From NCBI GenBank assembly GCA_963717365.1, contig OY970327.1:799752-863751 (forward strand): a DNA stretch of 64,000 bases. The letters run 5' to 3'. Position 1 is the stretch's first letter; every line of letters begins with the position of its first letter. Source of the DNA: Candidatus Saccharimonadia bacterium. Its GTDB lineage: Bacteria > Patescibacteriota > Saccharimonadia > Saccharimonadales > 2-12-FULL-41-12. The notes under the pieces are model-generated. The model saw nothing but the letters and a program-made list of their open reading frames with translations. It ran no database searches and was not told the DNA's origin. Below, piece after piece: positions 1-64,000 of this stretch. The position numbers were made by a program, and so were the translations under genes.

Positions 1-516
1 GAGCATAGCCTTAAAGCCAACCAAGTCAGCCTTGCAGTTTAAGACAATAGCATCATCGAGCGTTTGCTGGTAAAGCCGTTCTGTTTCTGCGAAAACACGC
101 ACTTTTTCGGCTAAGGTAGACCGTTGCTTCTCTAGAGCAAAGGTGTCTTTTTCGGCTAATTTTAGTTTGCCTATGATAACCCAGAGCTTAGCATCGATTA
201 AGAGGTTGGATTTTGCGCGTTCTAGTACTACAGGAGTTGTCGTTTGCTGGAGACTACGCAGTTTGGTTTGAGCGGTCGAACAACTACTTTCGAGACGTGC
301 CTTGTCCTGCGTTGAAATGACCACGTTGCGTTCGGCTTTGCGCTGGGCAATACGTTGCTCGATCGAGCCACCTGGCGCAGTAGCCGCCGGCGGGACTTGA
401 GCATTTGCGGTAGCCGCCAAGACCATAATTGTGAAACAACTGGCGGCGACGGCCAAAATTATGATTACACTAGGGGTGTACCAATGTTTATTAGTTGTTT
501 TTAATTTATGATTCAT
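1..516 (-). CDS. Hypothetical membrane-anchored/secreted coiled-coil protein (3' end cut by window edge)
   Basis: Absent from the ORF track because it runs off the window. Minus-strand ATG at 514-516, open frame to base 1 (172 codons: MNHKLKTTNKHWYTPSVIIILAVAASCFTIMVLAATANAQVPP...). N-terminal hydrophobic segment followed by helical Q/K/E/L-rich sequence. No family recognised. Confidence 0.5.
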   Translation of the reverse strand, partial: MNHKLKTTNKHWYTPSVIIILAVAASCFTIMVLAATANAQVPPAATAPGGSIEQRIAQRKAERNVVISTQDKARLESSCSTAQTKLRSLQQTTTPVVLERAKSNLLIDAKLWVIIGKLKLAEKDTFALEKQRSTLAEKVRVFAETERLYQQTLDDAIVLNCKADLVGFKAML

Positions 517-538
517 TATATCTAACTCTTATCAGTAA

Positions 539-554
539 ATTTTACCATAAGCAC
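539..554 (-). promoter_or_regulatory. Extended -10 (TRTG-type) promoter candidate for the 1-516 gene
   Basis: Minus-strand reading GTGCTTATGGTAAAAT. This is the same 16-mer as at 13141-13156 and 21491-21506. The TAAAAT hexamer lies about 22 nt upstream of the ATG at 516. Confidence 0.45.
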
Positions 555-586
555 TACCGGTTTTGCTAGAAGAGTGGCGGGCGCAC

Positions 587-1636
587 TTAGAATCGTAAAT
601 AAACTCGGGTTTTTTTCTTGTCTTTCAGCTCGTTGGTATAATCATTTACATCTTTGAAGTTGAAAACCAGATGGGCAGCATGAATTTTGCCGTCGGGCTG
701 AGTTTCTAAATTCTTTACAATTTCCAATCCATAACCGACATTAATAATCTCCGATGACTGGCCGGGCTGGAGCTTAAATAAGGCTTCCACGGTAAGCGGA
801 TTTACATCACGGTTGGTTTTTTCGATTGGAAAGCCAAAGTCGCCGCCAGCTGCTTTACTAATTGGTTCTTCGGAAACTTCGCGGGCTAGTGTAGCAAAAT
901 CTTTACCTGCTTTTAGTTGATCCAAGGCTGCGACGGCCCGTTTCTGTGTATCCGTATCCATGGCAGCCACCACTTTTTGACTGAGGAGTTGTGTTTTTAA
1001 GCTGCGCCGAAAGTCATTTTCTGACCAGTTCCAGAAGTCCTTAAGTACACTCTGGAATTCTTTATCACTGGCGCCCAGACGATTCTGGTTACGCACAATG
1101 GCAATCTGATCATCGACTTCACGGTCGCTCACCGTAATTCCCTTTTGGTCGGCTAACTCTTCTATATAAGCATCATTAATAACTTTGTCGAGCGCCCGCT
1201 TTCTGAATTCTGACAATTGCTGCCGCCCGGCGTCACTGTTAAAGTCCAGGCTTTGTTGGGTCCGGTAATAATGTGTGTAGTGGTTTATCTCAAACAGGTA
1301 GTTTTCGTATGCTACAAAATCAGAACCGATGCGAGCTGCGGGGAACGGAATTACTTGGGTTACTCGGTATAAAAACGTAGAAGTGGACTTAAATTTATAC
1401 AGAGCCAGCGTGCAGTACGTGAAAAAGGCTACGATTGCGACTAAAAAAAGCGTCAGAGATATAATGACTAGCTTGTGCTTGGAGTGCCGCAGCGGGTAAA
1501 TGTATTTCCGGGCTTGGCCGAGCACCTCCTCGCGGTGTTCGGCAACCGTATCATTAGTAATACGACCATCCGAAGCAACGGTACTTCTTGGTGTCCGCCG
1601 GGCTTTGGCTTTAATTTTTGATGCAAGTTTTTTCAT
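587..1636 (-). CDS. Membrane-anchored SurA-N/PpiC-type peptidyl-prolyl isomerase-like chaperone (PrsA-like)
   Basis: 349 aa. Basic N-terminus plus one TM helix (LVIISLTLFLVAIVAFFTYCTLAL). A SurA-N-like helical region is followed by a parvulin-like C-terminal segment (DFATLAREVSEEPISKAAGGDFGFP...GYGLEIVK). Confidence 0.6.
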   Translation of the reverse strand: MKKLASKIKAKARRTPRSTVASDGRITNDTVAEHREEVLGQARKYIYPLRHSKHKLVIISLTLFLVAIVAFFTYCTLALYKFKSTSTFLYRVTQVIPFPAARIGSDFVAYENYLFEINHYTHYYRTQQSLDFNSDAGRQQLSEFRKRALDKVINDAYIEELADQKGITVSDREVDDQIAIVRNQNRLGASDKEFQSVLKDFWNWSENDFRRSLKTQLLSQKVVAAMDTDTQKRAVAALDQLKAGKDFATLAREVSEEPISKAAGGDFGFPIEKTNRDVNPLTVEALFKLQPGQSSEIINVGYGLEIVKNLETQPDGKIHAAHLVFNFKDVNDYTNELKDKKKTRVYLRF

Positions 1637-1642
1637 ATTTTA

Positions 1643-2173
1643 TTATGCTTCTGTCTCGGTTTTCGCCATTGGCGGGGTACCAGCCAGTACTCCTTTATCG
1701 CGTAGGATGGTTAATAATTTTTTCTGAATCTTTGCTGGGTGGTGGACGTCGTGGATAATCAGGTCGCCCACGAATGTCTGCATCATTATTGTACCAAATC
1801 CTAGCAGTGTTTCTTGCAGGCCGCCCACCTCATAATTAACCATTTGGATTTGCGGCAGGCCAATATCTACCACGCTTCGCTTCCAGAAACCCTTCTGGGT
1901 AATTTGTATTAGGCGCTGGTCGGTAACAATAAAGACACTATAATGATAGCTAATCCAGGTTGGCATAAAAACTAAGATACTTAGCGCAACTCCGCCGGCA
2001 AGTCCTCCGAACAGGTATATGTATTCCGGTTTAATGAGCGACGGAATTGTCCCTAGTAATATAGCGATCATCGCTAAAACTAGCCCTTTACGCATTACCA
2101 CCGGGTGTTTGCGGAATACAAAAAGTACTTCCTCGTCATCTAATTGGTCATCGAAGTATTTTGGCTCGGCCAT
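1643..2173 (-). CDS. Bacterial PH-domain (YdbS/YdbT-like, bPH_2) membrane protein
   Basis: 176 aa. DDEEVLFVFRKHP motif, two TM helices, then a C-terminal PH-like domain (IVTDQRLIQITQKGFWKRSVVDIGLPQI). Stops 6 nt upstream of the next gene's start. Confidence 0.6.
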   Translation of the reverse strand: MAEPKYFDDQLDDEEVLFVFRKHPVVMRKGLVLAMIAILLGTIPSLIKPEYIYLFGGLAGGVALSILVFMPTWISYHYSVFIVTDQRLIQITQKGFWKRSVVDIGLPQIQMVNYEVGGLQETLLGFGTIMMQTFVGDLIIHDVHHPAKIQKKLLTILRDKGVLAGTPPMAKTETEA

Positions 2174-2475
2174 CTTATGCTTAATTATATCGAACCCATT
2201 TCATATATCCTATCGATTGTGAAATAGGTTTCAATTGGACTTTCGGGTTGTTCACAAATCTATCAAATAACATAATTAGTTATAAATTTCTTAACAGATG
2301 AGACGCCTGACCACCGTTATATTGAAAAGCTTATGGTAACAGAGGTAGTAGCAAACTTTACAACACATACTTGAGTGTCTGTAAAAAATCTAACAGTGCC
2401 CATTGACGAACAAAACATATGATGGTGGCATCACTTTGGTTTATAAACAACCGCTAGTGCGAGATGTGTTAAAAG

Positions 2476-2515
2476 CCAGTTTTAGAGAGACTTTACCAGT
2501 TTTAGAGAGACTTTA
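2476..2515. repeat. Perfect 20-bp tandem duplication (CCAGTTTTAGAGAGACTTTA x2)
   Basis: Read directly: unit 1 at 2476-2495 and unit 2 at 2496-2515, identical and abutting. They lie inside a 417-bp non-coding stretch upstream of the 2639 surface-protein gene. Confidence 0.9.
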
Positions 2516-2638
2516 GGTAACTAAGTCGATTTTTGGGGAGGAAGCTACTATCCGCAAGTAGGGGTGGTCTGTAGTTCGTCAATAAAAATCGGGTTTGAGC
2601 CCGAGAATATAACTAATTATAGAAAGGGGTAACTCCTT

Positions 2639-3217
2639 ATGAAGAAGTTACTACAATCATCAGCAGTAGCAGTGGCTGGTATAGTATTAAGTGCTGGACT
2701 TGTCGCGGCTCAAGCCGACATCAGCAACACGGGGCCAGACTCCGAAAACACGATTGAAGCATCCGTTGAACACGATGTTGAGATCGATAACGACAACGAG
2801 GTAAGCGCCTTCGTTCTTAACCTTCAGGGTGCAGAATCAGGTGAAGCCGAAGTTGAAGGCAACACTACTGGCGGTAACGCAAAAAGCGGTGACGCATCAA
2901 ACAGCAACAGCACTTCAGTGTCTGCAAGCGTTGATAACTCAGGCTCATGCAGCTGTGGTTCAGGTCCAAGCTGGGCAGGATGGGGTAGCGGTTCAATCGA
3001 TAACACCGGTCCTGATTCAGAAAATACAATTGAATATAGCTACGAAAGCGATGTTGATATCGAGAACAACAACACCCTGACTTTCACTAGCGTGAACGTC
3101 CAAGGTGCTTCAAGCGGCGAAGCCGAAGTTGAAGGTAACACTACCGGTGGTAACGCTACCAGCGGTAATGCTTCAAACACTAGCAGCTCTAGCGTTGTTT
3201 TCTCAGTAAAGAACTAG
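2639..3217 (+). CDS. Secreted repeat-module surface protein (two NTGPDSEN...SGEAEVEGNTTGGNA-SG modules)
   Basis: 192 aa. Signal peptide MKKLLQSSAVAVAGIVLSAGLVAAQA. Two ~75-aa modules share I-NTGPDSENTIE...QGA-SGEAEVEGNTTGGNA-SG-ASN. AAAGGGG RBS lies 8-9 nt upstream of the ATG. Paralogous to 3359-5563 and 9206-9766. Confidence 0.75.
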   Translation: MKKLLQSSAVAVAGIVLSAGLVAAQADISNTGPDSENTIEASVEHDVEIDNDNEVSAFVLNLQGAESGEAEVEGNTTGGNAKSGDASNSNSTSVSASVDNSGSCSCGSGPSWAGWGSGSIDNTGPDSENTIEYSYESDVDIENNNTLTFTSVNVQGASSGEAEVEGNTTGGNATSGNASNTSSSSVVFSVKN

Positions 3218-3358
3218 TTTACTAGCTCATAGCTGTAGTTTTGTTACCTCAAAGACTTATGTCGTCTGACTGGTAGCAGGATGGGGAGCCAGGGGGAGCA
3301 GCATAAGGTTGCTTCCCCACTCCTGATAATTCGTACTCCGAACCTATAAAATACCTAT

Positions 3359-5563
3359 ATGGTAGAAAGCGAAAAATATATGACACTAAAGATAGCTGCC
3401 CGCAATACACTCTGTTTCGCACTCGTTTTAGTGCAGATTTCTGCCTTTCCTGCCGTTACAATGGTTCAGGCCCAGGAAGCCGTTCCAGAATCAAGCCAAC
3501 CGGCACCTGATTCTGCACCAGCTTCTGGCACAACTGAACAGCAAGCGCCGCCAGCGCCTGTAGAACAACAACCTCCGGCACCGACGGTGACGGAAGAACC
3601 CGTTGTTTCCCCTTCGGCCCCTGCGGTCCAGACCCAAGGTACCCCTGAAACGACCGGTCCAAGCCAGCCAACCGGTGCCGCCCGTAGTACCTATACCCGA
3701 AATGCCGATGGTACATGGTCAAACGATAAGTACACATGGGACCCCGTTACCAAGCAAACTCGTCCGAATACTCCGCAGGACTACAGCTATAACCCCAAAA
3801 CTGGTATGTGGGACACCACTGAGTATGTCTACAGCCCGGAGCAAGGTAAGTACATCCCAAATGTCCGCTCAACGCCAACTAACCCACTGCTGGCTTCAAG
3901 ATTAGCTGGGCCAGGCTCGGCCAATCCGTTAATTGCCGGACTACCAGGTAGCTATGATATTAACAACACCGGCCCCAACTCGACTAACTCAATTAATATG
4001 GGCTCAAATACAGTTGGGGCATTTGATCTCTTTTTCAATGGTTCTATCAGTAATACTATGTACTCAACTGCTCAATCAGGCGACGCGTTAGTTCAAGGCA
4101 ACACCCTGGGAGGAAACGCCTTAAGCGGCGATGCTCTGGCCATGGCAAATCTGCTTAATATGCTCCAGTCTTCGTGGATTAGTAGTTCCCAGATCGCTAC
4201 TTTTATCAGTACGATTGACGGAAACGTATACGGAGATTTGTTAATTGATCCGAATCAACTTCCCTACCAGATTGGCTCAAATAACTTGGATGTAGACGTT
4301 AACATTAGCAACAACGGCGCAATAGATAATAATGTTAACCTGGTTGCCCAATCCGGAGACGCTACTGTTAATGGTAATACTACCGGCGGCAATGCCACGA
4401 GCGGTGACGCCTATGCAATCGCCAACATCATTAACCTGATTAACGCCTCTATTAATTCCGGCCGGTCATTCCTGGGGATGATTAATATCACCGGTAACTT
4501 CAACGGTGATATCTTACTGCCGCCCGGCGTACTGGAAGCACTCATCGCCAACACGGGCGCTAATTCAACTAACACCATTGGCGGTACTACCAATTCAGAT
4601 GTTGACATTAATACGGAAACTAACCGTACTATCAATAATAATATACTCGCCACCGCGGGAAGCGGCGATGCCCTTGTTGGCAGCAATACCAGTGCCGGAA
4701 GCGCGGCTACGGGGAGCGCTGCCACCAGCACCAATACCCTTAATATGGTCGGTCAGAATATGAGCGGTAAAAACGGGTTATTAGTATTCGTTAATGTGCT
4801 TGGTCACTGGTACGGCATGGTTGTTGGTCCGGCTCCAACTACTGCGCAGATTACAAATACAGGGACTAATTCAACCAATACAATTGGACCGGGCAACAGC
4901 AACCAATCCCTCACCGTTAATGCCACAGAAAATAGCCTGATTAATAACGATATCTCTGTCCGCACCCAAAGCGGAGACGCAACCGTCAGTAATAACACGA
5001 ATGCCGGCAATGCTACCAGCGGCGATACTGAATCGGCTGTTAACCTGCTCAATATTATCGGCGGCGACATGAACTTTAGCGACTTCTTCGGTGTCCTATT
5101 CATTAACGTATTCGGCAGCTGGTCCGGTAACTTTGGCAGCGATACGGCTAACGGCGGCTTCAGCCAGTCTCCCGGACAGGCTCAGGGCGGTAGGGGTGCC
5201 GGATCTGCCGCTCCTACCAGTAACGCCGCGGCAGGCTCTTCTGCCGGCAATGGCGGCGTAGGACAAGTCTTTGGATTCATCTCCCGAGCGGCAAACAACC
5301 AGACCCAGGCCGGCGCTACAGCCGAACAAGGTGCTACTTCTACCGGCAAAACAATTGAAAGTAGTACCGTCTTTGGCAATACTACCGCGCCACCCAACTC
5401 CGGCGCTACTTCCGGCGCCAGTACAGTTAACGCAAGTATTTCCCAGATGAATTGGTGGCTGATCGCCGGTGTCATTGGCTTGATCGTAACGATAGCTTTC
5501 CTAACCCGTGAGTACTTCCTCACCCTTCGCGAAGAACGTCTGGCAGAATCTGTTACAGACTAA
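3359..5563 (+). CDS. Large surface protein: signal peptide, Pro-rich linker, four NTG-N-S-N/SGDA-V-GNT-GGNA-SGDA modules, C-terminal TM anchor
   Basis: 734 aa (start may be the ATG at 3380, MTLKIAARN...). PAP/PEQ-rich region at aa 45-100. Four modules with cores AQSGDALVQGNTLGGNALSGDA, AQSGDATVNGNTTGGNATSGDA, AGSGDALVGSNTSAGSAATGSA and TQSGDATVSNNTNAGNATSGDT. C-terminal TM helix WWLIAGVIGLIVTIAFL. Confidence 0.75.
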   Translation: MVESEKYMTLKIAARNTLCFALVLVQISAFPAVTMVQAQEAVPESSQPAPDSAPASGTTEQQAPPAPVEQQPPAPTVTEEPVVSPSAPAVQTQGTPETTGPSQPTGAARSTYTRNADGTWSNDKYTWDPVTKQTRPNTPQDYSYNPKTGMWDTTEYVYSPEQGKYIPNVRSTPTNPLLASRLAGPGSANPLIAGLPGSYDINNTGPNSTNSINMGSNTVGAFDLFFNGSISNTMYSTAQSGDALVQGNTLGGNALSGDALAMANLLNMLQSSWISSSQIATFISTIDGNVYGDLLIDPNQLPYQIGSNNLDVDVNISNNGAIDNNVNLVAQSGDATVNGNTTGGNATSGDAYAIANIINLINASINSGRSFLGMINITGNFNGDILLPPGVLEALIANTGANSTNTIGGTTNSDVDINTETNRTINNNILATAGSGDALVGSNTSAGSAATGSAATSTNTLNMVGQNMSGKNGLLVFVNVLGHWYGMVVGPAPTTAQITNTGTNSTNTIGPGNSNQSLTVNATENSLINNDISVRTQSGDATVSNNTNAGNATSGDTESAVNLLNIIGGDMNFSDFFGVLFINVFGSWSGNFGSDTANGGFSQSPGQAQGGRGAGSAAPTSNAAAGSSAGNGGVGQVFGFISRAANNQTQAGATAEQGATSTGKTIESSTVFGNTTAPPNSGATSGASTVNASISQMNWWLIAGVIGLIVTIAFLTREYFLTLREERLAESVTD

Positions 5564-5607
5564 GCAAGCATACCTATCTGTATTGATCATTCATTAAAAA
5601 GCTAACT

Positions 5608-5683
5608 TGGTGACCCGGGAGGGAGTCGAACCCCCAACACCCACCTTAGGACGGTGGTGTTCTATCCATTGAACTACCGGGCC
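5608..5683 (-). tRNA. tRNA-Arg (anticodon CCU)
   Basis: Minus-strand 76-nt sequence GGCCCGGTAGTTCAATGGATAGAACACCACCGTCCTAAGGTGGGTGTTGGGGGTTCGACTCCCTCCCGGGTCACCA. Folds as a cloverleaf: 7-bp acceptor stem, anticodon stem CCACC/GGTGG, loop GUCCUAA giving CCU, T-loop TTCGACT, encoded CCA. Confidence 0.85.
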
Positions 5684-5724
5684 AGACTAATGTCAGACTC
5701 CTAGGAAATCTGCTATTGAAACAT

Positions 5725-5776
5725 ATACTGCAATTTGTACCCTTTTGCAACGCAAACCGGGTACAAATTGCAGTAT
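5725..5776 (-). terminator. 18-bp perfect hairpin downstream of ndk (putative terminator/processing structure)
   Basis: ATACTGCAATTTGTACCC (5725-5742), 16-nt loop, GGGTACAAATTGCAGTAT (5759-5776). Begins 12 nt after the ndk stop and lies 42 nt upstream of the tRNA-Arg 5' end. No canonical U-run follows. Confidence 0.45.
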
Positions 5777-5787
5777 TGATTCAGTAA

Positions 5788-6294
5788 TTACTTTTTGCGG
5801 GGCTGGGTATATTTTTGGTGAACAGTTTGGTAATCGAAGATTTCTGCTTCGCTGAACCAGTGAGAGATTTCCAAGGCGGCTTCTTCCGGATCACCGGAAG
5901 CGTGGACGATATTGGCGATACCTAAATCTTCATTATCAGCATGCGAAAAGCTAACGTGCGCATAATCGCCCCGGATAGTGCCGGGTGCCGCGTTTTTTGG
6001 CTCGGTGGTACCAACCATCTTGCGCACCAGACTGACTGCCTCAACGCCTTCCAGCACAAACGCGATAACAGGACCTTCTTGCATCATGGCAAGCGTAACG
6101 TCAAAGGCTTTTTGGCCGCGCCTAGAAACCATTTTACCGATTGTTTCGTAGTGATGGTAAAAGTGGTCATAGCTCGGCTGCAGCATTTTGGTGGCGACGA
6201 TCTTTAGGCCGGTCCGCTCAAAACGGCTCAAAATTTCACCAACCAGGCCGCGCTGCACCGTATCAGGTTTCAAGATAATCAGCGTTCGTTCCAT
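5788..6294 (-). CDS. ndk: Nucleoside-diphosphate kinase
   Basis: 168 aa. MERTLIILKPDTVQRGLVGEILSRFERTGLKIVATKM matches the NDK N-terminus. Active-site region NIVHASGD (NxxH[GA]SD). Confidence 0.9.
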   Translation of the reverse strand: MERTLIILKPDTVQRGLVGEILSRFERTGLKIVATKMLQPSYDHFYHHYETIGKMVSRRGQKAFDVTLAMMQEGPVIAFVLEGVEAVSLVRKMVGTTEPKNAAPGTIRGDYAHVSFSHADNEDLGIANIVHASGDPEEAALEISHWFSEAEIFDYQTVHQKYTQPRKK

Positions 6295-6380
6295 ATTTTG
6301 TAATTTTCCTTAATTAGTTTAGTCTCTATTCTAACAGATAGAAAGAATGTACGGTACCGGGTTATAACAGTCTGGTGTAG

Positions 6381-6427
6381 CACTATACCTCGACTTCATT
6401 AAAATTTCATTAAGCGCAGGTATAGAA
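6381..6427. repeat. Conserved palindromic intergenic element, copy A
   Basis: CACTATACCTCGACTTCATTAAAATTTCATTAAGCGCAGGTATAGAAG. Shares ACTATACCT / TTCATTAAA / GGTATAG blocks with copies at 41850-41896 and 47180-47227. Outer arms TATACCT/AGGTATA. Lies 87 nt upstream of the ndk start (minus) and ~55 nt upstream of the xer start (plus). Confidence 0.8.
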
Positions 6428-6481
6428 GTAGGAAGTGCCTGCGTGCACAAAACAGTCAGGAATGTCGTACAATGTAACCAT

Positions 6482-7399
6482 ATGCGTGTTCAAGCCCTTA
6501 TTACCGACTTTCTGGAATATCTGGAAATCGAACAAAACCGCTCCCAAAGGACCATCTCAAATTACGACCATTACCTGACACGGCTGGTTGATTATGCCGG
6601 TGACATTGATATTAGTGATGTCACGCCTGAACTGATACGTAAATGGCGCCTGTGGCTAAACCGACTGGGCACCAATACCAGTGATGAATTGGGTAAAAAT
6701 ACGCAGAATTATCACCTGATTGCGCTACGCAGCTTTCTCAAGTTCTGTTCTAAACGCGGCATAACGGCAATTAGCGCCGATAAGATTGAATTGGCTCGCA
6801 CAAAACGCACACAGGTAACATTTTTATCTGACGAAGAAATTAAGCGACTGCTGAACCAGCCGGACTTACATGATGCTGCCGGTCTGCGCGACCGGGCAAT
6901 TCTGGAGTTGCTTTTTTCTAGCGGTCTGCGTGTTTCGGAATTAGTCGGCTTAAATAAGGATCATATAAACCTAAAGCGTCTGGAATTTATGGTACGTGGT
7001 AAGGGTCAGAAAGATCGACCGATTTTTATTAGTCCTGTGGCGGCAAGCTGGGTCACCCGCTATCTAGAAGCTCGTACCGATACTAGCCCTGCCCTGTTTG
7101 TCCGGCTAGGTGGTCATAAAAAAGCTGATACCAGCGGCAATTTTCTACGCCTGACTGTACGCAGCGTCCAACGTATTGTGGCGCATTACGCACTCCTGGC
7201 AGGAATTACTAAGAAAGTCAGTCCCCACTCGCTTCGACATAGTTTTGCGACCGACTTACTGATGAACGGAGCTGATCTGCGCAGTGTTCAGGTTATGCTC
7301 GGGCATAGCAATATTTCAACCACCCAGATTTATACTCACGTTACCGATCCTCATCTTAAAAAAGTTCACGAACAGTTTCATCGCAAAAACGATGACTGA
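6482..7399 (+). CDS. Tyrosine site-specific recombinase, XerC/XerD family
   Basis: C-terminal catalytic region HSLRHSFATDLLMNGADLRSVQVMLGHSNISTTQIYTHV (R..HxxR..Y). SAM-like N-terminal domain (FLEYLEIEQNRSQRTISNY). The track ORF opens at GTG 6443. ATG 6482 is preferred because it gives the usual N-terminus and TACAAT lies 8 nt upstream. Confidence 0.85.
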   Translation: MRVQALITDFLEYLEIEQNRSQRTISNYDHYLTRLVDYAGDIDISDVTPELIRKWRLWLNRLGTNTSDELGKNTQNYHLIALRSFLKFCSKRGITAISADKIELARTKRTQVTFLSDEEIKRLLNQPDLHDAAGLRDRAILELLFSSGLRVSELVGLNKDHINLKRLEFMVRGKGQKDRPIFISPVAASWVTRYLEARTDTSPALFVRLGGHKKADTSGNFLRLTVRSVQRIVAHYALLAGITKKVSPHSLRHSFATDLLMNGADLRSVQVMLGHSNISTTQIYTHVTDPHLKKVHEQFHRKNDD

Positions 7400-7401
7400 C
7401 G

Positions 7402-8604
7402 CTAGGCTTTCAGTAGTGTCAGGATCTTAAGTTTAGTTTTTGTGTAGGATTTTAGTTCTTTGCGACCAATCACTATGTAACGTATCCCTGCCGCTGTTTG
7501 GGCGGTTAATTTTGTAACTGCGGCTGCCAGTAAGAAAATGTAGGCGATCGGTACTAGTAAAGTTATTATGCCTTTGTCGGTCATACGCAAAGACGAGTCA
7601 CTCCATACCGCGATACCAAAAACTGCCAGTAAAATAAGCCATCCTACACTAAATAACAGGGTATTCTGAAACACTGCTGCTAAATAGACCAGATACGTAA
7701 ATGCCAGTATATCCAGTGCGGGCGCCGTAAACTTTACAGCTATCACTGCACGCTTTTTCCAGTGATAAACGGTATTTTTGCTAACTCGCTTAACGCTGCC
7801 TAGAACCTTGTATTCAGCAGATGCAACTTCATAAAATTGGTCAAATATATCTTCAAAAGATGCTGCTGGTTGTCTTATTACGGTCGCATCATGGGCGTAT
7901 GAGTACACAAGACCCTCGGGAACCTGGCGACTTATTTCTACTAGAACTGAGCGTCGAACCATCAAGCTTTGCGGTAGAAGATTTTCTGGCAAACCACCTC
8001 CCCACTTTCTTTTTTTTGAACCGATTAGCATATCAAAATAATGAGTCACTTGGGCTAAACTTAGTGGGCTCAAGGTCAACCGAGTATTAAGCTTAATGAC
8101 GTCCGCCTGAGTTGTTGCCGCGTTTTGTACCGCACTTTTAAGTGCTTGCGGATCAAGCGTCGACCCGGCATCTAAAAACAGTACCAATTCGCCCGTATAA
8201 AGCTTCTTATTAAGATCGTTCACGATGGCTTCCTGCAGTGTGGGCTTACGCTTTTTTAATACTGTAATAGCCTGTTTAGGATGTGCTGCGATAAACGCAT
8301 TAACTGTCTCATATGTTTGGTCGGTGGAAGCGTTATCTATCACCAGAATTTCATATTTACGGTATGAGCTTTTAATGATACCGGTTAGGCACTGTTGAAT
8401 AGTACTTGCATTGTTGTTGGCAAAAACTACTATGGTGAGAAGTGGTTTGATTCTGTACTTTTTTGCATGAGGATGAGCCTTAATTGCCTGTTTGTAGCGT
8501 ATGTCCCTGAGATCGTAGACATATCCCCTGACATGAACTATAAGTCCCCATAGCAATCGGCAGGCAAACCACGCCACGAATAATCTTCCAATCAACGGAT
8601 TCAT
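7402..8604 (-). CDS. Family-2 glycosyltransferase, membrane-integrated (processive synthase-like architecture)
   Basis: 400 aa. N-terminal TM, then a GT2 core (LTIVVFANNNASTIQQCLTGIIKSSYRKYEILVIDNASTDQT ... FLDAGS), then 3-4 C-terminal TM helices. Overlaps the sortase gene by 4 nt. Confidence 0.7.
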   Translation of the reverse strand: MNPLIGRLFVAWFACRLLWGLIVHVRGYVYDLRDIRYKQAIKAHPHAKKYRIKPLLTIVVFANNNASTIQQCLTGIIKSSYRKYEILVIDNASTDQTYETVNAFIAAHPKQAITVLKKRKPTLQEAIVNDLNKKLYTGELVLFLDAGSTLDPQALKSAVQNAATTQADVIKLNTRLTLSPLSLAQVTHYFDMLIGSKKRKWGGGLPENLLPQSLMVRRSVLVEISRQVPEGLVYSYAHDATVIRQPAASFEDIFDQFYEVASAEYKVLGSVKRVSKNTVYHWKKRAVIAVKFTAPALDILAFTYLVYLAAVFQNTLLFSVGWLILLAVFGIAVWSDSSLRMTDKGIITLLVPIAYIFLLAAAVTKLTAQTAAGIRYIVIGRKELKSYTKTKLKILTLLKA

Positions 8605-9191
8605 TGTTCTACCCTCACGAGGGAAAATTCAAACAGCTGACGAAATTGATACCAGTCGCCGCTGCAGGTTTGAAGTGTCAATTTAGGGTTCCCACGGTAC
8701 TCAAAAACCTTGACGTCATCTGGCTGAACATCTTGTGCAGTTTCAAATTTATATAAAAATATATGGCCATTATCGGTATAGACTCTAGCTTCATCGCCTG
8801 GGGCAATCTCGGAGAGTTTGGAAAATACCAGTTTATTATTATGACCATAGATCAGTGTATTGCCCTGGAAGTCATTTACCAGAGGTGTTAGTAGTGCGTA
8901 AAATGCCTGACCTTCACTCAGTGTCCAGCTGCCATCAGACTCGTTATAAATTCCGTCAACAACTTGAAGGTCAATTCCAAGCCTAGGCACCGTAATGCGT
9001 ATCGGTTTTCCGGAAATGATCTTTAGCTCAGGTAATACTGGCAAAGCGGGAGCGGCCTGGACTCTGTAGCTTGAACCGGTACTTGGCAGTCGTATTGGAT
9101 AAAAAGAGTTACTAACTAAAAGTAGCGTAGCCGCATTGAGAGCGACTACGCTTACAGAGAAGCGAATCTTACGTAGAGACATGATTCGCAT
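8601..9191 (-). CDS. Sortase (cysteine transpeptidase)
   Basis: 196 aa. N-terminal membrane anchor. Catalytic His in TLIYGHN, Cys in LTLQTCSG, Arg in SLVRVEQ. Immediately downstream of an LPNTG substrate gene. Confidence 0.8.
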   Translation of the reverse strand: MRIMSLRKIRFSVSVVALNAATLLLVSNSFYPIRLPSTGSSYRVQAAPALPVLPELKIISGKPIRITVPRLGIDLQVVDGIYNESDGSWTLSEGQAFYALLTPLVNDFQGNTLIYGHNNKLVFSKLSEIAPGDEARVYTDNGHIFLYKFETAQDVQPDDVKVFEYRGNPKLTLQTCSGDWYQFRQLFEFSLVRVEQ

Positions 9192-9205
9192 ACTTCCTTT
9201 TAGTT

Positions 9206-9766
9206 CTAGAGCTGGCCGAGACTAGAGCGTCGGTAAGCTGCAACTACTACATGAGCAATCCCAGCGATGGATGCAAAGGCCAAAGCGCCGATACCAGCCT
9301 GGATGGCTAGATCGTTCTCACCAGTGTTTGGCAAAGCCTTTACAGCTACCGGTGCAGGTGCTGCGGCTGTAGCAGGTGCTGCGGCAACTTGTCCACCACC
9401 CATGCCACCGGCAGGTGGAGTTGGGGTAGGTGTGGTTGGTGCAGGTGCTGCGGCTGCGCAAGCAGCAGCAATGCTAGCAGCTAGCGTATTAGTATTACTT
9501 GCACTACCTGATGCTGCTCCACCAGCAGTGGTATTACTATCCACTACTGAGTCGCCTGAAGCAGCGATTTGAGCGTTAAGAACCGTGATTGTTGCGTTAT
9601 TTGTACAGTCCACATCTAAGTCATTGTTTACTGTAAATGTACAACTATTAACTGAACCTGGTCCTGTCCCATTAATGGTACAGCCTGGTGTCTGTGCTGA
9701 TGCGACTCCGCCAAAGATTGCGAAGGCCATTGTTCCTGATACTACTAGTTTTGCTAGTTTTCCCAT
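9206..9766 (-). CDS. LPXTG cell-wall-anchored surface protein with one NGTGPGS../SGDSVVDSNTTAGGAASGSA module
   Basis: 186 aa. Signal peptide (..AFAIFGGVASAQT). One module homologous to those in 2639-3217 and 3359-5563. Ala/Pro-rich stalk. C-terminal sorting signal LPNTG, then a hydrophobic stretch, then RRSS. Confidence 0.8.
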   Translation of the reverse strand: MGKLAKLVVSGTMAFAIFGGVASAQTPGCTINGTGPGSVNSCTFTVNNDLDVDCTNNATITVLNAQIAASGDSVVDSNTTAGGAASGSASNTNTLAASIAAACAAAAPAPTTPTPTPPAGGMGGGQVAAAPATAAAPAPVAVKALPNTGENDLAIQAGIGALAFASIAGIAHVVVAAYRRSSLGQL

Positions 9767-9841
9767 ATTATTACCTCTGTTAACATATTATTGTTATTCT
9801 AGTTTTACATGAAAATTACAATTTGTAAAGAATATTATTTA

Positions 9842-9877
9842 ACATAAGCATTATCAGGGGTAATGCTTATGTTTTTT
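9842..9877. terminator. 12-bp perfect hairpin with T-run (terminator-like, T-run on the plus strand)
   Basis: ACATAAGCATTA (9842-9853), loop TCAGGGG, TAATGCTTATGT (9861-9872), then TTTTT on the plus strand. An A-run precedes it when read on the minus strand. Sits between the pilX-like stop (9949) and the LPXTG gene start (9766). Confidence 0.45.
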
Positions 9878-9948
9878 ATAAATTACTAGATTAATTTAGG
9901 CTTACCAGTAAACTACTGGTGGAAATAATACTTTAAAAGACTAATTAG

Positions 9949-11034
9949 CTAATAACTACAAGTATCGTCAGCCCGTGGATCAAGGGCGGCAGGAGCGACA
10001 TATGGACTGGTGTTATTGGCATTCGCTGCTATACCTGGGCGCAAAGTCAGAGATTTGCAGACTGATTTTTCACCATCAATAACATAGGAAGGAATTTCAT
10101 AGTCATCCAAATAAGAAACACGCACCTGTATTCGGCGTAATACATCACTTACCTTACCTGTAGCGTCTACTTTTATTTGGGCTCGGGTAAACCGATCTAG
10201 CGGGTCAGTACTGGTGATTTTAACGGTATTATTTTTAAACATTGAGCGAAGGTGCAAATATGATTGCGCACCTGTTGGAATACCGGTAATAGTTGCTTTG
10301 CAGCGTGGCTGCACACCGCCAGAACAGTTTGCAGGAATTACTTGTCCCTGGCCAGCGGCACCGGAATCGTTTGTTCCATGCGCCACGTAAGCTACAGACC
10401 CTCCTCCGCCCGCCGAAACTGGCTTGAAGAAAACGGTGAAAGAGCTGGCATATAATGCTTCACGGCTAGCTCCAGCACTGAGGGTCATAATAGTGGCACG
10501 CAAGTAACCTGCTGGACAGGTTGGCGAAAGCGCAACAAGAACTCGACTATTGCTTGGGCAACTACTGTAGTTGCTGCTGTAAGCATCGGCCACATTCCAT
10601 TCAAAACTTAAGCCAGGCGCAAAGCCACCAAGAGTATTAAGAGGTACGATCTTCCCAGCCTGCTGATTAATTGCAGTGTACTCAAGATCTTTTGGCTGGG
10701 CATCATATAGCACACAAGGAACAGACGTACCAAGAGTATCGGCAGCTGGACCAAGATCTACCGGGCCACAGGTGGTTACCTGGGGGACAAATCCAGCAGT
10801 CGCGGCATCTTTACGGATTGTGTTAACCGTCAGGTTAACACCCGACTCTGCAGCGTAAAAAGCCTGCGTAGATAATTGCCGGTCCAACGACTGGCGCTCT
10901 TCACGGCGCGTTATCTCTGAAAATCCAACTACAATCAACGTTAATATAATCATAACAAAGATAGTCAGCATTAATGATACGATGCCTGATTCATTTTTAC
11001 GAAGGGAAGTTTCTGGTTTTTTCATGGTTGGCAC
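9949..11034 (-). CDS. PilX-like minor pilin / pilus assembly protein
   Basis: 361 aa. N-terminal hydrophobic helix (GIVSLMLTIFVMIILTLIVVGF) followed by a PilX_N-like QSLDRQLSTQAFYAAESGVN. Last gene of the pilin operon. Confidence 0.5.
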   Translation of the reverse strand: MPTMKKPETSLRKNESGIVSLMLTIFVMIILTLIVVGFSEITRREERQSLDRQLSTQAFYAAESGVNLTVNTIRKDAATAGFVPQVTTCGPVDLGPAADTLGTSVPCVLYDAQPKDLEYTAINQQAGKIVPLNTLGGFAPGLSFEWNVADAYSSNYSSCPSNSRVLVALSPTCPAGYLRATIMTLSAGASREALYASSFTVFFKPVSAGGGGSVAYVAHGTNDSGAAGQGQVIPANCSGGVQPRCKATITGIPTGAQSYLHLRSMFKNNTVKITSTDPLDRFTRAQIKVDATGKVSDVLRRIQVRVSYLDDYEIPSYVIDGEKSVCKSLTLRPGIAANANNTSPYVAPAALDPRADDTCSY

Positions 11035-11064
11035 TACTTATGCTTATTATCTTATATATTATAC

Positions 11065-11691
11065 TTATAGCCTACTCTTTACAAACGTCGTGATTTCAGA
11101 CGTGGCGCAGAACTGGCCGCCAAATCTTGATGAAATACAGGTATTGCCAGGACTGAGATCGAAATCACCATACACTATTTTTACAAATAATCGTACCGGT
11201 CTTGCCGAAGTAGGGGGAGGAGCTACGTCAAAATTAGTTAGTCGCATATTGGCACCTATCAGTTCGCGGCCGGTGAAACTTGTGTTTCTATTGGCGTCAG
11301 TCGCCGGGTTAACCATATTGGCTGTTTGGCACGGTACGGTATCAAGAATCCTATCTACCCACAGGACGTGTCTGGCCTGGCCTGCTCCCAATGGGCCACT
11401 GAGTGTTAGTTGTGTGTTTAGTACAAAGCTATATCGAACGTAGCCAACACAAACAGCGCCAGGTGCACTGGTTATAGTTTTATTGCCGCCCGTTTGGATA
11501 TTACGCGAAATGTCTTCAATAATGGCACGACTAGTATCTTGTGTCCGCGAAACAACCGCGCCTTTATAGTAAATTTTACCAATATGTAGGATCGCTGAAG
11601 TGGCGATAAGCATCATAATGGCAAATATTGAGGTAGCAATGAGCAGCTCAACGAGCGTGAATCCATTTTGCTTTTTTATCAGTTTATTCAT
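11065..11691 (-). CDS. Prepilin-type minor pilin (PilW-like)
   Basis: 208 aa. Class III signal MNKLIKKQNG|FTLVELLIATSIFAIMMLI (Gly-1, Phe+1, Glu+5). Confidence 0.55.
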   Translation of the reverse strand: MNKLIKKQNGFTLVELLIATSIFAIMMLIATSAILHIGKIYYKGAVVSRTQDTSRAIIEDISRNIQTGGNKTITSAPGAVCVGYVRYSFVLNTQLTLSGPLGAGQARHVLWVDRILDTVPCQTANMVNPATDANRNTSFTGRELIGANMRLTNFDVAPPPTSARPVRLFVKIVYGDFDLSPGNTCISSRFGGQFCATSEITTFVKSRL

Positions 11692-11716
11692 AACACATTG
11701 TTTCCTTTAGACATTA

Positions 11717-12352
11717 TCATGGACAGCCAGGGAACCAAGGTAATAAAACACATACGATAGGAGGGAGGACAACGGGAGGGACAACGGGAGGTACTACAGG
11801 AGGGACAACGGGAGGTACAACGGGAGGTACTACAGGAGGGACAACGGGAGGTACTACAGGAGGGACAACGGGAGGTACTACTGGGCCGGGAGCTAGAGAA
11901 CCGACATTTTTATTACATGCTAGATAGAACGTTGTTAGCTCTTCAGGAGTTTGCTTAATAAGAGAATCCCAGGTAACCCGAACTGTGAGCGGTAAAGTTT
12001 CCTCACAAAGCAAGCTGCCAGCAGGATTAGGGTTTAAGACTGACACTGCATATAAGCCATCGGCGAGTGGGCAAGCTGCTACCGCGTCTACCCTACTAAG
12101 CGGGATGTTTTCTTGCAGACAAAATGTTCCCGCTGGCAAAATAGCATCAGTGGTATAACCGCGTAGCAGCTCCAGTTGTGCTTCCATTACCTTAGTGGCA
12201 CGTGACCGCTCCTGAGAAGCTTGAGCAGCCGCCTGGTTGCGATTTGTCAACGTAAACGCGGAGAGTAACATAAAACCTAGAGCTGCCAGGCAAATCAGAA
12301 CTTCAACAATTGTTTCACCGCGTTCAGATTGTTGGCGTATCATGCTGGGCAT
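11717..12352 (-). CDS. Prepilin-type minor pilin (PilV-like) with C-terminal (PPVV)n repeat
   Basis: 211 aa. QQSERG|ETIVEVLICLAALGFMLL (Glu+5). C-terminus GPVV(PPVV)9LPPIVCVLLPWFPGCP. Overlaps the upstream gene by 13 nt. Confidence 0.5.
   Translation of the reverse strand: MPSMIRQQSERGETIVEVLICLAALGFMLLSAFTLTNRNQAAAQASQERSRATKVMEAQLELLRGYTTDAILPAGTFCLQENIPLSRVDAVAACPLADGLYAVSVLNPNPAGSLLCEETLPLTVRVTWDSLIKQTPEELTTFYLACNKNVGSLAPGPVVPPVVPPVVPPVVPPVVPPVVPPVVPPVVPPVVPPVVLPPIVCVLLPWFPGCP
11768..11884 (-). repeat. 12-nt tandem repeat (~10 units) encoding PVV(PPVV)9
   Basis: Plus-strand units GGGAGG(G/T)AC(A/T)AC repeat head-to-tail from 11768 to 11884. Units differ only at synonymous third positions. 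Confidence 0.9.
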
Positions 12353-13134
12353 CCTGCTGCTGCCAAGTCAGCAGTCTCAAATTTTGACTCAATTGCTCCC
12401 CCTCGGTTACCGCCAAAACTAATAACTGCCCGGCGGTTAGCGTCAACGTCTTTTACGCAAATTACTATACCACTAGCCGCATTGGTGATATTTGTGGCAG
12501 CCATAGCTGCTACGGGGCCATTCATTTGCGCATTGGTAGCCGGTAGGGGCACCCCCGGCACAGTCGCCAGCACGGCACTACCTGAATTATTAACAACGCT
12601 TGCCTCGACTGGATTTTGTGTCTTCCCAAAACTAGGCAATATGGCAAAGGCAGCCGAATCGACACCTCCTACGATTATTCGGGTGAATCGAAGATTAGGA
12701 TATAGACTTTTTTCTTCTGTATAAGCGGCAGTTGTAATAATTCGGGGCATAGCCTCGCCAATATCTTTCACTTCTTTTCCATTGATACCGGGAGTTACCC
12801 TATCTCCGGCAATAGTATAGATATTGTAGTTATTTGGATTGCTATTAGCTCCGAATTGGATTGCTTTGCCGGCAAAGATACAATTGGCGCGCGTGCCCTG
12901 CCCACTAGCACCGCTACATCCTGGCGGGTTAGTGGCGGATTCTGGAAAATAACCAGCGTCGACGTCGTTAATAGCATCTTGAATTGCTGTTTCAACATCC
13001 CTGACTGATCGAGTAAATTCAGTTCTGGTTTGCTGCCCGCTAATAATCGATGCGACTGACGCGAATAAAGCAGTACTAATTGCCAGGAATAATAACACCT
13101 CAACCATGGTATAGCCATATTGGCTCAGTTTCAT
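12340..13134 (-). CDS. Prepilin-type minor pilin (FimT/GspH-like)
   Basis: 264 aa. MKLSQYG|YTMVEVLLFLAISTALFASVA (Gly-1, Glu+5). Confidence 0.5.
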   Translation of the reverse strand: MKLSQYGYTMVEVLLFLAISTALFASVASIISGQQTRTEFTRSVRDVETAIQDAINDVDAGYFPESATNPPGCSGASGQGTRANCIFAGKAIQFGANSNPNNYNIYTIAGDRVTPGINGKEVKDIGEAMPRIITTAAYTEEKSLYPNLRFTRIIVGGVDSAAFAILPSFGKTQNPVEASVVNNSGSAVLATVPGVPLPATNAQMNGPVAAMAATNITNAASGIVICVKDVDANRRAVISFGGNRGGAIESKFETADLAAAGCPA

Positions 13135-13140
13135 AGCTAA

Positions 13141-13156
13141 ATTATAGCATAAGCAC
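13141..13156 (-). promoter_or_regulatory. Extended -10 promoter (TGCTATAAT); start codon 6 nt downstream (leaderless candidate)
   Basis: Minus-strand reading GTGCTTATGCTATAAT-TTAGCT-ATG(13134). No Shine-Dalgarno can fit in the gap. Confidence 0.5.
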
Positions 13157-13178
13157 TGTTAGACTTAGCCTGAGAAAT

Positions 13179-14006
13179 TTATAGTCCTATCTGATGTATA
13201 TACCAGTCGCTCATTGCTTTGCCAAGCAATACAACAATAAAGCATCCGGCAATTAAAAACGGGCCAAACGGTATGCGTGTTTGCTGGGTAGCACGTTTTG
13301 TCATCAGCAGCGGCGCTATGGCGAGGGTACCGAGAGTTGAAGCGATAAATAGCATGATGAAGGCGTTAGCCGGACCACCAGCCAGAGCGCCAAGCAGGAA
13401 GCCGAGCTTAACGTCTCCGCCGCCAATCCAACGGCCTTTCGAGAATTCAAATAATAGATAGAAAATACCACCGCCAATCAATGCGCCAATCATGGCGCCT
13501 AGCAATGGTGTAAAGCTGCTTGCTTCCAGCATTCGCGCTATAACATAGACGCTGGCTACGCCATATAGCGGGAAAATTATTCGGTTTGGCAGCAACATCC
13601 AACGAATATCATAGATAATAAGCGCCATAAAGCCTGTTAAACAGGTCAGCCAAGCCCCAAATACCAACAATTCCCAACCGGTTATGTCTCGGGGCCAAAA
13701 AGCATAACTGAGCGCAAATAAAAGAGCTGTTGCTAGTTCCACTGCTGGGTATTGCCAGCTAATTGGCTTTTTACAGTAGCGACAGCTACCTCTCAAGCTT
13801 AGCCAGCTAAGTACTGGCACCAGATCGCGGATACCTAACGTATGGCTGCAATTAACGCACATTGAGCGACCGGTGCGAATAGACAATTCTTTATCACTCG
13901 CCGTCCGCTTTTTCTTTGATAGGTTTTGCTCATATATGCGCCAAACCAGCGCATTTACAAAGCTGCCAAAGCATAAGCCAAGTAGTATAATTGCAGCAAT
14001 AATCAT
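13179..14006 (-). CDS. pilD: Prepilin peptidase / N-methyltransferase (A24 family)
   Basis: 275 aa, polytopic. Cys-rich cytoplasmic loop CVNCSHTLGIRDLVPVLSWLSLRGSCRYCKKPISWQYPAVEL. GGGDVKL aspartyl-protease motif. Confidence 0.9.
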   Translation of the reverse strand: MIIAAIILLGLCFGSFVNALVWRIYEQNLSKKKRTASDKELSIRTGRSMCVNCSHTLGIRDLVPVLSWLSLRGSCRYCKKPISWQYPAVELATALLFALSYAFWPRDITGWELLVFGAWLTCLTGFMALIIYDIRWMLLPNRIIFPLYGVASVYVIARMLEASSFTPLLGAMIGALIGGGIFYLLFEFSKGRWIGGGDVKLGFLLGALAGGPANAFIMLFIASTLGTLAIAPLLMTKRATQQTRIPFGPFLIAGCFIVVLLGKAMSDWYIHQIGL

Positions 14007-14023
14007 TATGCTTAGCTTACCAT

Positions 14024-14053
14024 ATAAAAAAGAACCCCTGGAATGAGAGGTCC
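14024..14053 (-). terminator. Rho-independent terminator after pilA
   Basis: Minus strand: GGACCTC (14053-14047), loop TCATTCCA, GGGGTTC (14038-14032) with two G-U pairs, then TTTTTTATAT. Begins 26 nt after the pilA stop. Confidence 0.6.
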
Positions 14054-14078
14054 TTTTCTACGATAAACTTAAGCTATA

Positions 14079-14522
14079 CTAGCTGCCGACGCAGCGTCCA
14101 GCAGGTGTGCCGGTGGTTTCCACCTGGAACGTTATAGTAAAGGATCGGCCACTACCTGCAACGGAGGCGGTACCGGCAGCATCACATTTTGTAGCATATG
14201 CGAATGTAAACGCGTCGGTGCTAGGACCACCGACAGCTATTAATTGTTGGTTATCCGCAATGGTAACATAGTTGCCAATTTCAGTGCCTGCCGTGAAGTC
14301 GTCACAGTTGCCGATCTTGCCGTTGTTATTAGCTAGACACTCATTAACTGCTGACGCGGTACGTGCCGCGTCGTTGGTCCGCTGCGTATTACGGCTATTG
14401 CGCTGCAGGGCTGGCACTGCCAAGAAGACGATGACCAGGATTAAGCCGGCAATAGCCAGCACAATCAAGACTTCGATGATCGTAAAGCCCTGTTCGTTTC
14501 TTTTTAGTATTGGTTGTTTCAT
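14079..14522 (-). CDS. pilA: Type IV major pilin
   Basis: 147 aa. MKQPILKRNEQG|FTIIEVLIVLAIAGLILVIVFLAVPALQRN (Gly-1/Phe+1/Glu+5). Cys pairs in the C-terminal half. Has its own promoter and terminator. Confidence 0.85.
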   Translation of the reverse strand: MKQPILKRNEQGFTIIEVLIVLAIAGLILVIVFLAVPALQRNSRNTQRTNDAARTASAVNECLANNNGKIGNCDDFTAGTEIGNYVTIADNQQLIAVGGPSTDAFTFAYATKCDAAGTASVAGSGRSFTITFQVETTGTPAGRCVGS

Positions 14523-14573
14523 ATTGTTTTCTATGCCCCCTAGAAAGCAAGGTTATTAATGCTTATGGTTTTC

Positions 14574-14602
14574 AATATAGTTTAACTGGGTCATATATGC
14601 AA
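14574..14602 (-). promoter_or_regulatory. Sigma-70-type promoter for pilA (TTGCAT-17-TATATT)
   Basis: Minus strand: TTGCAT (14602-14597), 17-nt spacer, TATATT (14579-14574). About 45-nt 5' UTR with an AGGGGG RBS before the ATG at 14522. Confidence 0.55.
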
Positions 14603-14618
14603 GTGGTAACTTCATAAC

Positions 14619-15842
14619 TTAACCACCCAAGCTTGTATTGCCAGCAAGCCCGTATATGGGCAGCAATACCGCAGCAACTACTATGAAAGCCACAACACCA
14701 AGGATAACCATCAGTAGCGGCTCAATGATAGTACTAATTGTTTTTATTTGGTTATCTACTTCTTTTTCGTAGTATTCGGCAGTTTTCTCTAACATATCCT
14801 CTAGCGCGCCAGATTGTTCGCCAATACGGAGCATATTTGGTACTAGTACTAAGAAATTAGGATCGCCGTCTAGCGCGTCAGCAATTGATTTACCGCCTTT
14901 TACCTTTTCTATGGCTTGGTGGATTGATTTTTCAACATGGACATTATTAATTGCTTTACCAACAATTTCTAGCATCTGAATCAACGGGATACCACTGGCA
15001 ATTAAGGTTGTACCAGTACGTGAAAAACGAGCCATATATAACTTCATGAAGAGCGGTCCAACCGGCCATGACTTCATTTTAACTCTGTCTACCACTAGCT
15101 TACCGGGCCCGGTGCGAGCATAACGCGACAAGGCAAAAATGATAAAGATCGTAGCGGCGATAAAAAAATACCAGTAATTTATGGCAAAATCCGAGAATGC
15201 AAGCAAGGCTCTGGTAATAAGGGGTAGTTTTGCTCCTGGCAGTTCATCATAAATTATTTTAACCTGCGGTAGTACCTTGACGACCATAAACCCGAGCACT
15301 GCAATCATGACCAAAATAATGATCAACGGGTAGGCTAAAGCGCCTTTAACCTTGCTCATTATTTCGGCGTCTTTTTCTTGCTGGAGGGCAATACGCTCCA
15401 GGGCAGCGTCAAGCGTACCCGATGCTTCACCTGCAGCAATCAAGCTGATATATACTTCATTAAATACCTTTGGGTGCTTCTCTAGTGCTTTTGAAAAAGA
15501 TTGTCCGCCTTCAATATCACTAATGATCTCTGTTATAACAAGTTTAAATGCTTTATTGGTAGTCTGGTCGTTGACGTTGCGGAGACTCTGGGTGAGCGGC
15601 AAGCCGGCATTAATCAACGTAGACATCTGACGAGAGAAGATAATTCGGTCTTTAGTAGAAATACGGTTGGTAAGCTTGGAAAGTGCATTGATAGCTTTAC
15701 TGTCAGCCAACTTTATATCAAGCGGCGCCAGTCCTTCGCTTTTAATAAGCTTTGCGGCTGATGCTTCGCTGTCAGCCTGAACACTGGAGCTAACCTTTTG
15801 ACCGGTGGCAGGGTCGCGGGCAACGTAGTCATATGTCAACAT
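14619..15842 (-). CDS. pilC: Type IV pilus platform protein (GspF/PilC family)
   Basis: 407 aa. Two T2SS-F repeats (RIIFSRQMSTLINAGLPLTQSL ... FSRTGTTLIASGIPLIQML), 3-4 TM helices. Confidence 0.9.
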   Translation of the reverse strand: MLTYDYVARDPATGQKVSSSVQADSEASAAKLIKSEGLAPLDIKLADSKAINALSKLTNRISTKDRIIFSRQMSTLINAGLPLTQSLRNVNDQTTNKAFKLVITEIISDIEGGQSFSKALEKHPKVFNEVYISLIAAGEASGTLDAALERIALQQEKDAEIMSKVKGALAYPLIIILVMIAVLGFMVVKVLPQVKIIYDELPGAKLPLITRALLAFSDFAINYWYFFIAATIFIIFALSRYARTGPGKLVVDRVKMKSWPVGPLFMKLYMARFSRTGTTLIASGIPLIQMLEIVGKAINNVHVEKSIHQAIEKVKGGKSIADALDGDPNFLVLVPNMLRIGEQSGALEDMLEKTAEYYEKEVDNQIKTISTIIEPLLMVILGVVAFIVVAAVLLPIYGLAGNTSLGG

Positions 15843-15845
15843 AAC

Positions 15846-16916
15846 TTATCCCCGCATCAACCTGTCTAACTCATCAATATCGACCGCTACCATACGGGCT
15901 TCGTCGTACGTAATAGTGCCAGAATGTATCAGATTAACTAGTGTCTTATCCATTGATTGCATACCAAACTCGGCGCCGGTCTGTATAACCGCTTCCAGCT
16001 GGTGCGTTTTACCTTCGCGGATAATATTACGAACGGCTGGCGTAGCCGTTAAAATCTCTGCTGCTGCAATTCGGCCACCACCAATGGCTGGTACTAAGCG
16101 CTGCGAGCAAACTGCCATTAAAATATTGCTCAGCTGCGCCCGAATTTGTGGCTGCTGGTGTGGCGGAAATACGTCAATCATACGGTCGATACTCTGAGCC
16201 GCACCGTTGGTGTGTAGCGTGGCGAATACGAGATGTCCGGTTTCAGCGATGGTAATCGCCGCCGCGATGGTCTCTAAGTCACGCATCTCACCTAATAACA
16301 CTACGTCGGGGTCTTGGCGCAAGCTGCTGCGCAGAGCGGCCGAGAATGAGTAGGTGTCATAGTGGACTTCACGTTGCACAATGACCGACTTAAGGCTTTT
16401 ATGGGTGAATTCAATCGGATCTTCAATCGTTACAATATGCATGCCCTTTTCGGCATTTATTTTATGAATCAGCGCCGCTAAAGTTGTAGATTTACCAGAA
16501 CCGGTTGGCCCGGTAACAAGCACAAGTCCACGCGGATAATCAGCAAACTTCTTAACAGTGTCGGGCAAACCAAGCTGGTCGGTGGTTAAAATATCGTTCG
16601 GGATTAAGCGTAAAGCAGCTGCTAAGTTACCACGTTCATGAAAGGAGTTAACGCGAAAACGGCCTAAGTCTCCAAAGGCAAAGCTAAAATCAAATTCTTT
16701 ATCTTTAAGCAAAATTTGCTTTTGTTCATCATCTAAAATAGCAAAAATGAGAGCTTCAACAGTTTCGGCGGTCAGCACGGCGGCGCCAGAAACAGGCACC
16801 AAAGCACCATCAACGCGGAGTATTGGCGCTAGTCCCACCTGAATATGAAGGTCGGAAGCTTTCTTTTTAATTACTTCTTCGAGTAGTTGTTCGATTCTTA
16901 CATTTGGTGTCGCCAT
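15846..16916 (-). CDS. pilT: Type IV pilus retraction ATPase
   Basis: 356 aa. ASDLHIQVG, Walker A GPTGSGKSTT, TIEDPIEF, LRQDPDVVLLGEMRD, ETGHLVFATLHTN. Size and motifs match PilT rather than PilB. Confidence 0.9.
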   Translation of the reverse strand: MATPNVRIEQLLEEVIKKKASDLHIQVGLAPILRVDGALVPVSGAAVLTAETVEALIFAILDDEQKQILLKDKEFDFSFAFGDLGRFRVNSFHERGNLAAALRLIPNDILTTDQLGLPDTVKKFADYPRGLVLVTGPTGSGKSTTLAALIHKINAEKGMHIVTIEDPIEFTHKSLKSVIVQREVHYDTYSFSAALRSSLRQDPDVVLLGEMRDLETIAAAITIAETGHLVFATLHTNGAAQSIDRMIDVFPPHQQPQIRAQLSNILMAVCSQRLVPAIGGGRIAAAEILTATPAVRNIIREGKTHQLEAVIQTGAEFGMQSMDKTLVNLIHSGTITYDEARMVAVDIDELDRLMRG

Positions 16917-16931
16917 TATATTGCCTTTTTA

Positions 16932-18725
16932 TTATGCGCTGTCAGCTGACGCCACGCGGTTAACTTCATCTACGGTTGTCATGCCCGCCAAGGCTTTGAA
17001 ATAGCCGTCCTGGCGCATAGTTACCATCCCCTGCTCTTTGGCAGCCCGTTCAATCTCGCTGCTGGTCGCATGCTTGATAATGAGCTTCTGGATGGTTTCA
17101 TCTACTTCAAACACTTCGTAGAGGCCCATACGGCCCTTGTAACCGCCCGGGGTTTCAAGGCCGTCTACACCCTTGTATAAAGTATAAGCGTTTTGCTTAG
17201 CCAGTGGCAAGGTCTCATAGCCAATATCATCGGCGCGGGCCGCAACCTCTTCTGGAGTACCTGGTAACAGGTCACCGATATTGCTTAATAAGGCGTCTGT
17301 TTCGGCGGCGGTTGAGTCGTAGGGAGCTTTATTAGTATCGGCTACCCGACGTACCAAGCGCTGGCCAATGACTGTTCTTACCGTTGAGGCAATCAAGAAT
17401 GGTTCAACCCCCATATCCAGCAAACGCGGTAAGATACCGGCTGCCGAGTTGGTGTGCAGCGTGCTAAAGACCAAGTGACCTGTTAGGGCCGCCTGGACAG
17501 CCAGCTGGGCTGTTTCCTTATCGCGGATCTCCCCTACCATCACCACGTCAGGATCTTGACGCAAGATAGAACGCAGGCCAGTTGCAAAGGTCAGGCCAAC
17601 TGCCGTATTAACCTGGATTTGATTGATACCATCCATTTTGTATTCAACCGGATCTTCCAGCGTGACAATGTTAATTGATTCGTCTTTAATCTCCTGAATC
17701 AAGGCATACAATGAAGTAGACTTACCGGAACCGGTTGGTCCGGAGGTTAGGATCATGCCGTTGGTCTGCTTAATGCCTTTGCGGATAGTGCGTAGAGCGC
17801 GGCCATGATAACCCATATCTTCTAGCTTTAGAGCCGTACCAGATTTATCGAGCAGACGAATAACCACTTGCTCACCCCAGACTACCGGCGATATAGCTAT
17901 ACGCAGGTCGATAGCTTTATTGGCAACAGCAACCGTAAACTGTCCGTCCTGCGGAATACGGTGTTCGTCGATTTTAAGATTACTCAAGATCTTGATACGC
18001 GAAATTAATGGTGGTTCGGTAGACTTTGGAAGTTTCATAATTTCTTTGAGAACACCGTCAATTCGGCAACGGATCTTCAGCTCTTTTTCCAGCGGTTCAA
18101 TGTGAATATCGCTGGCCCGGTTCTTAGCGGCATACTCCAAAATAGTTGATAATGCCTTACTAATAGGCGAATCCTGAACAATGGTTTTTATCTCGGTCTG
18201 GGCACTTATTGCAGCCTGTGCAGCAGCCTTGTCCTCAGGGTTAACACTAATACCAATCGCCTGAGCCACATCAGCTTCAACATCCTCATCGTACTGCGTC
18301 AGGACATGACGAATACCTTCTTCGCTGGCGGTATAGACTTTGAGTGTATGGCCAATGCGATTTGCTAAAAAGTCGACTGCTTGGACATTATCGGCGTCCA
18401 GCATGGCAACAACCAGACGGTTCTGGATCTGACCTAATGGAACAGCCATATAATGCTCAGCGATTTCTTTGGGCAGCAGCCTGAGTACTTCCCGTTCAAT
18501 ACGGGCTTCGAGCAAGTTTACGTATGGCACATGATTAATTTCGGCAAAAAGCTTAGTAAGAATTTCGTTAGAAATATGGCCTTTTTCTAGCAATGTTGCA
18601 AAGTAGGGCGTGCCGGTTTTTTCTGAATCGGCTCGCGCCAAGTCTAGCGCAGCCTGATTGATCAACCCCTGACTAACCAGTTTTGCTTCGACCTTTTTTT
18701 GTACTTCCGGCGATAATACTGCCAT
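16932..18725 (-). CDS. pilB: Type IV pilus assembly (extension) ATPase, GspE/PilB family
   Basis: 597 aa. N-terminal GSPII-type domain, Walker A GPTGSGKSTS, TLEDPVEY, LRQDPDVVMVGEIRD, LTGHLVFSTLHTN. Confidence 0.9.
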   Translation of the reverse strand: MAVLSPEVQKKVEAKLVSQGLINQAALDLARADSEKTGTPYFATLLEKGHISNEILTKLFAEINHVPYVNLLEARIEREVLRLLPKEIAEHYMAVPLGQIQNRLVVAMLDADNVQAVDFLANRIGHTLKVYTASEEGIRHVLTQYDEDVEADVAQAIGISVNPEDKAAAQAAISAQTEIKTIVQDSPISKALSTILEYAAKNRASDIHIEPLEKELKIRCRIDGVLKEIMKLPKSTEPPLISRIKILSNLKIDEHRIPQDGQFTVAVANKAIDLRIAISPVVWGEQVVIRLLDKSGTALKLEDMGYHGRALRTIRKGIKQTNGMILTSGPTGSGKSTSLYALIQEIKDESINIVTLEDPVEYKMDGINQIQVNTAVGLTFATGLRSILRQDPDVVMVGEIRDKETAQLAVQAALTGHLVFSTLHTNSAAGILPRLLDMGVEPFLIASTVRTVIGQRLVRRVADTNKAPYDSTAAETDALLSNIGDLLPGTPEEVAARADDIGYETLPLAKQNAYTLYKGVDGLETPGGYKGRMGLYEVFEVDETIQKLIIKHATSSEIERAAKEQGMVTMRQDGYFKALAGMTTVDEVNRVASADSA

Positions 18726-18744
18726 ATGCGTAACTCAGCCCAGC

Positions 18745-18981
18745 CTAGAAAGGTGAGGTATTACTTTCATCACCAATTCTGATAAGCTTTGTTGGGTTGA
18801 TGGAGTCTTGATTGAAGACAGCCTTGTCGGCTTCTTTGAATTCGCTGGTTATCGGTTCAATTTTTTGAGCGGTTTGCTGCTTGCTGCTACTTGATACAAA
18901 TACCGTTTTGGTCATAATTATAGAGAAGAGACCGCCAACAAAAACAACAATGATGATAAGCGCTATATCTTTTTGTTTCAT
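18745..18981 (-). CDS. Small single-TM protein in the pil operon (PilP position)
   Basis: 78 aa. N-terminal TM helix IALIIIVVFVGGLFSIIM. Overlaps the upstream gene by 4 nt. No family recognised. Confidence 0.4.
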   Translation of the reverse strand: MKQKDIALIIIVVFVGGLFSIIMTKTVFVSSSSKQQTAQKIEPITSEFKEADKAVFNQDSINPTKLIRIGDESNTSPF

Positions 18982-19646
18982 CGGACTTGCTCCGTTTCAA
19001 CCTTAAATACTTTACTTGGCTGGTAGTATGTTTTGCCCTCAATCGTCAAATCCGGAGCTTTTCCAAGCTCTATTTTAAGCGTCAGTTTCTTAACTTGAAT
19101 AGGACGGATTGACCGTTCTAGCAAGCGGACTGCAGAGGTTCCAGAAGTTGGAGCAACGGCAATTTTTACTGAAAATGGAACCTCAACTGCTTGTGGCGTG
19201 GCCGTTTGCTGTGACTGGGCAACCTCGTCGTCAGCACCAACAATTTCCTGTATTTGGAAGCCGTTTTCATTAAAAATTTTCTCTAAACTAGTAGTCAAAG
19301 CTGGGAAATCATATTTGTCTGGTAATGCATCACGCACAATTCTGGCATTATCACCATCTCTGTCTCCTACCCCAGCCGGGTTACCGCCCAAAATATTAAT
19401 TGGCTTACCATTAAACGATTTGAATTCGTTGTCCAGTTTTTTGTAAGCCTCGGCGTTATCTTTTAGCTGTTTAAGGGCAACTTCTTTTTTATTAATTACG
19501 CGTGACTGGTATGCCTGCTGGTCGAATAAGCTTTTACCAGCTACCAAGCAGAAGGCAACAATAAAGGCAGCGATGCCTGATGCTACCAGAATTGTCACCT
19601 GGGCGCGGTCAATTTCGATTCGCTTAGCCGATAATTTTCGTGCCAT
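18978..19646 (-). CDS. PilO-like pilus alignment protein
   Basis: 222 aa. Topology is TM helix (VTILVASGIAAFIVAFCLVAG) + coiled coil + C-terminal domain. Positioned directly after pilN. Assigned from context and topology only. Confidence 0.4.
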   Translation of the reverse strand: MARKLSAKRIEIDRAQVTILVASGIAAFIVAFCLVAGKSLFDQQAYQSRVINKKEVALKQLKDNAEAYKKLDNEFKSFNGKPINILGGNPAGVGDRDGDNARIVRDALPDKYDFPALTTSLEKIFNENGFQIQEIVGADDEVAQSQQTATPQAVEVPFSVKIAVAPTSGTSAVRLLERSIRPIQVKKLTLKIELGKAPDLTIEGKTYYQPSKVFKVETEQVR

Positions 19647-19648
19647 GA

Positions 19649-20395
19649 CTACTGCCCTCCGTTCTGTTTAGTTGAAGCTGGCGCCGCGAACAAGCTACCT
19701 GGAGAGTCTGAAATAGAACGAGCCGATATTATGTTTGGTATCACGAGCGTAATTGCAGGCTTGCCTTCGGCTATATCTTTTATGTTTGAGAAGATTACTG
19801 GATCGAATGAAGCAAGTATTTCATATTCTACAGTGCCACCAGCGGCGGTAGCTGCACCAGAATTTTTAGCAACAACTTCAAATTTTTGTAAGACGACATT
19901 GCTAAAGGCTGTACCGTCCGGTTTTTCGCTCTTGCTTAATTGGTATTCACTGAATTTCAGCGTATCAACGTATTTGTTAACGGTACCAAAACTATCGGAA
20001 TTACCTTTAATAAGTAGGGTATTATCGTCGAGATTTAGTTCGATGTCAGAAATAGTAGCTTTACTTGGTGTCAGTTGGAACATATAGTCAAATAGCCGCG
20101 AGCTAATAGCCTTGTCATCATGCAGCTTAGGCAGACTGTTTAATTGATTCTGGACGGTCAGAATTTTATCAAGGTCGGGAGCGTCTTTTCTAAGCGTTTC
20201 TACTCCATTATTAATATCGTTATCCATGTGCTTGATGTGGCCTAACTGGCCAATCCGTACATACGAAAATAGAGCCGCGAACAGCAATACTGAGGTTGCC
20301 GAGGAAACGATTGATATGGCTACCACCATACGCATTCGCCGGCGCGCTTTTAAAAATTCAATCTTTACATCTGGTAAGAGGTTAAATTGGATCAT
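19649..20395 (-). CDS. pilN: PilN-like fimbrial assembly protein
   Basis: 248 aa. N-terminal IQFNLLPD motif followed by a TM helix. Overlaps pilM by 4 nt. Confidence 0.6.
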   Translation of the reverse strand: MIQFNLLPDVKIEFLKARRRMRMVVAISIVSSATSVLLFAALFSYVRIGQLGHIKHMDNDINNGVETLRKDAPDLDKILTVQNQLNSLPKLHDDKAISSRLFDYMFQLTPSKATISDIELNLDDNTLLIKGNSDSFGTVNKYVDTLKFSEYQLSKSEKPDGTAFSNVVLQKFEVVAKNSGAATAAGGTVEYEILASFDPVIFSNIKDIAEGKPAITLVIPNIISARSISDSPGSLFAAPASTKQNGGQ

Positions 20396-21432
20396 TCGTT
20401 ACGCTCCGCCAGGCCTGTCGCCACGCCAAAATGGTTAGACAATGCCATCAATTCGTTCTGCCGGGCCATATCGTATTGGACATTGCGCCAGGCATTTCCA
20501 ATCTCTACGTTAATACCAAACTTATTAGCAATATACAGCGGGAATTCAGGGAGAGACGAGGCACCGCCGGTCATAATAATCCGATTCAGTTTTACCCCTT
20601 CGTAACGAGATTCGAAGAACTTGATTGATTTATCGATGTCACCCATCAGCAACTCGACGGTATTTACAATTGCTTGGTAGACCTGGCCTTCTAGTTTTTG
20701 CTGGCTCAGTCCAAATTTAAAGACAAACTCCTGAGCCTGTTTTTCATCAATATTAAGGTTTTGCATGGCAGCCCGGATAATTGCCTCTGAGCCAGTTGGG
20801 ATAGCACGGGTTAGATGTGATACGCCGTTCATTGTGATCACAATGTCAGTGCTTTTACTGCCAATATCGATGATCATATTTGGCGTAGCGTCATCCGGCG
20901 CGATCATGGAACGCACCAGCGCTAAGTTATCAGGTTCAAAGGCGATCACATTCAGCCCGATTGATTCTATGAGGTCGAGCCGCGGCTCAATAAAATCATT
21001 GGAAACGCTAGAAAGTAATATCTCTAATTTGTTTGGGTTCTTTGGCGCGTCGCCAATGACCGCCCAGTCAATTTTTGACTCGGCTGCCGGGGTTGGAATT
21101 AATGCGTCGGCTTGGTATTTAATGGTTTTAGCAAGTTCATTGAGTGGTAAACGTTCGATGTCGACAACGGTAGTAAAAACACGTGCCGACGGTAGCCCCA
21201 CTACCACGTTTTTGGTGGTAATATTAGCACTGGCCAGCATTTCCTTAACAGATTGCATCAACTTTAGCTGATCAGCTTTAGAATCGCTCATTGCTACCTT
21301 GGTATCAACCGGCGCAATGGCGTATTTCATCAACTGTTTTGATTTTGGGTTGTTGGTTATCTGTACCGCACGTATGGCGGTACTGCCGATATCCAGGCTA
21401 AAGAATTCCGATACCCCACTCAGTAAGCTCAT
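20392..21432 (-). CDS. pilM: Type IV pilus assembly ATPase-fold protein PilM
   Basis: 346 aa. Actin-like fold with FSLDIGSTAIRAVQI phosphate-1 motif and DIGSKSTDIVI. Confidence 0.85.
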   Translation of the reverse strand: MSLLSGVSEFFSLDIGSTAIRAVQITNNPKSKQLMKYAIAPVDTKVAMSDSKADQLKLMQSVKEMLASANITTKNVVVGLPSARVFTTVVDIERLPLNELAKTIKYQADALIPTPAAESKIDWAVIGDAPKNPNKLEILLSSVSNDFIEPRLDLIESIGLNVIAFEPDNLALVRSMIAPDDATPNMIIDIGSKSTDIVITMNGVSHLTRAIPTGSEAIIRAAMQNLNIDEKQAQEFVFKFGLSQQKLEGQVYQAIVNTVELLMGDIDKSIKFFESRYEGVKLNRIIMTGGASSLPEFPLYIANKFGINVEIGNAWRNVQYDMARQNELMALSNHFGVATGLAERNE

Positions 21433-21490
21433 TCTTTTATATTATTTCCGTTTATTATTTTTATGCATAATTAATTCTTCTTATGGTCTA

Positions 21491-21506
21491 ATTATACCAT
21501 AAGCAT
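21491..21506 (-). promoter_or_regulatory. Extended -10 (TRTG-type) promoter for pilM operon
   Basis: Minus-strand reading ATGCTTATGGTATAAT, 59 nt upstream of the pilM ATG (21432), in the 76-nt gap after the 1050-aa gene. Confidence 0.5.
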
Positions 21507-21508
21507 TT

Positions 21509-24500
21509 TTAAAGGATAGGTGGCAACGTAACGATATATTCGTATTTATTGCCCGTCTGGCTGCCTTGAGCGCGGAAGGAAGATGAGCTGCCGTATTGAC
21601 CCAGCAAGACCTCTGGTGTCATTCGGACGGCTTCGCCGGCCTTGGTTGGGTTTGGCGGGACCTGGGCAACGCCGTCAAAGGATTCCCGTGGCGTATAAAC
21701 CCGGGTACCTGCGACGATATTGTATTTTATGTCTCGCAACGTATATTTAACTCGGTAGAATTTGAGTTTATTGGCGGCTAGCAAACCGTTTATTTTCAGT
21801 TGCTCCTGAGAACATAGATTAGCTAGGATATCTCTGTCACCTGATGAAGCCAGATTAAACGGCGTGCCATTATTGGTACAGGTATGGATTTCGCCGTTCG
21901 CGCCGGCGGGAGTTGTTGACTGTGCAATATATATGCCGTCCAGCTGCTTTACGTTGTGAGAGATATAGATATTGCCTTTAACAATCAGCGTAAACGATGG
22001 AATTGAATCAATCGTAGCGCCGGTTGGACCGTAGGTAATATCACCGTTGATGATCACATTGCCTTCAACGTACATAGTATGTCGTCCGGTGAAGCCTGCC
22101 GCCCCGCCAAGCGTACCGCCACTGGCGTGATACGACTGATTGTTCGATTGTACCGAACTTACGCCGGCAACAGAACCCGGCCAACCCTGAGGTGTTTCTT
22201 TGGTCTCGCGCTTGATAGTTTCGTCAAAGTATTTTGGCTGGCCAGCAGGACGCAACACATTCACAAGTTTCAGCTCATCAGGGGTTTGCGGTTTAGGGGT
22301 GGCCGAGGGAGTTGTTGCACTTCTGAAGAAAGCGCTGGCAAAATCAATTGGAGTAGTAGCACTAATCACGGCAAATTCTCCGCCAGAACCAGCACCTTGT
22401 GCAGGATTCGCCATAAAGCCTGTGACCTTTCCACTTCCAGCCGTCGGACCGCCTGATATAACATCATTGCCGTAAGCGCGCATGAACGGCGTATTTACCA
22501 CTTCTCCACACATAATATCGTAGTTAGGCAAGCCAGGAGCAATAACCGTACTAGTACCAAGTACTTTTGCCGCTCCGGGATACGGCTGGCCATTCGTCCA
22601 CCCCTGGTTATAGTTAATATCCATACGGGCACAAAACTGGTCGCCTGGGTTCCAGGTATTAGCCGGCGCGGCTCTAAACTGGGTTGGCGCAGCCGCGTTA
22701 AAGTACGTTCTGTTCCAGACACGTTGCCAGGTGTTTGTCTGGTTAAGCGTAGACGCGGGCTGAGCAGTTTTTCCATTGTTATTTATAGAGTCATTATCAA
22801 GAGGTGGCCCGACTAAAACGGTATTTGTACTTGGCGCAGGATCATGCCTTAAGTAGTTAAGTTGGTTATTACCAGCTATGAGTATTGGCTTGTCGAAGTA
22901 CGCGACACCCAGCGGACCAGTTCCCAAGGTTGCTTCTACTCTTGTAGCATAGTTAATACTCAACGGATCTTCTGGATTGGGGTTAGGCGTCACGCTCGTC
23001 ACCCGAGGTTTTACCTGGAACGGCTGGAAGACGTCTATTGTGATGGAACAGGGCGCACCGATACCAAAGAGACCGTAATAATCAGGATAAACTTCTATGG
23101 TATATCTTCCGGCGCTAGGCGGTGCCGTAAAGGCAAAACTGCCCGTAACCGAAGAGCCGACTTCAACCTGCTGCCCAACCGCATAATATGCCGCGGCGCT
23201 AAACCCTGGAGAAGTGCCTCCCGCGGTAGTCAGTGCTAATGGCGCCGATCCAATCTGTGCATAGAGCGGATTATTATCACTGCCGCCGGTATTACTTAAT
23301 GTGTAATTGAGGTTGAAGCCCAGGCCAGCGGCAACACCTGCCGCAGTCGACGCTCCCGGAATAGCGCCCGACGTGGCTGTTATGGAATCCAGGCTACAGC
23401 TTGCCTCGTAGCAGGCTCCGACAGATGCCCGCACAGGCGTAGTAGTATCACCGTCGGTCTGATTTAGCCGCAAATCTCTAACAATCAAATCTGCCACCCA
23501 GCCATTGTTCGGCGCAGTTTCTGCAGGATAACTCAAAAATACGTTACCAGAACCTCTGCCTGAAGCAATTGTTAGCTTACCAGGATCATTATCCTGGTAT
23601 ATGTATACTTCGTAATAAACCCCTGTGCCTGTATCGTCTGGGTCAGAAATATTAATTGTTATGCCACGGCAAGTCATTGATGCGATAGAGTATGCGGGCA
23701 GATCCTCGGTACAGTCTTGATTTGTTGAAGTAGTTGAACTCAAAGTCTGAATCTCGGCCGTTGTATCCTCATTCCCAGCATAAATCTTAAGTATGAAGAC
23801 TACCCCCGCTGTCCTGCCATCATATCCACCACCTCCCACGGTGCCACCAGTTATTGGGACGCTATAGAGACCTTCTGTTGGGCCTGTAGCGCCCCTTCCA
23901 CCTGGAGTAACTTCATTATTGCCTGATACCGAGTTAACGAACATTTTATAACGCTTATTCTTATTGGTAGAATAACCATAGACCTTATCGCAGTCAAAAA
24001 GCATATTGCCGTTTGGAGTTCCTGTATCGGGCGGTGGCGGCTCATTATAGGTAATAGTAACAAAAGTAGTGTCGCCATTAGGGGGAGCCACTGTTCTAAC
24101 GTTCCAACCGTAGCCTTCGGCCGTACCAAAACCGGCACGAAGACCTCTGGCACCCGTTGGAACACCTACCCCCGTCACATCAAATTGTTGAAATGGATTT
24201 AGCTCAGGACTGGCTGCTCTTCTAGAGTTATCACAATCAAGTGCCCAGTTGGTTTGTCCGCCGCCAGTATCGGGAGAAGAACCTCCTGTACCGAGAACCG
24301 CATTAGTGCTGTCCGAGGCAACGCCACCTGTCAAAAAAGGACATCCACCAATTTGACTAAATGTTTGTTCTGCATAATGCTGATTATTGTTAAGGTTTAT
24401 AACGCCGCCAGGAGGTGTAGTGGTAGCACCGGAGGTAGTTACTTTAACTCGATTATCGTTAGATGGCTGATAGGAACTTGAGTCATAATCCCAGTACCGA

Positions 24501-24661
24501 GAGCTGACCACTAAACCCGCGTAGTCGTGTATATTACCACTCTGAACACCGCAAGATGCACTTGCGTTTCCGTGATCAAATAGGGATAATCCAAGCAAAC
24601 TTCCGCCTAGTAAAAATAAGAATATTGTCCACCGACTGGAGAGGTTGATTATCTTATTCAT
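21509..24661 (-). CDS. Very large secreted protein of unknown function (1050 aa), heading the pilus locus
   Basis: Signal peptide (WTIFLFLLGGSLLGLSLFDHGNASA). Gly/Thr/Asn/Pro-rich with scattered Cys pairs. C-terminal beta-helix-like segment (HTMYVEGNVIINGDITYGP...LIVKGNIYISHNV). No internal repeats and no recognised domain. Confidence 0.7.
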   Translation of the reverse strand: MNKIINLSSRWTIFLFLLGGSLLGLSLFDHGNASASCGVQSGNIHDYAGLVVSSRYWDYDSSSYQPSNDNRVKVTTSGATTTPPGGVINLNNNQHYAEQTFSQIGGCPFLTGGVASDSTNAVLGTGGSSPDTGGGQTNWALDCDNSRRAASPELNPFQQFDVTGVGVPTGARGLRAGFGTAEGYGWNVRTVAPPNGDTTFVTITYNEPPPPDTGTPNGNMLFDCDKVYGYSTNKNKRYKMFVNSVSGNNEVTPGGRGATGPTEGLYSVPITGGTVGGGGYDGRTAGVVFILKIYAGNEDTTAEIQTLSSTTSTNQDCTEDLPAYSIASMTCRGITINISDPDDTGTGVYYEVYIYQDNDPGKLTIASGRGSGNVFLSYPAETAPNNGWVADLIVRDLRLNQTDGDTTTPVRASVGACYEASCSLDSITATSGAIPGASTAAGVAAGLGFNLNYTLSNTGGSDNNPLYAQIGSAPLALTTAGGTSPGFSAAAYYAVGQQVEVGSSVTGSFAFTAPPSAGRYTIEVYPDYYGLFGIGAPCSITIDVFQPFQVKPRVTSVTPNPNPEDPLSINYATRVEATLGTGPLGVAYFDKPILIAGNNQLNYLRHDPAPSTNTVLVGPPLDNDSINNNGKTAQPASTLNQTNTWQRVWNRTYFNAAAPTQFRAAPANTWNPGDQFCARMDINYNQGWTNGQPYPGAAKVLGTSTVIAPGLPNYDIMCGEVVNTPFMRAYGNDVISGGPTAGSGKVTGFMANPAQGAGSGGEFAVISATTPIDFASAFFRSATTPSATPKPQTPDELKLVNVLRPAGQPKYFDETIKRETKETPQGWPGSVAGVSSVQSNNQSYHASGGTLGGAAGFTGRHTMYVEGNVIINGDITYGPTGATIDSIPSFTLIVKGNIYISHNVKQLDGIYIAQSTTPAGANGEIHTCTNNGTPFNLASSGDRDILANLCSQEQLKINGLLAANKLKFYRVKYTLRDIKYNIVAGTRVYTPRESFDGVAQVPPNPTKAGEAVRMTPEVLLGQYGSSSSFRAQGSQTGNKYEYIVTLPPIL

Positions 24662-24679
24662 ATATTTATCTTTCCCATT

Positions 24680-25723
24680 TTAATAGCCTTTATACTCAGC
24701 TTTTAAGTTTTGCGTCTGTTTATCAAATTCTTCTTTTGCAACAGGCTGGCTCTTAGGTACATCTTCAAGGAGCACAAAATAATAATACATATCCACTGAT
24801 TCGGCTTTTGCGTCTGTTCCAACAAGTGCTTTTCCTGTCTGTACATCCAACAAAGATTGCTGTTTATGCGAAGTAATAAAGCTTGTTATCGGTTTATAAA
24901 ATATCTGCGTGTGCCAATTCACATTTGTTTTTTCGCCAAAACGTGTGCTGTGGTTAGAGGTACTTTTAATACTGTTGCCAAGCCGGGGGTCAGATAAGAT
25001 CTGCTTTAAGACTTCATCTGGCTTTATTTTATTGTCCTTAAGTTGCTGGTGATAAAAGTCAGCCTTCTCTTTGGCATAGTTCTTATCTTGCTCAACTAAC
25101 TTAGGGTCGTTTAGGCCATCAGGTCGATAAGCAGGTCCATATTGTAAATGTTGTCCAAAATAAAAATCAAAAGCGTATCCCTTATAGCCTGGAGCAGTTG
25201 TAATTCCGATGTAGTCGTCAACTACGGCTGCTTTAGCTATAAGGTTAAGCCAACTTTCTTTATTATGAGCAGAGTCTTGAGCATTGTCTGGGATTTCTTT
25301 TTGATAAGTGGCTATCTCTTCATCACTAGGTTTAATACCTAACTGCTCTGCCACATAAATCTTCTTTAACAATTCAAATAATAGCTTGGCCGATTCATTT
25401 TTATTAGTACCTCTTGCTTCTACCGGGTACTTAACGAGTTCATTTACTTCACTTTCGTGATACTTTTTGCCATCGATTGAAAAGATCACAGGATTGCCAG
25501 ATTTTCCAAATCTATCACCATTAAATAAAACCATACCTATAATTACTGCTATGACAACCGTGAATCCAGCTAAATACAAAAGACTTCTTTTGGAAAGCTT
25601 AGTAAGTTGACGTTGTTTAAAATTCAGTTTTATATTGCGCATTTTATCATTACATTGAGATACATTGCTTATGGTTTCTCTTCTAGCCATTATTGTACAA
25701 GTCTTGTGCTTATTCGTAAACAT
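24680..25723 (-). CDS. Membrane-anchored hypothetical protein with SurA-N-like chaperone segment
   Basis: 347 aa (alternative starts at M12 or M28). One TM helix (SLLYLAGFTVVIAVIIGMVLF). ESAKLLFELLKKIYVAEQLGIKPSDEEIATYQKE resembles the SurA-N/PpiD helical domain. Stops 18 nt before the 1050-aa gene start. Confidence 0.4.
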   Translation of the reverse strand: MFTNKHKTCTIMARRETISNVSQCNDKMRNIKLNFKQRQLTKLSKRSLLYLAGFTVVIAVIIGMVLFNGDRFGKSGNPVIFSIDGKKYHESEVNELVKYPVEARGTNKNESAKLLFELLKKIYVAEQLGIKPSDEEIATYQKEIPDNAQDSAHNKESWLNLIAKAAVVDDYIGITTAPGYKGYAFDFYFGQHLQYGPAYRPDGLNDPKLVEQDKNYAKEKADFYHQQLKDNKIKPDEVLKQILSDPRLGNSIKSTSNHSTRFGEKTNVNWHTQIFYKPITSFITSHKQQSLLDVQTGKALVGTDAKAESVDMYYYFVLLEDVPKSQPVAKEEFDKQTQNLKAEYKGY

Positions 25724-25861
25724 AAGCCTGACTAACTTATAGGTAATTTAATTTTTGTTAAGTTTTATTTTTTGATTTTTCTGGGCTTTTATGTAGAAAG
25801 ATTGATTAACTACATAAAATATGCTAGTATCGGCAGTAGGATTCATAAGAGGTATTTAGCA

Positions 25862-26425
25862 ATGGAGCAAGCGCCAGCACAACAACAATTTGAAGGTGAA
25901 ACTAAACGTCATATAGGCATGCGTGGGGCTGTAGCCGTAGCAATGGCTGCAACCGTAGCTTTTTTTGCGAGCGAAGCTATGACTACACGAGGAGAGGCTG
26001 GCGAGCGAAATACTCTCCTAGAAGGGCTAACTCCTGCAGAGCGAGAATTCAGATGTGCTAGTTGGGGGACTCAAAGGCCTTTTGCCGCAAAATCTGAATA
26101 TATTAATAGTTCACGCAGCAAATTTAGAATCGCCTTTAAACAAGATTCGGTTGAAGGATGTACTCCTATAGGACAACGTAGTCTTGTATACTTTCAGGAA
26201 ATACAAAAAGATGGCGAATGGCAGCGTAACAGCCGCATCTCTAAACCCGTTGCTGGGAATACTTTCAAAACTGTTAACAGTATCGTTACAGCGCCTTATT
26301 CTTGCGGAAGCAACATTGGCCAGACCATGGTAAGGCGAGTAGTCCGCGTTACTTGGAATCCTAAAAAGCCAGGCGTAGAAAACACTTCTCAGACATATCC
26401 AGGAAAAGCTAAAAACGTCTGCTAA
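25862..26425 (+). CDS. Hypothetical membrane-anchored protein
   Basis: The track ORF opens at 25772. ATG 25862 is preferred because AAGAGG lies ~10 nt upstream (MEQAPAQQQFEG...). One TM helix (GAVAVAMAATVAFFASEAM). No family recognised. Confidence 0.5.
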   Translation: MEQAPAQQQFEGETKRHIGMRGAVAVAMAATVAFFASEAMTTRGEAGERNTLLEGLTPAEREFRCASWGTQRPFAAKSEYINSSRSKFRIAFKQDSVEGCTPIGQRSLVYFQEIQKDGEWQRNSRISKPVAGNTFKTVNSIVTAPYSCGSNIGQTMVRRVVRVTWNPKKPGVENTSQTYPGKAKNVC

Positions 26426-26440
26426 TAAATAATACCGAGA

Positions 26441-27097
26441 CTACCAGTCCAGCGAGATGTTCCTCATCATCTCCACCACCCGCTCATGGTCGGGCATAGC
26501 ATTATCGTCGTAATAGTGTTTGAGCGGAAAATCTGTTTCTATGACGCCCAAGTTGAAAAATTTGTGGGTCATTAGGTGCAACTTGTCGATTAATTCAGAG
26601 TTGCAGAGGGGCGTGGCGACTATCACCTCTTTAATGGAGATCGGTTTCAGAAAATCAGCAGCAACGTCGAGTGACAGGCCGTTTAGGATGCCGTCGGACA
26701 CGAGGATGATAGTGTGGCGTCGAAGTAACTTCTTATTAATGGCACCGTCTTTACCTACCACGCGGTTGAGCTTCTGAAAGGTCTGAAGACGCATTTGGTC
26801 TATCAGCGTACGTGAGTAAGTGGTTATTTCTTCCAGGTCGGCCGCCGATAGACTGTGGTTAAACGTAAATGTACCCGCCGAACTCATAGCGGCCAGCGGT
26901 TCAAGCTCGCGTGGCAATGTTACGTCTTCAATGGTGAGTAAAAAAAGCGAGCCGTGAAGCGCTTTGGCTATTTCCGCGCCAACCATTACCCCGCCTTCAC
27001 TTAAAGCGACCACGGCGCAGTTTTCAACGTTATAGTCGCGGCCCATTTCTTTTGCCAGGAGCTTCCCAGCCTCTGTTCGATTCTTAAAATACCGCAT
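26441..27097 (-). CDS. Phosphoribosyltransferase-family protein (uncharacterised PRT subgroup)
   Basis: 218 aa. MRYFKNRTEAGKLLAKEM...VVALSEGGVMVGAEIAKAL and a PRPP-loop-like HTIILVSDGILNGLS. Confidence 0.55.
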   Translation of the reverse strand: MRYFKNRTEAGKLLAKEMGRDYNVENCAVVALSEGGVMVGAEIAKALHGSLFLLTIEDVTLPRELEPLAAMSSAGTFTFNHSLSAADLEEITTYSRTLIDQMRLQTFQKLNRVVGKDGAINKKLLRRHTIILVSDGILNGLSLDVAADFLKPISIKEVIVATPLCNSELIDKLHLMTHKFFNLGVIETDFPLKHYYDDNAMPDHERVVEMMRNISLDW

Positions 27098-27099
27098 AT

Positions 27100-28023
27100 C
27101 TACTTATTGAGCTCGTGTCCGCCGAATTTGTTGCGCATTGCGGCTAGCATTTTAGTGGCAAAGTTCACTTCGCCTTTTTGTGAAGCCAAGCGAACGTCAA
27201 ATGACGTTTCAATCGCCGGCAATGGAATATTCATTTCTTTAGCAACCTCAATGGTCCAGCGGGCTTCGCCCGATTCGGCAACAAAGCCATCAATTCCTTC
27301 AAGTGTTGGATTCTCAGCGATAGCTGCCTGGCTCAGTTCATTAAGCCACGACGTTACCACGCTGCCATGCTGCCACACCTCGCCGGCGGCCGCCAAGTCT
27401 ATTTCGGCATACGGACCTTCTTTTAGCATACGGTAGCCCTCTGCCAAAGATTCCATCATGCCGTATTCAATGGCGTTGTGGACCATTTTTACATAGTGCC
27501 CGGAACCGCTCGGTCCAAAGTGCTGGTAAGCACCACGCGGTGCGGCCAGCGTTTTAAAGACCGATTCAATCTGGGCGAACACGTCCTGCCCGCCGCCGTC
27601 CTGGCCAGTGCCGCCCCCAATCATCATAGAAAAGCCATTCTCGTAGCCCCAGACTCCCCCACTGGTGCCGCTGTCTAATAAGACAGAGCCGGCTTTAGCA
27701 ACTTTTTCGGCACGCTGTTTAGTTAGGCGGAAATCCGAGTTACCACCATCAATGATAATGCTGCCTTCTGGGACTATCGCCAGCCATTCTTCAAGTTGTT
27801 CGTCAATCATATCGGCTGGTACCATAATCCATAGCACCACCTGGTCGCCTTCAAAGGCAGCGATCGCCGTCTGTTTTTCATAAGCGGCGGTAGCACCATA
27901 CTCTACTGCCTGATCAACTTTTTCATTGCTGCGATTATGCGCGATAACGTCGTGTCCGTCTTCTGCTAATTTGCGGGCGATCTGCATCCCCATTCGTCCC
28001 AATCCTGCAATTGCTATCTTCAT
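27100..28023 (-). CDS. gnd: 6-phosphogluconate dehydrogenase (decarboxylating), short YqeC-like form
   Basis: Start set at ATG 28023 (MKIAIAGLGRMGMQIARKL, Rossmann motif) with AAGGAG 7 nt upstream. 6PGDH signature GHYVKMVHNAIEYGMM. Confidence 0.8.
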   Translation of the reverse strand: MKIAIAGLGRMGMQIARKLAEDGHDVIAHNRSNEKVDQAVEYGATAAYEKQTAIAAFEGDQVVLWIMVPADMIDEQLEEWLAIVPEGSIIIDGGNSDFRLTKQRAEKVAKAGSVLLDSGTSGGVWGYENGFSMMIGGGTGQDGGGQDVFAQIESVFKTLAAPRGAYQHFGPSGSGHYVKMVHNAIEYGMMESLAEGYRMLKEGPYAEIDLAAAGEVWQHGSVVTSWLNELSQAAIAENPTLEGIDGFVAESGEARWTIEVAKEMNIPLPAIETSFDVRLASQKGEVNFATKMLAAMRNKFGGHELNK

Positions 28024-28088
28024 ATCAGTCTCCTTTTCTTTGACAAAGCTTTTGAGCCAGTTCAATACTCGCCAAGGTTCTATCTATT

Positions 28089-28466
28089 CTACCTGATTAA
28101 CTCTATCGTCAAAAATTTGCCGTACTTTTTGGCTAATGCGGCATCAAGAGTCATAAAAACAGTACACTTCTGCCGCAACGCGGCAGCAATTTGCAACGCG
28201 TCCTCAAAGTCTTTACCTTTATAATGAGCCAGTGCCCAATCAACGTCCGCGGCATCTACATCGATGACCGAACAACGCGTCACTACCCGCTCTACCTCGA
28301 GCACATCAAATTTGTGGGCTTCAGCCAGGTAAAACGCAGTGCTGACCGTTAACGTTGTAATGTAAAGCGGCTCATTGCCATATAGGTTAAGCGCGCGCAG
28401 TACAGTTTTGGCGCGCAACCGTTCTTCAACAAGCTCCATTACAATATTAGTGTCAAGCACCAGCAT
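28089..28466 (-). CDS. vapC: PIN-domain toxin (VapC-like)
   Basis: 125 aa. MLVLDTNIVMEL (first acidic residue), later acidic residues present (..DVDAADVD.., ..TLD). Follows a small antitoxin-like ORF after a 2-nt gap. Confidence 0.7.
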   Translation of the reverse strand: MLVLDTNIVMELVEERLRAKTVLRALNLYGNEPLYITTLTVSTAFYLAEAHKFDVLEVERVVTRCSVIDVDAADVDWALAHYKGKDFEDALQIAAALRQKCTVFMTLDAALAKKYGKFLTIELIR

Positions 28467-28468
28467 AA

Positions 28469-28756
28469 TTATTTCTTATAGCCAAATTTACGCTCCAGGT
28501 ATTCAAGCCTGGTACGTTTCATGAGTGCAACCGTATCTTCTTCTTTAGGGAATGGCGTCTTAACTGGCGGACGAGACTTAAGATACTGTATAAGCTCGCT
28601 ACCGCTGCCTGGCTTAGGCTTTTTAGAACGAGGCGTCCTGGAACTAGCCAGCTCACGCCGGTGTTCTGTAATAACTACTTCGTAGCCGCTGTTCAAAAGA
28701 CGAATGTATTCGTGCGGATTAGTTCGTAGCTGCTTAAGTGTAACTGAGGTTTTCAT
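28469..28756 (-). CDS. Antitoxin-like protein (Phd/YefM-like N-terminus) paired with VapC
   Basis: 95 aa. MKTSVTLKQLRTNPHEYIRLLNSGYEVVITEHRRELA resembles a Phd/YefM-type fold. Basic C-terminal tail. Position is directly upstream of the PIN gene. Confidence 0.5.
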   Translation of the reverse strand: MKTSVTLKQLRTNPHEYIRLLNSGYEVVITEHRRELASSRTPRSKKPKPGSGSELIQYLKSRPPVKTPFPKEEDTVALMKRTRLEYLERKFGYKK

Positions 28757-28763
28757 ATTGTTT

Positions 28764-28792
28764 ATACTACATTTATATATTCAAAAAGTCAA
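28764..28792 (-). promoter_or_regulatory. Sigma-70-type promoter TTGACT-17-TAGTAT, 7 nt from the antitoxin ATG (leaderless candidate)
   Basis: Minus strand: TTGACT (28792-28787), 17-nt spacer, TAGTAT (28769-28764), AAACAAT, ATG (28756). Confidence 0.55.
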
Positions 28793-28863
28793 CAAAAAGT
28801 GTAACTTTTAACAATAATTTAATCTTTTGAGCAACTTGTCACGAAATCCTCAATCAAGTACTT

Positions 28864-28943
28864 TTTAAAACTACACACCCCATACACACTGGACTAGTTA
28901 AGTAGTGTGTATGGCGCCGCGTATCCAGTGTGTAATTTTAAAA
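28864..28943. repeat. Nested palindrome built from four ACACAC(T) half-sites
   Basis: Inner 11-bp stem CCATACACACT (28880-28890) / AGTGTGTATGG (28904-28914). Outer arms TTTTAAAACTACACAC (28864-28879) / GTGTGTAATTTTAAAA (28928-28943) with one mismatch. Alternative pairing ACACACTGGA / TCCAGTGTGT. Confidence 0.8.
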
Positions 28944-28992
28944 ATAGATAAAAAGAAGACTGAATATAGTTGAAAGGGATGATTTACATACG

Positions 28993-29664
28993 CTATCGCG
29001 CGCCATCAAGAGGTGCCCAGCCAAACGGATTACCCAGGTCATGTAGACAGTCTTTGTTATTCGACATGCCATAGATAATCGCATAATCGTCAGGAACTTC
29101 CGGAGCCTCAATACATGCCTGAATAAGATTGACGCAGTCGCGATGGCTAAACCAGACCTGGCGCTCGGAATACGGGTGTTCCGGCGGCTTATCAGCCCGG
29201 TTCACCCCACCAAACCGCACACAGATTACTTTTAATTCCTTGGCATCGGCGTAGTAGCGGCCGAGCGCTTCCATCATGCATTTGCTGGCTCCATACGGGC
29301 TGTCGGGCACCGGCAGCACGTCTGGCTGCAGCAATGGCGCGCCAGTGTCGCGGCCGGCAAATTTGTCGGCATGTACCGAGCTGGCAATAATTACCCGCTT
29401 AACACCCGCCTCCTGGGCAGCCTGGTAAATATTGAAATTCTGGGTAATATTACCCGGATCCAGATTTTCGCTCAGCCACGTCTCGTGTTCGGAATCCCAA
29501 GCCAGGTGAACAATAACATCGTGGCCCCGTGCCATTTCCAAAAGCTGCTTATAGTCCTCAACATTGTGCCGGGGCAGATCAAAATCTGTTGTCTCATGTG
29601 GCAGACCATTTTTTAGAACCGTGCCGATTACCCCGCTGCTGCCCGTGATCAAGACTTTTTTCAT
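28993..29664 (-). CDS. NAD-dependent epimerase/dehydratase (short SDR-fold protein)
   Basis: 223 aa. MKKVLITGSSGVIGTVL (GxxGxxG) and catalytic PYGASKCMME (YxxxK). Confidence 0.7.
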   Translation of the reverse strand: MKKVLITGSSGVIGTVLKNGLPHETTDFDLPRHNVEDYKQLLEMARGHDVIVHLAWDSEHETWLSENLDPGNITQNFNIYQAAQEAGVKRVIIASSVHADKFAGRDTGAPLLQPDVLPVPDSPYGASKCMMEALGRYYADAKELKVICVRFGGVNRADKPPEHPYSERQVWFSHRDCVNLIQACIEAPEVPDDYAIIYGMSNNKDCLHDLGNPFGWAPLDGAR

Positions 29665-29715
29665 ACATAAAAGTATACGGTATGACCACTATCAATACTA
29701 CGGACTCCGAAACAG

Positions 29716-30411
29716 CTACTTATCGCCGTTTAGCCAGTCGGTGGCTTCTCTCAAGTCGGTGCGGGCCAACTCAAAACCATCGTCAATGGATTGTCGCCAA
29801 TCTTCTATATACGGAACTATCTCGGCGGCAGTTTTTTGATCCGTGAAGGCTGCGGTATCCACGCCAGTTTGGACTACTTCCCATAGATTTTCTTTGACGC
29901 CAGCGACGGTCTGATGAGCCCGTTCTGTTAACCACTCCGGAGTAACTTCGCCGATGGCAGCCAGCTGCTTAAGAGCCGCGCCCTGGCGCTCTGCATCACT
30001 CAGAACGGTTTGCAGTTTTTTGAGCCTGTCTGTCCTGCTGCACGCCGCATCGACATTTGGCCCTAGGTTTTGCAAATAACCATTGATTGTCTCGCCAAAT
30101 TCACCGATCAACTCCGCAAGTGTTGCCGGTTCAATTGGCTCAGCCGGTTCATCGAATTGCCCATCATCGCGCGCAACTGCTGGGCGCTGAGCATATACGG
30201 CTTCTAGATCTTGGCTAGCTCTATTGAAGGTATCCCCCAATTCTATTTTTATACCAGCTGCAACAACCCGCCCTATAACTGCATCTTTGTCTTCTTCTCT
30301 GCCGTGTAAGTTCGCTAAAGCTGCTGCAATTTGTGGCACATCACCACTCTCAGCCCACTGGGTTAATATTTCCGGACTTGGTACTTGGTTTGTGTTCATA
30401 GCTTCTTTCAT
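29716..30411 (-). CDS. Hypothetical acidic helical protein
   Basis: 231 aa. No TM helix or signal peptide, no recognised motif. Starts 8 nt after the stop of the 631-aa gene. Confidence 0.5.
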   Translation of the reverse strand: MKEAMNTNQVPSPEILTQWAESGDVPQIAAALANLHGREEDKDAVIGRVVAAGIKIELGDTFNRASQDLEAVYAQRPAVARDDGQFDEPAEPIEPATLAELIGEFGETINGYLQNLGPNVDAACSRTDRLKKLQTVLSDAERQGAALKQLAAIGEVTPEWLTERAHQTVAGVKENLWEVVQTGVDTAAFTDQKTAAEIVPYIEDWRQSIDDGFELARTDLREATDWLNGDK

Positions 30412-30419
30412 ATTATATT

Positions 30420-32315
30420 CTATTTTTTATTTCTTCTAATCTGACCGTCTTTTTCTATAACCACCGCCGGCTTAGAGTTACGGTAGGTCCGCACAATGTT
30501 GGTCAGCGGCGGCATCTTTACTTTTTCAGTAGGTGTACCGTCAGGCAAAGAGTCTAGTGTAGTTAATATACTTCTCATATTCGCGATGTTAGTCTGAAAA
30601 TCATAATCAACCGATGAGTGTGTGCCGGTAGTATGGGTGCCATAGACTGATCCCTCGGCAGTGTGCGCACGAAAGTATGATTCAACCGGCAGCCTAGCCG
30701 TTTCGTTATTCCCCCAATTGCCATTTCCAACTCCTAGCCCCTTTTCAAGGCGGTTTTCCGACGCGGCAATCAAGTTTACCCTGACACAGACAGCATACTT
30801 GCTGTAGGCTCTGCTGCTACTAATACTTCTATAACTACTCGACATCTGGGCGCCACTGATCGTCCAGTCATCCAATAAAATAATACGGACGTTTTCTGGC
30901 TCTTTAGTAATATCGCTAACTTCCTGGACGATCCTTCCCGAGTATTGTTCTAGTTCTCCGTCACTAAAAGTGGCTAGAATATTTTCAAACAAATAGGTGT
31001 CGCTTTTTCTTAATCCCTCAGACCTTGTTATAGCAAGCGGTACGCATATTTGGTTGTCTGGGTCACTCTCTAAGTAGTCTTTCCATAATTTTCCAAGCCC
31101 CTGTACGGCTTCGTCGTATTCTTTTTTACCAATGAAGGTTAGGTTTTCCAGCATACTCTTGGCTTGTATCATATATGTCTCGTAGTCATCGTTGGCTGCC
31201 ATTTTTGGATTGGTAGTGCAGTCCATCAAAAAATCATGCAGCTCTACCAAGCCTTGGTGTTCGGTTAGCTCTCTAATATCGGGATTTCCTAGATCATCAA
31301 ACGACATAGGGTTTGCACCGTAAGATGCAAGGTGCCGGAATGTATTAGTTCGGCTTTTGTCACGTATTTGCTCTTCAAATATTGGAGCGTCTTTGACAAA
31401 ATGTTGTTTGCCGTCAATCTCGGGATTAGCTATTTCTACTGTTTCAATGTGTGTCTCTGGGACATCATGAGTCTGCTTGCTTGCAATAAAGTCATCAAGC
31501 ATCTTTTCCATTTCGGGCGATTGGGATTCCGTTGGGGGAACAGTCTTCCATATGTTGAGTGCTTCTGGACTTGGCTTCCAGTTAAGTGGCGCAAATGGCT
31601 CCTGATAGACGGCCGGGGTACCTTTGACGGTCTTCATGACTTCATCAAGCAATACCTTGCCAGCATCTTTGGCGGCCGCGACTAGTTTTTTGTATTTGCC
31701 CTGTTCGGCGGCCGACGTATGAGATATTCCAAGATCAGCTTCAGGCGAATGCCAAAAACCCTCTTCTACTATCTGCATTGTGTCTGGATTGTCTGGATTG
31801 TCCACGCCATCAAGCCAATAATCATACGTACTTAGGGTGTTTTCTGATGACATGGGGAGGTTAGTCTTACGTTTGGCAGAGTTGAGCATAATAGAAGGAA
31901 TGTTCTCTAAATTTTTTCCAAGTATTAACGGTGAGTCGTACTGCTTGAAGTTATTTGCTGGGTAAAGCTTACTCTTCTTCAAAAAATTACCGTTCTTGTC
32001 ATGATAGTGGAGATCATTAGTTTCAGGTTTGCTAGAAGAGATGAAATGCTCGGGCATTTCGTCTTCATCAAAATTGAAGTTCTGGAGACTACCGTAAGAA
32101 GGCAATTCAGCCCCAGGAGACGGTGACATCTGGGACATATGTTGATTCATCATGCTAGAAGCATTCGGATTAAGTGTGGCGATGTGAACCTTTTTCCCCA
32201 TCATTGCTTCGGACGGCATTGGGACAAACTTAGGCACAATACTGCCAGAGGCCGTAACGACATGCTGGTCATGGATTGGTTCGAGCTTGTTACCGGGAAA
32301 GGATTCTGGGAGCAT
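30420..32315 (-). CDS. Large hypothetical cytoplasmic protein with C-terminal PRTase-like (PRPP-loop) motif
   Basis: 631 aa. No signal peptide. C-terminal third contains VRIILLDDWTISGAQM, which matches the type-I phosphoribosyltransferase PRPP-binding pattern (hydrophobic x4-DD-x2-[TS]G). The rest is unrecognised. Visibly AT-richer than its neighbours. Confidence 0.5.
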   Translation of the reverse strand: MLPESFPGNKLEPIHDQHVVTASGSIVPKFVPMPSEAMMGKKVHIATLNPNASSMMNQHMSQMSPSPGAELPSYGSLQNFNFDEDEMPEHFISSSKPETNDLHYHDKNGNFLKKSKLYPANNFKQYDSPLILGKNLENIPSIMLNSAKRKTNLPMSSENTLSTYDYWLDGVDNPDNPDTMQIVEEGFWHSPEADLGISHTSAAEQGKYKKLVAAAKDAGKVLLDEVMKTVKGTPAVYQEPFAPLNWKPSPEALNIWKTVPPTESQSPEMEKMLDDFIASKQTHDVPETHIETVEIANPEIDGKQHFVKDAPIFEEQIRDKSRTNTFRHLASYGANPMSFDDLGNPDIRELTEHQGLVELHDFLMDCTTNPKMAANDDYETYMIQAKSMLENLTFIGKKEYDEAVQGLGKLWKDYLESDPDNQICVPLAITRSEGLRKSDTYLFENILATFSDGELEQYSGRIVQEVSDITKEPENVRIILLDDWTISGAQMSSSYRSISSSRAYSKYAVCVRVNLIAASENRLEKGLGVGNGNWGNNETARLPVESYFRAHTAEGSVYGTHTTGTHSSVDYDFQTNIANMRSILTTLDSLPDGTPTEKVKMPPLTNIVRTYRNSKPAVVIEKDGQIRRNKK

Positions 32316-32493
32316 TGTTTTATTTTTAGTTTTTTATTTAATATCTTTAGAAGCTTATTGTAGCAAAAAAAATGACTTTTGTCAAGTTTAATATGGTGAG
32401 GTACTAACTGGTTCTATAATTTGATATATTAAAATATTTGCGCAAAGTAGTACCTTTAGGTATACTTTAAGTGTAACCTTAAGGAAAAATAGT

Positions 32494-32703
32494 ATGACAA
32501 TTATCGGTCTCAAAGAACTCCGGCAAAATGCCAGCCAAATTGCCGAACGCGCCCAAAAAGGCGAACGCTTCACTGTAGTAAAACGGTCCAAGCCTATGTT
32601 TACTATCGTACCGCCGGTGCCGCAAGATAATGGCCTTGAAGCCTGGACAGAAAAATACATTGAAGATAATAAGGAACTTCTTGTTTCGCTAGCCGGCAAA
32701 TAA
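32494..32703 (+). CDS. phd: Phd/YefM-type antitoxin
   Basis: 69 aa. MTIIGLKELRQNASQIAERAQKGERFTVVKRSKPMFTIVP. Stops 2 nt before the doc start. Confidence 0.65.
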   Translation: MTIIGLKELRQNASQIAERAQKGERFTVVKRSKPMFTIVPPVPQDNGLEAWTEKYIEDNKELLVSLAGK

Positions 32704-32705
32704 GT

Positions 32706-33092
32706 ATGAGTTCCATTAGCCCTGATGAAATCGTATTCATTCACGATCAGATTATTAAAAAAACGGGTGGCGGTTTGGGAGTGCGTGAACCCGGCCTATT
32801 GCTTGCCATCGCCGCCAAGCCACACGCTAATTTTGGAGGCGAAGACTTATATCCCACTGTCTTTCTAAAGGCAGCCGCCCTGTATGAAGCGCTTTGTAAC
32901 TATCATATATTTATTGATGGCAATAAACGCTGCGGCATCGCCGTATGCGAGTATTTTCTACATAAAAACAATTACCTGCTTCAAGCTAGTAGGCAGCAAA
33001 AGGAAGAATTTACCCTTTTCATAGCGACCACCAATCCCAATCTTGAAGAAGTTGCAGCCTGGCTCCAAAAGCAAAGCAAGGAGGATAAATGA
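32706..33092 (+). CDS. doc: Doc (death-on-curing) Fic-fold toxin kinase
   Basis: 128 aa. Fic/Doc motif HIFIDGNKRCG (HxFx[DN][GA]NKR). N-terminal IHDQIIKKTGG. Confidence 0.85.
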   Translation: MSSISPDEIVFIHDQIIKKTGGGLGVREPGLLLAIAAKPHANFGGEDLYPTVFLKAAALYEALCNYHIFIDGNKRCGIAVCEYFLHKNNYLLQASRQQKEEFTLFIATTNPNLEEVAAWLQKQSKEDK

Positions 33093-34186
33093 GTTTATCT
33101 ATAGCGATTGTCGGCCTGCCAAACGTCGGCAAGTCTACCCTGTTCAACGCCCTGACCAACAACAATATCTTGGCCGCCAACTACCCGTTTGCCACGATTG
33201 ACCCGAACACCGGTATTGTGCCGATCCCCGATTCTCGTCTGGAAAAGCTGGCCGAGCTGTATAGCTCTAAGAAAGTCGTACCCGCGACGGTTACCTTTGT
33301 AGACATCGCAGGCTTGGTTAAAGGCGCCAGTCAGGGCGAAGGTCTGGGCAATCAGTTTTTGAGCCATATCCGAACTTGCAACGCGATTTGCCAGGTGGTG
33401 CGTGCTTTTTCCGATAGCAACGTGCTGCACGTTGATGAGCAGCCTGATCCCTTGAAAGATATCGATGTTATCAATACCGAACTAGTGTTGGCGGACTTGC
33501 AAACGGTTGAAAAACGCCTGCCCCGCATTGCCAAAGAGTCACGCGCTAATCCAAAACTAAAGCCTGAAGCTGACTTTTTAGAGCTGGCGCGGAGTGTTCT
33601 GGACAGTGGCCGACCGCTTCATACTGAGCCATCCGTTACAGGGCACAAATTAGCAGATTGGCTGCGCCAGGAGTTACAGTTGCTGACCTTAAAGCCGGTA
33701 ATGTACCTGTTTAACGTTGATGATGAAACGCTGGCTGATGCTGGCCGCCAAGCCTCTTTGAGCAAGTTGGTAGCCCCGGCGCGCGCCTTGTTTGTCAGTG
33801 CCAAGCTGGAAAACGAACTGCGCGAACTGCCGCCCGAGGATACCGCCGAGCTGCTTGCGAGTTACGGCGTGGCCGAATCTGGCTTGGTCCAGGTTATTCA
33901 TAACGCCTATGACATACTCGGACTGCAAAGTTATCTGACTGCCGGCGAACAAGAAGTCCGGGCTTGGACAATTCCCTGCGCTGCCACCGCGCCACAAGCC
34001 GCCGGTGTTATTCACGGCGATTTTGAGCGTGGTTTTATAGCCGCTGCGGTAGTTGACTACGACGATTTACTGGCTGCAGGATCTGAAACTGCCGCCCGCA
34101 ATGCCGGCAAAATCCGTACTGAAGGTAAAGACTACAAAATGCAACCCGGCGACGTAGTAGAGTTCCGCTTTAACGTTTCTAAATAG
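33089..34186 (+). CDS. ychF: Ribosome-associated redox-regulated ATPase YchF
   Basis: 365 aa. IVGLPNVGKSTLFNALT, NYPFATIDPN, DIAGLVKGAS, TGS-like C-terminus (KDYKMQPGDVVEFRFNV). The start overlaps the doc stop (ATGA). Confidence 0.95.
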   Translation: MSLSIAIVGLPNVGKSTLFNALTNNNILAANYPFATIDPNTGIVPIPDSRLEKLAELYSSKKVVPATVTFVDIAGLVKGASQGEGLGNQFLSHIRTCNAICQVVRAFSDSNVLHVDEQPDPLKDIDVINTELVLADLQTVEKRLPRIAKESRANPKLKPEADFLELARSVLDSGRPLHTEPSVTGHKLADWLRQELQLLTLKPVMYLFNVDDETLADAGRQASLSKLVAPARALFVSAKLENELRELPPEDTAELLASYGVAESGLVQVIHNAYDILGLQSYLTAGEQEVRAWTIPCAATAPQAAGVIHGDFERGFIAAAVVDYDDLLAAGSETAARNAGKIRTEGKDYKMQPGDVVEFRFNVSK

Positions 34187-34234
34187 TATAGAATTCTACA
34201 GTCTTGTTACTGCTAAAGCCGTATAATATATAGG

Positions 34235-34720
34235 ATGCGTAAACCTAACGTAAAATTAGTTGCTGCTGCAGGAATTTTTCTAGCGGGACTGATTATTGGT
34301 TTTTTGATTACTCGTAACAATGTTCCAGAAACTGTGAACACAAATCAGCAGACAAGCGATACAAGTGACCGGTCAACTGAGCAAAAAAATGAGACAACGG
34401 TAAAGGATCAGGAGGAATTATTCATGCAACCAGACATAAATAACCAAGAATTTATCTTAAGCGGCTCAACCGTAAATTGTTCTACTAGCGAAGTAAATGG
34501 CGTGAAAAGCTACAGCTGCAGCGGCAATATTCGAATCATCCCAACTGCCAATGAATCAAACGAACAAGGACTGTATAAAATAAATGAACGGACTCGCCTT
34601 CTGCACGACGGGCAAGAACAAGATTTGAACACACTCCAGCAATTATCCCAAAATCGAGCTAAAGTCAGACTGACTCTGGCCGACGGTTCAGACGAAATGC
34701 TTAAAGAAATACGATACTAA
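34235..34720 (+). CDS. Hypothetical membrane-anchored protein
   Basis: 161 aa. N-terminal TM helix (LVAAAGIFLAGLIIGFLI). No recognised motif. Confidence 0.5.
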   Translation: MRKPNVKLVAAAGIFLAGLIIGFLITRNNVPETVNTNQQTSDTSDRSTEQKNETTVKDQEELFMQPDINNQEFILSGSTVNCSTSEVNGVKSYSCSGNIRIIPTANESNEQGLYKINERTRLLHDGQEQDLNTLQQLSQNRAKVRLTLADGSDEMLKEIRY

Positions 34721-34748
34721 ATTCCGGGGCATAACCTGGATACATACT

Positions 34749-34773
34749 AATTACTTGACAATCTCAAGTAATT
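34749..34773. promoter_or_regulatory. Perfect 10-bp inverted repeat (AATTACTTGA-N5-TCAAGTAATT) overlapping a TTGACA box upstream of the ABC operon
   Basis: Read directly. The left arm contains TTGACA (34755-34760). A T-run follows the right arm. Lies 19 nt upstream of the ABC ATPase ATG. Confidence 0.4.
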
Positions 34774-34791
34774 TTTAGTAAGCTGGAGTGC

Positions 34792-35568
34792 ATGTCTGCT
34801 TTACATGTTAAGAATCTTCAAAAAACCTACGCTACTGGGACAAAAGCCTTGCAAGGTATCAATCTGGATATCCCTGAGGGTTCATTTTTTGGCTTACTCG
34901 GGCCAAACGGTGCTGGTAAATCAACCTTAATCCACTGCATCATGGGTCTAGCCATGCCAACTGGCGGCAGCGCCGAGGTATTTGGTCATGATATTGTGAC
35001 TGACTACCAGGCTGCCCGGGCACAGGTTGGCTTAGCTCCTCAGGATATCAATCTGGATTGGTTCTTAACCGTTAGAGAAACGCTTGATTACCATGGCGGC
35101 TACTACGCCATGCCCAAAAAGGAACGTACCGAACGGATTGATGAATTGCTAGATGCCTTTTCGTTAACTGAAAAACAAGATGTTAATACTCGCACCCTAT
35201 CTGGAGGTATGAAACGTCGGGTGGTATTGGCGCGGGCGTTGATGCACCGGCCTAAAATGTTGATCTTGGATGAACCAACCGCCGGCGTGGACGTTGAACT
35301 CCGCTTGGAACTATGGAAATACATGCGAAAAGTTAATAAGAATGAGAAAACTACTATTCTGCTTACTACGCACTATATTGAAGAAGCCGAGCAACTGTGC
35401 GACCAGCTAGCCTTAATTAACGGTGGTAAAATAATTAAAACCGGTAGCAGTGACGAACTTAAGAAATTCTACAAGAAAAAGACACTTGAAGACGTCTATC
35501 TGGAACTGATTGGCCGCTCCGAACTGACTCGTAATGGTGGTGCCAAGCCCAAGGGAGAGATTTCGTAG
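34792..35568 (+). CDS. ABC transporter ATP-binding protein (ABC-2 exporter type)
   Basis: 258 aa. Walker A GPNGAGKST, signature LSGGMKRRV, Walker B MLILDEPT. Confidence 0.9.
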   Translation: MSALHVKNLQKTYATGTKALQGINLDIPEGSFFGLLGPNGAGKSTLIHCIMGLAMPTGGSAEVFGHDIVTDYQAARAQVGLAPQDINLDWFLTVRETLDYHGGYYAMPKKERTERIDELLDAFSLTEKQDVNTRTLSGGMKRRVVLARALMHRPKMLILDEPTAGVDVELRLELWKYMRKVNKNEKTTILLTTHYIEEAEQLCDQLALINGGKIIKTGSSDELKKFYKKKTLEDVYLELIGRSELTRNGGAKPKGEIS

Positions 35569-36338
35569 TGTTTATACGCTTTCTTCCCTTTTGGACTGTC
35601 CTGCGACGCGAGCTGTCACGTTTTTGGGGCATTAAACGGCAGACTATTCTTGGGCCTGTGTTGGAAACGTATTTGTATATCAGTGTCTTTGGCGCTGCTT
35701 TGGGTAGCCGCATCAGCGAACTGGACGGCTATAGCTACATCATTTTCATTGTCCCCGGACTACTGATGATGAGTTTTGCCATGAACATCTTCTCCAATAA
35801 CGCCTCGTCTATCATGCAACAGAAACTACAGCGCTCAATTGACGACCAGCTAGCGTCGCCAATCTCCAATACCCAGCTGCTGTTAGCCTATGGTTTGGGC
35901 GGCTTTGTCCGAGCCTGCTTGATTACCAGTATTACCTATGTGACGGCTCTGCTATTAATTGATGGCCTGCCAATGGCGCACCCCTTCTTGTTTCTAATGA
36001 GTTTCCTATTGATTGGACTGTTTTTTGCCATGGCCGGAGTGCTGGTAGGACTGAGAGCAGAGAAGTTTGACGACCTCAGCCTGTACCAGACGTTTATTCT
36101 GCAGCCGCTCATATTCTTAGGCGGCGTGTTCTACTCGGCGGCCCTGTTGCCGGACACCTTCCGGACGCTCACCGAGTTTAATCCGATTTACTACATGATC
36201 AACACGGTGCGCTACTCGATGCTTGGCAAAGCTGATGTTAATGTCGCCATCAGCCTGAGTGTTATCGGCGCCTTTGGCTTGATTCTATTGTGCGTTAACC
36301 TGGTGCTGTTCAAGCGAGGTTACAAACTACGGAACTAA
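35568..36338 (+). CDS. ABC-2 family transporter permease
   Basis: 256 aa, six predicted TM helices. The start overlaps the ATPase stop by 1 nt. Confidence 0.8.
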   Translation: MFIRFLPFWTVLRRELSRFWGIKRQTILGPVLETYLYISVFGAALGSRISELDGYSYIIFIVPGLLMMSFAMNIFSNNASSIMQQKLQRSIDDQLASPISNTQLLLAYGLGGFVRACLITSITYVTALLLIDGLPMAHPFLFLMSFLLIGLFFAMAGVLVGLRAEKFDDLSLYQTFILQPLIFLGGVFYSAALLPDTFRTLTEFNPIYYMINTVRYSMLGKADVNVAISLSVIGAFGLILLCVNLVLFKRGYKLRN

Positions 36339-37298
36339 GTTCCCAAGTTCAGTCCGAATTTCTTTGGCAACATCGGCAATCTGGCTCCAGCTGCCACCAT
36401 TCGTCATAATCACTACAACGTATTTTGATTCGCCAGAAGTAACAATGGCCGCGTCGTGGCGAACGCTTTTATTTTCACCGGTAATATTAGCCACCAGACA
36501 CTTGTCATCACAACCGGCTGGGATACCTTCGCGCATATTCTGGCTGTAGAGACCATCAAAGACGGCTCGGCGAGCTTTATCACTCAACAACTGGCTGTTC
36601 TGTAGCCTAAATAGTAAATCTCCAGTTTCACGGGCAGTGGTTTGCTGCTTGTCTTTCAGCGTAGTCTTCTTAAAACCGGCTCCGCTTAATACTCCTTCCG
36701 AATTCTTCACATCGGCATACTGATTGAGCAACTGAACACAGGTCCCGTCAGCCGAGCTGATCATAGACTGGACACACTTGGCAACGGTTGAACTACCAGC
36801 CTTGTAACCCCAGTTAGCAGATGGAAGTTTAGATTCTAGCGGCAAAGTCAGGAACAAGTTGCTCAAGCTAGCTGATTCAAATGTATTATCGGCATTAATA
36901 CTGGCCATTCGATCAGATTTCACGTCGCGAATATAGACAGACCACTTCTGGCCGCCTGGTACGTTCTTAAGCTTAGCCTTAACCTTCTTAGCTAACTGCT
37001 CATCTTCTTTAGCTTTGGTGTTAGCAGCCTTTAGCTTGTCTTCCTCGCCAGCTTTCTTAGTTGTGTCGATTGGTGTAGCTTGGCGTTGAAGCGAAGCTGT
37101 TGAGCCGATTCTTTCCTGACGGTATTCAAGCGCTTCCATTGTGAGGACACCAACGCCGCCAACAATAAATAAAGCCACCATTGCACCTGAAAATGCCTGG
37201 TAGCGGTTCTTCTTTGCTTTAGTCTTAAGCACACCGTGTTCGTGCTTATAGTAATAAACTTTTTTGCCACTGCGTAGTGACGAGAATTTGATTTTCAC
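36327..37298 (-). CDS. Membrane-anchored class-A beta-lactamase-fold protein, catalytic motifs not evident
   Basis: 323 aa. TM helix (AFSGAMVALFIVGGVGVL). WSVYIRDVKSDRMASINADNTFESASLSNLF and ITGENKSVRHDAAIV...VVVIMTNG resemble the class-A fold, but SxxK and KTG are replaced (SLSN, ITG). Confidence 0.4.
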   Translation of the reverse strand: MKIKFSSLRSGKKVYYYKHEHGVLKTKAKKNRYQAFSGAMVALFIVGGVGVLTMEALEYRQERIGSTASLQRQATPIDTTKKAGEEDKLKAANTKAKEDEQLAKKVKAKLKNVPGGQKWSVYIRDVKSDRMASINADNTFESASLSNLFLTLPLESKLPSANWGYKAGSSTVAKCVQSMISSADGTCVQLLNQYADVKNSEGVLSGAGFKKTTLKDKQQTTARETGDLLFRLQNSQLLSDKARRAVFDGLYSQNMREGIPAGCDDKCLVANITGENKSVRHDAAIVTSGESKYVVVIMTNGGSWSQIADVAKEIRTELGNLVP

Positions 37299-37760
37299 TT
37301 TTTATATCTCTTTTGTTCTGCTTTTGTATTTGAGCCTTTGGCAATTTATTTTTCTGCCGCCGGCTTTGTTACTTTTAGCTTTATATTGATTTAGATTTTA
37401 TTTTAGTGAGTTTTAGTTTTTTGCTTTTTCAGCATTTGCCAATCGATCCGATCACATTAGTTATAGCTCTCTGCGGACTAAGAATGATTTAGTCTCTTCC
37501 CGCCTCAGCGTGCCCCAATGTTCGTAAACGTACAAATGACTACCAGCAAAATATCATACTATTTTTACTCGCCGCAAGCATTATTTTAAGATTATTTTAG
37601 TTTATATTTTGAACACTACCACCTATCTAAACAGACCGGTTTGAGTACATTATTTTTACAATATTCACCCCTGTTATTACAGTTATTTTGCCGTTTATTT
37701 CTACGGAGGGTGCAGATTTTGAGAGTAAACTTATCCACAATACTACAAAAAGTAGTCAGT

Positions 37761-38582
37761 CTATTTTTTAAGATTTACCAGTAAATAGAAACGCTCTTTA
37801 TTACCCTTCTCGCCGGCAACTTGGCTGTCAGCTTTATTAATGATTTTAAAATAGTACATAGCCCAAGCTTCAAAATCTTTCAGGATTTCGCGGCGCACTT
37901 TCTCGTTTTTGATAACACCCTTATGCTTCAAGCTGCTATTCCCCGCCTCAAATTGTGGTTTAACCATAGCGATAATTTTAACGGGCTGCTGGCCTGCTGG
38001 TTGGCTAATCAGTCTAATAATATGTGGTAATATTTCCCGCAGCGAGATAAAAGACACGTCAATGACCACATAATCAATAGCGTTACTCAATGTTTTAATA
38101 TCACGAATGTCTGTTTGCTCATGCAGTTCAATATCTGGATGATTTCGGAGCGTGGGGTGCAGCTGATTTGTACCAACGTCCACAGCGATAACTTTGCTGG
38201 CGCCATGCCGTAGCGCGTAATCGGTGAAGCCCCCGGTGCTGCTACCAACATCCAAAACCGCTGTATCTTTAAAATTAAGGTTAAATGTTTGGGCAATTGA
38301 TGCCAGCTTCAAGCCAGCTCTAGAAACATATTGCTGCTTGGCTGTCAGCGCAAGTGTGTCTGTCTGGCTAACCGAATACCCGGGTTTGGCTACAGCTTTC
38401 CCATTAACCGTTACAGCACCCATACGAATAAAACTTTCTGCCTGGCTCCGGGTGACCACCAACCCCTGGGCTACAAGTGTACGGTCAAGTCGTTGTTTCT
38501 TGCCAGGCTGGGGCGGGTTCACACTAGTCTTTCTTGCGTTCTCGATAAGCGCCGGTTGAGGTGTCGACGCTGATGATATCAC
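37761..38582 (-). CDS. tlyA: TlyA-family rRNA 2'-O-ribose (cytidine) methyltransferase
   Basis: S4 domain (RLDRTLVAQGLVVTRSQAESFIRMGAVTVNGK) plus an FtsJ-type MTase (VLDVGSSTGGFTDYAL). The track start is GTG 38582 and overlaps efp by 59 nt. In-frame GTG 38522 would remove the overlap. Confidence 0.85.
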   Translation of the reverse strand: MISSASTPQPALIENARKTSVNPPQPGKKQRLDRTLVAQGLVVTRSQAESFIRMGAVTVNGKAVAKPGYSVSQTDTLALTAKQQYVSRAGLKLASIAQTFNLNFKDTAVLDVGSSTGGFTDYALRHGASKVIAVDVGTNQLHPTLRNHPDIELHEQTDIRDIKTLSNAIDYVVIDVSFISLREILPHIIRLISQPAGQQPVKIIAMVKPQFEAGNSSLKHKGVIKNEKVRREILKDFEAWAMYYFKIINKADSQVAGEKGNKERFYLLVNLKK

Positions 38583-39090
38583 CGGTTTTAATAAATCCTG
38601 GAACCTTTATCTTAACTCCGGTTTCCAACGTTGCATCTTTGGTAATTGCCGAACTGGTGTCGCCTTTTACGGCATCTTCGGCGTAGGTAACTTCTAGGTA
38701 AACGTTTTTAGGCAATTCAACGCTAATAATCTGATCATTAAAACTTTGAGTCTGGACACGATCGCCTTCTTTTAGGAAACGAGCTTGCTCACCGACTATT
38801 TCAACACTAACCTCATGCTGCTCAAACGAAGTCTCGTCCATAAAGAAATATATTTTGCCATCATTATACAGATACTGGGCGTTACCGTTAGAGACGTCAG
38901 CCGATTTAATTTGTTCATTACCCTTAAAGGTTTTTTCTAGCACCTTACCATCAATTAGGCTTTTGATTTTTACGTTAACAATTGAGCCCCCCCGGCCCAT
39001 TACCTTCTGACCGTACTCCATAACACGGTAGGGCACCCTATCAAACTCAAAAATGGTACCTTTTTTTAAATCAGTTACGCCTAAGGCCAC
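38524..39090 (-). CDS. efp: Translation elongation factor P
   Basis: 188 aa, GTG start. KKGTIFEFDRVPYRVMEYGQKVMGRGGSIVNVKIKS. The loop residue aligned to E. coli Lys34 is Arg (MGRGG). Confidence 0.95.
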   Translation of the reverse strand: MALGVTDLKKGTIFEFDRVPYRVMEYGQKVMGRGGSIVNVKIKSLIDGKVLEKTFKGNEQIKSADVSNGNAQYLYNDGKIYFFMDETSFEQHEVSVEIVGEQARFLKEGDRVQTQSFNDQIISVELPKNVYLEVTYAEDAVKGDTSSAITKDATLETGVKIKVPGFIKTGDIISVDTSTGAYRERKKD

Positions 39091-39389
39091 TACATTTTCT
39101 CCTTAATTTCGTCTAGATAGTTATCGACTGTTTTCATGCTGGTATCAGACAAAATATTAACTGTTCGGCCCATATTGCACTGGGCACGGACCTGTTCTAG
39201 CTGTTCTTTTGTGGCTTTACCAGCTTTAAGCTGGCCAATGAATGTATCGACTGTGCGTAGTAGCTCTGCCCCCACTCCGGCCTCAAAACCATAGATGCCG
39301 TGATGCCCGCCAAAGTTTGGCGTCTGTGCCGTCGTTGCGGTATAGATTAACTTCCTCAGTTCATGGGCGTGGGTAGTATCTATATCCAT
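39090..39389 (-). CDS. Small helical hypothetical protein translationally coupled to efp
   Basis: Start set at ATG 39389 (MDIDTTHAHELRK...), 99 aa; the track ORF extends to 39452. The stop TAG shares its G with the efp GTG start (TAGTG). Confidence 0.5.
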   Translation of the reverse strand: MDIDTTHAHELRKLIYTATTAQTPNFGGHHGIYGFEAGVGAELLRTVDTFIGQLKAGKATKEQLEQVRAQCNMGRTVNILSDTSMKTVDNYLDEIKEKM

Positions 39390-39396
39390 AGTGGAC

Positions 39397-39678
39397 CTAA
39401 AATAATTTTTGCAATTCTTTACGAAAATCTTCGCAGCAGTCACCCAATTCATCGGCGTGGGCGCTGGTCATTACTTCTGCTTCGGCAGCTTGCTCGAGCA
39501 TTCGCATGATGTTTTTAACACGCTCTTCTACGCTGCGGGGGTTCTTATTAACTTGCGCATCGTCTTCTAGGCGCTGTACTTCTTGCTCTAGAGCCTGGGC
39601 GACGCTAGATGACCTATCATCTATATAATCACGAAGTTTGTGTTGAAAGTCTATGATTTCTTTATGAATTTGATCCAT
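39397..39678 (-). CDS. Small acidic helical hypothetical protein
   Basis: 93 aa, predicted all-helical (MDQIHKEIIDFQHKLRDYIDD...). Ends 8 nt before the next small ORF. No family recognised. Confidence 0.5.
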   Translation of the reverse strand: MDQIHKEIIDFQHKLRDYIDDRSSSVAQALEQEVQRLEDDAQVNKNPRSVEERVKNIMRMLEQAAEAEVMTSAHADELGDCCEDFRKELQKLF

Positions 39679-39712
39679 GTTGCAAAACCCCGCTTTACTA
39701 TTATTATCCAGG

Positions 39713-39916
39713 TTAGTTAGACGCGATGAATGGTAGCATTGCTAAATGTCGGGCACGCTTGATAGCAACCGACAAACGGCGCTGCTGACTTTCTGTCAGA
39801 CCGGTTTTTTTACGAGTTTCGATTTGCCCGTATTGATTTACGTAGCGCTGCAAGGTCTTAAAGTCCTTGTAGTCAAAATAGGCTACGTCTGTCTTGTGTT
39901 TAAAAATCTTTGCCAT
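39713..39916 (-). CDS. rpsR: 30S ribosomal protein S18
   Basis: 67 aa. FDYKDFKTLQRYVNQYGQIETRKKTGLTESQQRRLSVAIKRARHLAMLPF. Confidence 0.9.
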   Translation of the reverse strand: MAKIFKHKTDVAYFDYKDFKTLQRYVNQYGQIETRKKTGLTESQQRRLSVAIKRARHLAMLPFIASN

Positions 39917-39928
39917 ATAGTTTCTCCG

Positions 39929-40408
39929 TTAAAATGGTATGTCATCTAAGTTAATTGGTTCGTCGCCGATATCTTCGATTTCGACGTCTTTGTCTTTATT
40001 GGATTTTTTGTCTGACTTTGGTGCTGGGCTGGCATTATCACCGCTGTTGTTTCCGCCACTTTCACCGCCGCCGCCTTCGCGCCCGCCGAGGAATGTTACG
40101 TCGCCGGCAATAACTTCGAGCTTATTGCGCTTCTGGCCGTCTTGTTCCCATTGGCGGCTCTGCAAACGTCCGCTAACGAGTACCGGGCGGCCTTTGGTTA
40201 CATACTGTGCAACGCGCTCACCAAGTGGTCCCCAGGCGACTACATCAACAAAATCGGTAGCTTCGACCCATTCGCCGTCTTGGCCTTTATAACTGCGGTT
40301 CAGAGCCAGACTAAAGCTGCAAACGCTTTGGCCACTGGGAATTTGGCGTAAATCTGGGTCTCTAGTTAGATTGCCCATTAATATTACTTGGTTAAAACTT
40401 CTGGCCAT
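39929..40408 (-). CDS. ssb: Single-stranded DNA-binding protein
   Basis: 159 aa. OB fold (FNQVILMGNLTRDPDLRQIPSG...), Gly-rich linker, acidic tip ending DDIPF. Sits in the classic rpsF-ssb-rpsR context. Confidence 0.9.
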   Translation of the reverse strand: MARSFNQVILMGNLTRDPDLRQIPSGQSVCSFSLALNRSYKGQDGEWVEATDFVDVVAWGPLGERVAQYVTKGRPVLVSGRLQSRQWEQDGQKRNKLEVIAGDVTFLGGREGGGGESGGNNSGDNASPAPKSDKKSNKDKDVEIEDIGDEPINLDDIPF

Positions 40409-40491
40409 GGTGGCTCTCCTCTTATATTAAGTATTGTACTCTATATCTTAGGTACTGAAAGTTAAATTTTTCTTAAATTTATCCGGGAAAT

Positions 40492-40887
40492 TTATTCTTC
40501 AGAAGATTCAACTTTATCGTCGCTTCTCTCATCCGCTCGGTCGCCGCGGGCTTGTGCCTTGGCAGCTTTATCGGCACGGGCGGCCTCTGCCTTGGCAATT
40601 GCCTTAAAGTCAGGGCGAGTTAACAGGTAACGAATCACCTCATCGGTGATATTCAAGGTAGCTTCTACCTTGCGAACACCTTCGGGCGGCAATTCAACTG
40701 TATAAAAAACATATACAGCGTGATCTTGCTTGACGATCTGGTAGGCAAGTTTCTTTTTGCCCCAGTTGTCAGTTTTGGTAATTTTACCACCGTTATCGGT
40801 GACAATTTTTTCCACTTTTGCTTGCGGTTTACTCAGATCAATTTCTAGATCCGGGTGAAACAAAACCGCGATTTCATAGGTATGCAC
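40492..40887 (-). CDS. rpsF: 30S ribosomal protein S6
   Basis: HTYEIAVLFHPDLE... matches the S6 N-terminus. GTG 40887 is preferred because AAGGAG lies 10 nt upstream. The track ORF extends to ATG 40935. Acidic C-terminal tail. Confidence 0.85.
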   Translation of the reverse strand: MHTYEIAVLFHPDLEIDLSKPQAKVEKIVTDNGGKITKTDNWGKKKLAYQIVKQDHAVYVFYTVELPPEGVRKVEATLNITDEVIRYLLTRPDFKAIAKAEAARADKAAKAQARGDRADERSDDKVESSEE

Positions 40888-40990
40888 TGTTTGAGTACTC
40901 CTTTGGTTACTGCCTGCACGCTTAAATTGCTGCAAACTGAGTTAATAGTACGGTTATTTTACTTTATTTACCTCTGTTAGTCAACCTATC

Positions 40991-41728
40991 CTATGCAGGA
41001 GCAAACTGCTGTTCAACATTTTGGCTAAAATGCATAAGAGAGTGGCAATGCACTAATCGCTTGGTAACCATGCGCAAATTTTCAGCGCCTGAATGCAAGT
41101 AACCTTCTTTTTTATATTCTTTATATGTTTGATTAAGGCCTTCTAGCGACAAATCTAGTGCCGTAGCAAGCATAAACCCAGCATGCTGCCTTTTTACTTC
41201 GTAGGTTGTGTCTTTGTCTAAGAACTCATCAATAACTCTGTTGTCGATTAAATCTTTAATCCCTTGCTTGGCAGCATATTCGGCAAAAAATTTAGCTAGT
41301 GGCTTTGGATCCTCAACTCTGATTATTTTTGACCTTGCCAAAAAAGAGTGGTGATAGTCGCCAAGCGATACTTCGCGGTAGCTCCAGGGTTTTCTGACAT
41401 CAACTGCCCTTCTGGGAACAACGCCAGCTGCGCACATGACCGCTATCTCGAAGTCTTCATCCTCGATTTCTGGCATTACCGAACCACCGAATAACCTGTG
41501 GTAGTTAGTATGGAGGTTAAAATCAACAAGCTGGACGCGGCTGGCCCTAACTGCCAGACCACCTACAGTATTCAGAAGCGGACTTTTTTCAGGATGAAAG
41601 GAATGGTGAAGATTTTTCTTATTTCTAATAGAAAAAGGAGCCCCGTTTGATGGGGGCTCCTTATGGAAAATCGGCAGCGGCAGTCCGGTCACATCGCACA
41701 TTGGTGCTTTCTCAAATGGGACTGACAC
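40991..41728 (-). CDS. Hypothetical cytoplasmic protein (His-rich motifs)
   Basis: 245 aa. No TM helix or signal peptide. NLHHSFHP and LHTNYHRLF motifs. No family recognised with confidence. Confidence 0.5.
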   Translation of the reverse strand: MSVPFEKAPMCDVTGLPLPIFHKEPPSNGAPFSIRNKKNLHHSFHPEKSPLLNTVGGLAVRASRVQLVDFNLHTNYHRLFGGSVMPEIEDEDFEIAVMCAAGVVPRRAVDVRKPWSYREVSLGDYHHSFLARSKIIRVEDPKPLAKFFAEYAAKQGIKDLIDNRVIDEFLDKDTTYEVKRQHAGFMLATALDLSLEGLNQTYKEYKKEGYLHSGAENLRMVTKRLVHCHSLMHFSQNVEQQFAPA

Positions 41729-41849
41729 TTTATATCCTCCACTATTTTGGTTTTATATTGTTACTATATTGTTAACAGTATAAAAGCTCAAGTTTATTGA
41801 GATGTAGTTATAACATCACTTTACTGAGTTTCTAAATTGAAGCCTTGAG

Positions 41850-41896
41850 CACTATACCTTCGTTTCATTAAAACTTAATGATGTTGAGATATAGTA
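41850..41896. repeat. Conserved palindromic intergenic element, copy B
   Basis: CACTATACCTTCGTTTCATTAAAACTTAATGATGTTGAGATATAGTA. Central perfect hairpin TCATTAA-AAC-TTAATGA. Outer arms ACTATA/TATAGT. Lies 122 nt upstream of the 41728 start and 45 nt downstream of the ftsK stop. Confidence 0.8.
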
Positions 41897-41940
41897 CGAA
41901 GTACAGAGCTGTAGTAGCAATCCTCTAAGAGTTGTAGTGT

Positions 41941-44187
41941 CTACCGTACTGGTTCGTCGTCGTCTGGCATATCGTCGTAGACATCGCCACCAATGCCGCT
42001 GTCAGCCGAAGAATCGACCGGGCTGCCAAAGACATCATCCATACTGCTAATCAGGACTTCTCGCGGGCGGGCGCCATCGGCGGGGCCCACGATGCCTTGC
42101 TCTTCCATGTTTTCGATTAGGCGGGCGGCACGGGCGTAACCGACGCGAAGGCGGCGCTGCAATAGGCTGGTACTGGCCTTGCGGCCCTCAATCACTACGC
42201 GGATGGCATCGCGCCACAGATCATCATCGGCTTCCCCGCCATGTCCCATATCAGTGACAATGCCGCCTTTGCCATTAAGTTGCACGGGCTGGCTAACAAC
42301 TTCGTCGTCGTACTGCGGTGGGCGCTGCTCTTTAATAAAGTCGACGATCTTAGCAGTTTCGACGTCAGATATAAACGCCGCTTGGATACGCTTTGGCTTA
42401 GGCATGTCACTAGTCAGCAGCAACATGTCACCGCGGCCGAGCAGTTTTTCGGCACCTACCTGATCAATGATCGTCCGCGAGTCAACCTGGCTCTGCGTAG
42501 TAAAGGCAATTCTGCCCGGCACATTGGCTTTTATTAGTCCGGTTATAACGTCTACAGAGGGACGCTGGGTGGCGAGCACCAGATGAATACCGGCAGCACG
42601 GGCTTTCTGGGCGAGACGCACAATCAGCGCTTCAACGTCGCGGGCAGCCACCATCATCAGGTCAGCCAGCTCATCAATCACAATTACGATGTACGGCATA
42701 CCTTCTTCTTTTTTGAGTTCATTGTATTCGCCAATGTTGCGTTTGCTGACTTCGGCCATGGTGCGCAGGCGGCGCTCCATCTCGGCAACTGCCCATTTAA
42801 GGGCACTGATACATTTTTCAGGTTCGTTAATAACCGGTGTTAAAAGATGCGGTATATCGGCGTACGGTGCCAGCTCAACCTGTTTTGGGTCAACCAGAAT
42901 CAGCTTTAAATCTGACGGTGAGTTGCGGTACAGTAAGCTGGTTAAAATATCATTAATCATGACTGATTTACCGGAACCTGTCTGCCCGGCCACTAGTAGG
43001 TGAGGCATTTTAGCCAGGTCGCCGACGATCGGCAGGCCGGCAATGTCGCGGCCAATCGCAAAGCCAAGCGGGCCGGTAACGCTTTGCCATTCGCGAGATG
43101 ACAGTACGCCGCTCATCCGCACCATAGCTGGCTTCACGTTTGGCACTTCGATACCAACCAGGCGTTTGCCAGGAATTGGCGCCTCTATACGGATAGAATG
43201 GGCCGCTAAATCAAGTGCCAAGTTATTATCGAGTGCCGTAATTTTCGTTAATTTTACCCCTGTTGGCGGCTTCAATGTGTACTGTGTTACCCGCGGGCCC
43301 ACATTAGCGCCTTCCATTTCAACCTGAATATTGAAGTTAGTAAATGTCTCCCGGATTGTCCGAGCATTACCCTCAACATCGCCGGCGTCAGCTTTATCCT
43401 GTTTCTGGTCGAGCAGCTTTAGGCTTGGGAATTCCCAATTAGGATCGCTGGCAATTGTTAATGCTTCGTGATTTTCATTAGAGGTCATTTTATGAGCGGT
43501 GTTCTTTAAGCTGGAAAGGCGGAGGGGCTGCTTTTCTTCAACTACCGGCTGTTGGGGAGAATGAACGGTTGGTACGCCCTCGTTCAACTTAAACTGACTT
43601 TCGGATCGTTGCTTGAGACTTTCTAGGTCACTGTCTTTCTTCTTTTCCGGCCGTTGAAATGGTAACGCTAACATTTTTAAGGAAAGATTAAACGACGCAA
43701 AGAATGCAAGTGTCGCGATAGCCGCGAATAAGATGCTAGCCGGAACTTGATCGAGTGCGGCCAGGCTGGCATCCCCAATAAAGGCGCCAACTACCCCGCC
43801 GTTACCAAGATTCGCGGCAGTTAAACCAACAAGTTCGCTTGAAATAAATGCCGTATGCATCAGCGCTGCGCTGGCCAGGACAAATATCAGAACGCTCAGC
43901 AGTTTGCCGAGTGGGATCCGGCGTTCTTCATCTTTAAATTTCAGGATACCGAAGTACAACAGTGCCGGAGGGGCCAAATAGGCGGCGTAGCCAAGTGTCT
44001 CATATAAGCCACTAAACATACTGATGGGTAGCGGCCCACCCGCGCCAAAGCCACCGAGACCAAGGAACAAAGCCAGCAGCATCAAAAAGATGGCGCCTGC
44101 AAGGGGCCAAAAGGCTGACGGCTCTTTTCTTATCGGAGGAGCAGCGACTTTTTTTGATCTAGCTTTTGATTTTTTCTTTTTGGCCAT
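41941..44187 (-). CDS. ftsK: DNA translocase FtsK/SpoIIIE
   Basis: 748 aa. N-terminal 4-5 TM helices, linker, motor domain with Walker A VAGQTGSGKS and Walker B VIVIDELADL, gamma-domain-like C-terminus (LLQRRLRVGYARAARLIENMEEQGIVGP). Confidence 0.9.
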   Translation of the reverse strand: MAKKKKSKARSKKVAAPPIRKEPSAFWPLAGAIFLMLLALFLGLGGFGAGGPLPISMFSGLYETLGYAAYLAPPALLYFGILKFKDEERRIPLGKLLSVLIFVLASAALMHTAFISSELVGLTAANLGNGGVVGAFIGDASLAALDQVPASILFAAIATLAFFASFNLSLKMLALPFQRPEKKKDSDLESLKQRSESQFKLNEGVPTVHSPQQPVVEEKQPLRLSSLKNTAHKMTSNENHEALTIASDPNWEFPSLKLLDQKQDKADAGDVEGNARTIRETFTNFNIQVEMEGANVGPRVTQYTLKPPTGVKLTKITALDNNLALDLAAHSIRIEAPIPGKRLVGIEVPNVKPAMVRMSGVLSSREWQSVTGPLGFAIGRDIAGLPIVGDLAKMPHLLVAGQTGSGKSVMINDILTSLLYRNSPSDLKLILVDPKQVELAPYADIPHLLTPVINEPEKCISALKWAVAEMERRLRTMAEVSKRNIGEYNELKKEEGMPYIVIVIDELADLMMVAARDVEALIVRLAQKARAAGIHLVLATQRPSVDVITGLIKANVPGRIAFTTQSQVDSRTIIDQVGAEKLLGRGDMLLLTSDMPKPKRIQAAFISDVETAKIVDFIKEQRPPQYDDEVVSQPVQLNGKGGIVTDMGHGGEADDDLWRDAIRVVIEGRKASTSLLQRRLRVGYARAARLIENMEEQGIVGPADGARPREVLISSMDDVFGSPVDSSADSGIGGDVYDDMPDDDEPVR

Positions 44188-44216
44188 TGTTTGTTTTATT
44201 ATATCAGATTACTCTG

Positions 44217-44843
44217 TTATTGTCCTTCTTTATGAGCTGCGGCTAGTCTCTTTATATGGTAGTCGTCGCGCTGTTTCCATTCAGGAAGCTCCGCTATCTT
44301 AGCACCCAGCAACATTAAACCACCTACACGTCGCGTGTAGTCAGCTTGTAACTGCTCTAATACCTGATTAAATTCACCGTCGATTGGATATTCAGTCTCA
44401 CGTTCCAGTAGATCTCGGCCAAGTTTAAGTTGCAATACCTGGTAATTCTCAGGAGGGACACTGTCTGCGATCCATTCATGGCCTTCAAAGCCATTGTTAT
44501 ATACACTTTTCAGATAGTCTGTAACCCAAGGTTTTCTTACATCTAAACCGGTCGGATCAATCTGATACAAAACGCCGACTTTGGGCACCGATACATGCGG
44601 CACACCTTCCATATTCTCTCCATGACGCGGCTCAGCATATGCTGCCTTAACCATCCTCTTATTGTCGCTCATATATACGCCATACTCGTTGCCATCATTA
44701 ACCGTCACCCGACTATGCTCATCGAGTCTTGGCTTAGCTCCTGGTACAAGCGGACGAGTTAAAAATGCTTCATCAATAGCAGAGACCGGCACAACGATGC
44801 CGCGGTACAAATGTTCAGGAGGTAGATGCAATTTTTCTGACAT
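44217..44843 (-). CDS. Hypothetical cytoplasmic protein
   Basis: 208 aa. No TM helix or signal peptide. No family recognised. Preceded by a near-consensus promoter. Confidence 0.5.
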   Translation of the reverse strand: MSEKLHLPPEHLYRGIVVPVSAIDEAFLTRPLVPGAKPRLDEHSRVTVNDGNEYGVYMSDNKRMVKAAYAEPRHGENMEGVPHVSVPKVGVLYQIDPTGLDVRKPWVTDYLKSVYNNGFEGHEWIADSVPPENYQVLQLKLGRDLLERETEYPIDGEFNQVLEQLQADYTRRVGGLMLLGAKIAELPEWKQRDDYHIKRLAAAHKEGQ

Positions 44844-44869
44844 AGTTTTTATTTTTAATTAACTATTTA

Positions 44870-44898
44870 ATTGTAGCACAAATTACTACAAAAGTCAA
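44870..44898 (-). promoter_or_regulatory. Near-consensus sigma-70 promoter TTGACT-17-TACAAT
   Basis: Minus strand: TTGACT (44898-44893), 17-nt spacer, TACAAT (44875-44870). About 20-nt AT-rich leader to the ATG at 44843. Confidence 0.55.
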
Positions 44899-44924
44899 TA
44901 GGTATTGGGAGAAAAACGTAAGCG

Positions 44925-47099
44925 TTAGTCGGTTCTGGCATCTTGATTTAGTAGCTTGGCGCGCATCGTTGCAAAGCGCTGCTGCATTTCGCTGGCTTCT
45001 TGTTCCGGAGTCTTCTGTGTTTCAGGAGTCTGAGCAGGTTGGCCGCCGTTATTGGTACCGTTAGTTTGGTTATTTTGACCGCTGTTCTGCTGACCACCAT
45101 GGCCGCTCTGCGAGCCACCACCCTGACGGCCGCCAACTACGTTAACCACCGGAATAACAATTGGGCTGCGGCCGGTTTTCTCATACAAGAAGTGCGTAAC
45201 GTGCTCTTTGAGCTCAATCTTAAAGCGGTCGAGGTCGATGCGCTTGAAGCGCTGCGAAACGGCGCGTTTCAATTCGATACGGAACGTATTCATCAACTCT
45301 TCCTGACCTTTCATGTAGATAAAACCGCGGCTGATGATATCTGGGCTGGTCATCAGCTGGCCAGTCTTTTTATCAATGGTGAGTACGACAGCAACCAATC
45401 CTTCGTTGCTTAACATCAGGCGGTCTTTCACTACAACGTTGCTGACAATAGCACCAGTTTGGTCTACCAGGATAGTACCGTGCGGGACGTTGCCGATAAT
45501 CTCCATTTTGTCTTTGGTCAATGCTACGATATCGCCGTTGTCGGCGTTGAGCGTGTTGCCGCGTGGGATTCCCTCTTCAACTGCAATTTCAATGTGCTGA
45601 CGCTTAGAAGTGTAGTCGCCGTAAATTGGCAGGAAGAACTTGGGCTTAGTCATATTGATCATGTCTTTGTATTCATCAATGCTGGCGTGGCCAGAGACGT
45701 GCAGCGGACCACAACCGTCAATTTCGCGGGTTTCGTGGCGGAAGACGTGCACGCCTTTGCGGTACAGGTCATCAACCATAGAACGGACCTTAGCGTCGTT
45801 ACCGGAGTATGGAATTGGCGTACTGGAAAGAATCACCGTATCCTGTTCTTTCAGTTTTACATGGCGGTGCTCGCCGGTGCTCATACGCTGCAAGGCGGAG
45901 CTTGGTTCGCCCTGTGATCCGGTACAGACAATGACTAGCTCTTCGTCTTTCATGGTGTTAACGCTGGCAATCGGGGCAAATGTTCCTTTTGGAATTTTTA
46001 CGAAACCGTTGCGCACAGCCATTTCCAAGGTACTGACCATGCTGCGGCCGTCCATTACCACCTTGCGATTAGTCTGCACGGCGGCGTTAATGATCATCTG
46101 GACGCGGTTCATATTGGTTGAGAACAAACCAATAAAGATGCGGCCGGGTGCGTTTGACATAATGTCGACAAAACTCTGCTCAATCGTTGTCTCGGAAGGA
46201 GTGCGACCCAGACGTTCGGTGGTAGTACTTTCACTGAGTAAAGCCAGCACACCCTGATTACCAAGCTCAATTAACCGCTCGGTATTAGTACGCTCATGGT
46301 CTAAAGGATTAGGGTCAAGTCGAAAGTCACCAGTGTTAATAATACGTCCAACCGGTGTGTCTACCACAATACAGGTACTGCCGGGAATGGAGTGAGTGAC
46401 GCGGATAAGTTCTAGGAAGAACTCGCCGACTTTTAGGCGTTCGCCGGTATCTTCGTTCATAATGACGGTGCGCAGTTCAAAGCCTTCGGGCATTGGCAGA
46501 CCAAAATTGCCAAAGATTTCTTCAACTCGGCCGATAGTGAAACGGCTACCGTAAACCGGTGCTGGGAAAAGCGGTAGAATGTGTGGTAAGCCACCGATGT
46601 GGTCAAGGTGGCCATGCGTGATAACGTAGGCCTTCAGCTTATGCTTAATGGATTCTAGGTAAGTCATGTCGGCAATGCCATAGTTGATGCCGGGCAGGTC
46701 CACACCGAGGTCGCTGCCGCAGTCCATAATAATAGCGTCGTTCTGATATTCGACAACGATGGTATTTTTTGAACCACCGCCATCCATGCCGCCTAGACCG
46801 ATAATCTTAAGACGTGGCGTGTCATCAATAACATTGGCGCGGCCGCGCGGCTCATTACTGTTATTGCCTTCTGCATTCAAGTATTGGCTAGCGATACGAT
46901 GGGCGTCTTCGCTGGCTCGTTTTTGAGCTCGGATAGCAGCGCCGCGGCTAGCCCGGCTGGGACCGCCGGATGACTGGCCTTTGCCAGAATCACGATTAGC
47001 GCCAAGTCGGCGTCCGCTCGTTTTCTGCTCTCTTGAACCTGAATTACCATCGGGGTTAGGAGTGTTGTTAGTTGGTTTAGGTTTAGGGTTGTGTACCAT
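44925..47099 (-). CDS. rnj: Ribonuclease J with long low-complexity N- and C-terminal extensions
   Basis: 724 aa. Metallo-beta-lactamase motif ITHGHLDHIGG and a beta-CASP core. About 95-aa basic Gly/Ser/Arg-rich N-terminal tail and about 90-aa Gly/Gln/Asn-rich C-terminal tail. Confidence 0.9.
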   Translation of the reverse strand: MVHNPKPKPTNNTPNPDGNSGSREQKTSGRRLGANRDSGKGQSSGGPSRASRGAAIRAQKRASEDAHRIASQYLNAEGNNSNEPRGRANVIDDTPRLKIIGLGGMDGGGSKNTIVVEYQNDAIIMDCGSDLGVDLPGINYGIADMTYLESIKHKLKAYVITHGHLDHIGGLPHILPLFPAPVYGSRFTIGRVEEIFGNFGLPMPEGFELRTVIMNEDTGERLKVGEFFLELIRVTHSIPGSTCIVVDTPVGRIINTGDFRLDPNPLDHERTNTERLIELGNQGVLALLSESTTTERLGRTPSETTIEQSFVDIMSNAPGRIFIGLFSTNMNRVQMIINAAVQTNRKVVMDGRSMVSTLEMAVRNGFVKIPKGTFAPIASVNTMKDEELVIVCTGSQGEPSSALQRMSTGEHRHVKLKEQDTVILSSTPIPYSGNDAKVRSMVDDLYRKGVHVFRHETREIDGCGPLHVSGHASIDEYKDMINMTKPKFFLPIYGDYTSKRQHIEIAVEEGIPRGNTLNADNGDIVALTKDKMEIIGNVPHGTILVDQTGAIVSNVVVKDRLMLSNEGLVAVVLTIDKKTGQLMTSPDIISRGFIYMKGQEELMNTFRIELKRAVSQRFKRIDLDRFKIELKEHVTHFLYEKTGRSPIVIPVVNVVGGRQGGGSQSGHGGQQNSGQNNQTNGTNNGGQPAQTPETQKTPEQEASEMQQRFATMRAKLLNQDARTD

Positions 47100-47179
47100 A
47101 AATCCTCCTTTATTATTAGTTTGGGTTAAAATTTATTGTTCTTAAATAAGGTTTATCTTTGAAGACAGTATCTTTGCGG

Positions 47180-47227
47180 TACTATACCTGTGTTTCATTA
47201 AATTTTAATGAGACGCAGGTATAATAC
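47180..47227. repeat. Conserved palindromic intergenic element, copy C
   Basis: TACTATACCTGTGTTTCATTAAATTTTAATGAGACGCAGGTATAATAC. Perfect outer stem TATACCTG/CAGGTATA and perfect inner stem TCATTAA-ATT-TTAATGA. Lies 81 nt upstream of the rnj start and 23 nt downstream of the UDG stop. Confidence 0.85.
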
Positions 47228-47249
47228 TTTTCATACATTTGCCAGCACG

Positions 47250-47894
47250 TTAGGCTGATTCATCAATTCCTTCTTTGGTCAGCAGTTTTTGCACTGCCGG
47301 GATAGTTGCGAAATCTTCCATCAGGGTTGTCTTTAGCTGGCCGTTATACAGCGCAGCGGCTGGATGATACAACGGCATTATTACCAGCTTAGTCTCACCA
47401 AACGTGACTCGCTTTGGCTGACCGTGGATTTCACTAATCTTGGCGTTTGGCAGGAAGTACTCCATGCTATGCCGGCCAAGTGTCACAATAATCCGTGGCT
47501 TTATGATTTGCAGTTCGCGAACCAAAAACGGCCAAAAAGCTCGCTTTTCTTCCGGTTTTGGGTCGCGATTGCCGGGAGGACGGTACTTAACTATATTTGT
47601 AATGTAAATGTCCTCACGCTTCAGGTTGGCAGCGGCCAGCATTTCATCAAGAAACTTTCCGGCGGCACCGACAAACGGTATGCCCTGAAGATCCTCATTT
47701 TTACCGGGCGCTTCGCCGATAAAAACCACGTCGGCCGCCGTATTGCCATGCCCGGTTACTAACTGGGTGGCAGACTCGGCCAACTCCGGGCAGATATTCT
47801 GTTTCAGGATATCTGCTTTAAGCTGGTCAAGTAATGTCTGACTATCTGAAGGCACCTGTGTTCCTGTGTTTAGAAAGCAAGAGGTAAAAACCAA
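47250..47894 (-). CDS. Uracil-DNA glycosylase, family 4
   Basis: 214 aa. VVFIGEAPGKNEDLQGIPFVGAAGKFLDEML (GEAPG...PFvG.aG) and the HPAAALY motif. The N-terminus is uncertain because it overlaps the upstream small ORF by 53 nt as drawn. Confidence 0.85.
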   Translation of the reverse strand: MVFTSCFLNTGTQVPSDSQTLLDQLKADILKQNICPELAESATQLVTGHGNTAADVVFIGEAPGKNEDLQGIPFVGAAGKFLDEMLAAANLKREDIYITNIVKYRPPGNRDPKPEEKRAFWPFLVRELQIIKPRIIVTLGRHSMEYFLPNAKISEIHGQPKRVTFGETKLVIMPLYHPAAALYNGQLKTTLMEDFATIPAVQKLLTKEGIDESA

Positions 47895-48081
47895 GTTTGC
47901 CCACTTCTACTAAGCCCCATAAGCCAAGCAACGATAGCACAGCCGCTGCTGTCATCATTCCCAAGAACACGCTGGTTTCAATAGCAAGCTTAAACAGAGC
48001 ACTTAGCATCATAAAGCTGCCCACAAAAATAATCGTTATCTTATTTAGTACTTTTTGGTTCCGTAATTTTTGATACATCAT
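47842..48081 (-). CDS. Small two-TM membrane protein
   Basis: Start set at ATG 48081 (MMYQKLRNQKVLNKITIIFVGSFMMLSALF...), 13 nt after the previous stop. The track ORF extends to 48222 but that part overlaps the 48095-48319 gene. Confidence 0.4.
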   Translation of the reverse strand: MMYQKLRNQKVLNKITIIFVGSFMMLSALFKLAIETSVFLGMMTAAAVLSLLGLWGLVEVGKLGFYLLLSKHRNTGAFR

Positions 48082-48094
48082 AGTTATGATCTGC

Positions 48095-48319
48095 TTAGCG
48101 AGCAGGTGCTTTCTTATCTGAAGCTTTGGCTTTGCGCGGTTTAGCGGCATTAATGAAATTAGAAATAGAACCGATAAGAAAAACGGCCGTGAATACATAA
48201 GCAAACATGTTGGCAGTATCAATCGAAATTGAAGCCAGAATATAAGCTGCGACTAGTTCAATAACACCAAAGGCAAGGTAGCCTTGGCGGGTTTTATGAA
48301 ATGCATTTAATTTTTCCAT
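48095..48319 (-). CDS. Small two-TM membrane protein with basic tail
   Basis: 74 aa. Two hydrophobic helices, then AAKPRKAKASDKKAPAR. Starts 10 nt after the pnp stop. Confidence 0.5.
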   Translation of the reverse strand: MEKLNAFHKTRQGYLAFGVIELVAAYILASISIDTANMFAYVFTAVFLIGSISNFINAAKPRKAKASDKKAPAR

Positions 48320-48329
48320 ACTTATCTCC

Positions 48330-50462
48330 TTATTTTTGTTCGCGCGCGGCTGCTTTCATGCTGAGCTGCAAACGTCCGCGCTCGTCAATGCCTACCAGCT
48401 TAACAGTAACTTTATCGCCTTCCTTAACAACGTCGCTTGGCTTATCAATTCGCTCTTCGCTCATTTCTGAGACATGTACCAGGCCTTCTTTGCCAGGCAT
48501 AATTTCTACAAAAGCTCCAAAATCGAGGACGCTAACAACGCGGCAATTTTCATAAATTAAACCAACTTCCGGGTCGTCTGTAATTTGCTTAACCCACTTA
48601 ATAGCACCTTCGATACTGCGCTTATCCGGGCTAGCAATCATAACCGTGCCATCATCTTTAATATCGATCTCCGCGCCAGTTTCAGCAATAATTTTATTAA
48701 TCATCTCACCGCCCTTGCCAATCACTTCGCGGATCTTATCCGGATTAATCTTGATGGCAATCACTTGTGGCGCAAACGGGCTAATTTCAGACTTTGGCTC
48801 CTTAATAGTAGTCAGCATATGCTCGAGGATGTGCGCCCGACCATCTTTCCCCTGCATTAAGGCTTCTTTAAGTACATCAACTGGCAAACCGTGGACTTTC
48901 ATATCCATCTGTAAGGCGGTGATACCCTTGCTGGTACCAGTAACTTTAAAGTCCATATCACCGGCAAAATCTTCGGCGTCAGCGATATCGCTTAGAATGA
49001 TTGGGCGGATGCCGTCCATAAATAGACCCATGGCAATTCCACTAACTGGTGCGCTGAGCGGTACACCAGCGTCCATCAGCGCCAAGATAGCCGAACAAGT
49101 GGCAGCCATACTGGTGCTGCCATTCTGGCTCATAATCTCGGTGACAGAGCGGATAGTGTACGGAAAGTCAGTTTCAGACGGTAAAACCGGCTCCACGGCG
49201 CGTTCTGCCAGGTAGCCATGCCCGATTTCGCGGCGGCCAGGACTGCCTAGGCGCTTTACTTCTCCGACAGTGTAGCCAGGTGCATTGTAGTGGTGGAGAT
49301 AACGACGCTCTGCTTCGCGCTCCATGGTATCAACTAACTGCACATAGCTCAGTGGAGCTAGCGTAACGATATTCAGGGCTTGGGTCATTCCACGGGTGAA
49401 CAAGCTTGAACCGTGCGCCCGTGGCAGGAAGCCAATTTCGCTGGAAAGCTGTCGGATTTCGGTAGTTTTACGTCCGTCAGGCCGGATACCGTCTTCAACA
49501 ATATGCTTACGCACATCTTTATGAAGGGCGCCCGTAAAGGCTTCATCGTATTCGCGGCGAACTGCTTTAAATTCATCTTCGCCGAGCTCTTTAATAAAGT
49601 GGGTTTCCATTGCAGTACGGAGGTCATGAACCAGAACGTTCCGTTCCGGGTACGGTTTATGGAGTTGGCGACCAAGTTTGCCGTCTACCCAACCGTCCAC
49701 CTGTGACTGTACATCAGAATCTGGTAAAACCAGGCTGAATTCCTGTTTTTTAATGTCGAGTTTTTCTATCAGTTCTTTTTGCAGCTCAATTGCCGGCTGA
49801 ATCATTTCATACGCAAAACCGAGCGCATCGGCTACCTGTTCTTCGGTAGCTTCATTGGCACCGGCTTCTACCATCATGATGCCTGCTTCGGTACCGGCTA
49901 CCACCAGGTCAAGCGCACCGCTATCCAGGTCTTTGGGCTTCATAAAGGCTTGAAAGCCGCCATTCTCATCGATACCCAAGCGAATACCGGCAACTGGACC
50001 TTCAAACGGCGCTCCGGTCATCATAAAGGCCGTACTCATGGCGATCATGGCGATCATATCGGGGCGGAAATCGGGATCCATGCTGAGCACGGTAGCCACG
50101 CCCTGTACTTCGTGCCGATAACCCTTTGGCCAAAGTGGGCGGATTGGGCGGTCAATCAGGCGACCAATTAGAATCGCGTCGTCGCTGGGCCGCCCTTCTC
50201 TTTTAATAAAGCGGCTGCCGCTGATCTTACCGGCTGCATACATTTTTTCTTCGTAATCAATACTCAGGGGGAAATAATCGAAATTCTCAAGGGTTTTTGA
50301 ACCCACCATAGCGGTACCGAGCACCACTGTATCACCGTATTTAACCAGTACGCTGGCCGAACTACGGAAGCCAACGCGGCCGACTTCTAATGTAAGCGGT
50401 CGGCCACAGAAGTCTCTACTGACGCTGATAATATCTTTGCCAAACGGGTTAATCGTACTCAT
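48330..50462 (-). CDS. pnp: Polyribonucleotide nucleotidyltransferase (PNPase)
   Basis: 710 aa. Two RNase PH domains, a KH domain (IREVIGKGGEMINKI) and an S1 domain (VVSVLDFGAFVEIMPGKEGLVHVSE). Confidence 0.95.
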   Translation of the reverse strand: MSTINPFGKDIISVSRDFCGRPLTLEVGRVGFRSSASVLVKYGDTVVLGTAMVGSKTLENFDYFPLSIDYEEKMYAAGKISGSRFIKREGRPSDDAILIGRLIDRPIRPLWPKGYRHEVQGVATVLSMDPDFRPDMIAMIAMSTAFMMTGAPFEGPVAGIRLGIDENGGFQAFMKPKDLDSGALDLVVAGTEAGIMMVEAGANEATEEQVADALGFAYEMIQPAIELQKELIEKLDIKKQEFSLVLPDSDVQSQVDGWVDGKLGRQLHKPYPERNVLVHDLRTAMETHFIKELGEDEFKAVRREYDEAFTGALHKDVRKHIVEDGIRPDGRKTTEIRQLSSEIGFLPRAHGSSLFTRGMTQALNIVTLAPLSYVQLVDTMEREAERRYLHHYNAPGYTVGEVKRLGSPGRREIGHGYLAERAVEPVLPSETDFPYTIRSVTEIMSQNGSTSMAATCSAILALMDAGVPLSAPVSGIAMGLFMDGIRPIILSDIADAEDFAGDMDFKVTGTSKGITALQMDMKVHGLPVDVLKEALMQGKDGRAHILEHMLTTIKEPKSEISPFAPQVIAIKINPDKIREVIGKGGEMINKIIAETGAEIDIKDDGTVMIASPDKRSIEGAIKWVKQITDDPEVGLIYENCRVVSVLDFGAFVEIMPGKEGLVHVSEMSEERIDKPSDVVKEGDKVTVKLVGIDERGRLQLSMKAAAREQK

Positions 50463-50648
50463 TTAGGTGTCTGTTCCTTTCATCTCGATCGTCTCGATTC
50501 AGGTATCCGCAGAGGTTATGCGCTGCCGGTATATCTGTATATCGATACGACGAGTTAGTTACTATTATTTTAAGTATAGGACGTTTAGCGCACTTCTTGG
50601 AATATATCCTTGCATAGAATGGTGCCTAGAGTGTTAGCTTCTAGATTC

Positions 50649-50683
50649 CGGACACTCCCCTTGCTTTGTTATGGGAATGTCCG
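50649..50683 (-). promoter_or_regulatory. rpsO-pnp intergenic stem-loop (terminator/attenuator or processing-site candidate)
   Basis: CGGACACTCCC (50649-50659) pairs with GGGAATGTCCG (50673-50683) at 10 of 11 positions, 13-nt loop. Lies 12 nt downstream of the rpsO stop on the minus strand. No U-run follows. Confidence 0.4.
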
Positions 50684-50695
50684 CTGTCCAGCTGC

Positions 50696-50968
50696 TTACT
50701 TAGCGCGGCGAATGCCGAGCTTTTGGATGAGCTCTAAATACCGCTGCGTATCCCGTTCTGAGATGTATCGCAGCAGTTTCTTACGCTTGCCTACCATCTG
50801 CAGAAGGCCGCGGCGAGCCATATGGTCTTTTTTATTTATCTTAAGATGTTCGGTTAACTCTTTAATACGGGCAGTCAAAATACCTACCTGCACGGATGGG
50901 TTGCCGCTATCTTTGTCGTTCTTTGCTAAGTCGGCAATTATTGCCTGTTTTTTCTCGGTTGCTAACAT
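50696..50968 (-). CDS. rpsO: 30S ribosomal protein S15
   Basis: 90 aa. DSGNPSVQVGILTARIKELTEHLKINKKDHMARRGLLQMVGKRKKLLRYI. Confidence 0.95.
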   Translation of the reverse strand: MLATEKKQAIIADLAKNDKDSGNPSVQVGILTARIKELTEHLKINKKDHMARRGLLQMVGKRKKLLRYISERDTQRYLELIQKLGIRRAK

Positions 50969-51022
50969 ATGTTACCCATACTTTAGCACACTCTCCTCTG
51001 TTACGCAACTACAGTTAGTGGG

Positions 51023-51541
51023 TTAATTTCTAAGGTTTTGCTCGTAGTCCTCGTCATAATAGTTGTAGTCGTAATCATTATCACGGGGGTTAAATTCGGC
51101 GGTATAGGTATAACAGACATTTCCCTTTGGATGCTCTTCTGGTATATCTCCGTAATCAGTAAGTTTCATGGTTTGCATACCCTTTTTACCCCTGTAAGAA
51201 AGTCGTTCGTTTTTGTATGTTACACAGAGTTTGTAGCCATTATCGGCAACCCTCGTGTACGTCACTTTACTAGTATCGATCTCGTCATAATAGCCGTCAT
51301 CGTAATAACTGTCTTTGTTATCATTTGTTGGTTTAATTCCATCCAGAGTGCGGGGGAATGTTTCGTCATTAGTATATTTATCATAAAGCAGCACAGAAAT
51401 CCGAGAAACATTCTGGCTCGTTTTATTGTCTTCCTTGTTTCGGTTGCTCATTACCTGAACAAAAGTAATAAGAATCAAGCTGAAGGCCCATAGAACGATA
51501 AAGAAAATTACTTTACGGTCTTTGAAGTTAACTCTTTTCAT
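51023..51541 (-). CDS. Hypothetical membrane-anchored Tyr/Asp/Asn-rich protein
   Basis: 172 aa. TM helix (VIFFIVLWAFSLILITFVQV). Ectodomain rich in Y/D/N (YYDDGYYDEID..., NDYDYNYYDEDYEQN). Confidence 0.5.
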   Translation of the reverse strand: MKRVNFKDRKVIFFIVLWAFSLILITFVQVMSNRNKEDNKTSQNVSRISVLLYDKYTNDETFPRTLDGIKPTNDNKDSYYDDGYYDEIDTSKVTYTRVADNGYKLCVTYKNERLSYRGKKGMQTMKLTDYGDIPEEHPKGNVCYTYTAEFNPRDNDYDYNYYDEDYEQNLRN

Positions 51542-51543
51542 GA

Positions 51544-52266
51544 CTATTTTAGCCTCGCTTCTTTACGAATTTGTCTCTGGAAGTAAAGGATAACACCACT
51601 GGCAAGAGCTAACGTAATTAAAATATGACCAACTTCTATAGCAGGACTATTAGTGGGGTCATTATACGAATCATATGAAGAATCGCCGCCACCACTCATG
51701 AGATTATATATACCCCAGCCGATGTGACAGATTGCGGTCAGAAAGGCAATCACTAGAGCTGCCTGGATGCCAAAACGGCGCAATTTATTACGCTTCAAAA
51801 GAAAGTTGCGCTCTTCTTCGCGGCGAGTTCTAAAGAATAAAAATGTAAAGACAGGCAAACTTACCAGCAGACCGGCGGTAGCAACTGGGCTAATACCTGA
51901 CGAAGCAGCTGCGTCCACCGTACCCGGATTGACGGTTGATTCAAGCAGCGTATGGAGGAGCCCTGAGAATGAGCCGACCGCTATCCAGAGCGACAACATC
52001 ATAATAAGGTGTTCCACACCAAAGCTTCCGTCGTTAATATCGTCGTTATCGTTTGCTGTTATAGCAGCGCTATGGGTTGATGTTGTATTCTGCTGCTGAA
52101 GGAGTGGCGCTGGAGGAGGTGGCACATCATCATCCAGGTTAGCTTTAATACTGTTACTAATCATTTCTTCTGGCCAGCCAGCGGCAATTAAGTTAGTGCT
52201 AATCTGTTCGTCGCTGACGCCATCTGCGCGTTTTCTTTGGATATAATCTTTGAGTTCTTGGTTCAT
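51544..52266 (-). CDS. Hypothetical polytopic membrane protein
   Basis: Start set at ATG 52266 (MNQELKDYIQRKRADGVSDEQIS...); the track ORF extends to 52314. Soluble N-terminal helical domain, then four TM helices. Confidence 0.5.
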   Translation of the reverse strand: MNQELKDYIQRKRADGVSDEQISTNLIAAGWPEEMISNSIKANLDDDVPPPPAPLLQQQNTTSTHSAAITANDNDDINDGSFGVEHLIMMLSLWIAVGSFSGLLHTLLESTVNPGTVDAAASSGISPVATAGLLVSLPVFTFLFFRTRREEERNFLLKRNKLRRFGIQAALVIAFLTAICHIGWGIYNLMSGGGDSSYDSYNDPTNSPAIEVGHILITLALASGVILYFQRQIRKEARLK

Positions 52267-52383
52267 GACCGTCTCTCTGTTTTTTATTTTATAAATTTGA
52301 CCAAATTGTAGCAAATTTTACATGTTTTGTCAATCCTAAGTAGCAATACCCTTTTCGTGTCTTGGGCATATTCGATTTCTATT

Positions 52384-52641
52384 TTATTGGGTCGAGACTG
52401 TGTTGCTAGGCTGTGCTTCGAGGGTACGGACGCGACCGTAACGGTTGCCTGAATAGAGAGCTGCAACAACAGCAAGCGCACCAAATGCTCCAACTAGGAC
52501 TGCATTTATGGTTCGTGGCAAGGCTGCTTCGTGGGGCATTAACGTTGAAAGTGCGCTCATTCCTGCGGTAGCAGTCAGTGTGAGTGCAGCATTTCTTGCT
52601 CCTCTGGCATCGTCTCGTATCTCGGAAATTGATTCATTCAT
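52384..52641 (-). CDS. Small hypothetical two-TM membrane protein
   Basis: 85 aa. Two hydrophobic helices. No family recognised. Confidence 0.4.
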   Translation of the reverse strand: MNESISEIRDDARGARNAALTLTATAGMSALSTLMPHEAALPRTINAVLVGAFGALAVVAALYSGNRYGRVRTLEAQPSNTVSTQ

Positions 52642-52691
52642 GTGTTTATAATGACAAATTATTGCTATTTTGTCAACTCTATATTAGTAAC

Positions 52692-54344
52692 TTAGCCGAT
52701 TTTTACTTCGGTGCCCTGGAGTTTTCCCGCAAAGTAAGAATCGTGAGAAACGTAAATTATGGCGCCGTGATACTGCTGCAAGGCGTTCTCGAGCTCTTCA
52801 ATACTGGGTAGATCAAGGTGGTTGGTCGGTTCATCCAAAATTAAAACTTGTGGATCGTTGGCCAACATACTAATGAGCTGGTAACGGGCTTTCTGGCCGC
52901 CGCTCAGTTGTTCAAGTGTTAGGTTGGCATCACCCATGGGGTTAAATAGATAGTCGCTGAGCAGCTGACGAATACGCTGGTCGCTTGCTTGAACGTCTTT
53001 GGCTAACAATACTTTTTCAACGGCATTGTATAGGGTTAACTCTAGCAAATCTGAATCAATCTCTTGCTGGTAGACACCAATTTTAAGTTCTTTTTCGGTA
53101 GCAATACTGCCGACGTATTTAGTTGCCTGTGCCTGGGCGCCGCTGGCATGAGCCAAAATAGCCTGTATTAATGTCGTCTTACCTGCCCCATTTCGTCCGT
53201 GCAAACGCAAGCGCTCACCTTCACGCAGCTGGAATGAAATATCTTTGAATAGTGGTGCATCATAACCCAGACTTAGTTCATGCGTTTCAATCAGCAGCCG
53301 GCTGCTATCGGACTCTTTAGTTTTCATCCGCACGCGGATATTACGCGCTTTGTGGGTATCATACGAGCTAGTTAATTTATCGTTGAGACCTTGTAATGAC
53401 TCTTGGTCAATCCAGAAGGACGGTTTTTCTAGTTGCTGCAATTTACTAAGTTCGGCGCGCGCGCGTTGTTCTTGACCCTTAAAGCGCTTAATAGTGTCTG
53501 GGTCACGCGAACGTTCTTTTAGGCGCTGGAAGCGGATAACGTCTGATTTAAGGTTGGTTATACGACTTTGGGTGACCTCGTATTCATTAACTTCGGAGAC
53601 AATTTTAGTAGTGTTAGTACGCAAATAGTTATCATAGTTGCCATTAAAACTAATGGCTCGGCCGTCACGTAATTCTATGATTCGATCAACTTCTCGTAAG
53701 ACATCGCGGTCATGGGTGATCACTAAAACGGACGCTTGTTCGCGCTTGAACCATTCGACGAACGAGTCTTTGGCGACGTAGTCCATATGGTTAGTTGGCT
53801 CATCAATCAGCACCAGTTCGGCGTTAGCGTGCTGAACTTTAACCAGCTCGACAAACCGTTTCTGACCTCCGGAGAGCTGGCCTATTGTGCTGCTAATTTG
53901 GGCTTTGCTGAGCTGGTATTTTTCAAGTGTTTGAACAATTTCACTCTCCACTTGGTAGTAGCCGAGCGACGAAAATTGTTCAAGCGCGTCGCCATACTGA
54001 TTCATTTTATGCGTGCTCACTCCCATGGTTTCAGGATATGTATCCAGTATGTGTTTCAGCACGGCATACTGCGGCAAGCCTTCCAGGATATATTCCAGCA
54101 CCGGCGTATTTTCCAAGCCTTGGTGTTCTTGGCGCGAGGAAATAACTATGAGATTTTTCCGGAACTTAATCTGGCCGCTGTAGTCTTTATCGGCGCCCGT
54201 TAACATGTGGAACAGCGTGCTTTTGCCCGTGCCGTTCCGCCCAATCAACCCCACCTTCTCTTTCGGCTGCAGCTGCAGCGTTAGATCTTTATACAGGATT
54301 TTAGGCCCAAATGATTTTTCGTGGATAGTAATATTAGCGATCAT
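52692..54344 (-). CDS. ABC-F family ATPase (two nucleotide-binding domains, no TM domain)
   Basis: Start set at ATG 54344 (MIANITIHEKSFG...); the 64 upstream codons in the track ORF look non-coding. NBD1 has GRNGTGKST/LSGGQKRFV/LIDEPTNH. NBD2 has GRNGAGKTT/LSGGQKARY/ILDEPTNH. A charged linker lies between them. Confidence 0.85.
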   Translation of the reverse strand: MIANITIHEKSFGPKILYKDLTLQLQPKEKVGLIGRNGTGKSTLFHMLTGADKDYSGQIKFRKNLIVISSRQEHQGLENTPVLEYILEGLPQYAVLKHILDTYPETMGVSTHKMNQYGDALEQFSSLGYYQVESEIVQTLEKYQLSKAQISSTIGQLSGGQKRFVELVKVQHANAELVLIDEPTNHMDYVAKDSFVEWFKREQASVLVITHDRDVLREVDRIIELRDGRAISFNGNYDNYLRTNTTKIVSEVNEYEVTQSRITNLKSDVIRFQRLKERSRDPDTIKRFKGQEQRARAELSKLQQLEKPSFWIDQESLQGLNDKLTSSYDTHKARNIRVRMKTKESDSSRLLIETHELSLGYDAPLFKDISFQLREGERLRLHGRNGAGKTTLIQAILAHASGAQAQATKYVGSIATEKELKIGVYQQEIDSDLLELTLYNAVEKVLLAKDVQASDQRIRQLLSDYLFNPMGDANLTLEQLSGGQKARYQLISMLANDPQVLILDEPTNHLDLPSIEELENALQQYHGAIIYVSHDSYFAGKLQGTEVKIG

Positions 54345-54449
54345 AGTGCAGTGTCTAGTGTAACAGCAGGAAGTAGAACTGGGCCGGCGAGTATTGTGAA
54401 ATGCTCTTGAGGTTTTTATTATCATCGAGTTATTGGTATATTTTAAGGA

Positions 54450-55766
54450 GTGATCAAAGAGGAAACAGACTTTGCCGGAATGAATTCGGCTGGCAAACAT
54501 GCGTATGGCCAGGCGATTTTTGTGGTTGGCTTGCAATACGGTGATGAAGGCAAAGGCAAAATTGTTGATATGCTAACTGCCGATGTTTCGGCAGTTGTCA
54601 GAGGTAACGGTGGGTCAAATGCCGGGCATACCATTGTGCTAGAAAATGGTCGTCCTATCGCGCTTCACCAGCTACCATCTGGTATTGTCTCCTTTGGTAA
54701 ACTCAATGTTATTGGGCATGGAGTTTTTACTGATCCAGTACGACTAGTTAACGAAATGAAACAGGTTCGCGCTGAAGGCATTACAATAAGCCCTGACAAC
54801 CTGGCTATAAGCGACATGTCACATATGGTCTTCCCCAAACACAAACTGGCTGATGCAGCCCGCGAAAACGGCCTTAAGCCCCAGGGTAGCACTAAAGCTG
54901 GCATAGCTTTTGCAGCCAGCGATAAAAGTTTACGTGAAGGTATTCGGGTGGAAGTAATCCGTAATAAAACTGAGACTGAGTTGGCTGAGTTGGCTCGCGC
55001 AGGACTGGAACAACTTAACTTAGATGATGGCACCGTGGATATTGAACAATCGGCAAAGGAATTTGCCCAGTCAGCGATCCAACTTAAGCCGTACATACAA
55101 GATACGCCAACGGTTTTGAACAATTTGCTGGACGGTGGCCAGGATATTTTAGTTGAGGGCGCCCAGGCCTATGGTCTAGATATTAATCACGGGAAATATC
55201 CTTATACTACCTCAAGCGGTACCACTGTTGCAGCGTTGATTGAGGGTATCGGCATTAATCCCAAGCGAGCTGGGCGCGTGGTTGGAGTAGTTAAAGCAAC
55301 TCCATCAAAAGTCGGGGGCGGTTGCTTTGTAGCAAAAATTGAAGATGAATTAATTGCCACTAACACCAGGGGCAATAAGGGCGAAGTAGATGGTGAATAC
55401 GGTGCCACAACTGGCCGACAGCGCGAAGTTGGCTATCTTGATCTTGTGATGCTCAAACGAGCCATTCAAATAAATGGGGTGGACGAAATTGCTCTGACAA
55501 AATTTGACTGTTTGAAGCGTCATGGCTTGATTACCAAAATAGCCGTTGCCTATAACTGTAACGGTGTCGAACTACTTGTCCCGCCAAATAGCGACCAAGA
55601 ACTAGCCACCTGCACACCAGTGTATAAAGACTTCCCCACTTGGCATGATCATACATCCACAGAAGCGCAAAACTATATTACATTTATTGAAGATTACCTG
55701 GGAACACCTATAAGTATAGTCAGCACCGGACCAGGGCGGAAACAAGTGATAGTTCGCCAGAAGTAA
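54450..55766 (+). CDS. purA: Adenylosuccinate synthetase
   Basis: GLQYGDEGKGKIVD P-loop, GGSNAGHT, GTTGRQR-type motif (ATTGRQREVGYLDL). Start uncertain: GTG 54450 or ATG 54480. Confidence 0.95.
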   Translation: MIKEETDFAGMNSAGKHAYGQAIFVVGLQYGDEGKGKIVDMLTADVSAVVRGNGGSNAGHTIVLENGRPIALHQLPSGIVSFGKLNVIGHGVFTDPVRLVNEMKQVRAEGITISPDNLAISDMSHMVFPKHKLADAARENGLKPQGSTKAGIAFAASDKSLREGIRVEVIRNKTETELAELARAGLEQLNLDDGTVDIEQSAKEFAQSAIQLKPYIQDTPTVLNNLLDGGQDILVEGAQAYGLDINHGKYPYTTSSGTTVAALIEGIGINPKRAGRVVGVVKATPSKVGGGCFVAKIEDELIATNTRGNKGEVDGEYGATTGRQREVGYLDLVMLKRAIQINGVDEIALTKFDCLKRHGLITKIAVAYNCNGVELLVPPNSDQELATCTPVYKDFPTWHDHTSTEAQNYITFIEDYLGTPISIVSTGPGRKQVIVRQK

Positions 55767-55786
55767 CTTCATGCTATGATTTTTAA

Positions 55787-56473
55787 GTGTCCGCTATAAA
55801 GTATCTTTCACCCCTAACTGAGACTCCTATTAAAGGCAGCGTGAGTAGTAGCTATTTTTATCGTATGCTATCTCCTCAGGCATTGAAGCTTTCTGCATCA
55901 TATACAGCAGAAGAGCATAATACTCTCAATAACTGTTTTCGTATTCATCCAGAAACAAAAAAAATGAATTTTGTTGCTGTTGGCGGAGGCGAACTTTGGG
56001 GCCTAAGGCAAGCACGAATGCACACCAAACACTATACGTGCATAGAACCTCTAGCGGATATTTATATGAACGATTCCGTCAGGTATTTAGTAGAACAGCT
56101 CGATGACATATCCTTTATCCCAAAGCGTTTTAAAGACGTCACACCAGCTGATTTGCCTCCAGGTAATTCGTTGTTTATGTTTTTGTTTAATATACTAGCC
56201 TATCTTGAAGAACCAATTGAATCAATAAACGCAGTTATTAAACCGGGCGACATTCTATTCATAACTACTTGGGCTAACACCGAGCAAGCAAAGCAAGTCC
56301 GTACTAGCTATTTTGACTACTTAAATTCATTTGAAGAACATATTGGCATAGATCCAAGTGAGAGTATTGGATTGTGTCATTTTGATAGCTTCCCCTTTGA
56401 TCAACTACACCATTTCAAAAGATCTGAGCGCATTAAAGAAATTATTACTGATACATTGATTATCTATACTTAG
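55787..56473 (+). CDS. Class-I SAM-methyltransferase-like (Rossmann-fold) protein, function unknown
   Basis: 228 aa (GTG start; alternative ATG at 55865). MNFVAVGGGE (motif I-like), CIEP (motif II-like), LFMFLFNILAYLEEP, IKPGDILFITT (post-III-like). Assignment is tentative. Confidence 0.4.
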   Translation: MSAIKYLSPLTETPIKGSVSSSYFYRMLSPQALKLSASYTAEEHNTLNNCFRIHPETKKMNFVAVGGGELWGLRQARMHTKHYTCIEPLADIYMNDSVRYLVEQLDDISFIPKRFKDVTPADLPPGNSLFMFLFNILAYLEEPIESINAVIKPGDILFITTWANTEQAKQVRTSYFDYLNSFEEHIGIDPSESIGLCHFDSFPFDQLHHFKRSERIKEIITDTLIIYT

Positions 56474-56482
56474 GAGAATTCT

Positions 56483-58081
56483 ATGCGCTATTTATTACAT
56501 GATGTTTTTACTGACACGATCCGCAGACAAGCCAGTAATATAGCCGTACTTGAAGAAGGAGGTGCAACAACTTCTTATGAAGAACTCAATAAACGAAGTA
56601 ATCAGTTTGCGGCTTACATTAAGACACGTAAGCCTGATATTCGCATCAAGCCGTATATTGGCATATTATCCCCTGTTCATGCTCAAAGTATTGCTGCTTG
56701 TCTAGCGATACTTAAGCTTGGTGGCGCCTATATCCCGCTTGATGAGCATTCACCAGATGAGCTTCTGGCAACCATTATTAAAAATACTGAACTAGAAATG
56801 ATCGTGGTTGATCCGCATCAGTATGCCCTACATTCAGAACTCTGGGACCATCCTAATATCCAGTATGTGCTAGTACTCGGTGCAGACACACCTACAATAC
56901 ACTCAAAACATGACAATTTTACCGCTCTAGAAGAACTATCTACCACTGATCCGCCGACTTTAAACCAAGTTAGCGATGATCTTGCCTATATCCTCCATAG
57001 CTCCGGATCTACCGGCGTACCTAAGGGGATTATGCTCACCCATCGTAATGCCCGAACATTCGTTGACTGGATGCACAAAGAATTTAAACTTACGCCTGAT
57101 GATGTGGTTATGTCCCGTGCTCCATTTAAATTTGATCTGTCAGTCTTTGATATCTTTAATACACTCAAAGCTGGCGCTACTTTGGTTTGCTATGATTGGA
57201 GCAAAAAACGTGATGGTGACGCTAAGCACACTGACTATGTGCAGCTTATGGAAAAATATGGGGCTACTGTCTTATACACCACGCCTTCTACTTTTATAGC
57301 TCTGCTCAATAGAGGTAAATTAGGTTCGGCAGACCTCAAACTTAGAGAAGTTATGTATGCCGGAGAGCCATTCCCCACTCCTTCTCTGAGAAGACTACAA
57401 GTAGCACTACCGCATACTCGAATTGCCAATATTTATGGCCCGTCGGAGACGAATATAATTACCTATTACTGGATCGACCGTATCCCTGAAGACGATTCGC
57501 CTATACCGCTTGGTAGCGTAGTCGATGATACGGAAATTATTGTTGTAAACGAATCAGGTACTGCAATTTGTGCTGCAAACGAGCTCGGTGAACTCTGGTG
57601 TCGGGGCGGCACTGTTACGATCGGCTATCTTGGTTTGGAAGAAAAAACTAAAACTAATTTAGTACAAAGTCCGTTTCACCCTTACCCTGTTCAGTATTGG
57701 AGAACAGGCGACTATGGTTTTTATGATGAGGTAGGTGTTTTACATTACAGAGGCAGGAAAGACCATATGGTTAAAGTAAAGGGCTTTCGTATTGAACTTG
57801 GCGAAATTGAGTCTGCTCTGGCAAAAATAAGTCAGCTAGATGAGTTCGTAGTTGTTGCCGTGCCAGATGAAAAATACAGCAACCGGCTCTATTGTTTTTA
57901 TACTCTCCTTGCAGGAGAGCGATTAGAGGAACAGGAAGTTGTAGAGTTTTTAGCCAAAAAAATACCCTCGTACATGATGCCTTATAGATTTTTAAAGAGA
58001 CCAGTGCTTCCTAAAACGTCTTCCGGCAAAATTGACCGGGTACTCTTAACACAAGAAGCCGAACTGCTAAGCAAGACATGA
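56483..58081 (+). CDS. Stand-alone adenylation (ANL-superfamily, NRPS A-domain/DltA-like) enzyme
   Basis: 532 aa. A3 LHSSGSTGVPKGI; A4 FKFDLSVFD (Asp typical of alpha-amino-acid activation, as in DltA); A5 NIYGPSETN; A7 WRTGDYG; A8 GRKDHMVKVKGFRIELGEIE; A10 PKTSSGKIDR. No fused carrier domain. Confidence 0.8.
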   Translation: MRYLLHDVFTDTIRRQASNIAVLEEGGATTSYEELNKRSNQFAAYIKTRKPDIRIKPYIGILSPVHAQSIAACLAILKLGGAYIPLDEHSPDELLATIIKNTELEMIVVDPHQYALHSELWDHPNIQYVLVLGADTPTIHSKHDNFTALEELSTTDPPTLNQVSDDLAYILHSSGSTGVPKGIMLTHRNARTFVDWMHKEFKLTPDDVVMSRAPFKFDLSVFDIFNTLKAGATLVCYDWSKKRDGDAKHTDYVQLMEKYGATVLYTTPSTFIALLNRGKLGSADLKLREVMYAGEPFPTPSLRRLQVALPHTRIANIYGPSETNIITYYWIDRIPEDDSPIPLGSVVDDTEIIVVNESGTAICAANELGELWCRGGTVTIGYLGLEEKTKTNLVQSPFHPYPVQYWRTGDYGFYDEVGVLHYRGRKDHMVKVKGFRIELGEIESALAKISQLDEFVVVAVPDEKYSNRLYCFYTLLAGERLEEQEVVEFLAKKIPSYMMPYRFLKRPVLPKTSSGKIDRVLLTQEAELLSKT

Positions 58082-59142
58082 GGAAGAACACATACCATGT
58101 AGCGTATGCAGGACTTGATTGCGATACATGGTTTTTACTTGTTAATGAGCCGGCGTTTACACCTAGGTTAGTGGCGATGGTCCCTGATTTACTTGAAAAG
58201 TCTACCTTTAACCCTTTTAACTTGTTGTTAAAACACGGTTATCGTTTTTACATACAAGGAAGCGGCGGCGGCACACTTGCAACGATTACTATGCTCCGGC
58301 TGATTTTTCCATTTCTTACTTCGGCTTGGCGAAAATACTGTCCCTTTATTATTTCAATTATGAAAAATCGTGTGGTGGTGGTTGATTTTAACAACACAAA
58401 GCAGATAGTTTCTCTGATGCAGAAACATAACGTTGATCTCCTAGTGATAAATATTTGGGGGTTACTACCTGCTCAACTTATTGATACACCCGCTCATGGG
58501 ACAATTAATGTTCATCCTTCTAAATTGCCGCAATACAGGGGTTCGGTTCCAACACTTATGACGCTTAAGAACCAAGATAGCGAATCAGCAGTTTCATACA
58601 TCATGCTTGATTCCAGTGTTGACGGTGGCAAACTAATTGGTCAGCATATTTTTCCAGTCTCTTCTACTGATACGTATTACACTATTGAACAAAAAATAAC
58701 ACAAACTGTAGCGGAAACATTAGTCAAAGATTTACTAGCTTACTTATCGGGTAAAACTAATCCTCAGAAGCAAAGCAGTATAGGTCACTCAATAACACCA
58801 AAGTACTCTTCTTACATGAAAATAGATTGGGAGACTGAGTGGGCGCTTGATATATATAATAAAGTTAATGCCTATCCTTACATTGAAGCTTTTGATTACT
58901 GTTTTACATTTTTACCTGGGAATCAAAAACTATTCTTTAAAGGAGTAGCTATTGCACGAAAACACAAGCGATCCCATGCACCACCCGGCTCATTTACAGT
59001 ACATGGAATTATTATGTATATCTGCAGCATAGAAGGTGAAGTAAGTTGTATACTTTTTAAAGATATAGGCTATAAAGACAGTATACGAATACTTACGTTA
59101 AGAAAAGGCCAGCTACTAACAAACGGAGACAACCCAGAATGA
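58078..59142 (+). CDS. Formyltransferase-family protein (Fmt/ArnA-N-like) with atypical N-terminal ~95 aa
   Basis: 354 aa. Core DLLVINIWGLLPAQLIDTPAHGTINVHPSKLPQYRGSVP (N..H..SLLPxxRG pattern) and ...SVDGGKLIGQ (Asp). ATGA overlap with the upstream gene. Confidence 0.65.
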   Translation: MRKNTYHVAYAGLDCDTWFLLVNEPAFTPRLVAMVPDLLEKSTFNPFNLLLKHGYRFYIQGSGGGTLATITMLRLIFPFLTSAWRKYCPFIISIMKNRVVVVDFNNTKQIVSLMQKHNVDLLVINIWGLLPAQLIDTPAHGTINVHPSKLPQYRGSVPTLMTLKNQDSESAVSYIMLDSSVDGGKLIGQHIFPVSSTDTYYTIEQKITQTVAETLVKDLLAYLSGKTNPQKQSSIGHSITPKYSSYMKIDWETEWALDIYNKVNAYPYIEAFDYCFTFLPGNQKLFFKGVAIARKHKRSHAPPGSFTVHGIIMYICSIEGEVSCILFKDIGYKDSIRILTLRKGQLLTNGDNPE

Positions 59143-60410
59143 ATACCGAAGACAATATGATCAAAGCAAATTTAGGTGAAAATCGACGCTCAGAAATGCG
59201 AGATTTATTTAACAAAACACCAATGTATAACATGACAGCGCTCGAAATACAGGGCAGGAAAATTCGAGTAGCCGAAGACCATTGGGTGACTGACTTTGCT
59301 TCGTGTAATTATTTGGGGCTTGACCTTGATCCGGAAGTTGAAGAGACAGTTCATCCAAACATCAAAAAGTGGGGCGTGCATCCAAGCTGGTGTCGGCTGG
59401 TAGCAAGTCCTCAGATATACAACGAGGTTGAACAGAAATTGGCCAAGCTTATTGGTACTGAGACTACACTCATTCTACCAACCGTAACCCTAATATCAAT
59501 TGGTGTTATTCCTGCATTAGTGGGCAAAACAGGCGCTATATTTCTAGATAAATCATCCCATGAAACAATGTATGAAGCGGCTAAAATTGCTCGAGATAGC
59601 GGCGCCACGCTTGCCAGTTATCGGCAGGACGATCTAGATACACTTGAAAAATTATTGAAAGAGCAGGAAAAAAATCCACGCAAACTTATAGTTGTTGATG
59701 GTGTTTACAGTATGACTGGTGATTATATCCAACTCTTAAAATTAGTTGCTCTAGCCAAAAAGTATAATGCAATTCTATACATTGACGATGCTCACGGTTT
59801 TGGTGTTGTTGGTGAAAATCCAACTGAGGAAATGCCATTAGGGCATAAAGGCAACGGTATCGTCCGACACTTTAACTGCGACTACGAGAACATCATCTAT
59901 GTTGGCGGCTGCTCAAAGGCTTATTCTTCATTGGCAGCTTTTGTTGGCTGTTCTCAAAAAATGAAGACTTTTTTGCAAGCCTTTGCCACCCCCTATGATC
60001 TGTCCGGGCCTTGCCCTACTGCTTCATTGGCCACTCTCCTTAAGGGTTTGGAAATTAATGAAAAGCGCGGCGATGCGTATCGCAAACAGCTATGGGATAT
60101 AGCTCACCTGTCAATTGATGGTTTACGAAAGCTTGGCTTCACCGTTATGAATAAAACTGGTTTTCCAATAGCTTCAGTTTGGATCGGCGATACTGATAGT
60201 TTGATCGCAACTGCAAATATATTGTATGAAGAAGGTATTCTTGTGACGGTTGCTCCTTTTCCAATGGTCCGCAAAGGTGATGAGTGTCACCGGCTAACGT
60301 TTACTGCCTCTAATACACGCGGGGAAGTGGAAGAGCTCTTAAAGGCTTTTAGAAAGGTCAAGGACTATTTGGTTGCAAATAACAAGCCACTTGCAAAAGA
60401 CTTGTCTTAA
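59139..60410 (+). CDS. PLP-dependent alpha-oxoamine synthase family enzyme (BioF/KBL/SPT-like)
   Basis: 423 aa. FASCNYLGL, SHETMYEAA, VVDGVYSMTGD, YIDDAHGFGVVGE, and the PLP-lysine context GGCSKAYSS. ATGA overlap with the upstream gene. Confidence 0.75.
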   Translation: MNTEDNMIKANLGENRRSEMRDLFNKTPMYNMTALEIQGRKIRVAEDHWVTDFASCNYLGLDLDPEVEETVHPNIKKWGVHPSWCRLVASPQIYNEVEQKLAKLIGTETTLILPTVTLISIGVIPALVGKTGAIFLDKSSHETMYEAAKIARDSGATLASYRQDDLDTLEKLLKEQEKNPRKLIVVDGVYSMTGDYIQLLKLVALAKKYNAILYIDDAHGFGVVGENPTEEMPLGHKGNGIVRHFNCDYENIIYVGGCSKAYSSLAAFVGCSQKMKTFLQAFATPYDLSGPCPTASLATLLKGLEINEKRGDAYRKQLWDIAHLSIDGLRKLGFTVMNKTGFPIASVWIGDTDSLIATANILYEEGILVTVAPFPMVRKGDECHRLTFTASNTRGEVEELLKAFRKVKDYLVANNKPLAKDLS

Positions 60411-60420
60411 GTCAGGTCTG

Positions 60421-61914
60421 TTAAACCCGAGTATGCGACTCTTTGAGCCCGGCCTGAGTGATGCGCCAAAAACGGGTGTTTTGGCGGTGGGATTCTATGT
60501 CTTTTGAGCCAACATATGACATACTCTTGCGCAAAGCTTTTGTATAATTTTTTAGTACAGCTGCTGCTGACCCCTGGTAAGGAACTTCTGTTTCTATGCC
60601 TTCTGCCAATGGCAGTTCATCGTCATCTACCATGCCGCCGTAGCGCTCCCGGGCTGCTGCGCTATCTCGAAACGCGCCCATTGATCCCATCCCCCGGTGC
60701 TTTTTGACCTTACGGCCATTGGGCAGCTCTATTATTTCGCCAGGTGACTCATCGGTACCAGCCAGTCTAGTGCCGATCATAACGCTGTTGGCGCGGGCGG
60801 CAATGGCAATTGATATATCGCCGCGGTTATTGATCCCACCGTCGGCGCATACCGGAATACGATACTTTTTATCTACTTTGGCAGCTTCTTCTACACCCTC
60901 AACAGCTTCATATATAGCTGTCACTTGCGGGCATCCAATGCCAATTTCAGTACGAGTGGTACAGATCGCGCTAGGCCCCTGGCCGATCCGCAGCCCGTCA
61001 GCACCGGCAAAAGCAAGTTCGCGAGCCGAGTCACGTTCGGTAATGTTGCCGACTATCAGGTCTAACTGCGGAAAACTTTCTTTAATTTTTTTGGTATATT
61101 TAAAGGCAAATTTTGAATCGCCATCGGCGGTGTCCAATACAACGGCATCGAGATGGTCAATCATAGCGGCGATACGCTCCAGAGCGCTGTCGTTAGTCGG
61201 AACAGCGGCAGCCACCAGTAACCGGCCGTTGGCATCAACATTATAAAGTCCGGCGTTCCCCTCCAGAATACGCTTTACGTCTGACCAGATGTACAATCCG
61301 GCTACAGTACCGTCGTTATTGAGCAGTGGCAGCGTATTTTTCTTGCTCTCACTCATCAGTGCGTAGGCCCGATTAATATCAATGTTGGGTTTGGCACTCA
61401 TAATCTGCGACAAGGGAGTCATGGCGCTGCTGACCATGTCTGAGACACTCTTACAGTGTTTAAGGTCATTGCGGGTCAGAAGACCAACTAATTTATTCTG
61501 GCTATTAATAACTGGAAAAGTTCTAAATTCTAATTTTTCTTGCTCACGCATACGCAGTACGCTACTCACTGTTTGGGTATCGCTAATAACAACCGGATTT
61601 TTAATTAAGCCATTCAGGTGCAATTTAACCCGCTTAACTTCGTTGCACTGCTCTTCTACCGATAAACCGGCATGAATGACACCCAGGCCGCCGTGCTTTG
61701 CCATGACAATTGCCATCGCAGAAGTTGTGACCGTATCCATTGGCGAACTTATAATTGGTACTTTCAGCGGCACGTTCCGGGAAAATTTACTGTCTGTGTT
61801 TACCTCGGATGCCGCGTAGTCGCTGCGAGCTGTTCTGAGACGGACGTCATCATAGGTGAGCGCGATGAATTCTTCGCTCATTTTTGCAAAGAATGCTTTT
61901 TTTTGCTGATTCAT
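60421..61914 (-). CDS. guaB: IMP dehydrogenase (with CBS pair)
   Basis: Start set at ATG 61914 with GGAGGT 8 nt upstream. LTYDDVRL, VPIISSPMDTVT, catalytic loop IGQGPSAICTTR (GxGxGSICTT variant), ADGGI, MIG..LAGTDESPGE. Confidence 0.9.
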   Translation of the reverse strand: MNQQKKAFFAKMSEEFIALTYDDVRLRTARSDYAASEVNTDSKFSRNVPLKVPIISSPMDTVTTSAMAIVMAKHGGLGVIHAGLSVEEQCNEVKRVKLHLNGLIKNPVVISDTQTVSSVLRMREQEKLEFRTFPVINSQNKLVGLLTRNDLKHCKSVSDMVSSAMTPLSQIMSAKPNIDINRAYALMSESKKNTLPLLNNDGTVAGLYIWSDVKRILEGNAGLYNVDANGRLLVAAAVPTNDSALERIAAMIDHLDAVVLDTADGDSKFAFKYTKKIKESFPQLDLIVGNITERDSARELAFAGADGLRIGQGPSAICTTRTEIGIGCPQVTAIYEAVEGVEEAAKVDKKYRIPVCADGGINNRGDISIAIAARANSVMIGTRLAGTDESPGEIIELPNGRKVKKHRGMGSMGAFRDSAAARERYGGMVDDDELPLAEGIETEVPYQGSAAAVLKNYTKALRKSMSYVGSKDIESHRQNTRFWRITQAGLKESHTRV

Positions 61915-61996
61915 TGCGTATGACCTCCGTCTCTTCAAAGATGTACCAACGATACCACAGAAAAGCGGTAGCGAATAGTTGCCACCGCAACATTTA

Positions 61997-62686
61997 TCAG
62001 GATTTTCTGAGCGATTTCATAATATTTTCATAGCTTATATCTGGTAGGTCTGTTAGGGCATCATCTATGCTAAACTGCCCAACGGTAATCCGTCGTAAAT
62101 CAGACATATAGGCGCCAGTTTGTAATCGTTCGCCGATATCTTGCACCAAACTGCGAATATATGTACCACTACCAACACTCGCCGTAAAAGTCACATATGG
62201 GTATCCATAATTAGTGAGTGTAATGTTGTTTATTCGCACCGGACGCGGTTCAATTACCACTCTTTTGCCTTCCCTAGCCAGTTTATACGCCCGCTTGCCG
62301 CCAATCTTTATGGCAGAGTGTATGGGTGGTGTTTGCATGCTGTCGCCAACAAAGTCTCGTAATACTTCTGTCAGCTTGTCTTCATCCGGCTTTTTATCAG
62401 CTAACGGTGTTTTTTCTCCTTCAGCATCACCAGTCGTACTGACTTCTCCTAATTTCATAGTGGTTTCATAGGTTTTATCAAGCTTACTAAACTCCTCGGC
62501 GCGCTTACAGTAGCTACCGACTACTATAATCATCAATCCGGTAGCAAGCGGGTCCAAGGTACCGGTATGGCCAACTTTAATTTTCCAACCGGATTCGCGC
62601 TTTAAAGTACCGCGGACTTTAGCGACCACATCAAATGAACTCCAGCCATATGGCTTATCAACTAATAGCAAGCCGTCTATTTCCAT
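61997..62686 (-). CDS. truB: tRNA pseudouridine(55) synthase
   Basis: 229 aa. GLLLVDKPYGWSSFDVV and the catalytic-Asp motif GHTGTLDPLATGL. Confidence 0.9.
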   Translation of the reverse strand: MEIDGLLLVDKPYGWSSFDVVAKVRGTLKRESGWKIKVGHTGTLDPLATGLMIIVVGSYCKRAEEFSKLDKTYETTMKLGEVSTTGDAEGEKTPLADKKPDEDKLTEVLRDFVGDSMQTPPIHSAIKIGGKRAYKLAREGKRVVIEPRPVRINNITLTNYGYPYVTFTASVGSGTYIRSLVQDIGERLQTGAYMSDLRRITVGQFSIDDALTDLPDISYENIMKSLRKS

Positions 62687-62737
62687 AGATTACAGCATAC
62701 AACTATTTAGGGCTGGTTCACATCTATCTATTAGCTC

Positions 62738-64000
62738 TTATGCACTTGGTGGCGGCATTAAAGGTGGAGGCACCGGCGGCGGAGTCTGAATGGGGCCGGT
62801 TTTGCCTTGTGACGAAGGGCTGTTACCATTGGCTGGTTCATCATGGCCAAGATTCAAGTTAACAGGCTGGGCACCGAGCGAGTTGATAGGACCCGGACGA
62901 TATATATCGTTTGTCTCAACAATATTATCAACCGCGGCACGGGCAGCATCCAACGGTGGCGGCGACGGCGAAGTAACTTTTTCATCATTAATAACTTGAT
63001 CGACGGCACTAAGGTGAGGACTATTAACGGCATGTTCCAGCTCATTCAGAGTCTGATCGTGAGGATCGTCAGCTTGTGGCGGTGTCGCAGCAGATCGAGT
63101 TTCTTTAGCCGGTTCAGTATGGGTTCGCTCTAGCAATGGTGTTGGTGCCGGCGTCTCAGACAAGGGGTCAGCCATGTCTCCGTCATCTTCAGGAGTACCA
63201 CTGCCGGTGAGCGGTGTGTAATTTCGTGGCGGTTCAGTCATAAAATGGGCGCCGTCAGGATTGGCGGGTCCGGTATCTGCTTCTGGTTCGCTGCTGTCTT
63301 CTGTTTTAATCGCTTTAGCCGGGCCAATCTTAGGGTACTTATTAGCTTCGGCGGCCTGCGCATCAAGCGCCGCTTGAGTGGCTTCGAGTTGCTGTTGAGC
63401 CTTAAGGGCTTCATCGGCGGCCTTCGCTTCTGTTTCTTTTGTGATTTTTAGTGTGCCATGCTCATCAATCAAAATATCATCTTGGCTATGGTCGATCTCA
63501 ATCACTCCGTTATCTCTTTTATTAGGGGGAGCTTCAGCTTGCTCCGGTTCCGGCTCTCCACCGTCATCAACTACTTCCGGAATTTCTTGGCTTGGCTCTT
63601 CTGTCTCTGGCTCAGATTCTGGCTCACGCAACTGCCCGGCAATTAACTGCGGGCTTGCACCAGCGGCCATAAGCAAACCCGACACCGACATCGTGTTTGG
63701 ATGCGCTTTTTCATTACCAAAACGGTCAGTTTCCGCGACCATTCCCGTAAGCAATGCTGTGGCAATTTGTTCGTCAAGTAATTTTTTATCCAAAGCAATT
63801 ACCAGGTCACTGGCCATTTCACAGAGACTGCTGGCTCCAGTATTCACCCAGCTGATGGCACCGATGTCACTAGCGGTATCAGTATTTAGCGAAACCACAG
63901 TGGCATCATGCAAAATCCGGCCATGAGCCACAATTGCCCCGTCAAGATGTTCGCGCTGATGTACTCCTAGTGTAATGATCAAATCTATATTAAAGTCACC
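62738..64000 (-). CDS. DHH-family phosphoesterase-like protein with ~300-aa acidic/Pro-rich low-complexity C-terminal region (5' end beyond window)
   Basis: The frame stays open to base 64000 (GDFNIDLIITLGV...). ATALLTGMVAETDRFGNEKAHPNTMSVSGLLMAAGASPQ resembles the NrnA-type DHH-domain end. No DHHA1 GGGH motif follows. Instead there is E/P/A/T-rich sequence ending PPPVPPPLMPPPSA. Confidence 0.45.
   Translation of the reverse strand, partial: GDFNIDLIITLGVHQREHLDGAIVAHGRILHDATVVSLNTDTASDIGAISWVNTGASSLCEMASDLVIALDKKLLDEQIATALLTGMVAETDRFGNEKAHPNTMSVSGLLMAAGASPQLIAGQLREPESEPETEEPSQEIPEVVDDGGEPEPEQAEAPPNKRDNGVIEIDHSQDDILIDEHGTLKITKETEAKAADEALKAQQQLEATQAALDAQAAEANKYPKIGPAKAIKTEDSSEPEADTGPANPDGAHFMTEPPRNYTPLTGSGTPEDDGDMADPLSETPAPTPLLERTHTEPAKETRSAATPPQADDPHDQTLNELEHAVNSPHLSAVDQVINDEKVTSPSPPPLDAARAAVDNIVETNDIYRPGPINSLGAQPVNLNLGHDEPANGNSPSSQGKTGPIQTPPPVPPPLMPPPSA

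Follow-up and report, generated by a model that had tools for sequence, protein, structure and literature searches.

The three palindromic sequences found in the window, the 64-kb stretch of DNA analysed here, are members of a dispersed palindromic repeat family of a small Saccharimonadales clade, and copies of this element are gained and lost between related species. With moderate confidence, we interpret the family as a lineage-restricted, non-coding interspersed palindromic repeat of the REP/REPIN or MITE type. It would be a new repeat family of a known kind, made unusual by its hyper-conserved, four-block centre and its occurrence in a phylum thought to have few repeats. The genomes of Saccharibacteria and other Patescibacteria are ~1 Mb in size and generally regarded as streamlined and repeat-poor; this lineage contains tens of copies of a hyper-conserved palindrome. 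No description of repeats of this type in Saccharibacteria or Patescibacteria was found in the literature.

Window copies and extent of the family

All three window sites contain a 45-bp dyad with the architecture ACTATACCT-N4-TTCATTAAA-N-TTTAATGAA-N4-AGGTATAGT. Copy A (core 6382..6426, sequence ACTATACCT-CGAC-TTCATTAAA-A-TTTCATTAA-GCGC-AGGTATAGA) and copy B (core 41851..41895) each match 33 of the 36 block positions, and copy C (core 47181..47225) matches 34; none of the cores is assigned to a strand. The original prediction described a ~47-nt element in three copies (6381-6427, 41850-41896 and 47180-47227). The sequences occur there exactly as quoted, including the direct orientation of the right inner block of copy A (TTTCATTAA). 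The element is thus real, but it is a four-block 45-bp dyad, and the number three holds for the window only, which is part of a complete 1.19-Mb contig; the family itself is larger. When up to three mismatches are tolerated, the half-site ACTATACCT-N4-TTCATTAAA has six matches (both strands at each of the sites), compared to 0.04 expected from 100 shuffles. An independent repeat search of the window recovered the same three-copy family in direct and inverted orientation (repeats D7, I1 and I2), and with a weight matrix derived from them, the six half-sites reach 30-38 bits and the rest of the 64-kb window no more than 12 bits. The RNA content of the window according to Rfam and ARAGORN is limited to a tRNA-Arg.

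Copy A is located in the divergent spacer between ndk (5788-6294, minus strand) and a tyrosine recombinase gene (ORF 6443-7399, plus strand, with its start codon at ATG 6463 or 6484). Copy B is bordered by the stop of ftsK (41941; gene 41941-44187, minus strand) on one side and by the gene of a 245-aa protein without Pfam match (40991-41728, minus strand, with rpsF next) on the other. Copy C is likewise bordered by the stop of udg (47250; gene 47250-47894, minus strand) and by rnj, encoding RNase J (44925-47099, minus strand). Annotation supports the earlier gene calls for ndk, the 245-aa hypothetical, rnj, ftsK and udg. The distance to the minus-strand start codons, given before as 81-122 nt, was measured as 87 nt (A), 122 nt (B) and 81 nt (C), and on the minus strand each copy indeed ends in AGGTATAGT(G/A)C. 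Directly beside copy B, a stretch of DNA (41896..41917, ACGAAGTACAGAGCTGTAGTAG) shows a weak, by-eye likeness to the 'alpha' arm (ac.aataaaggtatGTACTGAGCTG) that is common to many copies of the metagenome-assembled genome (MAG) TH_ant_mag_28, and may be an arm relic. For copy C, the full insert probably spans ~95 nt (47155..47249, approximate ends), i.e. the core with an arm of ~25 nt on each side.

To delineate the family, the exact 18-base half-site was searched in the genomes of 185,579 species, with one genome per species. The 39 loci obtained comprise 28 from Saccharibacteria and 11 from unrelated phyla; 24 of the 39 are found in TH_ant_mag_28 (Saccharimonadales, JBPCJO01, GCA_051005235.1) and four in CAZIMF01, another Saccharibacteria MAG. 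A complete dyad is present at every one of the 28 Saccharibacteria loci, and at none of the 11 loci of other phyla is the motif part of a palindrome. Approximately 17 chance matches are estimated for a pattern of this size, and the 11 non-palindromic loci serve as a built-in chance control. The pattern search of relatives that the original prediction had put forward as a check hence yields further copies, in TH_ant_mag_28 and CAZIMF01. The exact-pattern scan of these species genomes returned no family member outside the Saccharimonadales clade. The same pattern gave 36 matches in a metagenome collection, none of which is a family member, and had no match in phage, plasmid and viral collections. 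Seventeen of the 36 metagenome matches belong to an unrelated, non-palindromic repeat from a single sample series (Ga03075xx) that contains the same 18 bases. In this repeat (loci L041, L043, L044, L051, L052, L056, L061, L064, L065 and L067-L072), the half-site occurs by coincidence within a conserved stretch of ~130 nt. No Rfam family matches the element, either in the window at the gathering threshold or in two loci at a permissive E-value; tRNA-Arg, RNase P RNA and spurious hairpins are the only matches in these sequences.

A relaxed scan of the retrieved loci resulted in 36 copies overall, ten of which are perfect across the 36 block positions. The known copies amount to ~30-33 in the retrieved parts of TH_ant_mag_28, four in CAZIMF01 and three in the window, and all of them are intergenic; as the search pattern demands an exact match, this sample is biased toward intact copies. 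Based on crude ORF calls, the flanking genes have the same direction in 21 cases, are divergent in three and apparently convergent in three. The 40 neighbouring proteins that were annotated have unrelated, ordinary housekeeping functions. They include the products of purH, metG, topA, secA, hpf, grpE, a Mur ligase gene, ddl and corA, an EF-Tu-family GTPase, the products of rnc, uvrC, gltX, a tmk-thyX fusion, tsaD and atpA, and those of a pyrH-like kinase gene, thrS, der, pth and ftsA. None of these 40 proteins, encoded in about 200-250 kb of sequence from relatives, is a transposase, a RAYT or another candidate mobilising protein, and the retrieved loci contain no autonomous element with the termini of the family. 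The apparent tmk-thyX fusion is a 759-aa ORF with thymidylate kinase and ThyX domains (L025:601-2877), located downstream of a perfect copy.

Structure of the element and turnover at orthologous sites

The four 9-nt blocks of the element are nearly invariant, and variation is found in the two N4 spacers and the central base, which is A or T. With the GT and AC that flank it in most copies, the element usually measures 49 bp. Read outward, the 72 spacers display recurrent flavours, such as ACGC (28), GTCG (9), ACCC (5), CTCG (3) and CCCG (3), and a tabulation over the copies shows no orientation bias of these flavours relative to transcription. Such shared states at unconstrained positions indicate that the copies descend from one another, as opposed to having originated independently as binding sites.

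The similarity between copies extends beyond the core. Looser arms of ~25 nt or more surround copy C and many copies in the relatives. Unlinked copies have arms of 25-65 nt in common, as well as 76-100-nt units with 85-89% identity. In a long-arm subfamily (...GGTATAGT-ac.a.taaaggtatgtattgagctgg-ggagttttgcaaccagt), the copies constitute foldback units of ~160-175 nt with terminal inverted repeats. Full-length termini (ACTGGTTGCAAAACTCC...GGAGTTTTGCAACCAGT) are present at L001:5204, L005:792, L010:6638 and L019:113 and are missing from most copies, those of the window included. Identical termini enclose a different interior once (L038:5168-5248), and the inner palindrome is once found within different outer arms (L033:134-158). 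Conservation peaks at the centre of the element and declines outward. The flanks of the full-length copies contain no consistent target-site duplication; copy C is accompanied by a possible duplication of ~20 nt of the udg 3' end. The median spacer between tandem genes measures 233 nt with an element and 88 nt without, a difference of about 145 nt, in line with an insert considerably longer than 45 bp. Judging from the shared arms and the spacer lengths, the copied unit would comprise the core with its ~25-nt arms and reach ~160-175 nt at full length.

Syntenic proteins of TH_ant_mag_28 are mostly 70-91% identical to those of the window, and orthologous intergenic sites can be compared directly. 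At the udg-rnj junction (copy C), the TH_ant_mag_28 spacer is ~37 nt long and has no element, compared to ~150 nt in the window; the extra DNA corresponds to the core with its ~25-nt arms, and the sequence downstream of this insert resembles the ancestral 3' end of udg. The junction between ftsK and the 245-aa gene (copy B) also lacks the element in TH_ant_mag_28 (L076). There, the position held by copy B in the window is occupied by an additional 147-aa ORF without Pfam match (L076:2356-2799). In the recombinase-ndk spacer (copy A), the element is absent in all four relatives compared, including TH_ant_mag_28, and the ~20 kb covered in each of the four contains no element elsewhere either. 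The Ndk proteins of the three relatives other than TH_ant_mag_28 are 89-92% identical to that of the window. The spacer resembles an insertion hotspot for palindromes. Its palindromic insert differs by relative, with GAAAGTATGAA/TTCATACTTTC repeats in one (L080:9790-9900) and ATGCTAGTTATGTTTAATAG...TTATTAAATGTAGCTAGCAT in another (L081:9865-9925), and in a third (L082) the whole spacer has only 85 nt.

Two TH_ant_mag_28 copies, L006:1573 and L024:579, in turn have no counterpart in the window. Presence/absence polymorphism is thereby observed at udg-rnj, ftsK-245-aa gene, xer-ndk and purA/ABC-F, and a profile search (nhmmer) at the empty orthologous sites detected no decayed copies. A role of the copies as markers of synteny breakpoints was rejected, given that L024:579 is situated within an insertion of ~450 nt and the genes to either side of this insertion are conserved. 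The presence/absence polymorphism, the shared flavours and arms and the longer spacers together argue for spread by copying. Of the three explanations offered in the original prediction, remnants of a miniature palindromic mobile element is accordingly the best supported one, owing to this polymorphism and the shared N4 flavours and arms, although the blocks turn out to be constrained (see below). In practical terms, the insertion polymorphisms could serve as strain markers, and dispersed repeats of this type could contribute to the fragmentation of MAG assemblies.

Transcription, RNA structure and constraint on the core

The first of the other two explanations was a shared promoter/operator module, in which the outward TATAGT would act as -10 box and the inner palindrome as operator of a dimeric regulator for ndk, the 245-aa gene, rnj and others. 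TATAGT matches the -10 consensus at 5/6 positions. Promoter-like arrangements with 9/12 matches (TTAAAA-N16-TATAGT or ATGAAA-N17-TATAGT) are directed toward the downstream gene at copies A and C, but away from it at copy B. Moreover, the better half of each window copy always faces the downstream gene, and the recombinase gene next to copy A has little space for another promoter if it starts at ATG 6463. However, promoter matches of 9/12 are no commoner here than in shuffles, and in relatives, the orthologues of ndk, the 245-aa gene and rnj have no element in front of them. In the relatives, ndk and the 245-aa gene keep promoter-like motifs of their own. For ndk, this is an extended -10-like motif (TGTTAGAAT, 6328..6336, minus strand) between copy A and the gene, outside the element, which is identical in the window and the three element-free relatives other than TH_ant_mag_28, where TGTTAAAAT is found instead. 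For the 245-aa gene and the rpsF operon, it is TTGAGC-N17-TATAGT (41763..41791, minus strand), again outside the element, between copy B and the gene, and kept in the element-free TH_ant_mag_28 (two genomes). The conserved TTGACA-N17-TATAAT promoter of rpsP lies downstream of an element at a variable distance, one cross-species conserved copy is located between the convergent rplT and rnpB, and the neighbouring genes have no functional theme in common. The shared N4 flavours and arms, finally, reflect common descent and not sites that arose independently. We therefore consider a shared promoter/operator very improbable, and family copies should not be read as promoters or operators in annotation. 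Incidental promoter or hairpin effects on neighbours, for instance on the recombinase gene by copy A, are possible.

The remaining explanation was a REP-like structured RNA that acts as insulator or terminator. More broadly, the element could be a transcribed hairpin in 3' or 5' UTRs with a function as terminator, 3'-end stabiliser or RNase III target; REP sequences act at the RNA level in enterobacterial mRNAs. In tandem contexts, the distance from the element to the upstream stop codon (often 16-60 nt) is usually shorter than that to the following start codon, perfect copies fold at approximately -40 kcal/mol with a stem of ~22 bp, and the rplT copy would be transcribed as it lies between the stop codon and the intrinsic terminator. 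The pattern of substitution argues against such a role. The original prediction had suggested looking for compensatory changes in the stems, and none of the 49 block pairs that deviate from the consensus is compensated. The two N4 spacers of one copy are mutually complementary in only 7 of the 36 copies, so no base-pairing constraint is visible. In addition, the window copies fold weakly (-12.7, -17 and -23.4 kcal/mol, the last for copy C), no U-tract is present at the element, and the window has a single, weak terminator-like match, on the strand opposite to the genes. Copies between divergent genes (copy A, L006:1573 and L024:579) are situated upstream of both promoters, ordinary terminators are equally rare in spacers with (3/24) and without an element (12/106), and no Rfam family is matched. 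Hence, the REP-like part of this proposal holds for the genomic behaviour of the family but not for a constraint on RNA, and an RNA-level function of the element appears unlikely.

Conservation in place was found for part of the family. Absence of the element at orthologous positions in relatives, which the original prediction named among its grounds for refutation, was observed for the three window copies but not for the family, since TH_ant_mag_28 has orthologous counterparts of two of the four CAZIMF01 copies. In the first pair, the element is located between the rnc stop and the conserved, canonical rpsP promoter, and its distance to the -35 hexamer is 31 or 66 nt, depending on the genome. 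In the second pair, the element follows the rplT stop and precedes an intrinsic terminator, beyond which rnpB (RNase P RNA, 250 bits) is found on the opposite strand, a convergent context in which there is nothing to promote. The flanking intergenic DNA of both pairs is gap-rich and 25-55% identical. A comparison of the orthologous copies shows differences at 4 of 72 block positions and at 7 of 18 spacer positions within the element (Fisher p = 0.0009). The search pattern imposes exactness on one half of each copy; the halves not selected by it are 91% identical to the consensus (21 sites). This slower change of the blocks points to sequence-specific recognition by a protein, and the core is probably a protein-binding site. 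With four blocks under constraint, the core is more than a decaying remnant.

In the mechanism that we propose on these grounds, the core would consist of two 22-nt half-sites, and within each of them a free 4-nt spacer lies between the outer block ACTATACCT and the inner block TTCATTAAA. Because the four blocks are constrained, the spacers free and no pairing constraint is seen, the core may be recognised at the sequence level by a dimeric, sequence-specific DNA-binding protein. The likeliest binder would be an enzyme responsible for copying the element in trans, or a domesticated protein derived from one. Copies would land, or only survive, in the short stretch that separates a gene end from the following promoter, and any effects on transcription through the outward-facing TATAGT and the hairpin would be secondary.

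The block constraint in resident orthologues is not expected of a purely selfish, decaying repeat and fits a function at the level of the host equally well. The centre-out gradient of conservation and the lack of a clear target duplication and of a transposase in the examined DNA make a host-function site the main rival of the mobile repeat. According to this alternative, the core is a chromosomal site for an architectural, insulator or chromosome-organisation protein, maintained by purifying selection and originally spread by duplication. Noc, SlmA and MatP are served by tens of dispersed chromosomal sites, and tens of copies per ~1-Mb genome are present here as well. The blocks change ~7-fold slower than the spacers within the same orthologous element while the flanks are scrambled, the element is symmetric, its N4 flavours are unbiased in orientation to transcription, and copies occur in every intergenic context, the convergent one included. 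On the other hand, neither the three window copies nor the two TH_ant_mag_28 copies that could be tested are shared between these two genomes despite the similarity of their syntenic proteins, a turnover that is high if the sites were essential to chromosome architecture. The family is also absent from the other close relatives (~60 kb examined) and, as an exact pattern, from the remaining species genomes. Moreover, 36 constrained positions carry far more information than ~40 sites require, and the shared arms and N4 flavours speak for spread by copying. On balance, we deem such a host-function site rather unlikely.

For the interspersed, REP- or MITE-type repeat that we prefer, a more specific and clearly tentative proposal is that the core is the cognate site of a putative, vertically inherited DNA-binding enzyme (a domesticated transposase or recombinase, analogous to REPIN-RAYT) or of a new chromosome-architecture protein. 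The family would then form part of a persistent, selected repeat-protein system in an ultra-small episymbiont genome and not decaying junk. The block-specific constraint predicts a specific DNA-binding protein, and some Saccharibacteria are now culturable and transformable. If the partner were a domesticated transposase, systems of the REPIN-RAYT type would extend to the candidate phyla radiation.

Known repeat systems and further observations

The closest parallels are the REP/REPIN-RAYT systems of Enterobacteria and Pseudomonas, which similarly consist of short, extragenic, lineage-specific palindromes with tens to hundreds of copies and sequence 'flavours'. In both cases, single loci come and go while the family persists, copies are located behind genes or in convergent spacers, and recognition involves sequence as well as dyad. 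In those systems, the cognate gene for the RAYT, a Y1 HUH transposase, is typically flanked by repeats, whereas no RAYT gene is present among the 40 neighbours here. The 5' foot of the REP palindrome is usually described as GT[AG]G; the foot of the Saccharibacteria dyad is GT|ACTATACC, with the tetranucleotide GTAC in most copies, and differs from that of REPs. Unlike in REPINs, where two hairpin-forming REPs are separated by a spacer, the half-sites abut with one base in between. BIME-like clusters as known for REPs do not occur here either, and the host phylum is a different one, Saccharibacteria (Patescibacteria).

MITEs such as the Correia elements of Neisseria, RUP and BOX of Streptococcus and ERIC are likewise non-coding intergenic repeats of ~100-175 nt, and the family resembles them in its presence/absence polymorphism, the outward -10-like sequences and, in full-length copies, the terminal inverted repeats. 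The termini are the best-conserved part of classical MITEs, whereas it is the centre in this family. Furthermore, there is no consistent target-site duplication, no cognate insertion sequence was seen, and most copies are reduced to the 45-bp core with short arms. Operators of dimeric regulators (7-1-7 boxes of the Fur family, CIRCE/HrcA) are comparable to TTCATTAAA-N-TTTAATGAA in size and symmetry. The element differs from them by an extra pair of conserved outer blocks and by its convergent copies, and it lacks a fixed promoter geometry, a regulon theme and orthologous upstream conservation.

Several individual candidates were rejected. The CACTATA...TATAGTG ends resemble the two halves of an NrdR box, but they are ~30 bp apart, without a local 16-bp palindrome and with ~40 sites by unrelated genes, which does not suit such a box. 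On inspection, the order or spacing of half-sites does not fit the consensuses of Fur-type 7-1-7 boxes, the ARG box, MerR-type long-spacer promoters or ECF sigma sites (TGAAAC). Copy A adjoins a recombinase gene and copy B adjoins ftsK; a parS or dif/Xer site was discarded in view of the absence of a parS match, the many dispersed copies and the absence of the recombinase-adjacent copy in four relatives. A DNA uptake sequence is unlikely, as ~1 copy per 20-30 kb is far too sparse and the copies are strictly intergenic.

With a genome of ~1 Mb, TH_ant_mag_28 is unusually repeat-rich. Besides the element, it carries several intergenic families of palindromic or dispersed repeats, 75-170 nt in length and without sequence relationship to the 45-bp core, at L006:4243-4410, L017:1830-1993, L005:6046-6134, L010:3544-3616 and L038:5168-5248, and at L002:7721-7824, L004:5870-5975, L033:4237-4328, L022:1953-2037 and L006 (703-793 and 3514-3606). 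At L026:1570-1590, a near-consensus parS-like site (TGTTTCACGTGAAAG) adjoins an isolated copy of the inner palindrome (TTTCATTAAATGTTAATGAAA).

The window itself has further features of interest. Two ORFs (2639-3217 and 3359-5563) with internal repeats of ~276 nt (D2, D3, D5 and D6, within 2639-5563) suggest a pair of repetitive proteins, probably at the surface. Tandem 12-nt units in ~10 or more overlapping registers (ACAACGGGAGGT / ACTACAGGAGGG) are present at 11745-11908 inside a minus-strand ORF (11717-12352) and should encode a short repetitive peptide segment. A two-gene segment (29677-32451) that is absent from the syntenic TH_ant_mag_28 contig encodes a 231-aa protein without Pfam match and a 631-aa protein whose PRTase-CE match is weak and below threshold. 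A Fic/DOC gene (32706-33092) adjoins this segment, and the region may be a small variable or defence-type island. Finally, the RNase J of the window comprises 724 aa, with Pfam domains from approximately residue 107 onward; the preceding N-terminal extension of ~100 residues is also present in the TH_ant_mag_28 orthologue and is fast-diverging.

Follow-up and report, generated by a model that had tools for sequence, protein, structure and literature searches.

In the Saccharibacteria loci sampled, the retractile type IV pilus locus opens with a member of the family to which the 1050-aa protein studied here (B) belongs, the order being B, pilM, pilN, pilO, a 78-aa gene, pilB, pilT, pilC, pilA, pilD and minor pilins (Table 1). 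B is not a pilin; it represents, at this locus, a large and uncharacterised family of exported envelope proteins that has no name. Since B homologues directly precede pilM in most loci, and since B evolves faster than any pilus gene and has a small membrane-anchored partner encoded upstream (A), it makes a good candidate for a host-contact factor linked to the pilus. The reading we prefer, and whose chances we judge to be about even, is that B acts alongside the pilus as a cell-anchored accessory adhesin or a factor for host contact, served by a dedicated anchor or helper. The link to the pilus is drawn from genomic position, and contact of B with pilus, cell wall or host is presumed.

Table 1. 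Features of the B region and the adjoining pilus locus, in coordinates of the window (the whole 64,000-nt stretch of DNA analysed).
Feature	Position	Strand	Remarks
Gene A	24680-25723	-	347 aa, ATG start; ORF call and translation; lineage-specific partner of B
A, predicted transmembrane (TM) helix, residues ~47-68, SLLYLAGFTVVIAVIIGMVLF	25520-25585	-	Read from sequence; hydrophobic block kept in family alignment
Gene B	21509-24661	-	1050 aa, ATG; exported, multi-domain; member of large unnamed family
B residues 1-35, Sec-type signal peptide or signal anchor	24557-24661	-	K/R n-region, 18-residue h-region, A-S-A at 33-35
B residues 37-215, N-terminal domain	24017-24553	-	Motifs CGV.SGNIHDYAG, NWALDCDNS, APPNG; alignment
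B residues ~321-610, three Ig/FN3-like beta-sandwich domains (stalk)	22832-23701	-	AlphaFold pLDDT 80-95
B residues ~670-1020, family-defining conserved C-terminal module	21602-22654	-	Conservation; AlphaFold pLDDT about 90
B residues 1025-1050, C-terminal tail ...YEYIVTLPPIL-COOH	21512-21589	-	Conserved sequence; predicted disordered, pLDDT <50
B-pilM spacer, 76 nt	21433-21508	-	8-bp hairpin (21480-21503) containing TGGTATAAT; function putative
pilM	20392-21432	-	PF11104 E=6e-37; TIGR01175 152 bits vs cut-off 133
Rest of pilus locus	9949-20395	-	pilN to pilin-like genes
pilN	19649-20395	-	
pilO-like	18978-19646	-	
78-aa gene	18745-18981	-	
pilB	16932-18725	-	Translation and L090 homologue (MshEN/T2SSE)
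pilT	15846-16916	-	Translation and L090 homologue (T2SSE)
pilC	14619-15842	-	Translation and L090 homologue (T2SSF)
pilA	14079-14522	-	Translation and L090 homologue (N_methyl)
pilD	13179-14006	-	Translation and L090 homologue (Peptidase_A24)
Pilin-like gene, 264 aa	12340-13134	-	No Pfam match
Pilin-like gene	11717-12352	-	
Pilin-like gene	11065-11691	-	
Pilin-like gene	9949-11034	-	PilX_N domain

A and B lie on the minus strand. The sequence-only reading had put 18 nt between the stop of A and the start of B, and a further 76 nt between the stop of B and the start of pilM on the same strand. These positions held, and the linkage to pilM proved strongly conserved in relatives. Of 71 independent metagenome loci that extend far enough downstream, 65 have pilM directly after the B homologue (median gap 64 nt), where it was followed by pilN, pilO, pilB, pilT, pilC, pilA and pilD, and the same linkage was found in L001, L002, L004, L006, L090 and L092. 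The gene order of the window's locus was matched in L004, L006, L010-L089, L090 and L092. Because the loci were fetched by similarity to B alone, linkage to pil genes is no selection artefact. B homologues lay away from the pil genes in the other six of the 71 loci and in L005, where the A-B pair has FtsX and CHAP/PcsB-like wall-hydrolase genes as neighbours. In the model strain, S. epibionticum, pilM directly follows ychF with no B gene between them, so that B is no universal part of the pilus machine. The T4P-1 locus of cultured Saccharibacteria is essential and drives twitching (PMC11623550, PMC10633639); as the pilus locus of S. epibionticum is essential with B missing there, B must be dispensable for pilus function in some lineages. 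Within the window, the names pilB, pilT, pilC, pilA and pilD were assigned from the translations together with precomputed Pfam matches of the close L090 homologues, and Pfam backs three of the four pilin-like genes (PilX_N once and N_methyl twice, the second time sub-threshold). The promoter-like TGGTATAAT in the spacer before pilM implies that B and pilM may not be co-transcribed.

An exhaustive profile search with B recovered 3300 clusters (50% identity) at E<=1e-3 and 1372 at E<=1e-30. The matches mainly cover the C-terminal ~600 residues, most of them beginning near profile position 420, and every organism title seen among the B-family loci was Saccharibacteria or Saccharimonadales. No Pfam or NCBIfam family matched B at E<=0.1, a PDB sequence search gave no match at E<=10, and neither sequence nor structure searches turned up a remote homology that would place B in an unrelated enzyme family. 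The N-terminus is of the Sec type and not a prepilin signal, with a putative cleavage site; AlphaFold modelled a helix at residues 8-27, and an N-terminal hydrophobic segment was seen in 130 of 149 family representatives. The domain that follows (residues 37-215) was modelled with low confidence and is found in a small subset of the family only. For the stalk, Foldseek returned tandem FN3/Ig proteins at E about 1e-5. The C-terminal module, which contains a beta-solenoid-like core at residues 841-1015, had no significant match among PDB and BFVD structures. The fold of B had initially been called unknown, which holds in part, roughly 290 residues being ordinary Ig/FN3-like domains, and the beta-helix-like stretch pointed out at the same time (YVEGNVIINGDITYGP...IVKGNIYISHNV) lies in the best-modelled part of the protein, where short stacked strands occupy residues 841-930 at a pLDDT of about 90; the models as a whole are only moderately confident (mean pLDDT 67-68). 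The composition is indeed rich in Gly, Thr, Asn and Pro (12.0%, 10.1%, 7.4% and 7.1%, respectively). Nine of the 13 cysteines recur in 80% or more of 80 family members; C677, C928 and C950 are invariant across the family, as are R970 and E1010, and D733 and D908 are nearly so. An LPPxL-like motif forms the extreme C-terminus in 141 of the 150 best family representatives.

The gene directly upstream of B homologues, often overlapping them by 4 nt, codes in every case for a membrane protein with one transmembrane pass and a helical ectodomain. In the window's lineage this partner is A, and the A-B pair is a conserved unit, present in all nine close loci (L001-L009) and usually overlapping by 4 nt. 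Most other lineages have a ~180-aa TM + TPR protein instead, which was found upstream of the B homologue in 23 loci; several of these TPR partners weakly match PF09976 (TPR_21), which we take to be the family that includes YfgM. In several relatives a TM + SurA_N_3 region, equivalent to the partner, is fused to the B core. One fused relative, P0004, scores above the Pfam SurA_N_3 cut-off. At the orthologous position in L090, between the same flanking genes, a single 1369-aa protein has a TM + SurA_N_3 region (28.8 bits; cut-off 27.2) ahead of a B-like core that is 53% identical to residues 195-1050 of B, with the N-terminus of B replaced. For comparison, identity between the window and L090 is 91% for PilM, 90% for PilT, 87% for PilB, 84% for PilC and 66% for PilA. 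Over 80 loci, the median identity is 84% for PilT, 64% for PilM and 47% for PilA, and 30% for the best-conserved 400 residues of B, which makes B the most divergent protein of the pilus locus; tandem B paralogues occur in L015, L033 and L061. This very fast divergence, together with a modular pattern of variable N-terminus and conserved C-terminus, fits the surface or host-contact role first suggested for B.

The single hydrophobic helix of A agrees with the one TM helix initially described. Seven database homologues measure 297-347 aa, and the start of A is doubtful because in-frame ATGs at codon 12 (25690) or codon 28 (25642), either of which may be the true one, bring its length nearer the 297-336 aa of homologues. 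A had also been described as SurA-N-like and chaperone-like. For the former, weak matches to SurA_N_3 (PF13624) do exist, in the window's A (E=0.17) and in four of ten family members (best E=0.003), but every one falls under the curated cut-off. The chaperone label loses further ground in that A does not resemble the genuine SurA_N/PpiC protein encoded in the window (587-1636), and that the probability of a profile match to the fused proteins dropped from 92% to 22% on removal of the TM helix; the match was therefore mostly TM-driven. PpiD, PrsA, SurA_N and YfgM, membrane-anchored extracytoplasmic chaperones of the Sec translocon, do share with A an N-terminal TM helix and a helical ectodomain, an architecture also seen in the TM + TPR partner of most other lineages. 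A differs from this group, besides its sub-threshold score, in having no detectable parvulin domain and in being dedicated by position to a single client. A might just as well be a membrane anchor or adaptor; most lineages pair B with a different, TM + TPR protein.

Under our preferred reading, Sec would export B, and the partner would then hold it at, or fold it on, the membrane's outer face, so that the pair would amount to the fused proteins in two chains. The C-terminal module and tail, both conserved, may serve for docking to something equally conserved (the pilus machine or fibre, or else the cell wall), leaving the fast-evolving rest of B to touch variable targets on the bacterial host. 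B would not be a tip subunit carried on the fibre.

A location at the pilus tip had been among the roles originally proposed. B would then be a non-pilin adhesin that docks on the minor-pilin tip through its C-terminal module and tail, with A as its chaperone, which we consider decidedly unlikely, and it is to the same degree improbable that the fibre carries B outward as for PilY1/PilC or ComZ. B does resemble PilY1/PilC of Pseudomonas, Neisseria and Myxococcus in being a large, Sec-exported non-pilin tied genetically to a type IVa pilus, and a surface or host-contact candidate whose C-terminal part is conserved and whose N-terminal part is variable and evolves fast; its conserved, disordered tail could act as a docking strand. 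However, B lacks a beta-propeller, a vWA domain and a PF05567 domain and is unrelated to PilY1 in sequence, as had been supposed, and in predicted fold. Its gene precedes pilM, where the machinery genes lie, some 8 kb away from the minor pilins; pilY1, by contrast, lies among the minor pilin genes. ComZ of Thermus thermophilus (6qvi; E=0.9) was the top Foldseek match to B, with tapirins of Caldicellulosiruptor also listed, and both are pilus-linked beta-solenoid proteins, as the B module is beta-solenoid-like; at E-values of 0.9-9 and probabilities of at most 0.30 these matches are not significant and carry no weight. Neither has any sequence similarity to B, and ComZ is a pilin with a prepilin N-terminus where B has a Sec-type one. 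Unlike PilY1/PilC, B has a dedicated membrane-anchored partner, and its relatives include membrane-tethered fusions which, unless processed, could not ride a fibre. The same core behind an N-terminal membrane anchor, found in relatives at the orthologous position, speaks against the tip as the location of B, which is probably not a pilus-tip protein. Membrane-tethered variants would suit an envelope-resident protein, and B could instead be a structural part of the machine, an extracytoplasmic collar or conduit steering the fibre across the wall or S-layer of these secretin-less bacteria; this we regard as unlikely, as we do the corresponding idea that the upstream TM + TPR or TM + SurA_N-like protein is a pilotin- or assembly-factor-like protein. 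In Gram-negative bacteria, the pilM/pilN/pilO alignment subcomplex is encoded together with pilP and pilQ, and B directly precedes these three genes; no secretin-type gene was noticed among the ORFs examined in the pilus locus. The pairing of a small TPR protein with a large, beta-rich exported protein beside pilM, pilN and pilO recalls the PilF/PilW/Tgl pilotins and PilQ. Yet those pilotins are lipoproteins whereas the TPR partner of B homologues is TM-anchored, the organisms considered here are not known to have an outer membrane, and Pfam and Foldseek detected in B no secretin, N0 or AMIN domain, nor any oligomerisation or ring-forming feature. It would also be unusual for a core structural part to be the most divergent protein of its locus, to have its N-terminus swapped in close relatives and to occur sometimes in tandem, and S. 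epibionticum, with its essential pilus locus, has no B gene before pilM.

Beta-solenoids are common scaffolds of polysaccharide lyases and hydrolases, and the B module might bind or cleave glycan in the manner of a lyase, hydrolase or tailspike. The invariant R970 and E1010, the nearly invariant aspartates and the wall-hydrolase neighbourhood of the L005 pair would be in keeping with such a surface enzyme, but the residues may equally be structural, B has no match to Pfam Beta_helix, pectate-lyase or other enzyme families, and no enzyme matched it significantly in structure. We hold an enzymatic role to be very unlikely, and equally so that B remodels the wall of its own cell to let the pilus through or attacks that of the host. 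Lastly, B might be a generic surface protein with no pilus function, its adjacency to pilM merely inherited within one clade. PilM is at least 54% identical to that of the window in all sampled loci, which therefore sample one related group, a promoter-like element precedes pilM, and B stands away from the pil genes in a few loci. Still, the adjacency has outlasted divergence to about 30% in the B core and about 40% in PilN and PilO, as well as changes of upstream partner, N-terminal domain and surrounding genes, and we find this explanation extremely improbable.

The MSCRAMM-type adhesins of Gram-positive bacteria, like B, combine a signal peptide, a variable region, an Ig-like stalk and a conserved C-terminal end. 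In B, however, the LPPxL motif is no sortase signal, since the chain stops there and neither a hydrophobic segment nor a charged tail follows. Elsewhere, the window does encode a real sortase and an LPNTG substrate.

For B, the gene for a 1050-aa exported protein, we here demonstrate a protein family with a conserved genomic position, a modular predicted architecture, a membrane-anchored partner, and a rapid and modular evolution. ORF calling placed B at 21509-24661 and A, the gene for a 347-aa single-pass membrane protein, at 24680-25723, both on the minus strand, in exact agreement with the sequence-only reading. Its spacing (18 nt between A and B, 76 nt from the end of B to the next gene) and its description of B in terms of composition, cysteines and C-terminal stretch were borne out as well. 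The next gene is indeed pilM (PF11104, E=6e-37; TIGR01175 exceeds its cut-off), and is followed by pilN-like and pilO-like genes, a 78-aa gene, pilB, pilT, pilC, pilA (a 147-aa pilin) and pilD (prepilin peptidase), beyond which lie four pilin-like genes, three of them with Pfam support. The names pilB, pilT, pilC, pilA and pilD derive from translations and from close homologues with precomputed Pfam matches in L090, the locus of a close relative. One hydrophobic helix spans residues ~47-68 of the A protein. Where A starts is uncertain: initiation at the in-frame ATG of codon 12 or 28 would bring its length nearer to that of the homologues. Downstream of the pilus locus, the window has the order PilX_N pilin, xerC, ndk, PH-domain protein and SurA_N/PpiC protein, which matches SEML1_0116-0121 of Southlakia epibionticum, and the window therefore carries the Saccharibacteria T4P-1 locus. 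This locus has the retraction ATPase PilT, is essential and powers twitching (PMC11623550, PMC10633639), a retractile type IV pilus locus being essential in both genetically tractable Saccharibacteria strains (PMC10633639, PMC11623550).

Whether the gene pair is conserved next to pilM in related genomes had been proposed as a check, and for B the linkage proved strong. Scanning metagenome contigs with patterns of the C-terminal module only (QLDGxY[VI]AQ, [VA][KR]GNIYI..., from a 10-sequence alignment) gave 80 loci, whose ORFs were called and compared with the window proteins. In 65 of the 71 loci having at least 700 nt 3′ of the B homologue, pilM comes directly after it, at a median distance of 64 nt; pilN, pilO, pilB, pilT, pilC, pilA and pilD then follow wherever the contig is long enough, and the order is the same in the closer relatives (L001, L004, L006, L090 and L092). 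This does not hold for L025 (B followed by an MFS transporter, PGI and ArgRS), L046, L057, L081, L088, and L027, in which no pilM was found within a downstream sequence of just 700 nt. Among the loci of relatives, L005 (6402-14011) has its A–B pair away from pil genes. It is surrounded there by FtsX, an opposite-strand CHAP protein and a PcsB-like hydrolase (coiled-coil/CHAP), behind which comes an S41 protease of the CtpA type; this is a cell-division/wall-hydrolase neighbourhood. Two B genes stand in tandem upstream of pilM in L015, L033 and L061, which points to duplication and diversification of B. In S. epibionticum, the oral model strain, the locus has no B gene, ychF being directly followed by pilM, and B is therefore accessory at the phylum level; searching the tables that supplement the paper on this strain by fold gave nothing conclusive as to a B homologue.

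Database searches with B gave no Pfam or NCBIfam match at E<=0.1 and no sequence relative in the PDB, with either the single sequence or the family profile. A word-indexed search returned two relatives and no others, and, when run with the 80-sequence alignment, just three already-known proteins, the index evidently favouring low-complexity words. Exhaustive HMMER profile searching of 1.84 billion cluster representatives retrieved 3300 at E<=1e-3, of which 2804 reach E<=1e-10 and 1372 reach E<=1e-30, the clusters being defined at 50% identity; neither Pfam nor NCBIfam has a model for the family. Most matches start near profile position 420, and thus the common part is the C-terminal ~600 residues. 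Only some twelve of the 150 best representatives have the N-terminal domain of B (residues 37-215, with motifs CGV.SGNIHDYAG and NWALDCDNS). The conserved C-terminal module that defines the family (IPSF.L.VKGNIYI ... QLDG.YVAQ ... TC ... R ... AAE.F.F.PE, ending in LPPxL-COOH) is present in B; an LPPxL-like motif, preceded by Y-D/Q-x-I-T-S/T, forms the extreme C-terminus in 141 of the best 150 representatives. Each of nine cysteines is retained in 80% or more of the 80 aligned members, which fits an extracytoplasmic protein. A Pfam scan of seven other members gave only a weak CARDB match, plus SurA_N_3 in one. The closest genomic relatives are all labelled Candidatus Saccharibacteria or Saccharimonadales, and B itself fits the family position, with pilM immediately downstream and a gene for a single-pass membrane protein immediately upstream. 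Within the incomplete literature collection that was searched, no mention of the gene or the family was found in the papers on Saccharibacteria pili (PMC11623550, PMC10633639, PMC9894109).

The AlphaFold2 model of B, built from the 80-sequence alignment (mean pLDDT 67.8), is divided into the regions listed in the table. With the full-length model, Foldseek recovered solely tandem FN3/Ig proteins (E about 1e-5), which identifies the stalk alone. When residues 636-1050 were modelled separately (mean pLDDT 67), no significant PDB or BFVD match was obtained: the best PDB match of the C-terminal module was ComZ of Thermus (6qvi_B; E=0.9, probability 0.30, TM 0.18), followed by other beta-solenoids, none of them significant, namely ice-binding proteins, tapirins (E=2.4-8.9 in the same list), bactofilin and HpmA. 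The C-terminal module is thus, as modelled, beta-solenoid-like and otherwise unplaced.

Regions of the B protein in the AlphaFold2 model
Region	B residues	Model support
N-terminal helix	8-27	AlphaFold2 model
Poorly modelled region	105-320	pLDDT below 50
Three beta-sandwich domains	~321-400, 410-530, 538-610	pLDDT 80-95
C-terminal module; core of stacked short strands	~670-1020; core 841-1015	pLDDT about 90 in core
Tail, sequence-conserved	1025-1050	pLDDT below 50

The gene upstream of B varies between loci. Only seven homologues of A were found in the databases, and all those with readable context lie directly upstream of a B homologue, mostly with a 4-nt overlap. In most other loci a different protein is encoded upstream; it is ~180 aa long and has a single TM helix with TPR repeats after it (TPR_1/2/8 up to E=2e-12, TPR_21 weakly; cluster of 23 members), and homology between A and these TM + TPR partners was rejected (hhalign probability 21%). 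In yet other family members (P0004, P0016, P0018, P0058, P0079, P0086 and P0144), a TM helix and a helical region precede the B core in one polypeptide. P0004, whose N-terminal region exceeds the Pfam cut-off for SurA_N_3 and which is named ‘SurA N-terminal domain-containing protein’ at NCBI, is encoded in L090 by one 1369-aa gene occupying the place of A and B. The flanks are those of the window, with gnd, a phosphoribosyltransferase gene and a divergent small gene upstream, and pilM (product 91% identical to window PilM) to pilD downstream. Over its last 846 residues, P0004 shares 53% identity with B residues 195-1050, and its first ~520 residues stand in for A, the B signal peptide and the B N-terminal domain. 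What all these arrangements share is a membrane protein with one TM pass and a helical ectodomain, linked to the B core either in cis or in trans.

The proposal that A contains a SurA-N-like segment held up in part: a weak resemblance exists and is supported by position and architecture, but not by the statistics, as all SurA_N_3 matches of the A family fall below the cut-off. Chaperones of the SurA_N/PpiD/PrsA group carry a SurA-like N-terminal domain (PF13624, PF09312 or PF13623). SurA_N_3 (PF13624) is the Pfam family matching most A-family members (four of ten, best E=0.003), and the window A scores 12.1 bits (E=0.17) against a cut-off of 27.2. Comparison of A with the N-termini of the fused proteins by hhalign gave a probability of 92% with the TM helix and 22% when it was removed from both sides; the former value, being driven by the TM helix, was not relied on. 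None of the ten A-family members matches the parvulin (PpiC) rotamase at E<=5. The window does encode, at 587-1636 (minus strand), a genuine membrane-anchored SurA_N_3 + PpiC rotamase protein (rotamase match E=3.5e-13), PrsA/PpiD-like and the positional equivalent of SEML1_0121, and the genome therefore carries a general foldase besides A. That A is a paralogue of this protein was rejected, BLASTP finding no similarity and hhalign giving a probability of 0.6%. From the sub-cut-off scores, the TM-driven match and the lack of likeness to the 587-1636 product, the SurA-N likeness of A must be regarded as weak, and A, presented earlier as a dedicated folding helper, may help B to fold, anchor it in the membrane, or do both.

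Judged from sequence identities, B is the fastest-evolving protein at the pilus locus, exceeding even the major pilin, and its N-terminal region is swapped among close relatives. Between the window and L090, identities are 91% for PilM, 90% for PilT, 87% for PilB, 84% for PilC, 79% for the 78-aa protein, 74% for PilO, 73% for PilN, 66% for PilA and 53% for the B core, the N-terminus of B being replaced. Likewise, the median identities to the window over the 80 metagenome loci are 84% for PilT, 68% for PilB, 64% for PilM, 62% for PilC, 47% for PilA, 44% for PilO, 40% for PilN and 30% for the best-conserved 400 residues of B. Such fast evolution is typical for exposed proteins with variable partners, and unusual for core structural parts.

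B is comparable to the known large non-pilin proteins associated with type IV pili, yet could be assigned to none of them. PilY1/PilC has a C-terminal seven-bladed beta-propeller (PF05567), for which B gave no Pfam or NCBIfam match at E<=0.1, and the AlphaFold model of B shows Ig-like domains and the solenoid-like module rather than a propeller; no PilY1 entry is among the Foldseek matches listed for B. PilY1/PilC is moreover encoded within the minor-pilin operon, unlike B. Type IV pilins, including ComZ-like ones, have a class III prepilin signal, a methylation motif and a hydrophobic alpha-1 helix, with cleavage by PilD, whereas the N-terminus of B, with its basic n-region, h-region and A-S-A, is of the Sec type; the pilin signal (PF07963) is matched by neighbouring pilin-like genes and not by B. 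Secretin (PilQ/GspD) domains, that is PF00263, N0 and AMIN, gave no Pfam or NCBIfam match in B and seven other members. In sortase substrates a hydrophobic segment and then a basic tail come after the LPXTG-like motif, whereas B stops at ...TLPPIL, and nothing follows the terminal motif in 141 of the 150 relatives either. Identity of B with PilX1 of the TM7x study was rejected: PilX1 has a pilin fold and a jelly-roll domain and is encoded at the far end of the locus. The equivalent of PilX1 in the window is likely the 361-aa PilX_N protein (9949-11034).

How B acts can be approached from these features. We give an even chance to the view that B is exported by Sec and folded, or held, at the outer face of the membrane by its partner, its C-terminus binding a conserved target and the rest variable host targets. 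Sec would thus export B, and the partner would fold it at the outer face of the membrane or retain it there, the fused relatives representing a one-chain version; the C-terminal module and tail would bind either the pilus apparatus or the wall as the conserved target, and the remainder would contact variable targets on the host bacterium. The sequence-only reading had B as a pilus-associated adhesin, tip or host-contact factor. Its pilus-tip form seems distinctly unlikely to us: the membrane-anchored fusions speak against it, as does the location of the B gene, upstream of pilM and apart from the minor pilins, which lie past pilD at 9949-13134. A structural collar or secretin substitute with a pilotin-like partner would fit the gene position and the TPR partners, yet is hard to reconcile with how far B has diverged, with its duplications and with the lack of the gene in S. 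epibionticum, and we regard it as unlikely. It is quite improbable that the C-terminal solenoid is an enzyme, and highly improbable that B is a mere neighbour of the pilus genes.

There is also a broader and more tentative proposal, whose chances we put well short of even: that B and its membrane-anchored partner (A, TM + TPR or fused) form a hitherto overlooked extracellular module, specific to the lineage, of the retractile type IV pilus system of Saccharibacteria, either an envelope-crossing or collar component or a host-recognition device. As an envelope-crossing or collar component, it would be a missing part of a secretin-less machine. As a host-recognition device, it would decide which bacterium the epibiont attaches to, the exchangeable N-terminus setting the host range and the invariant C-terminal tail plugging into the pilus apparatus; a fast rate together with N-terminal swapping is the signature expected for a determinant of host range or surface interaction. 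Saccharibacteria have a lifestyle attached to other bacteria, and work on their host recognition has to date concerned mainly the minor pilins of oral strains, at least one of which is without B at the pilus locus. The B family heads that locus in most of the sampled Saccharibacteria loci, which are largely metagenomic. It offers a concrete, testable candidate, and its profile is ready to annotate thousands of ‘hypothetical proteins’.

Several further features of the window were observed. Directly after the stop codon of B, a hairpin at 21480-21503 has an 8-bp stem (CTTATGGT...ACCATAAG) and includes TGGTATAAT, which is extended -10-like on the coding strand; it could serve as the promoter of pilM or act on the stability or processing of the mRNA. 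Divergent from A, 25772-26425 (plus strand) encodes a small secreted or membrane protein, probably starting at an internal Met (MEQAPAQ...). A gene of similar size is divergent beside A/B or the fused gene in L006, L009, L090 and L092, the product being 32% identical to its L006 and 27% to its L090 counterpart (the two compared). Between pilO and pilB, the 78-aa gene (18745-18981, minus strand) encodes a single-pass membrane protein without Pfam match, kept in L006 (84 aa) and in L090 and L092 (78 aa each; 79% identity in L090). It is the positional match of SEML1_0107, which is essential according to the S. epibionticum Tn-seq table, and its product may be a small part of the pilus machine that has so far gone unrecognised. 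The last minor pilin gene (PilX_N, 9949-11034) is immediately followed, ahead of xerC, by an insertion absent from the S. epibionticum order, which comprises 8601-9191 (sortase, PF04203, E=1e-18) and 9206-9766 (small LPNTG-anchored protein), both on the minus strand. The pilin-like product of 11717-12352 (minus strand), with a weak N_methyl match, carries ~10 tandem PVVP copies near its C-terminus and two cysteines within the last 12 residues (...IVCVLLPWFPGCP). Finally, the secreted proteins encoded at 2639-3217 and 3359-5563 (both plus strand) have in common repeated motifs of the NTGP(D/N)S(E/T)NTI type with ‘GNTTGGNA.SGDA’ stretches after them, and one similar stretch (GTGPGSVNS) is present in the 9206-9766 protein; the larger two of these three are without Pfam match, and the motif-bearing proteins may represent another unnamed surface-protein repeat family.

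Follow-up and report, generated by a model that had tools for sequence, protein, structure and literature searches.

A variable two-gene cassette of Saccharibacteria encoding a protein with a predicted type I phosphoribosyltransferase fold and a small acidic helical partner

Saccharibacteria, and in our searches no other group, carry an uncharacterised module of two genes, which forms a 2.74-kb cassette in the genome of a Candidatus Saccharimonadia bacterium (GCA_963717365.1 OY970327.1:799752-863751; this whole stretch of 64,000 nt is referred to as the window, and the segment of interest spans positions 28089-33092). Its first gene encodes a 631-aa protein, termed the enzyme below, whose C-terminal module was shown by modelling to have a predicted type I phosphoribosyltransferase (PRTase) fold with family-specific N- and C-terminal elaborations, and its second gene encodes a 231-aa protein. 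The pair is plausibly a nucleotide- or PRPP-related accessory enzyme system. The explanation that we favour, at a probability a little short of even, is that of a PRPP-using enzyme which is bound or regulated by the acidic partner and which serves in conflict, host interaction or the control of the PRPP or nucleotide pool rather than in routine base salvage.

The C-terminal module comprises residues 291-631 plus the stop codon (30420-31445, minus strand). The AF2 model of the C-terminal 347 aa had a pLDDT of 83.6 and a pTM of 0.85, and the top 46 matches in a Foldseek search against the PDB were all HGPRT, UPRT or PyrR (probability 0.44-0.99, mostly >0.7), with 3ohp, 5knr and 1yfz as the best ones (0.98-0.99). 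The target-normalised TM scores of the top PDB matches were 0.32-0.46. These matches span only about 150 of the 347 modelled residues, so that about half of the conserved module is without a known counterpart. In BFVD, the model matched giant-virus proteins with PRTase domains. The putative PRPP-binding loop, VRIILLDDWTISGAQM (residues 476-491 of the 631-aa protein; 30843-30890, minus strand), consists of a hydrophobic strand, two acidic residues and a small-residue loop. Residues D482, D483 and G488 of the loop do not vary among 12 divergent homologs and belong, together with 20 others, to the 23 invariant columns of the C-terminal domain, and the corresponding part of the model is formed by a strand (192-198, model numbering), a loop and a helix (205-215). 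Given this invariance and the strand-loop-helix arrangement in a confident model with type I PRTases as its best matches, the motif is more than a chance occurrence. The core alpha/beta fold and the geometry of the PRPP loop are shared with the classical type I PRTases (HGPRT, UPRT and PyrR), whereas the sequence identity to them is 8-15% over the approximately 150 aligned residues, PF00156 is not matched, the substrate "hood" gives way to large family-specific segments, and the tail and the partner have no counterpart.

The two genes constitute a conserved module. Using jackhmmer, a homolog of the partner was found in 41 of the 51 non-redundant enzyme loci, which bears out an earlier note on this DNA that had proposed a two-gene system; the open reading frames listed there, with their coordinates and strands, as well as both toxin-antitoxin (TA) pairs and the PRPP-loop motif, were likewise confirmed in the window, and its PRTase-like assignment was upheld by the structure searches and by weak profile matches to PF24390 and PRTase_III-A. 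In the window, the 231-aa gene (29716-30411, minus strand) starts 8 nt after the stop codon of the 631-aa gene (spacer AATATAAT), and in loci L001, L003 and L010 the called enzyme and partner genes overlap by 4-19 nt. In most loci the partner gene directly follows the enzyme gene; it lies two genes upstream in two loci with giant fusions and, in locus L004, within an array of enzyme paralogs. The enzyme profile matched 557 clusters (50% identity), 344 of them at E<=1e-30. All but four of the 47 genome loci recovered are labelled Saccharibacteria or a subgroup; of these exceptions, two carry the names of other phyla owing to mis-binning, and the other two, named only "bacterium", match Saccharibacteria loci best. 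Saccharibacteria are the source of all 51 loci examined, and in the loci recovered the module is restricted to them. No family copies were found in phage, plasmid and viral-contig collections, and the contexts of all loci are chromosomal.

The partner has a pI of 4.36 (4.3-5.3 across its family) and is predicted to be all-helical, as is its low-confidence AF2 model (pLDDT 46). None of its 131 profile homologs carries a functional name or a Pfam domain, and their alignment contains no invariant residue. The partners of the window and of L001 share 25% of their residues, far fewer than the enzyme domains (47%) or housekeeping proteins (56-69%) of the two. The partner thus evolves fast, and it is probably non-catalytic. 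Adjacent, co-directional and tightly spaced genes, of which the second is small and non-catalytic, correspond to a toxin-antitoxin or toxin-immunity layout. However, L004 contains seven old tandem enzyme paralogs and only two partner genes, a ratio that disfavours a strict one-to-one antidote role.

We infer catalysis, complex formation, partner role and biological purpose along the following lines. The enzyme would bind PRPP via its "DD" loop and would transfer the phosphoribose to some acceptor, or simply consume PRPP, for which the PRPP-depleting PRTase effector of Retron-Eco11 offers a precedent (PMC12746101). The acidic partner may bind the enzyme stoichiometrically and act as its inhibitor, regulator or chaperone, in an immunity- or antitoxin-like manner, a complex to which gene order points. 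A third gene beside the module encodes a BtpA-like protein in nine loci and a NADAR protein in four loci, and in these lineages the added NADAR N-glycosidase or BtpA-like TIM barrel could act on a phosphoribosyl-N-glycoside formed by the enzyme. Cleavage of N-ribosyl and phosphoribosyl linkages by NADAR enzymes is known (PMC9503650), and the module resembles DarT-NADAR-type toxin-antitoxin pairs, whose glycohydrolase undoes a ribosyl modification, in that the NADAR gene follows it and that the bond type cleaved is one that a PRTase makes. The cassette of the window, however, is without NADAR, and the modifying enzyme would be a PRTase and not an ADP-ribosyltransferase. Routine base salvage would be a less likely purpose than conflict, an interaction between epibiont and host, or regulation of the PRPP or nucleotide pool, given that the variable tails, the paralogs of L004, the giant fusions, the cassette indel and the differing genomic positions are not usual features of salvage enzymes. 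A cellular function of the ordinary, vertically inherited kind would fit the native composition and the frequent location of the family next to ribosomal-protein operons (rpsF-ssb-rpsR or rpsB-tsf), at positions conserved within sublineages, and this counts against the favoured explanation.

The N-terminal tail of the enzyme (residues 1-290; 31446-32315, minus strand), delimited by alignment, composition and hydropathy, is rich in P, S, K, E and N. Composition and hydropathy revealed neither a transmembrane segment nor a signal peptide, and the tail had no Pfam match, no PDB match and no homolog outside the 631-aa protein. The equivalent region varies from <50 to approximately 500 aa across the family, and a DWExELL peptide motif recurs in the tails of 5 of 158 members, as compared to 0.1 expected. 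Two giant fusion proteins of 1894 and 2240 aa have an N-terminal catalytic domain. A more specific version of the favoured explanation is that of a host- or competitor-directed effector, which would reach the Actinobacteria host through, for example, Patescibacteria type IV secretion or another Sec-independent route and manipulate the PRPP and nucleotide pool there, with the partner as a chaperone or self-immunity protein. Saccharibacteria live as obligate epibionts and rely on nucleotides from their host (PMC10633639), and the restriction of the family to them is consistent with such an effector, as are the highly variable low-complexity tails with their recurrent motif, the giant fusions, the old paralog arrays, the small acidic helical protein encoded next to the enzyme and the varying presence among relatives. 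We nevertheless regard it as unlikely: a sequence check of the protein identified no secretion signal and no known translocation domain, the loci examined showed no linkage to secretion genes, the N-terminal position of the catalytic domain in the giant proteins differs from that in typical polymorphic toxins, and the excess of enzymes over partners in L004 also speaks against it.

The 631/231-aa pair behaves as a variable cassette. When the window was compared by blastn with a close relative, contig L060 (82-89% nucleotide identity), L060 positions 1-710 aligned to window positions 33138-32427 at 89.5% and L060 positions 718-1403 to window positions 29685-29000 at 81.6%. At this junction the Phd-Doc pair of L060 adjoins the SDR gene, and the cassette (29686-32426, minus strand; 2741 bp), consisting of a predicted promoter, the 631-aa gene and the 231-aa gene, is missing. 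The module is also absent from S. epibionticum ML1 at three sites of conserved synteny and is located at different genomic positions in different Saccharibacteria lineages. The earlier view of an accessory system therefore stands as far as a two-gene, PRTase-like variable cassette is concerned, with the presence/absence difference confirmed at the same site in a close relative. That note had also described the segment as bracketed by the TA pairs and as including the SDR gene; a delimiting or stabilising role of the TA pairs and a place of the SDR gene in the module are contradicted by L060, which is devoid of the cassette and yet has both TA pairs and the SDR gene, the latter lying outside the indel. 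Foreign composition was not found either. The 631-aa gene, described in the note as AT-richer than its surroundings, is so in comparison to its two adjacent genes (GC of 0.50 and 0.53) but not in comparison to all 63 window genes, against which it has a GC of 0.446 (z -0.4), a GC3 z of +0.2 and a low codon-usage distance. Besides this native composition, the other marks of genomic-island cargo, an integrase or tRNA site and flanking repeats, are also lacking: no target-site duplication, terminal inverted repeat, or direct or inverted repeats were found at the borders of the indel, no tRNA is nearby, and there is no recombinase gene.

By consensus match, the cassette appears to have its own strong promoter. 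A consensus scan predicted a sigma-70-like promoter (TTGACA-17-TGcTACAAT; 11 of 12 consensus matches, extended -10) at positions 32357-32385 on the minus strand, inside the cassette and approximately 40 nt upstream of the ATG of the 631-aa gene. Upstream of the SDR gene, no more than 21 nt of the original sequence are retained, and the gene is now probably transcribed by read-through from this promoter.

The possibility of ordinary metabolism was also considered, namely, a lineage-specific salvage or biosynthetic PRTase for a host-derived nucleobase or cofactor precursor that has a regulatory subunit and acts with ribose-phosphate enzymes. Saccharibacteria are not known to synthesise nucleotides de novo, and the very strong conservation of the catalytic module across environmental and oral Saccharibacteria, its native composition and its housekeeping neighbours would agree with such a role. 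The linked BtpA-like and NADAR genes, as well as the SDR and gnd genes of the window, all act on sugar-phosphate or ribosyl compounds. However, the absence of the cassette from the same site in L060 and from the three sites in ML1, the disordered, often long tails together with the fusions into giant proteins and the arrays of paralogs, the matches to conflict-type rather than generic PRTase models, and a partner whose rate of evolution exceeds that typical of a regulatory subunit render this role rather unlikely.

The nearest profiles of the enzyme appear to be those of conflict-type PRTases and not the generic PF00156 (Pribosyltran), which the window protein failed to match at E<=0.1 and which none of 11 homologs matched at E<=0.01. 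Matches to named PRTase families in profile searches were all below the curated thresholds. PF24390 (PRTase-CE) matched the window protein with 21.3 bits (E 2.9e-4), under its gathering threshold of 27 bits, and gave weak matches for 4 of 12 members and 6 of 10 further members (best E 7.7e-6, all <27 bits); the precomputed match of the close homolog P0002 to this family was only "weak". PF24390 is the only Pfam family matched (10 of the 22 members scanned), and reading "CE" as conjugative element we take it to represent the PRTases of the phage and conjugative-element polyvalent proteins of Iyer et al. 2017. The DD motif is shared, some members form part of very large fusion proteins, and the invariant R461 between strands 2 and 3 may be equivalent to the conserved Arg of that group (PMC5512222). 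In contrast to that group, the module has a dedicated partner gene and is absent from phages, plasmids and viral contigs in the collections searched, and a scan of family members detected no MuF or other polyvalent-protein domains.

The best match of the enzyme in the defence library is to retron type III-A PRTase effectors (e.g., Retron-Eco11, III-A3), with which it shares a divergent PRTase fold and the DD PRPP loop. The PADLOC model PRTase_III-A matched the window protein at E 8.7e-5 and 5 of 12 members at E<=0.01 (best E 3.6e-6), again sub-threshold. The Retron-Eco11 effector is kept inactive by its partner components and acts through PRPP depletion (PMC12746101), and by analogy the module could be an anti-phage system, the reading to which the earlier note leaned, in which a PRTase-like abortive-infection effector depletes PRPP or modifies nucleotides and is restrained by the 231-aa protein. 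The matches to these effectors and to PRTase-CE, the presence or absence of the cassette between close relatives, the nearby TA modules and the resemblance, below threshold, of the NADAR third genes to the anti-phage NADAR family NF053876 all suggest defence. However, no complete PADLOC system was detected at the locus, no reverse transcriptase was found among the identified window neighbours or the conserved neighbour clusters, and a search of all of the window against Rfam, at gathering cut-offs, gave no msr/msd ncRNA but a single tRNA, at 5.6 kb. The partner of the module is an acidic helical protein that matched no PADLOC defence model, and the enzyme differs from the retron effectors by approximately 190 extra conserved residues and a long variable tail. 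The range limited to Saccharibacteria chromosomes, in many genomes beside ribosomal-protein operons and not in defence islands, is unlike that of typical horizontally spread defence systems, and the relative without the cassette has both TA pairs, too. Altogether, defence appears improbable.

A non-catalytic PRPP or nucleotide sensor or nucleic-acid binder like ComFC, PyrR or PurR, for example an aid to DNA uptake, would be in line with the repeated reuse of PRTase folds for such functions (Iyer et al. 2017, PMC5512222), with an acidic partner that could mimic nucleic acid and with the natural competence of Saccharibacteria (PMC10633639), but is very improbable considering that the invariant residues include the DD motif and many polar ones, in keeping with an active site, that the enzyme has no zinc ribbon, helicase or DNA-binding domain and that no com-gene linkage was seen in the loci examined.

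The flanking context consists of a VapBC-like type II TA pair (28089-28756, minus strand; PIN toxin at 28089-28466 and antitoxin at 28469-28756) and a Phd-Doc type II TA pair (32494-33092, plus strand), each with a toxin domain and an adjacent small antitoxin gene separated by 2 nt. The VapC toxin is a PIN domain protein (E 1.4e-12), and the Phd/YefM match of the 95-aa VapB-like antitoxin is sub-threshold (18.5 bits versus a cut-off of 29.8). The Phd antitoxin scored 31.5 bits, over the cut-off, and the Doc toxin matched Fic/DOC (E 8.8e-15) and TIGR01550 (E 6.6e-14); its stop codon overlaps the start of ychF. The SDR gene (28993-29664, minus strand) is Azf/uronate-dehydrogenase-like, as reflected in its matches to PF01370 (E 2.1e-13), NCBIfam Azf (E 1.9e-31) and PDB 3rft (E 4.4e-20). 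The window also contains a gnd gene, and a neighbouring 218-aa protein, unlike the 631-aa protein, matches PF00156.

The gene for a 631-aa protein (positions 30420-32315, minus strand) and the gene downstream of it, encoding a 231-aa acidic protein (29716-30411, minus strand), form, as judged from gene order, a module of enzyme and partner. In most of 51 non-redundant loci, the enzyme gene is followed directly, on the same strand, by one for an acidic protein of about 205-250 aa. Jackhmmer iterations started from the 231-aa protein recovered this neighbour in 41 of the 51 loci, mostly as the next gene downstream, which bears out the two-gene unit proposed in an earlier note on this DNA. All seven open reading frames of the segment lie exactly where that note had placed them, and the 8-nt spacing between the two genes is confirmed. 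The called enzyme and partner genes overlap by 4-19 nt in the closest homologous locus, L001, as well as in L003 and L010. The partner gene is found two genes upstream of the enzyme in two loci with giant fusions, and both partner copies of locus L004 sit within a paralog array. As had been read from its sequence, the 231-aa protein is acidic and helical (pI 4.36, all-helical by prediction); the pI is 4.3-5.3 across the family, and the AlphaFold model is all-helical and unreliable, with a pLDDT of 46. A word-seeded search with this protein alone returned only itself, and its homologs were retrieved by local jackhmmer and profile searches. None of the 131 profile homologs has a functional name, no match was found in Pfam or the defence library, and the family alignment contains no invariant residue. 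Identity between the window and L001 is 25% for the partner versus 47% for the enzyme domain and 56-69% for housekeeping proteins; the partner evolves far faster than the enzyme.

The assignment of the 631-aa protein as a PRTase is supported. The PRPP-loop motif VRIILLDDWTISGAQM, on which the earlier note had relied, is confirmed at window positions 30843-30890 on the minus strand, and profile and structure searches support a type I PRTase fold. The single Pfam match was to PF24390, PRTase-CE (E 2.9e-4, 21.3 bits, under the 27-bit threshold), a term that was not found in the literature searched. This model matched 4 of 12 family members and then 6 of 10 additional ones, PRTase_III-A matched 5 of 12, and the generic PF00156 model matched none of the members scanned. 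An AlphaFold2 model spanning residues 285-631, based on an alignment of 12 sequences, was confident (pLDDT 83.6, pTM 0.85). Its best 46 Foldseek matches in the PDB were type I PRTases throughout (HGPRT, UPRT, PyrR), with probabilities of 0.44-0.99, mostly above 0.7, across about 150 aligned columns, and its BFVD matches were giant-virus PRTase-domain proteins. About half of the conserved enzyme module is without structural counterpart, and PDB sequence searches with the enzyme profile, the partner profile and the N-terminal tail returned nothing. By sequence comparison, which included weak PADLOC matches to retron type III-A PRTase effectors (E 8.7e-5), the closest detectable relatives appear to be conflict-type PRTases, namely, retron III-A effectors and polyvalent-protein PRTases. 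The window encodes a second PRTase of 218 aa (PF00156, 26441-27097, minus strand), the L001 ortholog of which is 44% identical. An hhalign comparison of the family with this protein was not significant (probability 0.3); the two PRPP loops were nevertheless aligned. The 218-aa PRTase appears to correspond to SEML1_0167 (K07100) of S. epibionticum, which matches it in length and in PRTase-like annotation and was scored NE/GD/GD in a published Tn-seq table (PMC10633639 supplement).

A predicted strong sigma-70-like promoter (TTGACA-17-TGcTACAAT, 32357-32385) lies about 40 nt upstream of the ATG of the 631-aa gene. The sole close relative compared, L060, is a 2.6-kb contig that was reached via an SDR cluster-mate at at least 90% identity, and has the gene order Doc-Phd, about 93 nt, SDR gene, VapB-PIN and gnd. 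In a blastn comparison with the window, identity was 89.5% on the Doc-Phd side up to position 32427 and 81.6% from position 29685 onward, and the 2741 bp of the window between these positions correspond to about 8 nt in L060. The content of this interval is precisely the two genes with their predicted promoter, so that the whole cassette (29686-32426, minus strand) is missing at the same site in the relative. Neither a duplication nor an inverted repeat was found at its borders, where a 3-nt ATA microhomology is the only similarity, and there is no tRNA or recombinase gene nearby. In L001 the pair is located upstream of ftsK, a site that is occupied by a different gene in the window. The window pair is about 10 kb away from that site, within a 10.6-kb stretch that is missing from L001 and bounded there by genes for an FtsJ-domain methyltransferase and a 217-aa PRTase. 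The supplementary tables of S. epibionticum ML1 list no PRTase-like hypothetical gene or pair at three syntenic sites (upstream of ftsK, between rpmE and rpsB, and beside groES). Because of these comparisons of L060, L001 and ML1, the module is considered able to move and dispensable at any one site, yet it is conserved across the lineage. Neither the 631-aa protein nor YchF matched a contig by exact sequence, and their 90% clusters have one member each.

A word-seeded search identified just 12 enzyme homologs, over the C-terminal half, whereas HMMER, run exhaustively over 1.84 billion representatives, clustered at 50% identity, yielded 557 clusters at E<=1e-3, of which 344 reached E<=1e-30. 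Protein lengths range from 336 to 2240 aa among the best 150 matches. A scan of one genome per species provided 47 loci, all but four of which are labelled Saccharibacteria, Saccharimonadales, Nanosynbacter or Saccharimonas. Two of the four, L040 and L044, bear the labels Candidatus Binatia and Acidobacteriota, respectively, but are syntenic with Saccharibacteria loci at protein identities of up to 99%, so that mis-binning in their MAGs is almost certain; the housekeeping proteins of L044 are up to 99% identical to those of L008 and L009. The other two are labelled just "bacterium", and their best matches fall in Saccharibacteria loci. The window genome is itself that of a Saccharibacterium, sharing with S. 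epibionticum ML1 and L001 the gene order RNase J, FtsK, S6, SSB, S18, EF-P and TlyA/FtsJ-type methyltransferase. Hypervariability of the enzyme was considered for L044 and L009, between which it is 62% identical and the housekeeping proteins 95-99%, but the DNA of these loci is only 80% identical, so the divergence reflects faster drift and is no striking signal. The enzyme has no Pfam family of its own, and no member carries a functional name in any source.

The module occurs in several forms. In oral Nanosynbacter-type genomes (L019-L049), two acidic proteins of about 610-680 and 140 aa are encoded directly upstream, by overlapping genes on the same strand as the enzyme gene (about 5300-7770, locus coordinates), an arrangement that suggests a four-gene operon; rpsF-ssb-rpsR follow the pair. 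Neither upstream protein contains a Pfam domain; they were tested as homologs of the N-terminal extensions and are not homologous. In a long-form subtype, located just upstream of rpsB-tsf and a few genes downstream of prfA-rpmE, an enzyme of about 870-925 aa is encoded ahead of a small acidic protein of about 115 aa. Downstream of prfA-rpmE, L004 carries an array of seven tandem enzyme paralogs, two partner genes and one BtpA-like gene (3171-15026; GCA_023262335.1, JALRBE010000022.1), in which the catalytic domains are 39-59% and the two partners 42% identical. Giant proteins with an N-terminal PRTase-like domain are encoded in L056 (2240 aa, 7923-14645) and L040 (1894 aa, 7309-12993), directly downstream of partner and BtpA-like genes; the remainder exceeds 1500 aa and is S/T/P/A/G-rich low-complexity sequence, repetitive in part, with no evident Pfam-type domain. 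A gene for a BtpA-like TIM-barrel protein precedes or follows the pair in 9 loci, and one for a NADAR N-glycosidase in 4. NADAR enzymes cleave N-ribosyl linkages (PMC9503650), the type of bond that a PRTase forms, and this linkage in four loci therefore hints at a make-and-break pair.

The reading tentatively preferred here, which falls somewhat short of being probable, is that the enzyme binds and uses PRPP, that the acidic partner holds or escorts it, and that the module would act in conflict, in interaction with the host or in control of the nucleotide pool; we infer the catalytic activity, the complex and the biological role alike. That the enzyme is instead a secreted host-directed effector is doubtful: signal peptides and hydrophobic segments are absent throughout the family. 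No extra Pfam domain was found in the N-terminal tails or in 10 long members. A DWExELL peptide, which may be a docking motif, occurs in the tails of 5 of 158 members versus 0.1 expected from shuffling; the carriers are P0013 (residues 18 and 882), P0017, P0040, P0056 and P0144, and the peptide is missing from the window protein. Also rather doubtful is a specialised enzyme of salvage or biosynthesis that has a regulatory subunit; a plain salvage enzyme would still close a gap in CPR metabolism.

An anti-phage system is improbable. The activated PRTase of Retron-Eco11 lowers PRPP, leading to abortive infection (PMC12746101), and for the PRTases found in polyvalent proteins of phages and conjugative elements the role is described as enigmatic, with a possible link to the production or sensing of nucleotides as DNA enters (PMC5512222). 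The phage, plasmid and viral-contig collections contained no copy of the family, and PHROGs gave no match. The earlier suggestion of a defence island did not hold, with no PADLOC system, reverse transcriptase or ncRNA and a native composition. The 631-aa gene, noted earlier as AT-richer than its surroundings, is so relative to its two adjacent genes, but not when compared with the 63 window genes, among which its GC of 0.446 (z -0.4) and its GC3 (z +0.2) are average. The true GC outliers of the window (24680-25723, 51023-51541, 55787-56473 and 58078-59142) have a GC of 0.36-0.38 (z about -2.1 to -2.5); the first, a 347-aa gene, and the adjacent 1050-aa ORF (21509-24661) have no Pfam match. D482, D483 and G488, in the PRPP loop, and about 20 further positions do not vary among the aligned homologs; conservation of the DD loop and the large number of polar residues without variation speak for an active PRPP-binding enzyme, beside which a non-catalytic sensor or nucleic-acid binder is very improbable.

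The genomes of Saccharibacteria (TM7), which live as obligate epibionts, are tiny; most lineage-specific genes in them are without an assigned function, and nucleotides must come from the hosts. Given this dependence, a diversified, partnered and variably present enzyme that would use PRPP is a concrete and testable candidate for host manipulation or nucleotide-pool control. A fuller version of the preferred PRPP-enzyme reading, unlikely as a whole, would see Saccharibacteria-specific PRTase-fold effectors, each with an acidic inhibitor or chaperone, that consume PRPP or phosphoribosylate a target in epibiont-host or epibiont-competitor conflict. Such a conflict-type PRTase system would stand apart from retrons and from the polyvalent proteins of phages and conjugative elements; its diversity would come from variable tails, arrays of paralogs and giant fusions, and it would be acquired or lost in the form of a small cassette that carries a promoter. 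Neither the fold nor the general theme, a divergent PRTase with a partner, is new. For the family, its acidic partner, the restriction to Saccharibacteria and the cassette behaviour, no description was found in the libraries and literature searched. One nameless lineage-specific family is now defined as a two-gene unit with a confident predicted fold and an intact active-site motif, and the pair is a well-defined, testable candidate, with a proposed mechanism, in important host-dependent bacteria.

The earlier note had described a segment in which the two toxin-antitoxin pairs flank the SDR gene and the genes for the 231- and 631-aa proteins. The SDR gene and both pairs are kept in L060, which is without the cassette, and they are therefore neighbours and not cassette parts. 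The SDR identity (28993-29664, minus strand) was confirmed by PF01370 (E 2.1e-13). This short protein has Azf-type NAD-dependent glucose-6-phosphate dehydrogenase as best NCBIfam match (E 1.9e-31, below cut-off) and matches uronate dehydrogenase 3rft in the PDB (E 4.4e-20); a metagenome scan with it yielded no more than a marginal match of 32 residues. The SDR gene and the gnd-like 6-phosphogluconate dehydrogenase gene nearby (27100-28065, minus strand) probably belong together; VapBC lies between them, in L060 likewise, and the two could represent an unconventional oxidative pentose-phosphate branch. For the VapBC-like pair (28089-28756, minus strand), the toxin was verified as a VapC PIN domain (E 1.4e-12), and the antitoxin had only a sub-threshold Phd/YefM match. 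A 118-aa ORF (32388-32744, minus strand), antisense to phd and overlapping the cassette upstream region, looks spurious, its GC being low and none of the searches supporting it. Both members of the Phd-Doc pair (32494-33092, plus strand) gave clear matches, as expected from the initial reading (Doc E 8.8e-15; TIGR01550 E 6.6e-14). Since the Doc stop overlaps the ychF start by 4 nt (33089-33092), an adjacency also present in L060, phd, doc and ychF look co-transcribed, which would be an unusual site for a toxin-antitoxin pair.
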